Below, one piece after another: positions 1 to 33,310 of a stretch of DNA of 33,310 nt (the stretch's first letter is position 1; every line of letters starts with the position of its first letter). The translations under genes were made by a program, and so were the position numbers. This stretch comes from Acidimicrobiia bacterium. GTDB lineage: Bacteria > Actinomycetota > Acidimicrobiia > Spongiisociales > CAZKJJ01. Under the pieces are notes generated by a model. The model made no database searches and had not been told where the DNA came from. It saw nothing but the letters and a program-made list of their open reading frames with translations. Location: NCBI GenBank assembly GCA_046759765.1, contig JBHICV010000009.1, positions 1-33,310 on the forward strand. The letters run 5' to 3'.

Positions 1-74
1 GTGGGCCGGGTGGGAATCGAACCCACGACCTTGGGATTAAAAGTCCCCTGCTCTGCCGATTGAGCTACCGGCCC
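1..74 (-). tRNA. tRNA-Lys (anticodon UUU); 3' CCA end cut by the window edge
   Basis: Reverse complement reads GGGCCGG-TA-GCTCAATCGGCAGAGC-A-GGGGA-CTTTTAA-TCCCA-AGGTC-GTGGG-TTCGATT-CCCAC-CCGGCCC-A-C: 7-bp acceptor stem, D arm, TTT anticodon, TTCGA T-loop. Confidence 0.96.
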
Positions 75-103
75 CACGGCCAAGGTAGCAGTCGGCTCAC
101 ACC

Positions 104-212
104 GTTCTTGTGACGGGAATCCACGGTATAGGTGGATATGTGGCACAGAAACTAGGGGGTCAGGTTTTGGTGACGGCAGTCCACCCTATAGGTGAGTAGG
201 CGTCACCAAAAC
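104..212. repeat. Tandem pair of 49-bp REP-like palindromes, family A (104-152 and 164-212, 60-bp period)
   Basis: GTTCTTGTGACG...GGCACAGAAAC and GTTTTGGTGACG...CGTCACCAAAAC, sharing a central TATAGGTG; related copies at 19379, 32179 and 32239. Confidence 0.9.
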
Positions 213-219
213 GAGAGGT

Positions 220-444
220 TCAGCCCCGGAGGAAGCGGATTACCACCGAAAGCACGATGCTGACCGCCACCGAGACAATCAGCATCGACGTGATCGGGAT
301 GAACACGGACGAGTTCTCGCCCTGGATGCGGATGTCCCCGGGCAGATTGCCGAACCAGGAGAAGAGTCCGGGCACAAAGCGCAGCAGCACACCCAGGAGC
401 AGCACCACAGCTCCGATCCAGATCAAGACGTCAGAGGTTCTCAT
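220..444 (-). CDS. DUF2905-like small membrane protein
   Basis: Motif FGNLPGDIRIQGENSSVFIPITSM between hydrophobic helices; ATG at 444 lies 7 nt after a TACCCT -10-like hexamer. Confidence 0.85.
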   Translation of the reverse strand: MRTSDVLIWIGAVVLLLGVLLRFVPGLFSWFGNLPGDIRIQGENSSVFIPITSMLIVSVAVSIVLSVVIRFLRG

Positions 445-497
445 TGCCCCGAGGGTACCCCTAGGCACCACTACCCCCGGCGAGGTAGGTTGCCGTC

Positions 498-3400
498 GTG
501 GGGCAGCTGAAGATTCAGCTACTCGGCGGCTTCCTCCTGGAGTGGGACGGTCGGCCGATTCCGCCTATCGCCTCCAAGGCGGGGCGGTCCCTCTTCGCCT
601 ATCTCGTCACATATCGCGACCGCGCGCCTACGCGTGACCTCCTCGCTGGCCTCTTCTGGCCGGATCAGCCCGAACCTCGAGCCAGACGGCGGCTGAGCCA
701 AGCGCTCTGGCAGATCCAGAGTGTGCTGTCGCAGGTACCCGCCGAGGAGCCTTTCTTGCTGGTGACCCCGAGCACGATCTCGTTCAACTCCGATGCTTCT
801 TACGTGCTCGATGTGGAAGAGCTGGAGCAAGGATTGGTCGGCTCCGCTGATGAGAGTCCTGACCAGCGGTATCAACAGCTCGAGGCAGCCGTCAGCCTCT
901 ACCGGGGTGACTTCCTCGCCGGTTTCTACGACGACTGGGTGCTGTCGGAGCAGCGCCGAATCAGGGACGAATACCTCACAGGAGTGGAAGAGCTTCTCCA
1001 GCTGGCCAAGAGCAGGGCCCAATTCGAGGAGGCCCTCGGCTTCGCTCACCGCCTAGCTCTCCACGATCCACTGCGTGAGGACTCCCACCAGGAGGTCATG
1101 CGGCTCGCGTACCTGATCGGCCGCTCAACCGAGGCGATCCAGCAGTACGAGCGGCTGCGTTCGATCCTGACCGAGGAGCTCGGCGTCGAGCCGTCCGAGT
1201 CCACCGAGCAGCTATACCGCGAGATTGTCTCTCGAACCGAACGGGGAACTCGCCCCTTCGCGCCGGCACCCGACTCTCCCCTCTTCGACCAGTCCGGCGT
1301 CCCATTCGTCGGGCGGGATACCGAGCGCTCGCAAGTGCTGGCTCGCATGGAGGAGGTCATGGCCGGCCGCGGTGGCCTGGTTTTGCTGGAAGGCGAAAGC
1401 GGGGTAGGGAAGAGCCGACTCCTCACCCAGCTCGCTGATGACGCACATTGGCGAGGTCTGGGTGTTCTCTGGGGCCAGTGCACAGCTACCAGTGCCCCGT
1501 TCGATCCGATTCTCGTCGCGCTGCAACATGAGCTTTCGCCGCTACGAGTACGGCAGCTCGCACAGCGAGTCGAGACCGTTTGGCTTCGTGAAGCATCAGA
1601 GCTGCTACCCCAGATCTCGGAGACACTCCAGGACCTGCCCGAGCGGATCCCTCTGCTTGCCGGGGAGGAGCCGGCCCGTACCAGAGAAGCGATTGCACGG
1701 ATTCTCCTGGGTTTGGGGGAAGTCAACCCGTATCTCGTAGTCATCGATGATCTGCATTGGTCGGATCTCGATTCGCTTCGGCTGATCGAGTCGTTGTCAG
1801 ATCGCCTGCACGCCTCCGGGATAGTTCTATGCCTGAGCTTTAGGAGCGACGACGCCCGCCAGCGAGCACCCGTTTGGGATGTGCTGCGATCGGTGGATGC
1901 CACCGGCGCGGCTCATCGGATCGTCCTGACGCCGCTTTCTGAGGTCGAGACGATCGAACTGGTCCGCCGAAGCCTGGGCGTGCCCACGGTGGCTGACGAA
2001 GCATCTCGGCTCCTATACAAGGACACCGGTGGGAACCCCCTCTTCACGCTGGAGACGCTCCGGGCCCTCCACGACCTCGAGACAACCGACTCGGTCGCTT
2101 ACCTGGCCGGGCAGGGACCGCTGCCCGTCCGCGAGGAGCTGCCCATCGCCAACACCGTGCAGGAGCTAGTGGCAGGACGGCTCGATGCGCTACCGGCATC
2201 CGTGGCAGCAGTCCTCGATACAGCCGCGGTATTCGGCGACCGCCCGGCTCTCGAAGTCCTCGCCGCCACCCCTGGACTACGTACGGTCGACCTTCTGAGC
2301 GCCGTCGACGTGATGATCCGAAGAGGGCTGCTGCGCGAGGTTGAAGGGCACCTCGAGTTCAGCCACGGGCAAGTTCGACGCGTTGCCTACGAGCGCGTGA
2401 GTGCCGCCGAGGCCAGAAAGCTTCATCGGGAGATAGGCGATGCGCTGGAGCGGACTGATTCGGGCACCGCGGGCGAGCGCGCTCATCACTTCGAGAACGG
2501 CCAGGCGTGGGACCAGGCCGTCTCTTACCACCGTCTGGCCGGCCAGGAGGCCGTTTCAGTTCATGCTTACGAGACGGCCGCTGAACATTACGGATCGGCG
2601 TCCGCGCTCGATCAGACCGCCCAAGTGTTGGAGTCTGAGCGCTTCGAGCTGTTGGCCGAGTTCGACGACGTTCTCGACGTCCTGGGTCATCGTCGGCAGC
2701 AGGCGAGCGTACTGGAGGAATTGGCAGAGTTTCCTGTCGAAGGCCCCACGTATTTGATCGATCTCCGACTTCGTCAAGCCCGAGCGTCCGGAGCGACCGG
2801 CGACCTCGACACAGCAGTCGACCTCGCGCAAGTCGCCCTCGACGCCTCCCAAGCGAACGGACTCGTACCAGAGGAGGCGCGTTCTCTGATCGCGGTGGGC
2901 ACCTATTTGGTCTGGGCCGGCCGAGCCGCCGAGGCCATTAGTCCTTTGGAAGAGGCGGTCGCATCCTCTGGAGATGATCGCGCTCGACGCAGTGAGGCCA
3001 GGCACCGGCTGGGAAGCGCTTTCGCTGAGGTGCAGCGCTACGAGGACGCCAAGCGAGTCCTGCGAGTTGCCCTCGAGGACGCCAAAGCCGGCGGCGATCT
3101 TCGGGCCCGTGCGGGCGTACTCGGCACCCTTGCCATCGCCTCTGCCGAGACGGGTGACCCTGAGGGGGCCGAGGCCACCTATGGCGAGACGCTCGCTCTT
3201 TGTCGAAGGATCGGCTATCGGCGCGGGGAAGGGGTCAACCTCGTCAACCTTGCCAACGTTCTCTACTTCCGAGGCCAGATCGGAGATGCGCTGGGCCACT
3301 ACGACGAAGCCTCGGAGATCTTCCGTCAACTAGGTGAGAGACGTGGCGAGGCGACGGTTCTGGCCAACTCCGCCTCAGTGCGGGCGAGCGTCCTAGGTGA

Positions 3401-4325
3401 TTCCGAGCGAGCAGCTGCCGACGCAGATCGAGCCAGGGCCTACTTCAAGGACTCTGGCGATCTACGCGGCGAGGCGCAGTGTCTCGGGATTCTCGCGACG
3501 GCCGAAAGGGTCGAAGGCCATCTCGCCGAAGCGCACGCATTGGCCAATGAGGGAATGGAGGAGGCGGCACAGAGCGGCAACCAGTGGATGAGCGTTCAGC
3601 TTCAGGGAACCAAGGCGAGGCTGCTACTCGATGCCGAAGACCCGGCCGAAGCGCTCGAGCTGGCACGCAAAGCCGTTGCTACCTGCGAACAGCTGGGAAT
3701 GAGCGATCTCGAGGTGAGCCTCAGAGCGATGACCGCCGAAGCGTTACTTGCTCTTGGTCGGATGACGGAGGCGCGCCAAGCGGCGGATCGGGCGGTCCAG
3801 GGTCTCCATCCAGGCGTCGAACGGCCCCATCTGGTCTGGTTCGCTGCCTCGCGAGTGCTTGAAGCCCTCGGCGAAGAGCTGCCGGCACGTGAGGCCCTTT
3901 CCCGGGCAGTGGAGGAGCTCGAGACTTCGCTGAACGGACTGGATCCCACTGACCAGGATCGCGCCCGCGCGGCCGTTCCCGAGCATCGACTGATCGTGGA
4001 GGCCTGGGAGCGCGTCCAGCCGCACCATATCCGCCAGCAAGTGGTAGGCCTGGACACCCCGACGGGCCGCCGACTCGAGGCCGAAGATATGGTCGAAATC
4101 GACTGGACCATGCCGGCACCACCGGCCGGAGGTTGGCGCAGCGAACCCGCTGGCCGGCGCGAGCTTCTCATGTCGCTCATCGAGCAGGCTCGAGCGCAGG
4201 GGGGCTCGCCGACCGTGAACGATCTTGCTCATGCTCTCGGAGTTAGCACCGCGACGGTACGCCGTGATCTGGGGATTTTGAGAGAGGAGGGAAAGAAACC
4301 GATCACGCGCGGCTCCCGCGGGTGA
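498..4325 (+). CDS. SARP-type (wHTH + BTAD) STAND ATPase transcriptional regulator with TPR repeats and a C-terminal HTH (DUF1670/DeoR-like)
   Basis: N-terminal LLGGF...LLAGLFWPD; BTAD LYRGDFLAG...DPLREDSHQEVMR; Walker A GESGVGKS; Walker B VVIDDLHW; GGNPLF; TPR-like units (GEGVNLVNLANVLYFRGQ); C-terminal HTH TVNDLAHALGVSTATVRRDL. Confidence 0.9.
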   Translation: MGQLKIQLLGGFLLEWDGRPIPPIASKAGRSLFAYLVTYRDRAPTRDLLAGLFWPDQPEPRARRRLSQALWQIQSVLSQVPAEEPFLLVTPSTISFNSDASYVLDVEELEQGLVGSADESPDQRYQQLEAAVSLYRGDFLAGFYDDWVLSEQRRIRDEYLTGVEELLQLAKSRAQFEEALGFAHRLALHDPLREDSHQEVMRLAYLIGRSTEAIQQYERLRSILTEELGVEPSESTEQLYREIVSRTERGTRPFAPAPDSPLFDQSGVPFVGRDTERSQVLARMEEVMAGRGGLVLLEGESGVGKSRLLTQLADDAHWRGLGVLWGQCTATSAPFDPILVALQHELSPLRVRQLAQRVETVWLREASELLPQISETLQDLPERIPLLAGEEPARTREAIARILLGLGEVNPYLVVIDDLHWSDLDSLRLIESLSDRLHASGIVLCLSFRSDDARQRAPVWDVLRSVDATGAAHRIVLTPLSEVETIELVRRSLGVPTVADEASRLLYKDTGGNPLFTLETLRALHDLETTDSVAYLAGQGPLPVREELPIANTVQELVAGRLDALPASVAAVLDTAAVFGDRPALEVLAATPGLRTVDLLSAVDVMIRRGLLREVEGHLEFSHGQVRRVAYERVSAAEARKLHREIGDALERTDSGTAGERAHHFENGQAWDQAVSYHRLAGQEAVSVHAYETAAEHYGSASALDQTAQVLESERFELLAEFDDVLDVLGHRRQQASVLEELAEFPVEGPTYLIDLRLRQARASGATGDLDTAVDLAQVALDASQANGLVPEEARSLIAVGTYLVWAGRAAEAISPLEEAVASSGDDRARRSEARHRLGSAFAEVQRYEDAKRVLRVALEDAKAGGDLRARAGVLGTLAIASAETGDPEGAEATYGETLALCRRIGYRRGEGVNLVNLANVLYFRGQIGDALGHYDEASEIFRQLGERRGEATVLANSASVRASVLGDSERAAADADRARAYFKDSGDLRGEAQCLGILATAERVEGHLAEAHALANEGMEEAAQSGNQWMSVQLQGTKARLLLDAEDPAEALELARKAVATCEQLGMSDLEVSLRAMTAEALLALGRMTEARQAADRAVQGLHPGVERPHLVWFAASRVLEALGEELPAREALSRAVEELETSLNGLDPTDQDRARAAVPEHRLIVEAWERVQPHHIRQQVVGLDTPTGRRLEAEDMVEIDWTMPAPPAGGWRSEPAGRRELLMSLIEQARAQGGSPTVNDLAHALGVSTATVRRDLGILREEGKKPITRGSRG

Positions 4326-4355
4326 GCGCGAGGTTCGGACCCAGGGACGGTACTT

Positions 4356-4377
4356 CTGAGACATCTCCGAGACACCT
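4356..4377 (+). promoter_or_regulatory. Two 11-bp direct repeats (CTGAGACATCT / CCGAGACACCT), candidate SARP operator
   Basis: 9/11 identical at one-helical-turn spacing, between the regulator stop and the small ORF; CATGCT (possible -10) at 4384-4389. Confidence 0.5.
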
Positions 4378-4412
4378 CCCTCTCATGCTGAGCGAAGACA
4401 AAGGAGGTTTGG

Positions 4413-4508
4413 TTGCGGAGAGCCGTCACCGTTGCGGTGCTCGTGGCGATCTCGCTGCTGGCTGCTGCTAGCCCGGCGCTTGCTGAGATCACCAACATGC
4501 ACGGTTGA
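4413..4508 (+). CDS. 31-aa secreted pro-peptide MRRAVTVAVLVAISLLAAASPALA|EITNMHG (signal peptide plus predicted heptapeptide)
   Basis: AAAGGAGG at 4400-4407, 5 nt before TTG; in-frame TGA upstream at 4389; n-region RR, hydrophobic h-region, SPALA A-X-A cleavage site; TGA at 4506-4508. Too short for the ORF track. Confidence 0.8.
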   Translation: MRRAVTVAVLVAISLLAAASPALAEITNMHG

Positions 4509-4607
4509 GTGACCCTTCGCCAAACGTCTGCCAGCTAGCCAGGGACAGATCGGTGGTCGTCACCGATCGGTGAAGTAGGCGAGGCTCGAGGGAACCCTCG
4601 CAGAAAC

Positions 4608-4637
4608 GACCGGGCGTGGCCGCTGCCGCGCCCGGTC
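4608..4637 (+). terminator. 13-bp GC-rich hairpin, possible terminator of the peptide transcript
   Basis: GACCGGGCGTGGC-cgct-GCCGCGCCCGGTC (one G-U pair), followed by a weak pyrimidine tract. Confidence 0.5.
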
Positions 4638-4670
4638 CTCTCGTGTGCGACGGCTGATAGCTTTCGCGTC

Positions 4671-6473
4671 ATGATCCGCTTCGGGATCTCAGGCCTGCCT
4701 CCTGAGGGTATGGGCGACTCGGTCTTTCTAGGCGACCTCTCCGAGCGCGGGCACAAGGCCTACGAGCTCGCTTTTGTTACCGAGTTTCCATGGAAGCCCA
4801 AGCGATGCCGAGAGTTCGGCGAGGCGGCGGTTGAACACGACATCTGGCTGTCCGCCCACGCTCCTTACTTTGCTGTTCTGACTCCGGAAGACGAGGACCG
4901 TGCCAAGCAGTGCCGAGCGGCCCTTGAGCACACGATCAAGCTCGGTCGGGAGCTCGGCGCACGAGTCATCGTCGCCCATTTGGGCGCCACTCACGACGAG
5001 ACACCTGAGGCTCTTCTTGATCGGGTCCGCCGGCATCTCGATTGGATCGGCACCAAGGCGGGCCACCTGGGAGTTGGACTCGGTCTCGAAACGGCCGGAA
5101 AGGCCTCGTCGTTCGGCAGCCTCGGCGACATCGCACTTCTCGCCGAGGAGTTTCCCTTCGTACGCCCCGTAGTCGACTGGGCTCACGTCCACGCCATGTC
5201 GGGCGGTGCGCTGACCTCACCGGAAGCGTTCGTAGCCGTTATCGAGTTTCTCCGGGACCAATTCCCCGGCTGGATGATCGATCCACTGCACTGCCAGTTC
5301 ACGGACAACGAGTTCGGTCCTTCGGGTGAGATACGTCATGTTCCCTATGGGACGGGCTCACTAGCGGTCGGACCCCTCGTTCAGGCCGCTCGTGAGACAG
5401 GGCTCAGGATGACGCTCATCTCCGAGGCCCGAGAGGACGAGAGCCACGAAGCGATCGCTCTGGAGCTCGGTGAGGCCGAGGCTTCTGATGAAATTCAGGA
5501 GGGCGAGGGTCGCTTACTCGGATCAGGCCGGATCGAATTTCCGGACCTGATCAGGGTGACCTCCGACGGATCATCGTTCGTAGCGCTCGATCTCGAACGT
5601 CCCCTTGTTCTTTCCAACGTCGACAAGCCCTTCTTCCCTGATGGTTACACCAAGGGCGACCTGATTCAGTTTTATGAATCGATTGCGCCCCTGCTACTGC
5701 CTCATCTCTCCGACCGGGCGATCGTGATGGCACGCTTTCCCGACGGAGCGGAGGGCCACTACTTCTACGAGAAACAGGCCCCAGGACACCAGCCCTCCTG
5801 GATGGTCAAGGCGCCTCTGTATTCCTCCGTGAGATCCGCGCCAATCGAGTTCCTCATGGCACCCGATCGGGAATCGCTCATGTGGTTTGCCAACATGGCC
5901 TGCATCGAGATCCACCCCTGGCTGTCGAAAGTCTCGGCTTCGGATCGTCCTAATTACGCCGTGTTCGATCTCGACCCGGCCGAGGGAGCTACTTGGGAGC
6001 AGGTGGTGTCCGTCGCCCAGCTGGTGCGGGTAGCACTCGAGAACCTCGGCCTCGAGGGCGTGCCCAAGACGTCGGGAGCGTCCGGCATCCACATCTATGT
6101 TCCACTCGAGCCGGAATACGACTATGCACGGGTAAGGGGCTTCGTTGAGGCCACCGGCAGGTTGCTGGCGAAGGCCAATCCCGACGATGTGACTATGGAG
6201 TGGGACATACCGAAGCGGGCAGGCCGGGTCTTCATCGACCACAACCAGAACGTCGCCGGCAAGACCATCGCCTCCGTCTATTCCGTCCGTCCCCTCTCGG
6301 GAGCTCCCGTATCAACCCCGATCCTCTGGGAGGAGCTGGACACGGTGCATCCAGGGGACTTCACCATGGCCACGATCTGGGACCGGGTGCAGCGCTACGG
6401 TGACCTCTTTGCCCCGGCACTGCGCGGCGAGCAACGGCTGGAGGCGGCGGAGCACCGGCTCGGGCTTGCATAA
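4671..6473 (+). CDS. Fusion of endonuclease IV-like (AP endonuclease 2) TIM barrel and LigD-type primase-polymerase (PolDom)
   Basis: N-half has HAPY, HLG, ETAG, DWAH, HCQ, RH and terminal E Zn-ligand-like motifs. C-half has LSNVDKPFFP..YTKGDL, RFPDG, FYEK, EIHPW, FDLDP, KTSGASGIH, FIDHNQN, YSVRP. Confidence 0.88.
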   Translation: MIRFGISGLPPEGMGDSVFLGDLSERGHKAYELAFVTEFPWKPKRCREFGEAAVEHDIWLSAHAPYFAVLTPEDEDRAKQCRAALEHTIKLGRELGARVIVAHLGATHDETPEALLDRVRRHLDWIGTKAGHLGVGLGLETAGKASSFGSLGDIALLAEEFPFVRPVVDWAHVHAMSGGALTSPEAFVAVIEFLRDQFPGWMIDPLHCQFTDNEFGPSGEIRHVPYGTGSLAVGPLVQAARETGLRMTLISEAREDESHEAIALELGEAEASDEIQEGEGRLLGSGRIEFPDLIRVTSDGSSFVALDLERPLVLSNVDKPFFPDGYTKGDLIQFYESIAPLLLPHLSDRAIVMARFPDGAEGHYFYEKQAPGHQPSWMVKAPLYSSVRSAPIEFLMAPDRESLMWFANMACIEIHPWLSKVSASDRPNYAVFDLDPAEGATWEQVVSVAQLVRVALENLGLEGVPKTSGASGIHIYVPLEPEYDYARVRGFVEATGRLLAKANPDDVTMEWDIPKRAGRVFIDHNQNVAGKTIASVYSVRPLSGAPVSTPILWEELDTVHPGDFTMATIWDRVQRYGDLFAPALRGEQRLEAAEHRLGLA

Positions 6474-6481
6474 CTCTCCGC

Positions 6482-6531
6482 GTTCGTGTCAATCGCAGCC
6501 GTGAAAAGTGCGGCTCACATTGACCGGAAAC
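6482..6531. repeat. 50-bp REP-like palindrome, family B
   Basis: GTTCGTGTCAATCGCAGCCGTGAAAAGTGCGGCTCACATTGACCGGAAAC, homologous to 16211-16259. Confidence 0.8.
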
Positions 6532-6580
6532 TCGGACGGGGTGATCTCACAGGGGCCCGGGTAGTCCTAGCCTCTTGCCG

Positions 6581-7699
6581 ATGAGCGGCATCAAAGTGGG
6601 GTTCTCCGCCGGCACTGAGCCTCCCATCTCTCGCATCGAGCTGGCGCTGCGCCTCGCTCGTGTGGCCGGGTTTGACTCGCTGTGGACGATCGACCATTTC
6701 CAGAGCTTCTTCAATCGGGGGATCTGGCAGCGAGACTTCACGTGGTTGGCGACGGGCCGCAGCCCACACGCCATCCTCGACTACCAGGTAGTACTCGGCC
6801 ACCTGGCACGCAAGGCGGGGCGGGTTCAGATCGGGGTGGGCGTCACCGAGCCGATCCGTCGCCATCCTGTCCAGATCGCGCAGACGTTCATGACGCTTTC
6901 CCACCTCCTCAAGAAGCCACCGATTCTCGGGATCGGCTCAGGGGAGGCTGAGAACACGGTGCCTTATGGCCTCGACTTCAAACGGCCGGTCAGTCGGCTG
7001 GAGGAAGCACTGCAGATCATCAAGCTCTGCTTCGAGAGCGACGGCACCTTCGACTTCCACGGAGACTTCTACCGAATGGACGCGGCTGTCATGGACTTAC
7101 GGCCGGCGGTCGGCCGAACCCCTGAAATCTGGCTGGCGTCGCATGGACCACGGATGCTCGAGATGACCGGCCGCTTCGGAGACGGATGGTTTCCGGTGGT
7201 GCCGATGACGCCTGAAGACTATGGCGACCGGTTGGCCGTGATCAGGAAGTCCGCCGCCGAGGCCGGCCGCGATCCCGAAGCTATTGCCGCGGGCCTCTCG
7301 CTCTACCTCATAGCAGGGCGGACCGAAGCCGAGGCCCGCAAGTACCTCCATCACCGGTCAGTGCGATACCTGGCGCTTCTGGTCCCCGACTACGTATGGA
7401 ACAAATACGGCGTCACCCATCCTCTCGGCAAAGGATTCCAGGGCATGGTCGACTTCGTGCCCGAGAGCTACACCACCGATGAGCTCGAGCAGATGATGGC
7501 GGAGGTGCCGCTCGATCTGTTGGAGGAGCCGGCCGCTTTCGGCACGCCCGAACAGCTACTGGACAAGCTCTACCAGTATCGGGATGCCGGCCTCCAGCAC
7601 GTGGTCCTCCAGCCCGTCTCGGGGCTCGTGTCACGAGGAGCGGCAGCCTTTGCACTCAAGACCATTGTGTCTCTGGCCCGCAAGCTCCGAAAGGGCTGA
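6581..7699 (+). CDS. LLM-class flavin/F420-dependent oxidoreductase (resembles mycobacterial phthiodiolone ketoreductase-like proteins)
   Basis: GFDSLWTIDHF, GVGVTEPIRRHP, LGIGSGEAEN, GRFGDGW; ATG 7 nt after TAGCCT. Confidence 0.85.
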   Translation: MSGIKVGFSAGTEPPISRIELALRLARVAGFDSLWTIDHFQSFFNRGIWQRDFTWLATGRSPHAILDYQVVLGHLARKAGRVQIGVGVTEPIRRHPVQIAQTFMTLSHLLKKPPILGIGSGEAENTVPYGLDFKRPVSRLEEALQIIKLCFESDGTFDFHGDFYRMDAAVMDLRPAVGRTPEIWLASHGPRMLEMTGRFGDGWFPVVPMTPEDYGDRLAVIRKSAAEAGRDPEAIAAGLSLYLIAGRTEAEARKYLHHRSVRYLALLVPDYVWNKYGVTHPLGKGFQGMVDFVPESYTTDELEQMMAEVPLDLLEEPAAFGTPEQLLDKLYQYRDAGLQHVVLQPVSGLVSRGAAAFALKTIVSLARKLRKG

Positions 7700-7702
7700 C
7701 GG

Positions 7703-8686
7703 CTAGGCGGCGTCCGTCGCAGTAATCGCCCACGACTGATTCCGCTCCGGGTCGTTGGCGGCGACGTGAAGATCCCAGCCGGTGGGCGGAACAAGATCGG
7801 ACCAGGCAAACCATCTGATCGTCTCGGCCGCCCGTTCTACCGCCTCGGGGGGTGGAGGCCACACGTCCAGGATGCCGGCCAACGCGGCCACTGCCCACCA
7901 CGCGGAGAATCGGCCGGCCGCACTTCCCTTTCGTCTTCCGTGAGCACCGCCCGAGGCGGCCGCCCACGCCATCTGAGCTAGGGCCTCGTCCGGCGTGATT
8001 GTCGCGATTCGTGCCTCCTTCAGTCCCAGTGCCGCAAGCGCGGCCTGGGCCGGGCCCCGCACGATGGCCACCTGAGCTCGGCCGTTGGACTCTGTAACCC
8101 AAGTGTCGACCAGCCGGCGGAGGGCATCATCGGCGTCAGGGTCGTCTATCGGTTTCCCGGTTGCGGTGGGCGCGACCGCCTCTAGGAGCGGAATGTCCGG
8201 GGCAGGGAACTCGGCTCGGTCGGCGTGGTAGGTAGCTACGGCGTACGCCGGCTCCCAGGAGGCGAGTACCAGTGGGATCTCGAGCACCTCATGGTCGAGT
8301 CCCTGCTCGGCGCTGAGATCCTCTCCACGAACCACTCTCTCATGTGCAGTCACAGCTCTGCTGGGACCAGGCGGGACGTGATCCGAAAGCTCCGCCCAGG
8401 TGTGGGTCGAGGCTGCCACCTCCTCCAGCGGGCCCAGAGTGAATCCAGCTGGATCCTCTATCACCATCGGCCCGGCGTAGCTGGCGGGGGCTTCCAGAGC
8501 GAGCCGGTACTCGGCGTGGTGAGCCACACCCCACAGCTGACGGCCGGTGTCCACAGCCCTGTAGCAGCGTTCTCGCAGCGTGAGGATTCCGTCCCAGTCC
8601 TCGTCCTTCGCCGCTGTGTCGATCAGCCGCAGAAGTTTGTCTGGATCGTTCAGCTCGATCGCTTCTGCGAGGTCCGCCAGATCCAT
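7703..8686 (-). CDS. Conserved hypothetical protein (possibly DUF6183 family)
   Basis: Long ORF; ATG overlaps the sseA stop (TGATG); motifs AEYRLALEAP and AASGGAHGRRKGSAAGRF. Family name is from memory and uncertain. Confidence 0.7.
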   Translation of the reverse strand: MDLADLAEAIELNDPDKLLRLIDTAAKDEDWDGILTLRERCYRAVDTGRQLWGVAHHAEYRLALEAPASYAGPMVIEDPAGFTLGPLEEVAASTHTWAELSDHVPPGPSRAVTAHERVVRGEDLSAEQGLDHEVLEIPLVLASWEPAYAVATYHADRAEFPAPDIPLLEAVAPTATGKPIDDPDADDALRRLVDTWVTESNGRAQVAIVRGPAQAALAALGLKEARIATITPDEALAQMAWAAASGGAHGRRKGSAAGRFSAWWAVAALAGILDVWPPPPEAVERAAETIRWFAWSDLVPPTGWDLHVAANDPERNQSWAITATDAA

Positions 8687-9534
8687 CAGGGGGGCGGGTC
8701 GCCGGGATCCGAGCCGGTTGCCACCGGATATCCGGCTGTTGACCAATCACTCCACGAGCCTGGATAAAGCTTGCCGGAAGGCAGGCCGGCTAGCTCCATG
8801 GCCAACAGGGCCTGGCAAGCGGTGGTGCCACTGCCGCAATAGGCGACGATCTCGTGGCCTTCAGCGACTCCGAGGTCGTGGAAGCGGTTGGCGAGTCTTT
8901 TCGGATCTAAGAACCTTCCGTCGTCGGTGACGTTGTCCGTGTACGGGGCCGAGAGAGCAGTCGGGATGTGACCGGCCACGGGGTCGATCGGCTCCTCGAT
9001 CCCCTCGTATCGATTCGGTGCGCGAGTGTCGAGTAGCAAGACGGATCCGAGACGCTTGCGCAACTCGTCGCGGTCAATCAGATCGTCTGACCTTGTCGTG
9101 GCGACGAACTGTTCGGGTTCGTACGTGTGAACCGCGGCCGTGACCGGGTACTCAGCCGCCGTCCAGGCCGCGAACCCGCCATCGAGAACTGACACGGCCG
9201 GATGACCGAAGTGATGGAGCATCCACCAGAGCCGGGCCGCTACCCCACCGGCCGCATCGTCGTACACAATGACGTGGTTGTCGTTGCCGATCCCGACTGC
9301 GCCGACGGTCTCAGCGAAGCTCTGCGCGTCCGGCAACGGATGACGACCGTCTCCCTCAGGGGCGGATAGGTCACGGTCGAGGTCGAGGAAGATGGCGCCG
9401 GGGACGTGAGACGTGTCGTACTCGTCGCGGCCACGACTAGGTGCCCCCAGGTACCAGCGGACGTCGACGACGCGCACTGACGGCTCCAGCAGATGGTGAT
9501 AAAGCCAGGAAACGGTTACGAGCGGATCAGTCAC
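8686..9534 (-). CDS. sseA: 3-mercaptopyruvate/thiosulfate sulfurtransferase (tandem rhodanese)
   Basis: HVPGAIFLD, GRHPLP, AARLWW, GHIPTA, active-site YCGSGTTA, LYPGSWSDW. Confidence 0.9.
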   Translation of the reverse strand: MTDPLVTVSWLYHHLLEPSVRVVDVRWYLGAPSRGRDEYDTSHVPGAIFLDLDRDLSAPEGDGRHPLPDAQSFAETVGAVGIGNDNHVIVYDDAAGGVAARLWWMLHHFGHPAVSVLDGGFAAWTAAEYPVTAAVHTYEPEQFVATTRSDDLIDRDELRKRLGSVLLLDTRAPNRYEGIEEPIDPVAGHIPTALSAPYTDNVTDDGRFLDPKRLANRFHDLGVAEGHEIVAYCGSGTTACQALLAMELAGLPSGKLYPGSWSDWSTAGYPVATGSDPGDPPP

Positions 9535-9580
9535 GGCAGCCAGCTTATCGACGGCTCACAGCCGGGTAGCCTCCGCCCCC

Positions 9581-10543
9581 GTGCCCGCCAGTCACCGAAA
9601 GACCCTGTTGTGGAAGGGTCTGCTCTACATAGGACCGTTGTTGGTTCTGGTGACGATCGCTGCTGTCCAACTGGCGGTATCCGACCGGCTTCCGGATCCG
9701 ATGGCCGTGCATTGGGGCGTCGACGGAGTTCCGGACGGCTTCCTGCCTCAGGCTGCCTCACTGTTGCTGCTAGGAGGAATCTGGATCGGCTTCTGGGCAC
9801 TGATTTTCCACAGCGTCAGAGATTCCCGCGGGTCGATCGCCTTTCCCGTTGGTGTCCTCTATTTCCTCGGCGGCTTGTTGCTGGTCGTCCAGGTCTCGAT
9901 CGTCGCCGCCGGGCTCGATACCTCCCACTGGAGCGAAGCGGATCCTTTCTCCTGGGCGACGCTCGCCGTCGAGCTCCTGGTCGGCCTGGCTCTGGGCGTC
10001 CTCGCCGGGGTGCTGGCGAGCCGGATCCCAACCGAACCCCTACCCGAGGCTTACGAGGCTCCGGCGGTCGCGATTCCCGAGGCCTAAGGGATCCTGTGGG
10101 AGATGACGGTGGGGAATCGGGGCCTCACTGCTGTTGCCGTCTTGATGGTGCTCCTCGTGCCCGTGACGTGGTACTTCATTCGCGTCTGGTGGATGTGGGT
10201 GATTGTGACGGCGACCGCCGCGGCGGTGATCGTCTTCACCAAAGCCCGGGCGACTGTCCACAGCAACGGCGTGCGCGTCAGTCTTGGTCCCTTCGGCTGG
10301 CCGAGAAAGGAGATAGAAGTTGGCCGAATAGTCCGGGCCAACGTCGAGCACATCGAGCCGATGTCGTGGGGAGGCTGGGGCTGGAGGATCAAGCCACCGG
10401 CCACCACAGTGATACTGCGGAAAGGCGAGGCCTTGATGCTCGACCTCGTCGACGGCAAGAAGTTCGGGGTCACAGTCGACGAGGCCGCTACCGCCGCGGG
10501 GCTCGTGAACGGCCTCGTGGCTCGCCGGCAGAAGACCGGCTAG
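9581..10543 (+). pseudogene. DUF1648/SdpI-like membrane protein interrupted by an in-frame TAA (10085-10087)
   Basis: LPDPMAVHWGVDGVPDGF motif; ORFs 9581-10087 and 10103-10543 share a frame and read AIPEA*GILWEMTV; C-part has WGGWGWR...VILRKGEAL...FGVTVD. Confidence 0.75.
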
Positions 10544-10947
10544 GACGTAGGCTCGTCCTCGTTCCCTTCCGTGTCGTCGGGTATCACGTCGCCGGCGGCC
10601 TCCGCAATTTCCCTCTGGGCGTCTTCCAGCTCCTCGGACTCGGCGGGTGCGGTTGGCTTCCACACCTTCTTCACCTCTTCCCCGACCTCGCCGAACGTCG
10701 CTCCGAGAGCTCCCACGAACGAGTTGGCTGCTGCTTTGGCCGCGGCCTTTACGTCCTCGTCCCGAGCACTCTCGGAGATGGTGGCGGCGACTCGCTCGGC
10801 TGCCTTGGCCAGGCCCTGAAAGGCGTCTTTGATGTCGGGTCCGATCTCCTCCGTTCCCTCTTGTGACTCGTAGTGCTCCGTGAATTTCTCGCCGAGGCGG
10901 GTGAAGTGATCACCGACCTCTTTCCATGCGTCGTCGGTCTTGGTCAT
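10540..10947 (-). CDS. Hypothetical acidic alpha-helical protein
   Basis: 135-aa ORF with GAGGGG SD-like site upstream and a coherent amphipathic sequence; fills the gap between neighbours. Confidence 0.7.
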   Translation of the reverse strand: MTKTDDAWKEVGDHFTRLGEKFTEHYESQEGTEEIGPDIKDAFQGLAKAAERVAATISESARDEDVKAAAKAAANSFVGALGATFGEVGEEVKKVWKPTAPAESEELEDAQREIAEAAGDVIPDDTEGNEDEPTS

Positions 10948-10970
10948 GAGATCCCCTCTACGCTTTTCGT

Positions 10971-11843
10971 GTGCGTCTCCACCTGCTCGATGGTACCTAT
11001 GAGCTGTTTCGGGCGTACTTCGGATTCCCGCGTAGAACCCGAGCGGACGGCAAGGAGGTCGGCGCGGTCCTTGGTCTGATCGAGACGACGCTTCGCCTGC
11101 TGCGCGAACCCGGCGTAACCCACGTGGCCGCCGCCACCGACCAGGTGATTCGCTCCTTCCGGAACGAGCTGTTCCCGGGCTACAAGACCGAGGAGGGAGT
11201 CGACTCCGAGTTGCTCGAGCAATTCCCCTGGGCCGAGCGGGCGCTGGAATCGTTGGGCGTGGTGGTGTGGCCGCTACGGGAGTTCGAGGCCGATGACGGA
11301 ATGGCCACTGCTGCGATCCTTTACGCGGACGAGGTCGAGCAAGTCGTTCTTCTGACGCCCGACAAAGACCTGACCCAATGCGTGGTTGGTCGTCACATCG
11401 TGACTTTCGACCGGCGCAAGCAGCAGATGACGGACGAGGACGGCGTCTGGGAGCGGTTCGGCGTCGCCCCCGAGTCGATCCCCGACTATCTGGCGCTGGT
11501 GGGGGATTCCGCCGATAGGATCCCAGGAATTCCTGGGTGGGGTCCTAAGTCGGCTTCGACGCTTCTGGCCCATTACGGTCGGATAGACCGGATCCCGCCG
11601 GAACCGTCGGATTGGGCTGTTCAGGTGAGAGGCGCGGCTCGGCTGGCCGGGAACCTGCAAGAGAACCTCGAAGAGGCGTTTCTATATCGGCGCCTCACCA
11701 CGCTGAGGCGCGATGTGCCGCTGTCGGAGACCCTCGCTGACCTCGAGTGGCAGGGCGTCAACCGGGACGCCTTCCTGGAGCTATGCGACGAGTTCGACTT
11801 CACCGACGTACGCGACCGGCCTCACCGCTGGCAGCAGTCCTAG
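10971..11843 (+). CDS. Stand-alone 5'-3' exonuclease / flap endonuclease (PolI N-terminal-like)
   Basis: LLDGTYELFRAYF, FRNELFPGYK, FEADD, TPDKDLTQ, H3TH ALVGDSADRIPGIPGWGPKSA. Confidence 0.92.
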   Translation: MRLHLLDGTYELFRAYFGFPRRTRADGKEVGAVLGLIETTLRLLREPGVTHVAAATDQVIRSFRNELFPGYKTEEGVDSELLEQFPWAERALESLGVVVWPLREFEADDGMATAAILYADEVEQVVLLTPDKDLTQCVVGRHIVTFDRRKQQMTDEDGVWERFGVAPESIPDYLALVGDSADRIPGIPGWGPKSASTLLAHYGRIDRIPPEPSDWAVQVRGAARLAGNLQENLEEAFLYRRLTTLRRDVPLSETLADLEWQGVNRDAFLELCDEFDFTDVRDRPHRWQQS

Positions 11844-13252
11844 CTCAATTCCCGCTTCAAAGCTGCTTCAGCAGCCCAGTAGCCGCACATCCCATGAACT
11901 CCGGCGCCGGGAGGGGTCGATGCCGAACAGAGGTAGATGCCGTCCGCCGGGGTCGTGTACGGAGAGAAGACCTTCGGTCGACGTAGCATCTGGCGAAGGG
12001 TCATCTCGCCGCCGCTGATGTCGCCCCCGACGTTGTTGGCGTTGTACAGCTCGAACTCGGCCGCATTCTTCTTCGCCCTAGCCAGAACCAGGTCTCGGAA
12101 GCCGGGGGCGAATCGTTCGATCTGTGACTCGATCGCCGTTGTCAGGTCGTGGGTCGAGCCGGCGGGAACGTGGGTGTAAGCCCAGAGTACATGTTTGCCC
12201 TCGGGAGCCCGGGTCTGGTCGAAGAGGCTGGGCTGCGCGACGAGGACGAAGGGTCGCTCGGGATGCTGGCCGCGGCCGACCTGGGCTTCGGCTGCCGTGA
12301 TCTCTTCCAGCGTCCCGCCCACGTGGACGGTGCCGGCTCGCCGACACTCTGTTGCGGTCCAAGGGACGGGCCCGTCCAGTGCATAGTCGACCTTGAAGAC
12401 GCCTGGTCCGTGGCGAAAGCGGCGGAGCCTGGCGCGGAAGCGACCGGGCAGTTGAGACGCGGCGATTCTTTCCAGTGTCTGGGGAGACGTGTCAAACAGG
12501 ACCGCCTCATGCGGCGGCAACTCGGAGAAGTCCTTGACTTCTCGTCCCATTTCGATCGCGCCTCCCAGCTCGGTGAGGAGACCCGCGAGGGCGTCCGCGA
12601 TGCTCTGCGATCCGCCTCGGGGCATCGGCCACCCGTAAGCGTGGCCCGCTGCTCCCAGGAAGAGCGCCGGGCCTGCCGTCAGAATTGCTCCCAGCGGCCT
12701 GATCGAGTGCCCTCCCAGGCCTGCGAACAGCGCGCGACCCTCCTCGGTTCCGAAGGACCGCCGGGCGAGCCTCTCGGCCGGCTGCGTTCCCTTGAGCCCC
12801 ATCCTGGCCATCAGCGGATGCCGCGGTACCCGGACCAAGGGAGCCAAGACTCCGCGGGCCAGCTGGCGGAAGTTACGCACGAGCGGCTCGAACAGTTTGC
12901 GGTAGGGCTCTTCGTCCGGCCCCAGCGCCTCCGCCGTCTCATCGACTGAGCGAGCCAGCGTGGCGGCTCGCCCGTCGTCCAAGGGGTGGGCAAGCGGCAA
13001 ATCAGGATGGATCCACTCGAGGCCCTGACTTTGCAGAGGCAGCGTCCGGAAGAACGGAGAGCCGACCCCCATCGGGTGAATTGCCGAGCACACGTCGTGC
13101 GAGAATCCCGGAAGCGTCAGTTCGGCCGTTCGAGTGCCGCCACCGATTGTCTCGGCTGCCTCGATGACCAGCACCGACCGCCCTGCCTGGGCGATCCTGA
13201 TCGCGGCGGAGAGGCCGTTGGGTCCCGCTCCGACCACTACCGCGTCAGCCAT
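11840..13252 (-). CDS. Phytoene dehydrogenase-like FAD-dependent oxidoreductase
   Basis: True start at MADAVVVGAGPNGLSAA (GxGxxG); HDVCSAIHP; C-terminal YLCSASTPPGAGVHGMCG. Confidence 0.9.
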   Translation of the reverse strand: MADAVVVGAGPNGLSAAIRIAQAGRSVLVIEAAETIGGGTRTAELTLPGFSHDVCSAIHPMGVGSPFFRTLPLQSQGLEWIHPDLPLAHPLDDGRAATLARSVDETAEALGPDEEPYRKLFEPLVRNFRQLARGVLAPLVRVPRHPLMARMGLKGTQPAERLARRSFGTEEGRALFAGLGGHSIRPLGAILTAGPALFLGAAGHAYGWPMPRGGSQSIADALAGLLTELGGAIEMGREVKDFSELPPHEAVLFDTSPQTLERIAASQLPGRFRARLRRFRHGPGVFKVDYALDGPVPWTATECRRAGTVHVGGTLEEITAAEAQVGRGQHPERPFVLVAQPSLFDQTRAPEGKHVLWAYTHVPAGSTHDLTTAIESQIERFAPGFRDLVLARAKKNAAEFELYNANNVGGDISGGEMTLRQMLRRPKVFSPYTTPADGIYLCSASTPPGAGVHGMCGYWAAEAALKRELS

Positions 13253-13354
13253 GGCCGGCAATTCTGGCGCGTAAGAGGGCGAATGAACGAAACGGACTCG
13301 TAGTGGCCCTAACTCGGCAGATCGGGCATGATTGTCGACCTGTAATCGTTGAGG

Positions 13355-13774
13355 ATGGAGATGCAAGAGTTTCCGGACCCGGCCGAGCACATACTTCGGT
13401 CGTACACGATCTGGGCCGTGGTCGGGCTCTCCGACAACGTCTATCGGGCCAGCAACAGTATCGGCCGTTTTCTCCAGGATCAGGGCTTCAAAGTCATCCC
13501 GGTGAACCCCAACCTGGACTATGTCCTGGGAGAGAAGGCGTACCCCGATCTGCGCTCGGTGCCCGAGCCCATCGAGGTGGTCGACATCTTCCGGCGATCG
13601 GATCAGGCCGGTAAACACGTCGACGAGGCCATCGAGGTGAGCGCCAAAGCTGTCTGGATGCAGCTGGGAGTGATCGACGAGGCTGCCGCGGCTCGAGCTC
13701 GGGCGGCGGGGCTGTACGTTGTCATGAACAGGTGCCCGGCTGTGGAGTACCCACGCCTCATCGGTGCCGCCTGA
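13355..13774 (+). CDS. CoA-binding protein (YccU-like)
   Basis: AVVGLS, VIPVNP, VDIFRRS, AVWMQLG, VMNRC; exact start uncertain (13349, 13355 or 13361). Confidence 0.9.
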   Translation: MEMQEFPDPAEHILRSYTIWAVVGLSDNVYRASNSIGRFLQDQGFKVIPVNPNLDYVLGEKAYPDLRSVPEPIEVVDIFRRSDQAGKHVDEAIEVSAKAVWMQLGVIDEAAAARARAAGLYVVMNRCPAVEYPRLIGAA

Positions 13775-13792
13775 TCTCCCGATGCACAGCCA

Positions 13793-14140
13793 ATGACCCG
13801 CGTCTCGAACGTCATCTTGCACGTCGGTGACGTCGATGAATCGGTTGCCTTCTATGAAGGCTTGGGACTGAGTGTCGTCGGAAGGTCCGAGGCGATGGTC
13901 TTTCTTGATACCGGGTCGGTGAGTCTCGCCCTGGCCTCTGGTCGTGGCTCCATCGATCCCGGAGACACCGAGATCGTCTTGGAGTTCGAGGACGTCGATC
14001 AGGCTTACGCGCGGTTGTCCGATGAGATTGAATTCCGCGTGGCGCCTCGACCGGTAACGACCCCGGGCGATCGTACGCTCTACGCGGCGGACTTCCGGGA
14101 TCCGGACGGCCACGTGCTGTCGATCACCGGTTGGAAGTAG
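13793..14140 (+). CDS. VOC/glyoxalase family protein
   Basis: VILHVGDVDESVAFY...LGL and FRDPDGHVL motifs. Confidence 0.88.
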   Translation: MTRVSNVILHVGDVDESVAFYEGLGLSVVGRSEAMVFLDTGSVSLALASGRGSIDPGDTEIVLEFEDVDQAYARLSDEIEFRVAPRPVTTPGDRTLYAADFRDPDGHVLSITGWK

Positions 14141-14142
14141 TT

Positions 14143-14325
14143 CTAGACGACGACATCCAAGCGCTCGTCGCAGTCCTCACATCGGTAGGTGACCACGTCG
14201 CCGGGCTCCCAACCCTCGGCGGGTTGAAACGGGATCTTGTGAGCGACGCCCCCACACTCGACGCAGCGGATGACCTCGGGAACCTCCGGCATCTCTTCGT
14301 CGTCAGGGGGTTGGGGCAGGCTCAT
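14143..14325 (-). CDS. Small zinc-ribbon protein (CxxC...CxxC)
   Basis: CVECGG and YRCEDC; directly downstream of nhaA; start may be the ATG at 14292. Confidence 0.7.
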   Translation of the reverse strand: MSLPQPPDDEEMPEVPEVIRCVECGGVAHKIPFQPAEGWEPGDVVTYRCEDCDERLDVVV

Positions 14326-15691
14326 CGACTCGATCCGACGATATCGCCCTCCTGGTGCTGCGGTGGATTCGCAGTATCAGATAGCCCAAAACCCCGGCAA
14401 CCAAGGAGGCACCGAATATCCCAATCTTCGAGAAGTCGATGATTTCGGGGCTGGTGAACGCAACCTCGGTTACGAAGATGGCCACCGTGAAGCCGATGCC
14501 GGCTAGGGCCGAGACTCCGACGATGTGCCTCCACGTAACGCGATGGGGCAGCTTTCCCAGCTTCGTGGCCAGCGTTATAGCCGTGGCGCCGGTGACTCCC
14601 ACGATCTTGCCCACCACGAGGCCGAAGAAGACGCCCAGTGTTACCGGATGCGTCAACGCCTCCCCCATGTCTATCGCTCCGAAATGCACGCCGGCGTTGG
14701 CAAGCGCGAAGATCGGTACGACCACGAACGAGCTCCATCCGACTAATCGGTGCTCGAGTCGATTGAGAGGAGCAACGGACTCTCGTGTCACCTCAGCCAG
14801 CAGCAAGGCTTCGTGGTCGACCAGAGCACGGCCGAGTGTTCCCTCCGGTGTCGTAGGCGATATCTCGAGAATCTGCCGAGCCTTGTTGTCGAAGTCCTCG
14901 GCCGAGTAAAGGGGGCGCGCAGGGGCAAGCAATCCGAGTGCGACGCCGGCCAGTGCGGCCTCGATCCCACTCTCGAGCGTCGCGAACCACACGAAGAACC
15001 CCATTGGCACATAGAAGGCGAATGACCGGATCCGGCTTCGGCCGGCCGTCCAGATAACAATCAGCCCCGCCACCGCGGCCACGAGCCAGGCGAGATTCAC
15101 GTCACTCGAGTAGAAGACGGCGATAATCGTTACTCCGCCGATGTCGTCTGCCACCGCCAGCGTGAGCAAGAAGAGCTTGGCTCCCGTCGGAACTCGGTTT
15201 CCCAGAAGGGTGACCACCCCTACCGCGAAGGCGATGTCGGTGGCGCTCGGGATTGCCCAGCCACGGGCCGCTTCACCGGTGCCCGCGTTGAAGGCCAGGT
15301 AGATGGCAGCCGGCACGAGCATTCCCCCGACGGCGGCTAGGACGGGGAGGGCCGCGGCACGAGGGTCACGGAGCTCACCGATGGCGAGTTCGCGTTTGAT
15401 TTCCAGCCCGACGACGAAGAAAAAGAGCGTCATCAGACCGTCGTTGACGACGCCTTTGAGATTCTCGGAGACGTGTAGCGGCCCCAGCTCGAGCGAGACT
15501 TCGGTGTTCCAGAAGCTCTGGTAACTCTCCGGGTCGAGATTGGCCCACACCAAGGCGATGATGGCCGCGGCGAGCAGAACGACCCCGGAAGCGGCTTCGA
15601 TCTGAGTGAATCGCAGGGCCGGCCGGAGAAAACGCCTGGGTACGAAGGCATCGGAGTTAAGCCACGTGCTGTGGATTCGCTCTTCAGGCAT
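14303..15691 (-). CDS. nhaA: Na+/H+ antiporter NhaA
   Basis: NDGLMTLFFFVVGLEIKRE, GWAIPSATDIAF, LAVADDIG, FALANAGV, GKIVG, GIGFT; start set at MPEERIH. Confidence 0.95.
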   Translation of the reverse strand: MPEERIHSTWLNSDAFVPRRFLRPALRFTQIEAASGVVLLAAAIIALVWANLDPESYQSFWNTEVSLELGPLHVSENLKGVVNDGLMTLFFFVVGLEIKRELAIGELRDPRAAALPVLAAVGGMLVPAAIYLAFNAGTGEAARGWAIPSATDIAFAVGVVTLLGNRVPTGAKLFLLTLAVADDIGGVTIIAVFYSSDVNLAWLVAAVAGLIVIWTAGRSRIRSFAFYVPMGFFVWFATLESGIEAALAGVALGLLAPARPLYSAEDFDNKARQILEISPTTPEGTLGRALVDHEALLLAEVTRESVAPLNRLEHRLVGWSSFVVVPIFALANAGVHFGAIDMGEALTHPVTLGVFFGLVVGKIVGVTGATAITLATKLGKLPHRVTWRHIVGVSALAGIGFTVAIFVTEVAFTSPEIIDFSKIGIFGASLVAGVLGYLILRIHRSTRRAISSDRVDEPAPTP

Positions 15692-15796
15692 GCCGGCGAA
15701 AGCGTAGTTAGTGGCCGTCCACACCAAGACGCACACCGTTCTTGGTGGCCATGTTTCGACTCGCTGTTGGAATGGCCTCTACGTAGGGTGGAGCTC

Positions 15797-16201
15797 ATGC
15801 AGCTGGCCCGGAGCCGCGCGGTCAGAACCGTCTATCTGGCCCTCGGGATCTTCTTCCTCGGCCTGGGCCTGGCGGGGACGGTCTTGCCCCTCATTCCGAC
15901 TACCGGACCGATTCTCCTGGCCGCCTTCTTCTTCAGCCGCTCCTCAGAGCGGTTCGAAACGTGGCTGCTGAATCATCGTGTCTTCGGCGGGATCGTGCGC
16001 GACTGGAGAGCCGGGCGCGGATTCTCACCCCGTGCGAAGGGTGTGGCAGTTGCGGCGATTGCCGTCACGTTCGGCATCACGGTGGGACTTGCCATCGACT
16101 CGACGCCCGTGCGGGTGCTTCTCGTTTTGCTGGCCGTTGGCTTGATCGTCTACATCCTCCGGCTTCCGACCAAGCGCTCCTCACCCGAGCTGGTCGACTA
16201 A
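15797..16201 (+). CDS. YbaN/DUF454 family membrane protein
   Basis: LPLIPTTGPILLAAFFFSRSSERFETWLLNHRVFG motif; GGAG upstream of ATG 15797. Confidence 0.85.
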   Translation: MQLARSRAVRTVYLALGIFFLGLGLAGTVLPLIPTTGPILLAAFFFSRSSERFETWLLNHRVFGGIVRDWRAGRGFSPRAKGVAVAAIAVTFGITVGLAIDSTPVRVLLVLLAVGLIVYILRLPTKRSSPELVD

Positions 16202-16210
16202 CCAGGGAGC

Positions 16211-16259
16211 GTTCTTGTCACTCTCAGCCGCGGAAAGTGCGGCTCAGATTGACAGAAAC
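16211..16259. repeat. 49-bp REP-like palindrome, family B, overlapping the 3' end of the MoaD-like gene
   Basis: GTTCTTGTCA-CTCTC-AGCCGC-GGAAAGT-GCGGCT-CAGAT-TGACAGAAAC. Confidence 0.85.
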
Positions 16260-16540
16260 GCGTTGCTTCCCCCCGACACGGCCTGCAGGATCGTGACCGT
16301 GTCGCCGTCTGCCACAGGCCAGTCCATGCCGCCGTCACGAACGATGGCGTTGTTGTGGAAACAGGTCACGTGTTGGCGGATTTCGCGTTTCTCGTCGTAG
16401 ATGTGGACCCTTAGCTCGGGATGGAACGCGAAAAGCGCCTCAAGCGCGCCGCCGACTGTCTCCGCTTGGACATCTACCGAGCGCTCGCTCTTGACCAGGT
16501 TCGCCAGCATGCTGGGAAGCTCGACGGAAACGTCGGCCAC
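16244..16540 (-). CDS. MoaD/ThiS ubiquitin-like protein with a 7-aa extension after GG
   Basis: VELPSML...TVGGALEAL...DGDTVTILQAVSGG then SNAFLSI*; GTG start 2 nt after the upstream gene's stop. Confidence 0.85.
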   Translation of the reverse strand: MADVSVELPSMLANLVKSERSVDVQAETVGGALEALFAFHPELRVHIYDEKREIRQHVTCFHNNAIVRDGGMDWPVADGDTVTILQAVSGGSNAFLSI

Positions 16541-16542
16541 GT

Positions 16543-17574
16543 TCAGTCCGGGAAAGCCTCGACGGCGAGGATGCGGGGCAAGACGTACGGCAGGTTGTTC
16601 CAGCTCTCGCCGGCGTCCGCGGTGTAGTGGAGTGTCCCCGAGGTAGTGCCAAAGAAGACGCCGCCATCCCCATCCGCCGAGATAGCTCCCCGCAGCACGC
16701 CGGTGTACCGGATGTCCTCCGGCAGTCCCTGGTCGCTCGTCTGCCACGAGTCGCCGTCGTCTCGGCTCCTGTAGACACGCAACTTTCCGTCCACGGGTAG
16801 CCGGTACTCGTCGCTCTCCATCGGGATGACGAAAAGGCTCCGTGTCGGCTCGTCCAAGGCGAGTGCGAACCCGAATCCGGCCGGAAGGCCTTCCTCGATC
16901 CGCTCCCATGTGTCACCGCTGTCCTCCGTGCGGAACACTCCCTGATGGTCCTGCCGCCAGATCCGATCGGCGTTGTCCGGATCGGCAACCAGCGCGTGAA
17001 CACAGAAGCCGATATCTCCGAACTCCTCGTTGTCTTGCGTCTTCGGCACTCCCTCGTTCCTGGGTACCCAGCTGGCCGCACCGTCGTCGGATCGGAAGAC
17101 GCCTACGGCCGAGATTCCGCACCAAAGCCGTCCCGAGGATGGGTCCGTGATGATGGCGTGGGCGCACAGCCCTCCGGCACCCGGAGACCAGCCAGGTCTG
17201 GTCTCGTGTTCGTTCAGCCCTTCGATCGGCGTCCAGGTTTCGCCATCGGGCGACGAGAAGAGGCCCGCTTCGTCGACTCCGGCATAAAGCGTGCCGTCTT
17301 GGATGATCCGCCAAATCTGGGTCAGCTTGCGATCCTGCGACTCGGTGTATGAAGGCCCTTCGACGATCTGGGCCCAGTCCACAAAGTCCTTGCTCCTGTG
17401 AATCGCCGCTCCGTACCAACTGCTGGCGGTGGCAGTCAGATAGCTCTCGTCCAACGCCTGCCCGAACGCCGACACGATCCACCCTTTGAATATAGGGCCC
17501 TCGAAGGCCCAGGTCTGGCGGTCATCGGAGGAGAGAACGAAGGCTCCCTTCATAGTGCCGACAGCCAACCTCAC
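16543..17574 (-). CDS. BNR/Asp-box repeat beta-propeller (sialidase-like) protein
   Basis: Repeated Asp-box-like motifs (SPDGETW, SDDGAASW, EDSGDTW, RDDGDSW, ADAGESW); SD AAGGAGG upstream. Confidence 0.85.
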   Translation of the reverse strand: MRLAVGTMKGAFVLSSDDRQTWAFEGPIFKGWIVSAFGQALDESYLTATASSWYGAAIHRSKDFVDWAQIVEGPSYTESQDRKLTQIWRIIQDGTLYAGVDEAGLFSSPDGETWTPIEGLNEHETRPGWSPGAGGLCAHAIITDPSSGRLWCGISAVGVFRSDDGAASWVPRNEGVPKTQDNEEFGDIGFCVHALVADPDNADRIWRQDHQGVFRTEDSGDTWERIEEGLPAGFGFALALDEPTRSLFVIPMESDEYRLPVDGKLRVYRSRDDGDSWQTSDQGLPEDIRYTGVLRGAISADGDGGVFFGTTSGTLHYTADAGESWNNLPYVLPRILAVEAFPD

Positions 17575-17632
17575 CCTTCTACCTCCTTACGGTCTCGCCC
17601 GGGCGCTACGTCAGCAACGGTACATTCCACCT

Positions 17633-19375
17633 GTGTCCGTCTCCAATGCCGAAGTAGGCGCGCTGTTTCACGATCTCGCCCTCCTCACGCGCCTCGAGGA
17701 CGGCAACCCGCAGTCGTTCCGTGCCAGAGCCTATGACGCCGCGGCCCGCACAATCGAAGCTCTGCCTGCTCCTGCCGTCGAAATGTCAAAGAACGAATTG
17801 GTCGCACAGAAGGGAATCGGGGCCAGCACGGCCGAGAAAATAGGTGAATTCCGAGACACGGGCTCGATCGCCAAGCTCGAGGAGCTCCGCCAGCGTTATC
17901 CACCCGAGTTCCTTGAGATCGTGCGAATCCCAGGGATCGGTCCCAAGACGGGAGCCCTGTTGAGGGAAGAACTCGGCGTCGAGACCGTCGAGGATCTACG
18001 CGCCGCGGTCGAGAGGCAAGCGGTGCGCGAGCTTCCCGGACTGGGCGCCAAGACCGAGGAGAAGCTGGCCGTCGCCCTCGAGCGTCTGGGGATGACAGGC
18101 AAAGAGCGACGGACGCCCATCATCGACGGGATGCTGTTGGCGACAAGGTTGGTGGTTGAACTCGAAAGCCGCGATTTCGTTCAACGAGCCATCGCCTGCG
18201 GGAGCCTCCGCCGCATGCGCGAGACGATTGCCGATCTCGACATTGTTGTTTCGTCTCAGGAACCCCAACGGGTGATGGACGACTTCATCGAGCTTCCTTC
18301 AGTGAAGGAGGTGATCGCCCACGGCGAGACCAAGACATCCGTACTGACCCAGCAAGGTCTCCAGGTCGATGTGCGTGTGGTCGAGCCCGAGCAGCTCGGA
18401 GCGGCCCTCGTCTACTTCACGGGCTCACGCGACCACAACATCCGGCTCCGCCAGATCGCCCAGCAGAACGACTGGCTGCTCAATGAGTACGGGCTGTTGG
18501 AGGCCGAAGGGGACCGGGTGATTGCCTCGGAGACCGAGGAGGACATCTACTCCGCTCTGAGACTGCCCTGGATACCACCGCCAATGCGAGAGGACTCGGG
18601 TGAGATCGAGGCTGCGATCGCCGGCACTCTCGTCGAGGTTCCGTACGTCGAGGACATCCGAGGCGACCTGCATGTGCACTCGTCGCTTTCGAGAGACGCG
18701 GACGACACCCTCGAAGAGATGGTGGCGGCCGCCTCTGAACGTGGGCTCAGCTATATGGCGATCACTGACCACGGGGAGGATCTGGCGATCAACGGCGTCA
18801 GCCGGGAGGAGATGATCGAAGAGCGCGAGAGGATCCACCGGCTTCAGGAGGACTATCCGGATCTCGTGCTGCTGCATGGCTGTGAGCTGAACATCGGGCC
18901 GGACGGATCCCTGGATTACGACCAAGAATTCTTGCTGGGCTTCGACTACTGCGTCGCGAGCGTGCACTCGCAATTCGACTTGGACGTGACTCAGCAGACG
19001 GTCCGGATCCTCACCGCCATGCAAAATCCCGCGGTCAACGTCATCGGCCACCTCCAGGGCCGGAGAATCGGCAAGCGGCCGGGCATCGAGCTGGATATAG
19101 ATGCCGTCTTCGAAGGAGCCGAGCTGACGGGAACCGCCATCGAGATCAACTCTCACTTGGATCGGCTGGATGCCTCGCCGGAGGTTCTGCGCCAGGCCGC
19201 CGACAGAGACATCAACTTTGTCATCGACACCGACTCCCATCGCATCCGGGAGCTAGCCCACATCCGCTGGGGCGTTCTGATCGCACAGCGGGGATGGGTC
19301 GCCAAGGAGAAGGTGGCCAACACGTGGGAGACCGAGAGGTTCCTGCGCTGGGTGGCAGAGAAACGGGGGAGCTGA
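17633..19375 (+). CDS. polX: DNA polymerase X with PHP (3'-5' exonuclease) domain
   Basis: FRARAY, HhH motifs GIGPKT/GLGAKT, GSLRR..TIADLD, VDVR, YFTGS, LNEYG; PHP motifs DLHVHS, TDH, GCE, SVH, IGH, DTDSH. Start GTG 6 nt after TACATT. Confidence 0.95.
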   Translation: MSVSNAEVGALFHDLALLTRLEDGNPQSFRARAYDAAARTIEALPAPAVEMSKNELVAQKGIGASTAEKIGEFRDTGSIAKLEELRQRYPPEFLEIVRIPGIGPKTGALLREELGVETVEDLRAAVERQAVRELPGLGAKTEEKLAVALERLGMTGKERRTPIIDGMLLATRLVVELESRDFVQRAIACGSLRRMRETIADLDIVVSSQEPQRVMDDFIELPSVKEVIAHGETKTSVLTQQGLQVDVRVVEPEQLGAALVYFTGSRDHNIRLRQIAQQNDWLLNEYGLLEAEGDRVIASETEEDIYSALRLPWIPPPMREDSGEIEAAIAGTLVEVPYVEDIRGDLHVHSSLSRDADDTLEEMVAAASERGLSYMAITDHGEDLAINGVSREEMIEERERIHRLQEDYPDLVLLHGCELNIGPDGSLDYDQEFLLGFDYCVASVHSQFDLDVTQQTVRILTAMQNPAVNVIGHLQGRRIGKRPGIELDIDAVFEGAELTGTAIEINSHLDRLDASPEVLRQAADRDINFVIDTDSHRIRELAHIRWGVLIAQRGWVAKEKVANTWETERFLRWVAEKRGS

Positions 19376-19378
19376 AGG

Positions 19379-19427
19379 GTTTTGGTGACGCCTATACACG
19401 GTATAGGTGAGTTAGCGTCACCAAAAC
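19379..19427. repeat. 49-bp REP-like palindrome, family A, between convergent polX and lysE-family genes
   Basis: GTTTTGGTGACG-CCTATACACGGTATAGGTGAGTTAG-CGTCACCAAAAC with perfect 12-bp outer arms. Confidence 0.9.
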
Positions 19428-19431
19428 GGTC

Positions 19432-20043
19432 TCAGAAGACGTCGAGAACGAACCTCATTCCCAGAAGGAGCACGATGAGGCTTCCGACGAGCCTGGTCAG
19501 CACGCGACCGCCGGCCGGAAGGTAGTGGTTGGTTGAGCCCGAGTATGCCGCCAGCACCGCATTCCAGACCAGGGCCGCCGCGATGATCCCAAACAGGTAT
19601 GAGATCTTGTCTCCGCCTGAGGTGATCAGCTCTCCGGCCCGGCCCAAGATGGCGGCAGAGAAGTAGACGAGCGGCCCGGCCTGTGACAGCGCGACGCCGA
19701 CGAACACGAAATAGGTGCCGATGATGGAGCGATCCTCAGGCCTCTCCTCGGGTTCGGTCCGGGTCCGAAATCGGTAAAGGCCCACCAGCCCATAGGTGAC
19801 GAGGATGAGGCCGCCGATCAGCAGCAGCAGATCAGAGTTATCCACGACGAAAGAGCTGGCCACGCTGGCAATAACCGCCGGAACAATGGCGTAGATCAGA
19901 TACGAGGTAGAAACGCCCGTCCCGGCGGCCATCGCGGGCGTGAAACCCCTGCGCACGCCGAGATCCATGACGAGCAGAGACAGGACCCCGACGGGTACGG
20001 CTATCCCCAGCCCGACGAAAATCCCCTCGAGGAAAGGCTCCAT
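19432..20043 (-). CDS. LysE family translocator
   Basis: GLGIAVPVGVLSLLV..GVRRGF motif; about 6 TM helices; 203 aa. Confidence 0.85.
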   Translation of the reverse strand: MEPFLEGIFVGLGIAVPVGVLSLLVMDLGVRRGFTPAMAAGTGVSTSYLIYAIVPAVIASVASSFVVDNSDLLLLIGGLILVTYGLVGLYRFRTRTEPEERPEDRSIIGTYFVFVGVALSQAGPLVYFSAAILGRAGELITSGGDKISYLFGIIAAALVWNAVLAAYSGSTNHYLPAGGRVLTRLVGSLIVLLLGMRFVLDVF

Positions 20044-20152
20044 CCCGGCTCCGGGTCGACCCGGGAGCAGGCTACGGCCTAGGTGGCATTAACTCCAGGC
20101 TTTGCTGCTTAGCCCAGTAGCTGTGGGAGCCGGGGCATGTATCGTCGCGAGG

Positions 20153-20851
20153 GTGCCGGAGTGGCCGTCAATTCCATTCGATCGTGTCCCAGCCCTTACC
20201 GCCGACCAGATGCGGGAGGTCGATCGGGTGATGATCGAGGATCTTCGGATCGAGTTGCCGCAGATGATGGAGAACGCGGGTAGAAGCCTCGCCGAGCTGG
20301 CAGTCGGCCTTTATCGACCCACGGCTGTGACGGTGCTGGCCGGGACCGGTGGCAACGGCGGCGGGGGCCTGGTCGCCGCCCGTCATCTGATCAATCGAGG
20401 GGTGTCGACAACAGTGGTCTTGTCCCGGAGCGAACTAGACGGTACCCCCGGGCACCAGTTGGCGATTCTGAAGAGGATGGGAGTCTCGGTTGCCGAGCAA
20501 CCCTCTAACGGATCACTGATCATCGATGCGCTGATCGGTTACAGCCTCAGAGGAGACCCTCGGGGGAGGACGGCCGAGCTGATCGAGTGGGCTAACTCTT
20601 CAGTGTCGAAGGTGCTTTCACTCGACACTCCCAGCGGGCTCGACGTGACAACGGGCGAGGCAGCCACCCCCAGCGTCCAAGCCGACGCGACGCTGACCCT
20701 GGCTCTACCGAAGGTGGGATTGCGCGCAGCACCTCAGGTCGGTCGACTGTTTCTGGCCGACATATCTGTACCGCCTGAGGTCTATGGAGCGTTCGGGATG
20801 CACCCGGGCGGAATCTTCGCAGAATCCCAGATCGTCGAGCTACTGCGCTAG
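20153..20851 (+). CDS. nnrE: NAD(P)H-hydrate epimerase (stand-alone YjeF_N)
   Basis: MREVD, MMENAG, GTGGNGGGGLVAARHL, IIDALIGYS, LDTPSG, ATLTLALPK; start GTG 7 nt after TATCGT. Confidence 0.9.
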   Translation: MPEWPSIPFDRVPALTADQMREVDRVMIEDLRIELPQMMENAGRSLAELAVGLYRPTAVTVLAGTGGNGGGGLVAARHLINRGVSTTVVLSRSELDGTPGHQLAILKRMGVSVAEQPSNGSLIIDALIGYSLRGDPRGRTAELIEWANSSVSKVLSLDTPSGLDVTTGEAATPSVQADATLTLALPKVGLRAAPQVGRLFLADISVPPEVYGAFGMHPGGIFAESQIVELLR

Positions 20852-20932
20852 GCGGTGTGGCCTGTGGGCCCGCAACGATGGCCAACCGCCTTTACTGTGC
20901 GCGAGAGTGGTGGGTAAGGCCGGGAGGTGAGC

Positions 20933-20980
20933 ATGGACGTACTCGTTGCCGCTGCCTCGAAGCATGGTGCGAATCGGTAA
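20933..20980 (+). pseudogene. 15-codon remnant resembling a flavodoxin N-terminus (MDVLVAAASKHGANR*)
   Basis: GGGAGGTG SD at 20922-20929; peptide matches the beta1/P-loop pattern MxVLVAyaSkHGxT, then stops. Confidence 0.45.
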
Positions 20981-21011
20981 AACGGCTTGTGACACATAGT
21001 CTCTGACCAGT

Positions 21012-21668
21012 ATGCGAGTGATCGTCGCTGACTGCACCGTCGACTACTCCGGTCGGCTTGATACACACTTGCCCGAAGCCACCCGGCTCATCCTGGTCAA
21101 GGCTGACGGGACGGTTGTCATCCACTCGGACCAAGGCGCTTCTTCGCTGAATTGGATGAGCGCGCCGAACCACCTGGTCGAGCAGGACAACCGGTGGGTG
21201 GTTACGAACTCCAAGGGGGAACAGCTGGTTATCGACTTCCTCGACGTTCACCTGGATACGGTGACTGCGATGGGGGAGGAGCCGGGGTTGGAGAAGGATG
21301 GTGTCGAGTCGGAGCTGCAGCAGCTGCTTGCCGTGCGCCCCGGCATGATCGAAGACGGACTCACTCTCATCCGTCGTGAGTTTCCAACCGCTATCGGCCC
21401 GGTGGATCTGCTCTGTCGGGACAACTCCGGTACGACCGTGGCGGTGGAGATAAAGAGACGCGGTGAAATAGACGCCGTTGAGCAGCTGGGTAGGTACGTT
21501 GCGTTCCTGAATCGGGATGATCGTCTCTCACCAGTGAGGGGTCTGCTCGTCGCTCAGCAGGTGAGACCTCAGGCGAGAACACTGGCCGAGGATCGCAATC
21601 TCGGATGGGTCGAAGTGGACTACGACGAATTGCGAGAGGCAGAGTCGACGGCGCTGAAGCTGTTCTGA
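21012..21668 (+). CDS. nucS: Mismatch-specific endonuclease NucS/EndoMS
   Basis: [72 protein letters not shown]. Confidence 0.96.
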
Positions 21669-21938
21669 AGCGCGGGCCGGAGAGCCTCAGGGCCGGGCTC
21701 TGCGACTAAATCAGGCTCCGTTACGGGCGACCGGCCTGTCCGCGGTCGCGACATGGGATTCGCACGGGGCATCCCTCAGCCCCGAATGCTCATCGACTAG
21801 ACGACGCCGGCTCTGACGAGGCTGCCTAAGGACGATCCAGTCGTGCCGGCGCCGTCTGGAAGTAGCCAGCCGGTCGGGCCGCACGGAACAGTCGGGGTGA
21901 GAACCGTGTTCTGCTTAGTGCCGACAACCAAGAAGAAA

Positions 21939-22262
21939 ATGAGCGGACTCCGACTCAGCAGAGGCCTCCTCCTGGCCGCGGTAGCGGTCACGCTCATCGC
22001 AGCCATCGACTCCGCGTTGAGCGGCAACTGGGACGTCGTGGCCGTGCTCGGTCTCGCCCTGATCCTCCAAGTCACCGTGCTCGCACGTCTTTCGGAGAGG
22101 AGACCCGCAATCGCCCTGCGGGCGGACCTCGTTCGCTGGATCGAGAGCAGGGCAGGTGTGACGGGCGAACCCATGGACCAGATCGCCGACCGGGCGGTGG
22201 CGGTCTACCGCGCCGGGCTCTTATCAGTCGAGGAGCCGGACACCGAAGGCCGGCAACCTTGA
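21939..22262 (+). CDS. Hypothetical protein: two TM helices plus a ribbon-helix-helix-like C-terminus
   Basis: Two hydrophobic segments, then PAIALRADLVRWIESRAGVTGEPMDQIADRAVAVY; stop overlaps the next start (TTGA). Confidence 0.65.
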   Translation: MSGLRLSRGLLLAAVAVTLIAAIDSALSGNWDVVAVLGLALILQVTVLARLSERRPAIALRADLVRWIESRAGVTGEPMDQIADRAVAVYRAGLLSVEEPDTEGRQP

Positions 22263-24874
22263 CATCGCCGCGGGTCGTCGTTCTCGAGGGAACCGGACTC
22301 GACGATGCGCTGGTCGGCGGGAAGGCAGCCTCCCTGGATCGACTGATCGGAATCGGCATGCCGGTGCCCCTAACGGGTGCCGTTACGACGGCCGGGTACC
22401 GGGCATTTGTCGCCGAATCCGGATTAGGCCGTTTCCTTGAGGATCTGCGTTCCGCGCCGCTGCCCGATCCGGACCAGTACCAGGCCTTCGCTGATCGCGC
22501 CGATGAGGCGTTCCTCGAGGCGCCGATGCCATCATCATTGAGAGACGAGATCCGCAGATTGGCCGACCAAGTAGGCGATTCCGGTCGGCTCGCGGTCCGC
22601 TCCTCTGCAACGGCCGAGGACACGGCCTCGGCGTCGTTCGCCGGTCAGTACCGATCATTCCTCGAAATCGACAGTGAGGATCAAGCGTTGGAGGCCGTAA
22701 GGCAGGTCTGGGCTTCGCTATGGCTGCCAGGCCCCCGGTCCTACCGCCGCTTCCGCCGCATCGACGAAACAGACCTGGCCATGGCCGTGGTGATCATGCG
22801 ACTGGTGGAAGCGGAGCTCGCCGGTGTGATCTTCACCGTAGATCCGGGTGGCGAGAACGGTGCAGTGCGACTCGAGTCGGTTGAAGGTCTGGCCGAGCAG
22901 CTGGTCTCCGGCGAGGTGACCCCCCAGGCCTACGTAGTTCCTCGTATGGGTCCGCGGGTCGAGCTCGAAGATGCCCATCCCGTGTACGAGCAGGTCGTCG
23001 ACCTGGCTTTACTGGTCGAAAACAAGTTCGATCACCCCCAGGACATCGAGTGGGCCTACGACGGCAACGAGCTCTACCTGGTTCAAGCCCGACCCATCAC
23101 CACCGCCCCAGCTGAAGTGGGCAGTGACGATGGATTCGACACCGACCCGATGCAAGCGTGCACATACACGACCGCGGGCATCGCCGAAATGGTTCCCGGG
23201 CAGTTGCCGCCGCTGTTGTGGACCATCAACGGAACTCTGCTCGAAGAAGCCTTCCGTCGGCTGTTCGATGGACTCGGGGCCCTCCCCGACCAACTGGTCG
23301 ACGCCCAGGGAATGATCGCCCGATTCCGAGGGCGAGCGGCGTTGAACCTCGATCTCCTCAAGGTGGCTGCGGCGCAGCTTCCGGGGGGCTCGAGTGAGGA
23401 GCTGGAACGTCAGTACTTCGGCCGGGTCATCTCCGACCCCGCTACGAACGTCGTCGAAGGACGGTCGAGCGGATTCGCCGGCGGAATCCGATCGATGCTG
23501 CAGGGAGCGAGGGAGATCCGTGCTCGGAGCCGGTTTGCTCGTGAGGCGGAGATAGCTATCGCCGCCGTGGACCACGTTGTAGCCACGCGCGTGGACCCCG
23601 GAGCGATGTCCGACGAAGAGCTAATCTCTTATCGTCATCGCCTCCTGAATCTCGGTGGCCGGACCATCGCCGCAGAGGTTGCCGTGGCCGCCGCCGCCGC
23701 TGCCGCCTATAGAGGAATTGAGCTGTTCCTGGAGAACCGGGTCCCGGGCGATGAGATCGGCCTCTGGGCTCAGCGTCTCACCACGGGTGGGATCGATGCG
23801 TGCGGAGGGAGGCTCGTCCTGGGTGTGTGCGATGTGGTTGCATCCGCGCTCAGCGACACAACCCTCTCGGTCATCCTCCTGGCAGAAGCCACTCCCGCCG
23901 AGATCCGTCGGCGTCTGTCACAGACCGAAGAGGGAAGAGAGTTCGTGAATCACTTCGACGGGCTCCTGCGCCTCGCCGGATCGGCGGCCGTGTTCGGAGG
24001 ACCGATGTGGGGGGAGAGTGAGACACTCGCTTGGCAGGTGATGCGTCAGGCCATCGAGGTCGGCAAGGAGGGAACGCCCGCAACCGCGACGTCGGCTGAT
24101 CGCGCCGCCGCCCTCGGCGAGCTCGAGGAGACGCTCACTCGAAACTGGCGCTGGCGTACGACACGGGTTTTCACAGGACAAATCGTCGACGTCCGCAAGC
24201 GAATGCTGCGACGGATGGTCGCCGATGCGGTCCAATTCCTCGACCGTCGTGAGCGGGCCAAATCGGCTGTGCTTCGCTTGGGCGGCGAGGTCCGACGAGT
24301 CCACCTCGAGGCTGGGCGTCGGTTAGTGGATCGGGGCGCGCTGGATGCTGCCGAAGATCTGGCTTTTCTTGCCTCCTCTGAACTAGATGAGGCACTCGCG
24401 GGCTCTTGGCCTCCCAATGAGATGATCTCTCGGCGCCGGCGCCAGTTCTCACAAGCCGAGGCCGAAGGCGAACTGCCGACCATCTTTGTGGAACGTCCAT
24501 CGTTGGTTCAACGGAGCCAAGCGACAGGTGACTCCTTCCAGGGGTGGGCCGGCAGCCCCGGATTGCACCGAGGCCGGGCCATGGTGGTGCGTGATCCAAC
24601 GCAACCTTTGGCTCGTGACGACGTGTTGGTGGCGAGAACCACGGACCCTTCATGGACCCCGCTGTTCCTTACTGCGGGTGCAATCGTGGTCGAGGAGGGC
24701 GGCCCGCTTTCGCACGCCGCCATCGTGGCGCGCGAGCTGGGCCTGCCGGCCGTCCTCAACGTGCCAGGAATCGTGGACCGTCTCGGTGGCGGCGACTACA
24801 TCGTCACCGTCGATGGCACAGCAGGAACCGTGACTATCACCGATAAGGAGAAGGAGGAGGCGGAGGCGGCATGA
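22259..24874 (+). CDS. PEP/pyruvate-binding (ATP-grasp) plus C-terminal His-swivel dikinase, rifampin phosphotransferase-like architecture
   Basis: VGGKAASL, AVRSSATAED..ASFAGQY, VSGEVTP, PQDIEWA, QARPIT; C-terminal TDPSWTPLF...GGPLSHAAIVARELG. Confidence 0.88.
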   Translation: MTSPRVVVLEGTGLDDALVGGKAASLDRLIGIGMPVPLTGAVTTAGYRAFVAESGLGRFLEDLRSAPLPDPDQYQAFADRADEAFLEAPMPSSLRDEIRRLADQVGDSGRLAVRSSATAEDTASASFAGQYRSFLEIDSEDQALEAVRQVWASLWLPGPRSYRRFRRIDETDLAMAVVIMRLVEAELAGVIFTVDPGGENGAVRLESVEGLAEQLVSGEVTPQAYVVPRMGPRVELEDAHPVYEQVVDLALLVENKFDHPQDIEWAYDGNELYLVQARPITTAPAEVGSDDGFDTDPMQACTYTTAGIAEMVPGQLPPLLWTINGTLLEEAFRRLFDGLGALPDQLVDAQGMIARFRGRAALNLDLLKVAAAQLPGGSSEELERQYFGRVISDPATNVVEGRSSGFAGGIRSMLQGAREIRARSRFAREAEIAIAAVDHVVATRVDPGAMSDEELISYRHRLLNLGGRTIAAEVAVAAAAAAAYRGIELFLENRVPGDEIGLWAQRLTTGGIDACGGRLVLGVCDVVASALSDTTLSVILLAEATPAEIRRRLSQTEEGREFVNHFDGLLRLAGSAAVFGGPMWGESETLAWQVMRQAIEVGKEGTPATATSADRAAALGELEETLTRNWRWRTTRVFTGQIVDVRKRMLRRMVADAVQFLDRRERAKSAVLRLGGEVRRVHLEAGRRLVDRGALDAAEDLAFLASSELDEALAGSWPPNEMISRRRRQFSQAEAEGELPTIFVERPSLVQRSQATGDSFQGWAGSPGLHRGRAMVVRDPTQPLARDDVLVARTTDPSWTPLFLTAGAIVVEEGGPLSHAAIVARELGLPAVLNVPGIVDRLGGGDYIVTVDGTAGTVTITDKEKEEAEAA

Positions 24875-25521
24875 TTCCGGCCAGGCGCCACTGGGCCCTC
24901 GAGGACCTCGAAGAAGACCGCCTTCATGTCTTCGTCCCCGGCGCGATGGGCACCGGTCTACTCCTCTCCCTTGGCCTGCTTCTGTCGGATGTGTACCGTC
25001 GCGCCGGTGGCCAGCAGTTGGCGGAGCGGCGAGTCGAGCTGACGGCCAGAGCTGCCGGGACCGATGTCGTGGGTGGCCCGGGGACGAGCCTCGCCGAGCC
25101 CGGCGGGATGCGGAGAAGCTGGATCTATGTGGTGGTGACGTTCGCCGCCCTGGGATTGGTGGCGTGGCTGATTCCGGGCGCTACTTGGAACTACTTCAAC
25201 CCCGGCGGTTACATCGAAGGAAAGGCTTGGATATGGGCGATCAGCGTTCTAGCCATCATGTTCTTCGCCTTCGTAGGAATCACGGTGGCGCTCGCCGCCC
25301 CTAGATGGCTCCCATGGGTGGTGGGGACCGTTGGCATTTTGGTGACCACCAGGTTCACGCTGACCGCTTCGACAGATTTGAAAGCGTTGGTCGCCATCGG
25401 ACTGCTGCTCAGCTTCAGTGGGATGGTCTACGCCGCGCACCGATACGTGCGTCGGGTCGACCATCTGCCCGCTCGTGCGTGGCCGTTGTTCGTATCGACC
25501 CCGCTCACCCGTCAGAGCTAA
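24871..25521 (+). CDS. Hypothetical membrane protein (about 5 TM)
   Basis: ATGA overlap with the dikinase stop, GGAGG SD, several hydrophobic helices. Confidence 0.75.
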   Translation: MIPARRHWALEDLEEDRLHVFVPGAMGTGLLLSLGLLLSDVYRRAGGQQLAERRVELTARAAGTDVVGGPGTSLAEPGGMRRSWIYVVVTFAALGLVAWLIPGATWNYFNPGGYIEGKAWIWAISVLAIMFFAFVGITVALAAPRWLPWVVGTVGILVTTRFTLTASTDLKALVAIGLLLSFSGMVYAAHRYVRRVDHLPARAWPLFVSTPLTRQS

Positions 25522-25544
25522 CGGGAAAACAAGAGCGGCTTGTG

Positions 25545-26234
25545 ATGGCAACCTCGCGGACAGTGCGACCACCGGTGGCGGCGATGTCGATTACCACCGG
25601 CGCCATTGTCGCGATCGTGTTCCTGCTGCTGGGAATCCTGGCCACCGTGGCTCACAGCCAGCTGTTGTTCTTCGATCAGCCCATTCGTAAGGCCATTCTC
25701 GACGTCGGTGCGTTGGTCAGCGTGGATGTCATGGAGTCGGTTGGCTCGCTGGGTTCCCGCTACGTGCTGTGGCCGCTGACCCTCGCCGGCTCGATTCTCG
25801 TTTGGCGCCACTGCAGGCAGCTCGCCGTCCTGCTGCTGGCCACTGCCGTGACTGCCTTGGCAGTGGAGCTATTCCTAAAGTTCCTCGTAGCCCGACCGCG
25901 GCCGGCCGACGTGGGATTTGGGGCCTCGTTTCCGAGCGGCCACGTGGTAGCCGCCATGGCCTGGTGGGGACTCGTGCCGGCGCTGCTGTATGTGATGACC
26001 CGACGACGTTGGGTGTGGGCGACAGCCATGGTTGCCATGGTGGCGATAGTCCTGGCCGTCGGTACCAGCCGCGTCCTTCTGTCGGCCCACTGGCCCTCAG
26101 ACGTCGTCGGGGGGATCCTGCTCGGGTTCGTGTTCTTGGCCGTGGCTGAGTGGGCGATCCGACGAGACTGGCCGTGGCCGCGATGTGGCGCCTGTGTCGT
26201 GCACAACCCCACCGCAACGGTCCTGTCGACTTAG
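25545..26234 (+). CDS. PAP2-family membrane phosphatase
   Basis: C1 KFLVARPRP, C2 SFPSGH, C3 SRVLLSAHWPSDV; C-terminal CGAC. Confidence 0.9.
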   Translation: MATSRTVRPPVAAMSITTGAIVAIVFLLLGILATVAHSQLLFFDQPIRKAILDVGALVSVDVMESVGSLGSRYVLWPLTLAGSILVWRHCRQLAVLLLATAVTALAVELFLKFLVARPRPADVGFGASFPSGHVVAAMAWWGLVPALLYVMTRRRWVWATAMVAMVAIVLAVGTSRVLLSAHWPSDVVGGILLGFVFLAVAEWAIRRDWPWPRCGACVVHNPTATVLST

Positions 26235-26376
26235 ACGCCGGCCCCTTTGCACGTGGCTGGCCAACGGGTGATCCGCACGACGCCTGGCGCCGGCCCACCG
26301 GCTTGAAGTGGCACATTCCGGCCAGGTGCTCGGCTTAGAAATGATCGGTAGGTTTCGGTCACCCTTCTAAGTGCTG

Positions 26377-26841
26377 ATGCTCCACGTAGCCCTTCATGAG
26401 CCGGAGATACCTCCCAACACCGGCAACGTGATGCGGCTGTGTGCCAACACGGGCACCAGGCTGCATCTGATCGAGCCGCTGGCGTTTGATCTGGATGACC
26501 GCCGGCTTCGCCGCGCCGGTCTCGACTATCGGGAGTGGGCGGACGTAACGACGCACCCCACCTTGGAGGCTTTCGTCGAAGGGGTGGCCCCGAACCACGT
26601 GGTGGCCTGCTCGACAAGAGCGCCGGCCGTTTACTCGGATCACCGGTTCGAGACGGGCGACGCGCTGCTCTTTGGGAAGGAGTCCACCGGACTCGATCCC
26701 GACGTACTCTCTTCGACCCTCGTCGACGAAGTGGTCAGGATTCCGATGGGCCCCAAGAGCCGGAGCCTCAACCTGTCCAACTCCGTGGCGGTAGTGCTAT
26801 ATGAGGCGCTGCGCCAATTGGGCTTCAGCGGACTCTCGTAG
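26377..26841 (+). CDS. trmL: tRNA (cytidine/uridine(34)-2'-O)-methyltransferase
   Basis: PEIPPNTGN, LHLIEPL, LRRAGLDY, FGKESTGL, RIPM...RSLNLSN. Confidence 0.95.
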   Translation: MLHVALHEPEIPPNTGNVMRLCANTGTRLHLIEPLAFDLDDRRLRRAGLDYREWADVTTHPTLEAFVEGVAPNHVVACSTRAPAVYSDHRFETGDALLFGKESTGLDPDVLSSTLVDEVVRIPMGPKSRSLNLSNSVAVVLYEALRQLGFSGLS

Positions 26842-26849
26842 TCGTCTGG

Positions 26850-26981
26850 TCAGTTTCGGCGTTGGAGCCGCCTGCGTAGCACGACGAGGACGACGAACAG
26901 CATCGCGATGAGGCCGGCTATCGCCAACTGAGGGGGCGTCAGAGCAACGACCATTTCGTCCGAGTCGAGCCGGTTATCCAC
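26850..26981 (-). CDS. Small single-TM protein (43 aa)
   Basis: GTG overlaps the peptidase stop (TAGTG); hydrophobic helix followed by RRRLQRRN. Confidence 0.5.
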   Translation of the reverse strand: MDNRLDSDEMVVALTPPQLAIAGLIAMLFVVLVVLRRRLQRRN

Positions 26982-28324
26982 TATTGCCCTTCGTTGGCGA
27001 GTAGACGAAGGGCGATTGCCTCGGCCAGGCAACTCCGCTGTAGATCCCCGAGGTCGACGCTCTCATTTGGGCCATGTGCCCGGCTGGATGGATCGGCAGA
27101 CCCGACTAACAGGATGCTGGCTTCCGGATACAACTCTGCGAGGGCCGACACGAATGGAATGGATCCGCCCACGCCCATCTCTACCGCGTCCGTGCTCCAA
27201 GCCTCCTGAAAAGCCCGGCGGTAGGCGTCGTAGGCCGGTCCAGCCGTATCCAGCCGGAAGGGTTTGCCCTTCGAGCCGGGCGTGACCGTCACCTGTACGC
27301 CCCAGGGCGCAGCCCCTTCCAGATGGTGGACGAGCGAGTTGATGGCCCTGGTCGGGTCATCGCCGGGAGCCAGCCGCACGCTCACTTTGGCTCGGGCGAC
27401 CGGCACCAGTTGGTTGATCGCCTCATCGACAGGCGGGGCGTCGATGGCCAGCACCGAGATGGCCGGCTGGGACCACAGCCGAGACGTCAGCGGTCCTCTC
27501 CCGATCAGCTCAACGCCATCCACGACGCCGGCTTGGCTGCGAAGTTCATCGTTGGAGTATTCGAGCCCCGATTCCTCGTAGCTGACCAGGCCGGGTACCG
27601 CCGGCCGCCCGTCTGCCTGGTGCAAGCTCGCCAGAATGCGCGCGAGCGACGTCAAAGCGTCGGGGAGGGGCCCGCCAAACTGACCTGAGTGGACCGCAGC
27701 CTCTAGGACACGTACCTCGACCTCGCAGTCGATCAATCCCCTCAGCGACGTGGTGAAGGTCGGCCGGCCGACTTTCCAGTTACCGGCATCGGCGATCACG
27801 ATCGCGTCGGCCGTTAACAGTGAGCCGTAGACCTCCAGGAACTGTGGAAGGTGCTCCGAGCCGGACTCCTCTTCTCCCTCGAGAAATACCTTGACGCCGA
27901 CGGGCGGGCGACCCCGGTGGGCACGTAAGGCAGTGAGGTGCATGACGACTCCGCTTTTGTCATCAGACGAACCGCGCCCGTAGAGCCTTCCGTTCCGCTC
28001 CTGAGGCTCGAATGGCGGCGAGTCCCATTCAGACGATGGCCCCGGTGGCTGAACGTCGTGATGGGCGTAAAGAAGCACGGTAGGTGCTCCGGGCGCAGCC
28101 GGTATCTCGCCGAAGACGGCGGGATGGGCGCCGTCCATCTCGAGTAGCCGCGCGTCTTGCATTCCCACGTCCTGCAAGAGATCGGCGGCTGCTAGAGCTG
28201 ACCGCCGGACGGGGTCAGCGTCGAAGCCGGCCCTGCTCACGGAGGGTATGCGAATGAGATCTTCGAGGGTTGATCGGGTCCAGCCGGTTAGCTCATCAAC
28301 CGCGGCTTTGAGGTCGTCGTTCAC
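26981..28324 (-). CDS. M20 family dipeptidase
   Basis: [47 protein letters not shown]. Confidence 0.92.
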
Positions 28325-28437
28325 GCCGAGCGGAGGCTAGCGGTCAGGGGTCGCGAATTAACTGTCGCCTGGGCCGTCACGGACCGTGGCGGTTCACTAG
28401 GTTCGACGTGCGCGATCGTCTGCAGAAAGGTACCCGC

Positions 28438-28902
28438 ATGGAGATTGGAGTAACAGTCAACGGGCAGCGGGTAGCGGCAGATGTCGAACCCCGGCAGCTC
28501 CTCGTCGAGTTTCTCCGCGAGGATCTGGGTCTCACCGGCACCAACGTTGGTTGCGATACCAGCCAGTGTGGATCGTGCACGGTTCACCTCGACGGCAAGG
28601 CGGTCAAGTCTTGCACCGTTCTCGCCGTCCAGGCCGATGGGGGCGACGTCACCACGATTGAGGGGCTGGCCAAGGACGGCGAGCTCCATCCGATGCAGAG
28701 GGCCTTCACTGAGACGCACGGTCTTCAGTGCGGCTTCTGCACGCCGGGAATGATCATGGCCGCAATTCCCATCGCCCAATCGAACGGAGGCCTGTCCTCC
28801 GGAGAGATCCGAGAAGCACTCGAAGGCAACCTGTGCCGCTGCACGGGCTACCACAACATCGTCAAGGCCGTGCAACAGGCCGCGGGCGAGATGACTGGAT
28901 GA
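28438..28902 (+). CDS. coxS: Molybdenum hydroxylase / CODH-like small [2Fe-2S] subunit
   Basis: [38 protein letters not shown] before ATG 28438. Confidence 0.92.
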
Positions 28903-28912
28903 GGAGGCGCAC

Positions 28913-31264
28913 ATGACGACGAAAGCTTTTGGAGAAGCTGTCCAACGCCTCGAGGACCCTCGCCTGATCACGGGCCAAGCCCGCTTCACGGACGACGTGA
29001 CGCTGCCAGGAACCGCACACCTGGTTGTGGTTCGTTCGCTACTGGCCCATGCTCGGATCCGGAGTGTGGATGTAGCGCAGGCCAAGGCCATGCCGGGAGT
29101 GGTTGGCGTCTACACGGGCGACGACCTATCGGCGTTCGGGCACAGCGGTATTCCGTGTGCCTGGATCGTGCCCATGTCGGGCTGTGTAGCTCCGGACCAC
29201 CCACCCGTGGCAATCGATCGGGTCCGCTATGTCGGTGACGCTGTTGCCGTTGTCGTTGCCGAGACGGAAGCCCAAGCACGAGACGCGGCAGCTGCCGTGG
29301 AGGTCGACTACGAGCCTCTCGAGGTAGTCACCAATGCGTGGGAGGCCGCACAAGACGGCGCTCCGCTGGTACACGACGACGTCCCCAACAACATCGGCAT
29401 GCACTGGGTGATGTCCGGTGGCGACGTGGACTCTGCCTTCGAAGAGGCGGACGTGACCGTCTCGGAGCGGCTGATCAACCAGCGGCTGATACCCAACGCC
29501 ATGGAGCCGCGCTCGGCACTGGCACAGTGGGACTCGGCGATGGGGGAGGTGACGCTCTATGTGACGTCGCAGAACCCACATATCGCCCGGTACCTGCTGT
29601 CGCTGGACACCGGAATCCCGGAGCACAAGATCAGGGTCATCTCGAAGGACATCGGCGGTGGCTTCGGGAGCAAGATCCCGCATTATCCGGAAGACTCGAT
29701 CGTGATCTTCGCGGCCAGACAACTAGGCCGGCCGGTCAAGTGGACCGAGACCCGCTCGGAGAACTATCAGGCGACGATCCACGGGCGCGACCACGTCCAG
29801 GAGATCGAGATGGCGGCTACCAAAGACGGCAAGATCACTGCCATCCGGGGCACTGTCTGGGCAAACATGGGCGGCTACATGTCGACGGCCGCACCGGGCG
29901 TGCCGACGATCCTCCACGGGCTCATGTTGTCCGGGGCGTACGACATCCCGAACCTCAAGGAAGAGGTCTACGCGATGTTCACCAACACGACCCCGGTCGA
30001 TGCTTACCGAGGCGCGGGTCGTCCGGAGGCCACGCTGATCGTCGAGCGGCTCGTCGACCTGATGGCGAAGAAACTGGACATGGATCCGGTGGAGTTCCGC
30101 CGCAACAATCTCATTCCTCCATTCACGGACGGGCATGAGGTAGCGAGCGGGATCACGTATGACTCTGGCAACTACGAGGCGGCTCTGGACAAGGCTCTGG
30201 AAATGGCCGGGTACGACGACCTTCGTGCTCGGCAGGCCGAGCTGAGGAAGGAAGGCCGGTACCTCGGAATCGGGGTCACGACCTATGTCGAGATCTGCGG
30301 TCTGGGACCCTCTCAAGTCGCCGGAGCCGTCGGCTTCGGAGGCGGCCTCTGGGAGGGAGCGATCCTTCGCGTGCTTGCCTCCGGCAAGGTGAAGCTGATG
30401 GTGGGTGTCAACCCGCACGGCCAAGGCGAGGAGACGACCTTCGCTCAAATCGTGGCCGATGAGCTGGGCATGCCGGTCGAGGACGTCGAGGTCGTTTACG
30501 GCGATACCGAGCGCACGCCGATGGGCTGGGGCACGTACGGCAGCCGCACCACGGCCGTCGCCAGTGGAGCGATCTCGGGTGCAATCGAGAAGATCAAGGA
30601 CAAAGGCGCCAAGATCGCCGCGCATCTGCTCGAGGCCTCACCGGAGGACATCGAGTTCGAGGACGGCAAGTTCTTCGTGAAGGGCTCGCCCGATCAGGCC
30701 AAGACCATCCAGGAGATCGCCGTCATGGCGAACGTGGCTTGGGACATGCCGGAAGGCGTGGATCCTGGTCTGGAGGCGTCCTCGTTCTTCGACCCCGCCA
30801 ACTTCGTCTATCCCTTCGGGACCCATATCGCGGTCGTGGAGGTCGACGCGGAGACGGGCGAGATTGACTTGCTGCGCTACGTCGCAGTGGATGACTGCGG
30901 GCGGATCATCAACCCGATGATCGTCGACGGCCAGGTCCACGGCGGTGTCACTCAGGGAGTTGGCCAGGTGTTCTGGGAAGGCGCCGTCTACGACGACGAC
31001 GGCAACCTGGTGACCGGATCGATGATGGACTACGCAGTCCCGAAGGCTCACTTCCTGCCGGACTTCGAGGTGGACAAGACCGAGACGCCCTCTCCTGTGA
31101 ACCCATTAGGGGTCAAGGGGGTCGGTGAGACCGGCACGATTGCCTCGACCGCGACCGCCTACAACGCGGTCATAGATGCTCTGGCTCCACTTGGCGTGGA
31201 GAGTCTGGACATGCCGTTCACACCGGAGCGAGTCTGGCGAGCGATCGCGGAAGGAGGTGCGTGA
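28913..31264 (+). CDS. coxL: Molybdopterin large subunit, form II CoxL-like
   Basis: [17 protein letters not shown], active-site AYRGAGR (form II), [23 protein letters not shown]. Confidence 0.9.
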
Positions 31265-32121
31265 TGCAACCGACGGCGTTCGATTACCACCGTCCCGACA
31301 CGCTCGAGGAAGCAATTGACCTGCTCTCGTCGGTGGATGGAGCACGAGCCCTGGCCGGAGGGCACAGCCTGCTTCCGGCCATGAAGCTCAGGCTTTCCAA
31401 TCCGGCCGCGCTGGTCGATGTCGGACGGATTCCTGGCCTGGCCGCTATCACGGCCTCTAACGGTCATATCGAGATCGGCGGGCTGACTACCCACGCCGAG
31501 ATCGAGCACTCGGAGCTGGTTGCCACCCAGTGCGCGGTCCTCTCGGATGCGGCCGCGACGATCGGTGACCCCGCGGTTCGGAACCGCGGCACGATAGGAG
31601 GCAGTTTGGCTCATGCCGATCCCGCGGCCGACTTCCCGACGGTGATAGTGGCTCTTGGTGCCAAGATCACTGCGCAGGGAAAGGACGGCGCTCGGGAGAT
31701 ATCTGGGGAGGAGTTCTTCCGAGGACTCTTCGCCACAGCTCTTGCCGAAGACGAGATCATCACGTCGGTCCATGTACCGGCGTTGGGTTCCGGGAGTGGC
31801 AGCGCCTATATCAAGCACAAGCATCCGGCATCGGGATATGCCGTCGTGGGGGTGGCGGCGGTCGTTCACCAAGATGGGGGTTCGATCTCCGACGCCCGTG
31901 TCGCCATCGGTGGCGCGACTGCTAATCCTGAGCTCGTCGATGCGTCGGGCCTCACAGGAGGCGCAGCAACCGAGGACGGAATCGCCGCGGTCGCGGCCGC
32001 AGTGGGGGAAGCGATCTCCGACCCCATCGGCGACGTGTATGCCTCGGGCGAGTACCGCGTCCATTTGGCCGGGGTGCTCACCAAGAGGGCCTTACAGCGG
32101 GCGATCGAGCGAGCGGGCTGA
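31261..32121 (+). CDS. coxM: FAD-binding medium subunit
   Basis: LAGGHSLLPAMKLRL, IGDPAVRNRGTIGGSLAHADPAAD. Confidence 0.92.
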   Translation: MMQPTAFDYHRPDTLEEAIDLLSSVDGARALAGGHSLLPAMKLRLSNPAALVDVGRIPGLAAITASNGHIEIGGLTTHAEIEHSELVATQCAVLSDAAATIGDPAVRNRGTIGGSLAHADPAADFPTVIVALGAKITAQGKDGAREISGEEFFRGLFATALAEDEIITSVHVPALGSGSGSAYIKHKHPASGYAVVGVAAVVHQDGGSISDARVAIGGATANPELVDASGLTGGAATEDGIAAVAAAVGEAISDPIGDVYASGEYRVHLAGVLTKRALQRAIERAG

Positions 32122-32137
32122 GAGGCTGCTCGCAACA

Positions 32138-32169
32138 GGGTGCGGGGCCTCGGGGGAGGCTCCGCACTC
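32138..32169 (+). terminator. 14-bp hairpin after coxM, possible terminator
   Basis: GGGTGCGGGGCCTC-gggg-GAGGCTCCGCACTC followed by GCGTTTCTCGTTTT. Confidence 0.55.
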
Positions 32170-32178
32170 GCGTTTCTC

Positions 32179-32287
32179 GTTTTGGTGACGCCTATCCGGC
32201 TATGCGGTGGGTAAACGTCACAGAAACCGGAGCCTCAGGTTCTTGTGACGCCTATCCACCTATGCGGTGGGTAAACGTCACAAGAAC
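32179..32287. repeat. Tandem pair of 49-bp REP-like palindromes, family A, inverted orientation (32179-32227 and 32239-32287, 60-bp period)
   Basis: GTTTTGGTGACG...CGTCACAGAAAC and GTTCTTGTGACG...CGTCACAAGAAC; the second copy carries CACCTAT, the reverse complement of the ATAGGTG core. Confidence 0.9.
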
Positions 32288-32321
32288 GGAGAAGCCACCC
32301 GCCCCACTACCATCGCCCTTC

Positions 32322-33209
32322 GTGACTTTCGCGACTCCGGACGAGACCCTCGAGGCGCTGGCCTCCCAGCGGTATGTGGCTGACCGCGGCCTGGCCGTGG
32401 CCGTATTCCTGTCGCTCGAGCTCGGCCGGCCTCTCTTCCTCGAGGGAGAAGCCGGGGTGGGCAAGACAGAGGTCGCCAAGGTCTTGTCGGCGGCGCTTGG
32501 CGAGGAGCTCATCCGACTCCAGTGCTATGAAGGCCTCGACGTGTCTCACGCCCTGTACGAGTGGGATTACGCCCGCCAAATGCTGGCCATTCGCCTGATC
32601 GAGGCCCGCGGCGAGGGAGCCGCGGCCGACGTTAGCGACATCATGAGCCGCGAATTTCTTCTGGCACGGCCGTTGCTGCAGGCGGTTGAGGCCGCCTCCG
32701 ACGACCGGAGGCCTGTGCTTCTGATCGACGAGATCGACCGGGCAGACGAGGAGTTCGAGGCCTACCTGCTGGAGCTGCTGTCCGACTTCCAGGTGACGAT
32801 CCCCGAGATCGGCACGATTACCGCGTCCCGCCCCCCGATCGTCGTGGTCACATCCAATCGCACGCGCGAGATACATGATGCCCTGAAGCGTCGGTGTATC
32901 TATCACTGGATCGACTACCCGGATTTCGAGCGCGAGGTCGCCATCGTGACCCGCAAGGTCCCGGGCATATCCGAGAGCTTGGCCGGCGAGTTGGCCCGCG
33001 CCATGGAGCAGCTCCGCGAGATGAACCTGTTCAAGCCACCCGGGGTGGCCGAGACGCTCGATTGGGCCGCGGCTCTCCACGCGCTCGGTCGCGCCCACCT
33101 GAACGCGGACATTGCCGACGACACGATCGGCGTCGTGCTCAAGTATCAAGAGGACATCGAGAGAGTCCGTGCCGCCGGCATCGAGCAGGTGCTCGAGGCT
33201 GCCGGTTAG
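32322..33209 (+). CDS. coxD: MoxR-family AAA+ ATPase, CoxD-like
   Basis: LEGEAGVGKT, RLQCYEGLD..ALYEWDY, LLIDEIDRAD, TSNRTREIHDALKRRC; start moved to GTG 32322 because the longer ORF runs through the repeats. Confidence 0.9.
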   Translation: MTFATPDETLEALASQRYVADRGLAVAVFLSLELGRPLFLEGEAGVGKTEVAKVLSAALGEELIRLQCYEGLDVSHALYEWDYARQMLAIRLIEARGEGAAADVSDIMSREFLLARPLLQAVEAASDDRRPVLLIDEIDRADEEFEAYLLELLSDFQVTIPEIGTITASRPPIVVVTSNRTREIHDALKRRCIYHWIDYPDFEREVAIVTRKVPGISESLAGELARAMEQLREMNLFKPPGVAETLDWAAALHALGRAHLNADIADDTIGVVLKYQEDIERVRAAGIEQVLEAAG

Positions 33210-33310
33210 ATGGCGGACGCTCTCACTTCCAACCTCATCCATTTCTCCCGCTACCTGCGTTCGCAGGGCCTGCCGATCGTGCCGGAGACTTCAGCGCTTC
33301 TGTTGAGGGC
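33210..33310 (+). CDS. coxE: VWA-domain CoxE-like protein, 5' fragment (cut by window end)
   Basis: ATG directly after the coxD stop; MADALTSNLIHFSRYLRSQGLPI fits the CoxE N-terminal pattern and the expected gene order. Confidence 0.7.
   Translation, partial: MADALTSNLIHFSRYLRSQGLPIVPETSALLLR

Follow-up and report, generated by a model that had tools for sequence, protein, structure and literature searches.

Organization of the regulator and peptide genes

The window, i.e. the whole stretch of DNA of 33,310 nucleotides that was analysed, carries a gene for a large regulator, which is followed on the same strand by an ORF of only 31 codons. An earlier note on this DNA had described this layout, with the small ORF 87 nt behind the regulator stop, a Shine-Dalgarno sequence 5 nt before the TTG and hairpins behind the gene, and the present analysis confirmed it. 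In the family of orthologous loci, the median gap between both genes is 101 nt (maximum 225). The features are:

498-4325, plus strand: regulator (receptor) ORF, 1275 aa (Pfam domains, AF2 model)
Regulator, about aa 1-245: SARP domain, winged helix and BTAD (Pfam; EmbR and AfsR matches)
Regulator, STAND NTPase: Walker A at aa 299, Walker B at aa 413, GxP at aa 511, His motif at aa 621
Regulator, about aa 660-1175: TPR superhelix, then a linker and a C-terminal DeoR-like HTH (aa 1233-1271)
3246-3257, plus strand: codons of N917 (near-invariant TPR Asn) to N920 (co-varies with tail position 4)
3366-3368, plus strand: codon of N957, second near-invariant Asn of the TPR
4323-4334, plus strand: candidate operator box A, TGAGCG-x-AGGT, overlapping the TGA stop of the regulator
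4357-4374, plus strand: direct repeats TGAGACA-N4-C-GAGACA with 11-bp period, a SARP-type box over the -35 region
4384-4389, plus strand: -10 element CATGCT
4400-4407, plus strand: Shine-Dalgarno sequence AAAGGAGG, 5 nt ahead of the TTG
4413-4508, plus strand: small ORF, 31 aa, TTG start, MRRAVTVAVLVAISLLAAASPALA-EITNMHG
4413-4484, plus strand: predicted signal peptide, 24 codons, with basic n-region, h-region and P-A-L-A cleavage motif
4485-4508, plus strand: predicted mature peptide EITNMHG and stop (ORF translation; ortholog tails)
4547-4675, plus strand: series of hairpins 3' of the peptide gene, the strongest at about 4608-4637 (-29.6 kcal/mol)

Pfam matches of the regulator comprised BTAD (aa 110-243), AAA_16 (269-439), TPR_12 (six stretches) and HTH_DeoR (1233-1271). 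With an N-terminal winged helix and BTAD, STAND NTPase motifs and a C-terminal TPR sensor, the protein belongs to the large SARP/STAND regulators, and the Walker A, Walker B, GxP and His motifs can also be recognised in the variants that are most frequent in an alignment of 83-87 orthologs. Its score against the AfsR equivalog NF053617 (81.7 bits) lies far below the curated cut-off of 1430 bits. At the sequence level, the TPR region matched AfsR (E 8e-21) and RapJ (6e-10) and was nearer to LGN and AfsR than to RapJ. The AF2 model of aa 661-1275 (pLDDT 94) resembles Rap phi105 with its peptide ERPVGT (Z 24.9, rmsd 3.7 over 338), NprR-NprX (Z 23.5), AimR (Z 20.2) and the sensor domain of MalT (Z 23.6, rmsd 3.9 over 349); these matches are generic, as APPBP2 (Z 26.4) and LGN (24.3) score level with Rap, and no RRNPP receptor was among the Foldseek matches listed for the model.

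The signal peptide was called by our own heuristics for the n/h/c pattern together with an alignment of the pre-peptides (n = 83), in which the Ala at -1 is invariant and the Ala at -3 at least 90% conserved. Export by Tat was ruled out, as KR or RK often takes the place of the twin Arg, and a lipoprotein was rejected since the cleavage site showed no Cys. A RiPP precursor was likewise rejected; the match to HaaT was weak and far below the cut-off, and the scanned genes of the window included no modifying enzymes. The pre-peptide could not be assigned to a family with Pfam, NCBIfam or the ESM Atlas, whose best score of 0.81 is no more than a lead. An ORF resembling signal peptidase I was seen by eye on C145 of the own genome (G000).

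The hairpins behind the peptide gene are likely a terminator or an RNA-stabilising element. A simple terminator scan was silent there because a T run is missing, and the 355-nt region folds modestly better than its shuffles overall (z -1.95). Their layout in the closest relative (G001) resembles that of the window; by eye, they are kept within clades and not across clades. A shared downstream sRNA, comparable to an AimX-like output, was considered and set aside. Rfam searches at gathering score in 7 loci returned nothing but a tRNA.

Conservation, selection and origin of the small gene

A pre-peptide ORF follows the SARP-STAND-TPR-HTH regulator in 98 of 107 orthologous loci (94 genomes), always with a length of 29-34 aa and across two classes. 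The tails are variable, comprise 5-8 aa and occur in 59 distinct forms, just as the earlier note had expected for ORFs with Shine-Dalgarno sequence and signal peptide downstream of homologous regulators. A filter with fixed settings, which had been tuned on the family itself, required an SD-like motif, a basic n-region, an h-region, A-x-A at 5-8 residues before the end and a length of 28-37 aa. Among 703 long ORFs in the own genome, it was positive behind a single one, namely at the window ORF, versus 96 of the 107 orthologous loci. The genes downstream of the cassette are not conserved and often convergent; the regulator is constant. Named relatives from the same phylum (Egicoccus, Nitriliruptoraceae) suggest that the host is an actinobacterium. 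Single-protein scans of genome contigs and viral contigs revealed no relative; a second scan of genome contigs gave three loci, one of which (L170) is a weak unrelated TPR match. One query for a phage location gave no sign of it.

In four further loci (L082, L123, L127 and L129; 4 of 102 peptide-bearing loci) the tail is kept and the signal peptide is absent. Compared to its sister L030, L082 has lost precisely the signal codons and retains SD, ATG and LRPGH. L129 possesses three tandem tail-like ORFs of 13 aa, and in L123 the tail is duplicated internally; comparable duplications of phr and nprX are described in a previous paper (PMC5199041). Peptide and promoter are both missing in three orthologs (L100, L106, L147), and in L125 the peptide ORF is interrupted.

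Between the window ORF and its counterpart in G001 (tail EITHMHG), 11 synonymous and 2 non-synonymous changes occurred. For 21 sister pairs picked on the receptor tree, pN/pS was 0.30 in the signal and 0.27 in the tail; these values replace a first estimate (0.23 and 0.26), which was biased because the pairs had been picked by peptide identity. In deep pairs the signal drifts but the tail is held; L133/L134, for instance, show 16.8 non-synonymous changes in the signal and 0 in the tail. Judged from these substitutions, the short ORF is under purifying selection.

In the earlier note, homologs devoid of a small ORF or with a long secreted protein in its place were to speak against peptide signalling. 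The latter was observed in part, as distant homologs bear long secreted proteins behind the same promoter. In a Chloroflexota-like clade, this promoter was found in 21 of 33 loci ahead of long secreted proteins, and a short pre-peptide was not found, so that the regulator family can work without the peptide. The same promoter also precedes a long secreted ORF of 821 aa with RTX and PKD repeats in L042/L066. Since the short form is under purifying selection, these proteins concern the origin of the peptide and not its decay, and the peptide may derive from one of them. The Chloroflexota-like clade also possesses a protein of 56-80 aa; searches in G000 and the actinobacterial loci did not find it, and fold comparison gave no clear match (best Z 4.0). 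Its F-V-V-R-I-W strand resembles, at the sequence level, tails like AVVNIR.

Promoter copies and co-variation of receptor and tail

Box A is mostly located 33-37 nt ahead of the first repeat, and in L123, L127 and L129 box A and promoter are duplicated together, at a distance from the stop codon. Position 2 of the -10 element is A in 93% and position 6 is T in 88% of 75 windows. With a PWM from 75 promoters of other genomes, the window site ranked first in the own genome, which contains three further promoter copies, one of them ahead of an EAL gene. Copies upstream of EAL genes were found at G000:C183, L168, L169 and L271. Furthermore, HisKA-HATPase genes lie behind the peptide gene on the same strand in L111, L050, L159, L164 and L165. 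The canonical repeat is missing in the AVVNIR and GDFHR clades, and a generic sigma-70 and terminator scan found nothing at the peptide promoter. Box A is a candidate site of the C-terminal HTH; co-variation of this HTH with box A, or of the recognition helix with the repeat, was consistent only in part.

The earlier note had predicted that TPR pocket residues co-vary with the tail. Residue 920, which lies next to a near-invariant TPR Asn, agrees with tail position 4 in 88 of 95 rows (N/D at position 4 with N920, 42; other with non-N, 46; N/D with non-N, 7; other with N, 0) and was the best single column of the scan (phi 0.85, next 0.71). Of seven predictions noted beforehand, all came true, among them the contrast between the window (EITNMHG, N920) and its sister G001 (EITHMHG, S920); four of the seven cases belong to one clade. 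G919 likewise fits this rule. Five independent pairs on well-supported branches gave a mean of 4.5 concordant and 0 opposite cases (median p 0.0625), a result short of significance, as five pairs cannot reach 0.05. Moreover, linked genes share their history, which weakens the co-variation as evidence.

Proposed circuit, alternatives and known systems

Taken together, the gene, its selection, its conserved pairing with the regulator, the promoter and the co-variation, all of which are provided by the sequences themselves, probably reflect a two-gene circuit for peptide sensing with an AfsR-like STAND switch at its core. The peptide-signalling reading is supported insofar as its sequence-testable predictions came true. 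For box assignment, cleavage, export, import, binding and regulatory sign we infer the following course. The N-terminal SARP winged helix would bind the 11-bp repeats and the C-terminal HTH probably box A, and the regulator would drive the small peptide gene and a few targets in trans. The 31-aa product would be exported by Sec, and a single signal-peptidase cut after P-A-L-A would free EITNMHG, which may re-enter by an Opp/Dpp-type importer. Such importer families are present in the own genome, as the earlier note had proposed to check, which is weak evidence because Opp systems are common. In the cell, the peptide would sit in the TPR groove, its backbone held by N917 and N957 and tail position 4 read by residue 920, and its binding would alter the nucleotide state of the STAND module. 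Because the SARP domain of AfsR is held inhibited by NOD and TPR by default, the sign is rather likely activation with positive feedback, which would amount to density sensing. The outputs would mostly be signalling genes (EAL phosphodiesterases, histidine kinases).

The tail might also be a receptor ligand in a cell-autonomous circuit, with the pre-peptide bound in the cytoplasm before export and cleared from there by Sec; the regulator would then gauge secretion capacity or act as a timer or bistable switch and not count neighbours. This is unlikely. A secretion monitor would fit the Chloroflexota-like regulators, which control long secreted proteins, and tails without signal peptide occur in four loci of two lineages; leaderless peptides can, however, still signal from cell to cell (PMC10518010), the cleavage motif is conserved, and with 59 distinct tails in the various clades, private channels are a better fit than a gauge inside the cell. 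It is even less probable that the peptide is a mere output of the regulator and acts elsewhere, for example on a membrane or PAS histidine kinase encoded downstream or on a surface receptor. Linkage alone would explain the congruence of tail and receptor on the tree, and the same-strand HisKA-HATPase genes of several clades would provide a target, but the kinases checked had PAS/HisKA/HATPase domains only, the downstream genes are not conserved next to a constant regulator, and the residue-level co-change is located in the TPR groove of the regulator.

A functionless truncated remnant of a secreted-protein gene, as suggested by the long ORFs behind the same promoter in L042/L066 and the Chloroflexota-like clade, is very improbable; the signs of selection (pN/pS near 0.3, also in the tail, and the substitutions in the closest pair) already contradict it, as does the fixed length in 98 loci of two classes. 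Least probable of all is a type I toxin-like or other membrane micro-protein of about 30 aa with a structured RNA behind it. Size, hydrophobicity and downstream hairpins would agree with this, but a P-x-A-x-A type cleavage motif is conserved, variants devoid of the hydrophobic segment exist, and the Rfam, Pfam and NCBIfam searches described above gave no match apart from the tRNA.

Beyond the two-gene peptide-sensing circuit itself, we consider it reasonably likely that the loci represent a multi-allelic peptide quorum-sensing family new to Actinomycetota, which arose independently of RRNPP from a trimmed secreted-protein gene. An NLR-like STAND SARP activator would formerly have switched on an adjacent long secreted protein; this gene would have been trimmed to signal peptide and tail, and the regulator would have come to read 5-8 residues. 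If true, AfsR-class regulators would thereby gain their first peptide ligand, and the family would comprise dozens of codes, paralogous channels within one genome, leaderless as well as duplicated variants, and outputs through c-di-GMP and kinases. As candidate ligand, receptor residue and promoter are all named, the question of what the TPR sensor of AfsR-type STAND regulators senses can be addressed with a synthetic 7-mer, and the natural pair EITNMHG/N920 and EITHMHG/S920 is a ready-made specificity test. Dozens of alleles could become orthogonal inducers in actinobacterial expression systems. Our literature search found no description of such a regulator-peptide system. Signals of Actinomycetota are typically small molecules made by enzymes (PMC10075063, from 2023), and a review of 2016 stated that there were no reports on quorum sensing for the classes Acidimicrobiia and Nitriliruptoria (PMC4748050).

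In Bacillota, intracellular TPR receptors are known to serve peptide quorum sensing. Like the RRNPP systems (Rap-Phr, NprR-NprX, PlcR-PapR, AimR-AimP), the cassette combines a TPR receptor with an adjoining small gene for a pro-peptide, here of predicted Sec type, and it shares with them many alleles as well as whole-gene and internal peptide duplications. Of the published RRNPP signature (PMC10075063), the pro-peptide of 10-100 aa (here 31 aa), the receptor TPRs and the gene adjacency of -60 to 400 bp (here 87 nt) are present; the receptor of 1275 aa, with SARP, STAND ATPase and a second HTH, falls outside the 250-500 aa, so that the published detector with this default limit would miss the family. 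In addition, the host is not a member of the Bacillota, where the RRNPP family is described (PMC12700828), and one signal-peptidase cut would release the mature peptide here. The cassette would work like RRNPP but is not a member, owing to its 1275-aa STAND receptor.

AfsR of Streptomyces shares the SARP-NOD-TPR order, the two 11-bp direct repeats over the -35 region and a small target gene, afsS, which adjoins afsR. The extra C-terminal HTH, the second operator box and a predicted secreted pre-peptide as target distinguish the window cassette from it. Aligned on the -10 element, the conserved bases lie near -40 to -33 and -29 to -22, matching the afs box of the AfsR paper, in whose main text the word 'ligand' does not occur (PMC10936776). 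The very short, Met-started, signal-less peptides of the RopB-LCP system (PMC10518010) resemble those of L082, L123, L127 and L129, but its receptors are of the Rgg type and occur in Firmicutes, and leaderless forms are a minority here. Finally, MalT of E. coli possesses a TPR-like sensor domain of equal shape. It is a ligand-gated STAND switch, which senses maltotriose and carries a LuxR-type HTH; unlike the window cassette, it has no peptide gene.

The cassette in the window and its conservation

The positions that the earlier note had claimed for the regulator, the 31-codon ORF, the SD sequence and the 87-nt gap between the two genes were all borne out; they are listed here with the adjacent features.

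1-74 (-), tRNA-Lys(TTT), divergent from the regulator
220-471 (-), DUF2905 gene, likewise divergent
498-4325 (+), regulator, 1275 aa
4323-4334, box A, putative upstream operator box
4400-4407, SD sequence
4413-4508 (+), peptide ORF, 31 codons
4671-6473 (+), AP_endonuc_2 TIM barrel fused to a LigD primase-polymerase domain (Pfam), apparently also 3' of the cassette in the closest relative, G001

The regulator showed the Pfam domains BTAD and AAA_16, six stretches of TPR_12 and a C-terminal DeoR-like HTH; the peptide ORF had no Pfam match. Solved-structure matches of the N-terminal 701 aa were EmbR and AfsR, and the Walker A, Walker B, GxP and His motifs occur in this regulator and are recognisable in the variants most common across 83-87 aligned orthologs.

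A profile built on the last 480 aa of the regulator was positive in 101 of 401 genomes sampled from its own order (E<=1e-30, the weakest rows being TPR-only paralogs), in 35 of 401 genomes of the class (1e-60; only one outside the order) and in 13 of 401 genomes of the phylum (1e-40). The latter include 8 of the 19 genomes of one family outside the class, and four receptors of this family, used as queries, led to named Egicoccus and Nitriliruptoraceae records, which identifies the phylum as Actinomycetota; the class of the window is presumably Acidimicrobiia. The unpublished genome G195 is part of the order and class tallies and of the strict promoter-pattern tally, and the unpublished G662 of the phylum tally; unpublished genomes enter no further counts.

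Without same-place duplicates, the G662 locus and loci ending before the regulator stop, 107 loci from 94 genomes were kept. As anticipated in the earlier note, the homologs carry a small signal-peptide ORF with a variable short tail, the predicted mature peptide: an ORF of 29-34 aa (several starts assigned by hand) was found downstream in 98 of the 107 loci at a median distance of 101 nt, with 59 distinct tails across clades. Four loci (L082, L123, L127, L129) contain signal-less short ORFs, L125 an ORF interrupted after 14 codons and L042 an 821-aa secreted RTX/PKD protein instead, and nothing resembling a peptide ORF was present downstream of the regulator in L100, L106 and L147. One fixed pre-peptide filter, which was tuned on the family itself, was positive at 96 of 107 family loci vs 1 of 703 long ORFs of the window's own genome (G000), namely the focal ORF. 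The peptide of L168 repeats one already counted and received no separate count. Judged from the sequence comparisons as a whole, the cassette is real, conserved and selected.

Selection on the peptide and co-variation of its tail with the receptor

G001, in which receptor and peptide genes are split over two contigs joined via the regulator's last residues, has the tail EITHMHG (EITNMHG in the window), and its ORF differs by 11 synonymous and 2 non-synonymous changes. Among 25 sister pairs on the receptor tree, 21 were used for pN/pS (0.30 for the signal part, 0.27 for the tail); in three of the others at least one member had no signal-bearing ORF, and the cleavage motif of the fourth was different. 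In deep pairs the signal drifts while the tail is kept, with 16.8 vs 0 non-synonymous changes in L133/L134 and 8.3 vs 0 in L121/L122. The short ORF codes for a protein that is under selection, and its tail is important.

Examples of the tails are SISDMS, AVVNIR, ILRPGH, NGNWGS, TGDFHR and GIKNLGL, and several genomes of one family possess two paralogous cassettes, each with its own tail type. Compared with its sister L030, L082 is missing precisely the signal codons and reads MLRPGHGPS; L129 contains three 13-aa ORFs in tandem, and in L123 the tail is duplicated. Duplications of this kind have been described for phr and nprX (PMC5199041), as have leaderless signals for RopB (PMC10518010).

At L129/L212 (G069:C13), L123 and L127 the promoter is present in duplicate. 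Behind its first copy lies a conserved, GC-rich non-coding element with CTCCGCTAGGGC at its end, and this element is found again between the signal-less peptide ORFs. At L129 a secreted ORF follows, lysozyme/Rpf-like by eye, without a Pfam match at 1e-4. L204 (G277:C68) shows a regulator end, the full promoter and a degenerated peptide ORF directly 5' of a kinase-like gene; its genome has a second cassette with the tail SVVNIH. In genus g8 (L051, L052, L053, L149, L150) the peptide is intact and the regulator frame is frameshifted in several genomes, which may be an assembly error. Clade-specific conserved hairpin arrays of ~100-170 nt, for which no Rfam match was obtained, lie 3' of the peptide stop in L026, L047, L020 and relatives.

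The AF2 model of aa 661-1275 is a TPR superhelix with an HTH (pLDDT 94). Structural alignment gave Z scores of 26.4 for APPBP2-degron, 24.9 for Rap phi105-ERPVGT (rmsd 3.7, 338 aligned), 24.3 for LGN, 23.6 for MalT domain III, 23.5 for NprR-NprX and 20.2 for AimR, and among the Foldseek matches listed LGN/Pins and other eukaryotic TPRs prevailed. These matches show a fold of the peptide-binding kind but do not establish RRNPP ancestry. Conservation is 98% at N917 and 95% at N957. Positions on what we take to be the concave face, from TPR numbering, showed a higher tail-group specificity than the other positions (0.35 vs 0.21) and supplied 10 of the top 25 tail-specific positions (3.4 expected), as might be the case with any ligand.

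Co-variation of the tail with a TPR residue, as the earlier note had proposed, was found at residue 920, whose column correlated most strongly with N/D at tail position 4 (phi 0.85; 0.71 for the column ranked second). In 95 rows, N/D occurred with N in 42 and other residues with non-N in 46; exceptions were N/D with non-N (7) and other residues with N (0). All seven predictions written beforehand held, four of them from one clade: non-N in G001, G351, G315, G289 and G232, and N in L226 and L169. G919, found later, combines the tail GVRNI (by eye from DNA) with N920. The independent-pair test comprised 5 pairs on starred branches, of which on average 4.5 were concordant and 0 opposite; with a median p of 0.0625, the co-variation was not significant in it.

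The importer families for which the earlier note wanted the genome checked are present in G000 (9 SBP_bac_5 and 8 oligo_HPY matches, at least one of the former being part of a cytoplasmic AAA protein, as a fused domain). A 1219-aa protein (G000:C68:5558-9214) has an N-terminus adenylate cyclase-like by eye, followed by an AAA module and, at the C-terminus, SBP_bac_5; it looks STAND-like, with a sensor from a peptide-binding family.

Promoter, predicted regulon and distant homologs

The peptide-gene promoter consists of TGAGAYA-N4-N-GAGACA repeats with an 11-bp period and a -10 element nine bases on, mostly preceded at 33-37 nt by box A, TGAGCG/TGACGG...AGGT. With the -10 aligned, conserved bases lie at about -40 to -33 and -29 to -22. 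The canonical repeat is absent in the AVVNIR and GDFHR clades. A PWM built from 75 promoters of other genomes scored 34.5 at the own site of G000 and 25.5, 23.3 and 22.7 at three extra sites (next 17.8); the reversed genome contained no site >15. Box A, though outside the PWM, occurs at 3/3 extra sites (chance ~0.4% each).

Extra promoter sites in G000
C183: 5' of an EAL-domain gene
G000:C145:4456-5445 (-): patatin gene preceded by the full promoter
G000:C274:329: full promoter directed at the 3' end of a histidine-kinase gene in convergent orientation, no clear ORF; possibly driving an sRNA

EAL genes preceded by promoter-like copies were also detected in L168, L169 and L271, and when 14 ORFs 3' of the peptide gene were selected for Pfam analysis, 5 proved to be HisKA-HATPase genes. 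A strict bipartite promoter pattern occurred in 53 of 401 genomes vs 0 with the reversed control; comparison of the tables showed 51 of the 53 to be receptor-positive in the order tally (E<=1e-30), a largely circular agreement. Strong promoter copies with no regulator nearby lie 5' of a gene that is ECF sigma factor-like by eye (L207, G187:C171) and of an uncharacterised 256-aa ORF (L209, G011:C14).

The regulator family is large: a tree of 121 library or cluster proteins with a C-terminal HTH contained a 36-row clade with members named Anaerolineae, Thermoflexia and Chloroflexi and a further 22-row clade with one member named Acidimicrobiales. Nine Chloroflexota-like members as queries led to 41 metagenome loci. 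Three of them are short-peptide loci (L226, L246, truncated L227), two have no regulator end and three are near-duplicates of others. Of the 33 that remain, 21 have the same repeat and -10, and a pre-peptide filter applied to these loci found a short pre-peptide in 0 of 33; long proteins with a signal peptide are present at many. N917 is lost in several Chloroflexota-like receptors. At 15 of the 41 loci, a pattern search identified a protein of 56-80 aa that includes an F-V-V-R-I-W strand.

This family (L222-L262, e.g. L237:8781-8996; S-F-V-V-R-I-W...W-R-G-W-V-Q-H, three strands and a helix) sits between the Chloroflexota-clade regulator and a long secreted protein. It had no Pfam or NCBIfam family and a best structural Z of 4.0, and is possibly an ancestral partner of the TPR. 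On the unrooted tree, the simplest history would be that the regulator first activated a neighbouring gene for a secreted protein, and that this target shrank to signal peptide and tail in actinobacteria.

Proposed mechanism and relation to known systems

The peptide is probably an exported and re-imported ligand of a TPR-STAND switch with feedback. The pre-peptide would be exported and one SPase cut would free the tail, which would re-enter via Opp and bind the TPR, causing STAND switching; the switched regulator would feed back on the peptide gene and act on signalling genes. In AfsR, according to PMC10936776, the SARP domain is inhibited by NOD and TPR; by this analogy, activation by peptide binding is somewhat preferred as the sign.

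That the peptide acts as a cell-autonomous ligand or a secretion gauge is rather unlikely, and that it is a secreted output with another target is less likely still. A remnant is very improbable, as the short ORF is under purifying selection. Long secreted proteins in homologs, which the earlier note had named as evidence against its reading, do occur at many Chloroflexota-like loci and at L042; they bear on the origin of the ORF. Slightly more improbable still is a membrane toxin.

In full-text searches that covered main texts and few subscription journals, none of the papers listed paired a secreted peptide with a SARP/STAND receptor, though a table may mention such a pair. A 2016 review (PMC4748050) gives no report of quorum sensing in Acidimicrobiia or Nitriliruptoria, and PMC12700828 describes RRNPPA as a family of Bacillota. 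The regulator shares the SARP/STAND architecture with AfsR but is not an AfsR equivalog, and the repeats have the afs-box geometry of PMC10936776. Of the five features that PMC10075063 gives for RRNPP systems, the cassette shares three and differs in receptor length; Sec export of the pro-peptide, the fifth, is putative here. By analogy, we propose that it works like an RRNPP system on a different receptor class.

Follow-up and report, generated by a model that had tools for sequence, protein, structure and literature searches.

A large SARP-STAND-TPR regulator paired with a gene for a predicted exported short peptide: a candidate form of bacterial peptide signalling in Acidimicrobiia

On sequence comparison, a large regulator and a predicted exported peptide of 5‒7 residues appear to constitute a new type of peptide signalling in bacteria. 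In the window analysed here (the whole stretch of 33,310 nucleotides), positions 498..4640 are, as judged from related loci, an example of a two-gene module that is conserved in Acidimicrobiia; within a group of actinobacteria, most of them uncultured, a small gene is the near-constant 3' partner of the large regulator. The further reading that this is a signalling module with a closed positive feedback loop, with EITNMHG as the inducer of the regulator, has in our judgement about an even chance of being correct.

Table 1 Features of the module and its 3' neighbour in the window.
Feature	Position	Strand	Remarks
SARP-STAND-TPR-HTH regulator	498..4325	+	1275 aa; ORF
Conserved element TGAGCGCGAGGT	4323..4334	+	starts with the regulator stop codon; family form TGA-N3-4-[AG][AC]GGT
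Putative SARP-type operator, tandem 11-nt direct repeat TCTGAGACATC / TCCGAGACACC	4355..4376	+	repeat search; hexamers GAGACA at 4358-4363 and 4369-4374
-10-like hexamer CATGCT (CAnnnT)	4384..4389	+	9 nt after the second GAGACA, 23 nt before the start codon
Shine-Dalgarno sequence AAAGGAGG	4400..4407	+	5-nt spacer to TTG; direct reading
Small gene	4413..4508	+	31 codons and stop, TTG start; 31 aa, MRRAVTVAVLVAISLLAAASPALAEITNMHG
Predicted Sec signal peptide MRRAVTVAVLVAISLLAAASPALA	4413-4484	+	heuristics and conservation
Predicted released tail EITNMHG	4485-4505	+	C-terminal end of the small-gene product
Two hairpins 3' of the small gene	4545..4642	+	arms 4545-4555/4561-4571 and 4603-4620/4625-4642 (latter GC-rich)
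AP-endonuclease/LigD Prim-Pol fusion, next gene	4671-6473	same as small gene	

The regulator and its TPR sensor

The Pfam domains of the regulator are BTAD (residues 110‒243), AAA_16 (269‒439), TPR families (767‒1104), and HTH_DeoR (1233‒1271). They fall in the order SARP (wHTH and BTAD), STAND/AAA_16 ATPase, arm, about 11 TPR-like helix pairs, a small β-hairpin, and a DeoR-type HTH, and the ATPase carries GESGVGKS as Walker A and LVVIDDLHWSD as Walker B. The Pfam wHTH was not found in residues 1‒111, even at E ≤ 1. Residues 3‒316 align with the AfsR model NF053617 (E = 3.2e-23), and positions 4‒320 of the regulator family profile, which cover its N-terminus, match the AfsR chain 8k60_I (E = 1.9e-36). 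Since both of these match, the assignment of the N-terminus as the SARP DNA-binding part is supported. The initial annotation had read a wHTH-BTAD-AAA-TPR-HTH regulator of 1275 aa, and this reading holds at the same coordinates by the ORF and Pfam, with the wHTH part recovered through AfsR. A hydropathy scan found no 19-aa window above 1.6, and the regulator is predicted to be cytoplasmic. In the regulator tree, a long branch (0.93) leads to the window's protein, and the sequence of its nearest relative, L001 (64% identity), ends before the stop.

The model of the TPR region (residues 740‒1215; pLDDT 94.2) contains 22 helices, and the predicted sensor is a TPR superhelix of the LGN type, a kind of fold that binds peptides. 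The solved structures nearest to it in the Foldseek matches listed are TPRs of LGN/Pins that were co-crystallised with extended peptides. Two residues of the A-helices, Asn917 and Asn957, lie 40 residues apart and are conserved in 49/49 and 48/49 regulators. A conserved groove Asn that binds the peptide backbone is given as a hallmark of RRNPP receptors in excerpts of PMC4794775 and PMC3601957, and is likewise reported for LGN (PMC3438535). In alignment with the N-L-G-N motif, Asn917 and Asn957 fall on its first Asn and not on the Asn of the Leu-Gly-Asn triplet; Asn920, at the triplet position, is conserved in only 30/49 regulators.

The small gene and its promoter

The 31-codon TTG ORF lies where the initial annotation had placed it, 87 nt past the regulator stop (4325) on the same strand and with a Shine-Dalgarno sequence 5 nt upstream; small ORFs of other loci are also preceded by Shine-Dalgarno-like sequences. 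The basic n-region, h-region, and A-X-A site followed by EITNMHG only, also described there, are seen in the 31-mer, and the pattern is conserved in relatives: the small peptides of related loci have an MRR-type n-region, a hydrophobic core (10-residue hydropathy 2.3‒3.5), an invariant A-x-A, and a tail of 5‒7 residues. In the peptide alignment (A2, n = 46), Ala is found at position -1 in 46/46 and is nearly invariant at -3. The signal-peptide call is based on such sequence heuristics and conservation.

Among related loci with a locatable regulator end, an ORF of 29‒32 codons is present at the equivalent place in 45/53, and one further locus is interrupted by a contig end. A strict filter (Shine-Dalgarno sequence, basic n-region, hydrophobic core, A-x-A 5‒8 residues from the end, and 25‒40 aa) found an ORF just past the regulator on the + strand in 36/52 related loci, against 0/52 on the opposite strand of those regions and 0 matches in the remaining locus sequence (1,319,698 nt, both strands). 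Over the whole window, the filter passed the small gene and one unrelated ORF within a large gene (24796-24891, - strand). Among 1.84 billion library proteins, a profile search retrieved 58 representatives at E ≤ 1e-3. Of these, 50 are 29‒32 aa, and in six of the eight longer ones it is the C-terminal end that matches, which is what start codons called too far upstream would give. These lengths rule out that the small gene is a truncated remnant of a longer secreted protein, a reading that the initial annotation had raised against itself together with the lack of a downstream ORF in homologs; neither of the two objections is borne out. By its pN/pS of 0.235 (17 pairs), the small gene is under purifying selection; nucleotide identity is 0.61‒0.94 in the small ORF and, except in the two closest pairs, 0.21‒0.46 in the following 90 nt.

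An exact GAGACA-N5-GAGACA spans 4358-4374 and is the sole exact copy in the window. A repeat box with at most two mismatches lies 52‒75 nt 5' of the small ORF in 31/45 other loci, compared with 0.0027 expected per 120 nt, and of the 30 boxes that have no more than one mismatch across all 73 loci, 25 sit 19‒89 nt past a regulator stop. The -10 pattern, with A second and T sixth in the hexamer, occurs at exactly the 9-nt offset in 28/32 boxes, while other offsets from 4 to 14 show it in just 0‒2 of 32. In the excerpts of PMC10936776, SARP sites have repeats 11 or 22 bp apart and 8 bp between the 3' repeat and the -10 element; the geometry at the small gene is the one given there. By this anatomy, the small gene has its own predicted SARP-type promoter, a feature that goes beyond the initial annotation. 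By analogy with AfsR and afsS, direct activation of the small gene by the regulator through this direct-repeat promoter is probable, which fits an autoinducer loop but also an open loop. The TGAGCGCGAGGT-type element is present in 30/54 regions (0.0195 expected per region), 22‒24 nt 5' of the repeat box in 25/26 cases. A consistent hairpin was not found at this element (mean z -0.8; window z +0.46), which may be a second operator, e.g. for the C-terminal HTH.

The hairpins noted earlier 3' of the small ORF are present, and the folding z-score of 4506-4670 is -2.75. In the 90 nt past the small ORF of 46 loci, the mean folding z is -1.54, and z is below -2 in 17. A consensus terminator scan found none, and the two hairpins are probable terminators without a U-run.

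Relation to known signalling systems

As in the RRNPP systems (Rap-Phr, NprR-NprX, PlcR-PapR, and AimR-AimP of Bacillota, phages, and plasmids), a predicted Sec-type propeptide gene lies directly 3' of a cytoplasmic TPR regulator on the same strand. The genes are 87 nt apart, inside the -50 to 191 nt seen in RRNPP systems (PMC10075063), the C-terminal 5‒7 residues are the active part (here a prediction), an Asn is conserved in the TPR A-helices, and one genome can hold multiple systems with different peptides. However, the receptor has 1275 aa instead of 250‒500 aa, the regulator adds three domains (STAND ATPase, SARP activator, and a second HTH), and the pro-region is absent, so that signal peptidase alone would free the peptide. 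The host belongs to Actinomycetota (class Acidimicrobiia), and the TPR fold is nearest to LGN-type repeats, with no RRNPP receptor among the Foldseek matches listed (ranks 1‒50, each entry without its repeat chains) and weak sequence matches to NprR and Rap. Peptide binding and re-import are proposed here. The analogy to RRNPP systems drawn in the initial annotation may stand for function; it does not stand for membership, given the receptor size, the STAND ATPase, and the other phylum.

The module resembles AfsR-AfsS of Streptomyces in its domain order (SARP, NOD, arm, TPR), in the N-terminal alignment to AfsR, in a target that adjoins the regulator gene and is small, and in its predicted operator, a direct-repeat pair of 11-bp period just 5' of a weak -10, as excerpts of PMC10936776 describe the afs box. 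On the other hand, the regulator is not an AfsR orthologue (81.7 bits against the NF053617 cut-off of 1430) and has an additional C-terminal DeoR-type HTH. AfsS is a cytoplasmic protein, whereas the target here encodes a signal peptide and a short tail; the TPR ligand of AfsR is unknown, whereas a candidate ligand is encoded next to this regulator. MalT (maltotriose) and GutR (glucitol) share the ATPase with arm and helical-repeat sensor, but known inducers of that class are small metabolites, and the candidate here is an exported peptide. Agr/Com two-component signalling likewise uses an exported short peptide (predicted here), and in 10/53 loci the small gene has a histidine kinase gene as its neighbour. 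Unlike the membrane histidine kinase receptors of Agr/Com, 7 of these 10 kinases have no membrane segments and a PAS-like cytoplasmic N-terminus; no kinase is encoded at this place in the window, and the conserved core has no response regulator.

Proposed mechanism and alternative explanations

From the promoter anatomy and the AfsR precedent, the regulator would bind GAGACA-N5-GAGACA, overlapping the -35 region of the small-gene promoter, and activate it from there. The 31-codon transcript would be translated, as purifying selection suggests, and Sec export followed by signal peptidase I cleavage after the invariant A-x-A would yield EITNMHG without a pro-region. EITNMHG would build up outside the cell, re-enter, and dock in the groove on the concave side of the LGN-type superhelix, the site of the two invariant Asn. 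In the general model of STAND regulators given in excerpts of PMC10936776, inducer binding releases autoinhibition and leads to oligomerisation; EITNMHG as inducer would lift STAND autoinhibition and set up a quorum-sensing-type positive feedback loop. Tail types go with regulator clades, a correspondence also expected from plain vertical inheritance. Seven loci share the identical tail AVVNIR, and the end branches of their regulators measure 0.13‒0.41. Differences per site are 0.194 in the tail and 0.269 in the hydrophobic core, not significant (p = 0.14), and clade-specific conserved columns are weakly enriched in the TPR region (12/75, compared with 18/207 in SARP and NOD). No oligopeptide importer is found in the window or conserved beside related loci.

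A serious rival, which we consider possible but rather doubtful, is an open loop of the afsR-afsS kind, in which the peptide is output only, a signal to another receptor or organism or an effector outside the cell, and the TPR sensor answers another inducer. The SARP box and -10 element would mark the small gene as a probable direct target in this case too, and AfsR activates its small neighbour afsS while the inducer at its TPR domain is still unknown according to excerpts of PMC10936776. Seven loci have no peptide (L003, L013, and all five Chloroflexota loci), and the same promoter parts stand without a signal-peptide ORF in L003, L013, L025, and L041, all with the repeat box and all but L025 with the upstream TGAGCGCGAGGT-type motif. 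All six of these seven loci that are within the 49-row alignment keep the invariant Asn. Since Asn and promoter parts persist there, neither sensor nor promoter depends on the peptide. The Chloroflexota loci L041 and L061 carry instead a non-secreted protein of about 70 aa downstream, a separate family with 23 relatives. Against an open loop, a peptide of 5‒7 residues has little plausible role except as a signal, and no other conserved candidate receptor was found near the loci. Cognate pairing is the simplest explanation for the peptide's strictly one-to-one association with a TPR-bearing regulator, and for the finding that each of the four MAGs (4/4) with two loci has two different tails.

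The remaining alternatives concern the small gene itself. An uncleaved membrane microprotein, a 30-aa single helix with a tiny outside tail modulating a membrane or kinase partner, seems improbable. The hydrophobic core is long enough for a membrane span, and the histidine kinase gene is directly downstream in nine loci and upstream in one; yet the Ala at -1, the nearly invariant Ala or Val at -3, and the preceding Pro, Gln, or Ser are marks of a signal-peptidase I site, for which an anchor would have no use, and most adjoining kinases, as described above, are themselves without a membrane-like segment. We regard as more improbable still a leader peptide or regulatory upstream ORF, whose translation or export would control the same-strand gene at 4671-6473 across the structured RNA in between, since the downstream gene varies among loci and is often on the opposite strand, many loci have hairpins 3' of the small ORF, and Rfam gave no match in 4200-4800. 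Short ORFs and Ala/Leu/Val-rich translations are common at 64% G+C, and one unrelated window ORF passed the strict filter, but a chance ORF in GC-rich intergenic DNA is refuted by the 45 complete and one truncated ORFs in 53 loci, the zero control matches, the pN/pS, and the 58 library relatives of like length.

If the closed loop with EITNMHG as inducer is true, STAND transcription factors would gain a new inducer class, a peptide that is genetically encoded and exported.

The small gene behind the regulator

The small ORF has every feature that the initial annotation had described for it: sequence reading confirmed the 87-nt gap to the regulator stop codon, the TTG start, the spacing of the Shine-Dalgarno sequence, the length and the hairpins that follow (Table). 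A profile built from 30 regulator relatives retrieved 73 related loci (L001 to L073) from species-representative genomes, and the regulator C-terminus with its stop codon was locatable in 53 of them, the remainder being cut by contig ends. In 36 loci a same-strand ORF directly downstream passed a strict filter, and inspection of the 17 filter misses added nine further complete ORFs and one that runs off its contig. The initial annotation had considered that homologs might lack such an ORF; it is present in 45 complete copies and one truncated copy in the 53 loci, and absent from seven, namely L003, L013 and all five Chloroflexota loci (L025, L041, L061, L064, and L073). On the opposite strand of these regions the filter hit 0 of 52, and it had no match in the remaining 1.32 Mb of locus sequence.

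Table. Positions of the features discussed; positions are those of the window unless a locus is named.
Feature	Positions	Strand	Remarks
DUF2905 gene	220-471	-	divergent from the regulator
Regulator ORF	498-4325	+	sequence reading; GTG start; 1275 aa
Upstream element, TGA-N3-4-[AG][AC]GGT, window form TGAGCGCGAGGT	4323-4334		starts at the regulator stop codon
Exact box, GAGACA-N5-GAGACA	4358-4374		tandem 11-nt direct repeat, hexamers GAGACA; between regulator stop and small ORF
-10-like hexamer CATGCT	4384-4389	+	9 nt past the second GAGACA; 8 nt counting the repeat as a heptamer
Shine-Dalgarno sequence AAAGGAGG	4400-4407	+	5 nt before TTG; sequence reading
Small ORF	4413-4508	+	TTG start; 31 codons; product MRRAVTVAVLVAISLLAAASPALAEITNMHG; sequence reading
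Two hairpins after the small ORF	4545-4571 and 4603-4642		region folding z -2.75
AP_endonuc_2/LigD fusion	4671-6473	+	600 aa
5'-3' exonuclease	10971-11843		
PolX-PHP polymerase	17486-19375		
NucS	21012-21668		
PEP-utilising enzyme	22259-24874		
PAP2 phosphatase	25305-26234		
Tandem promoter copies, L003	L003:7219-7470		no signal-peptide ORF
Tandem promoter copies, L013	L013:7491-7790		no signal-peptide ORF
Other small ORF, L041	L041:10048-10326	+	Chloroflexota; ~70 aa
Other small ORF, L061	L061:9002-9205	+	Chloroflexota; ~70 aa
UvrD-HRDC helicase, L062	L062:10423-13203		downstream

The 46 locus peptides align easily into a basic n-region, a hydrophobic core and a tail of 5-7 residues. Ala at position -1 is invariant (46/46), and at position -3 Ala is nearly invariant (Ala or Val in almost all peptides). 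The n-regions carry 1-3 Lys/Arg residues (2-3 in most), and the hydropathy over 10 residues is 2.3-3.5. From this make-up we infer export by the Sec pathway and cleavage after A-x-A. Nonsynonymous changes are selected against (pN/pS 0.235, 17 pairs), and identity within the ORF is 0.61-0.94, while the following 90 nt are about random except in the two closest pairs. When 1.84 billion representatives were searched with a profile, 58 proteins scored E<=1e-3, 50 of which are 29-32 aa long. Of the eight longer relatives, six match at their C-terminal end, indicating start calls placed too far upstream; the other two differ by a C-terminal extension and by a longer tail, respectively. The long secreted protein that the initial annotation had envisaged in homologs, which would make the ORF a truncated remnant, was not found.

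Since the locus conservation, the clean controls, the selection and the library relatives agree, the gene is no chance ORF, and no leftover of a longer secreted protein either. These comparisons characterize it as a conserved, translated and separately promoted gene for a predicted signal peptide and a short tail, and it is tightly linked to the gene of the cytoplasmic SARP-STAND-TPR regulator. No Pfam or NCBIfam family covers the peptide, its scores in the ESM Atlas are 0.81 or less, and Rfam gave nothing for positions 4200-4800 at E<=1. In 10 peptide clusters, one of the 16 listed members is named, as 'hypothetical protein', so routine annotation would also miss the gene.

Promoter elements and surroundings of the loci

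The box recurs with at most two mismatches 52-75 nt 5' of the start codon in 31 of the 45 other loci, against 0.0027 expected per 120 nt; the 31 boxes comprise 10 exact copies, 11 with a single mismatch and 10 with two. On both strands of all 73 loci there are 30 boxes with at most one mismatch, 25 of them lying 19-89 nt past a regulator stop codon. In 28 of 32 boxes, exactly 9 nt past the second hexamer, there is a CAnnnT hexamer whose second base is A and whose sixth is T; any other offset accounts for 0-2 of 32. In SARP-dependent promoters and the afs box of afsS, as described in PMC10936776, the repeats are 11 or 22 bp apart and the 3' repeat lies 8 bp from the -10 element. The predicted box and -10 hexamer have this geometry at the sequence level, and the small-gene promoter thus carries the operator type of the large-SARP regulator class. 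The regulator would then activate the small gene. Consensus scans of positions 4100-4900 gave neither a sigma-70 promoter nor a U-tailed terminator.

The upstream element recurs at the corresponding position of 29 other loci, often overlapping the regulator stop codon, and its distance to the box, which lies 3' of it, is 22-24 nt in 25 of 26 cases. It does not behave as the arm of a hairpin or terminator (mean z -0.8 over 25 loci, +0.46 in the window), a clean hairpin being formed in L041 only. Four box-less loci (L008, L053, L031, and L039) have, by eye, GAGATA/CAGATA-type variants. The other box-less loci form the clade with AVVNIR, AVVNMR or AVLNML tails (L004, L005, L015, L016, L022, L029, L034, L044, L049, and L065), in which a conserved block of another kind, ..CTGTAGGnTTTT..CGATTCTGCCGATT..CTCC.., is common to seven loci, about 95 nt before the small ORF; L005, L016 and L022 keep it only in parts. 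This pattern suggests that the SARP domain of the clade has changed its DNA specificity.

The peptide-less loci keep parts of the promoter: the box is present in L003, L013, L025 and L041, and the upstream motif also in L003, L013 and L041. In L003 and L013, from related Acidimicrobiia, the promoter module (the TGAGCGGAAGGT element and a GAGACA-type box) stands in two tandem copies about 170 nt apart; the spacer is highly conserved, and one of its frames is a Cys-rich ORF of 33-47 aa; it may be an RNA or a peptide gene. Two Chloroflexota regulators, in L041 and L061, are followed by another small ORF that lacks a hydrophobic core. In L041, a GAGACA-type box and the upstream TGA..AAGGT element precede it, and neither was detected in L061. 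Its product, with the motif ..F[VL]IRIW[WR]EE..WRGWVQHVxSGE.., belongs to no Pfam family and has 23 relatives of 64-127 aa in the protein collection, which are unnamed or called 'hypothetical protein'. Since loci without the peptide retain promoter parts or another small ORF, a regulator driving a small downstream gene seems to be the older and wider theme, and the secreted mini-peptide its Acidimicrobiia version.

No neighbour gene is conserved across the family, and no conserved importer, protease or modification enzyme occurs in the 92 downstream and 94 upstream neighbour proteins; an oligopeptide importer is also absent from the window. Peptide signalling through a two-component system does not describe the module: in the window an AP-endonuclease/Prim-Pol gene follows the small ORF, with no adjacent membrane kinase and response regulator, and a histidine kinase adjoins in just 10 of the 53 loci (directly downstream in nine, upstream in one). 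Since 7 of these 10 kinases have no membrane-like segment, sensing of the peptide from outside by an adjacent kinase is rejected for most loci. In the clade with S-x-S-x-M-S tails, a soluble histidine kinase of 330-430 aa (HisKA and HATPase_c; only HATPase_c was detected in L069) lies right after the small ORF in L042, L045, L046, L063, L067 and L069, and right before the regulator in L059. The downstream kinases share a conserved N-terminal region; none of this group has a membrane-like segment or an adjacent response regulator.

The fusion protein that follows the small gene in the window joins a xylose-isomerase-like TIM barrel (AP_endonuc_2, residues 23-260) to a LigD primase-polymerase (residues 327-580). 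DNA-repair genes often lie near the modules; the exonuclease, the PolX-PHP polymerase and NucS of the window and the helicase of L062 are given in the Table. ATP-dependent DNA ligases are among the two nearest genes upstream of the regulator in L059, L062 and L068. Such neighbours could reflect chance synteny or hint at the regulon. The PEP-utilising enzyme and the PAP2 phosphatase of the window are separate ORFs that are fused in distant relatives of ~1250 aa. The best named relatives of the regulator and of this PEP-utilising enzyme, the latter at 71% and 54% identity, are labelled Acidimicrobiia, and the window most likely derives from an actinobacterium of this class.

The regulator, its TPR sensor and the tail types

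The wHTH-BTAD-AAA-TPR-HTH architecture that had been read from the sequence was recovered, its N-terminal part through AfsR alignments and not through the Pfam wHTH model, which has no match in residues 1-111. Pfam assigns BTAD to residues 110-243, AAA_16 to 269-439, TPR families (TPR_12 and related) to 767-1104, and a DeoR-type HTH to 1233-1271. Residues 3-316 align to the AfsR model NF053617, and positions 4-320 of the family profile match the AfsR chain of PDB 8k60 (E 1.9e-36), in keeping with an N-terminal SARP domain composed of an OmpR-type DNA-binding part and BTAD. The NOD/STAND ATPase has an intact Walker A (GESGVGKS) and an intact Walker B (LVVIDDLHWSD), and G299, G302, G304, K305, D418 and D423 are invariant among 30 relatives. 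No membrane-like segment was detected in the protein. The relatives are mostly ~1200-1400 aa, shorter entries being partial or truncated, and the closest in the protein collection are just 43% identical. The regulator is a member of the large-SARP/STAND architecture and, with an NF053617 score of 81.7 bits against a cut-off of 1430, not an AfsR orthologue. It also has an extra C-terminal HTH that is missing from the AfsR architecture in PMC10936776. This HTH is the most uniform domain between clades, with 28 of 32 clade-conserved columns identical in all clades. Upstream of the regulator there is no GAGACA box, and since the GTG start codon is 26 nt from the start of the divergent DUF2905 gene, the regulator's own promoter must overlap that gene.

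A model of the sensor (residues 740-1215), built from 49 sequences, has a mean pLDDT of 94.2 and a pTM of 0.87, and comprises 22 helices followed by a beta-hairpin. Among the Foldseek matches listed (ranks 1-50, with repeat chains of listed entries omitted), LGN/Pins TPR domains are the nearest solved folds, and every one of them was crystallised with an extended peptide in its inner groove; TONSOKU (with a histone tail), OGT and APPBP2 (with a degron) come next, and these listed matches include no RRNPP receptor. Asn917 is kept in 49 and Asn957 in 48 of 49 regulators; these residues are 40 positions apart in A-helices and correspond in the alignment to the leading Asn of the LGN/Pins N-L-G-N motif. 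For LGN, PMC3438535 reports that the peptide backbone is held by the Asn of the Leu-Gly-Asn triplet, and the equivalent of this Asn here, Asn920, is conserved in just 30 of 49. A conserved groove Asn is described as common to all RRNPP receptors in PMC4794775 and PMC3601957. A sensor of this predicted peptide-binding type makes some peptide ligand plausible.

In a FastTree phylogeny of 49 regulators, the tail types track the regulator clades: 10 regulators go with AVVNIR, AVVNMR or AVLNML tails, 13 with S-x-S-x-M-S tails, five with x-W/L-x-P-G-H tails, and four with N-G-x-W-G-x tails and DIAHMP. All four MAGs that contain two loci combine one AVVNI/MR-type system with one NGxWGx/DIAHMP-type system, and the promoter motifs of the two differ. 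These patterns fit insulated cognate pairs, and vertical inheritance alone would give the same picture. The tail is not significantly more conserved than the hydrophobic core (0.194 vs 0.269 differences per site, p = 0.14), and concentration of clade-specific residues in the TPRs is a weak trend (12 of 75 columns, compared with 9/99 for SARP and 9/108 for NOD).

Known systems and the possible role of the peptide

The RRNPP signature has five points: a propeptide searched at 10-100 aa and validated at 21-50 aa, a Sec/SPI signal by SignalP, a receptor of ~250-500 aa, TPRs, and direct neighbourhood at -50 to 191 bp (PMC10075063). The module agrees with four of them. The propeptide is 31 aa long in the window, and the 45 other loci give lengths of 29-32 aa; the secretion signal is recognised by heuristics (n-region Lys/Arg, hydropathy and A-x-A) instead of the SignalP call of PMC10075063; TPRs are present; and the genes are 87 nt apart in the window and 56-198 nt apart elsewhere, except for a 9-nt gap in L035, where a frameshift misplaces the regulator stop. 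The receptor, at 1275 aa, is far longer, and because of its length limits the published search signature would miss the module. Furthermore, the module belongs to another phylum, and its receptor adds a STAND ATPase; it may at most work like RRNPP systems and is not classed among them. The regulator profile matches NprR (4gpk, 7e-10) and Rap (6t3h/4gyo, ~1e-8) much more weakly than LGN-type TPRs (~1e-39), which amounts to generic TPR likeness.

Two arrangements account for most of our expectation. In a closed autoinducer loop, the exported tail would be the inducer of the sensor that drives its gene, and we regard this reading as evenly balanced between right and wrong; the tails that follow the regulator clades and the peptide-groove type of the modelled TPRs are consistent with it. 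An open loop, as in afsR-afsS, would leave the peptide as an output only. The promoter geometry is also that of the afs box of afsS. We consider the open loop less likely than the closed one. Minor rivals share the remainder. If the closed loop holds, the module could be the first peptide-pheromone system with a STAND ATPase receptor, a somewhat more tentative proposal: a SARP-NOD-TPR activator would be induced by a hexa- or heptapeptide from the neighbouring gene, which is Sec-exported and freed by signal peptidase alone, in self-activating, insulated 'pherotype' loops across the Acidimicrobiia.

Peptide signalling through cytoplasmic TPR receptors is described as a trait of Bacillota, and Actinomycetota are described as typically using small molecules made by enzymes (PMC10075063). 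A 2016 review had no reports of quorum sensing in Acidimicrobiia (PMC4748050). No earlier description of such a module was found in the literature searched, which covers few subscription journals, so that a prior account is possible. For AfsR, whether an inducer binds the TPR domain remains elusive according to PMC10936776. The module gives a concrete, synthesisable candidate ligand for the TPR sensors of large SARPs, together with numerous naturally occurring variants of peptide and receptor and a defined promoter that can serve as a read-out, so that the question of the TPR inducer becomes directly testable. If the proposal is true, the tail would be the first inducer known to act on the TPR sensor in an AfsR-like regulator.
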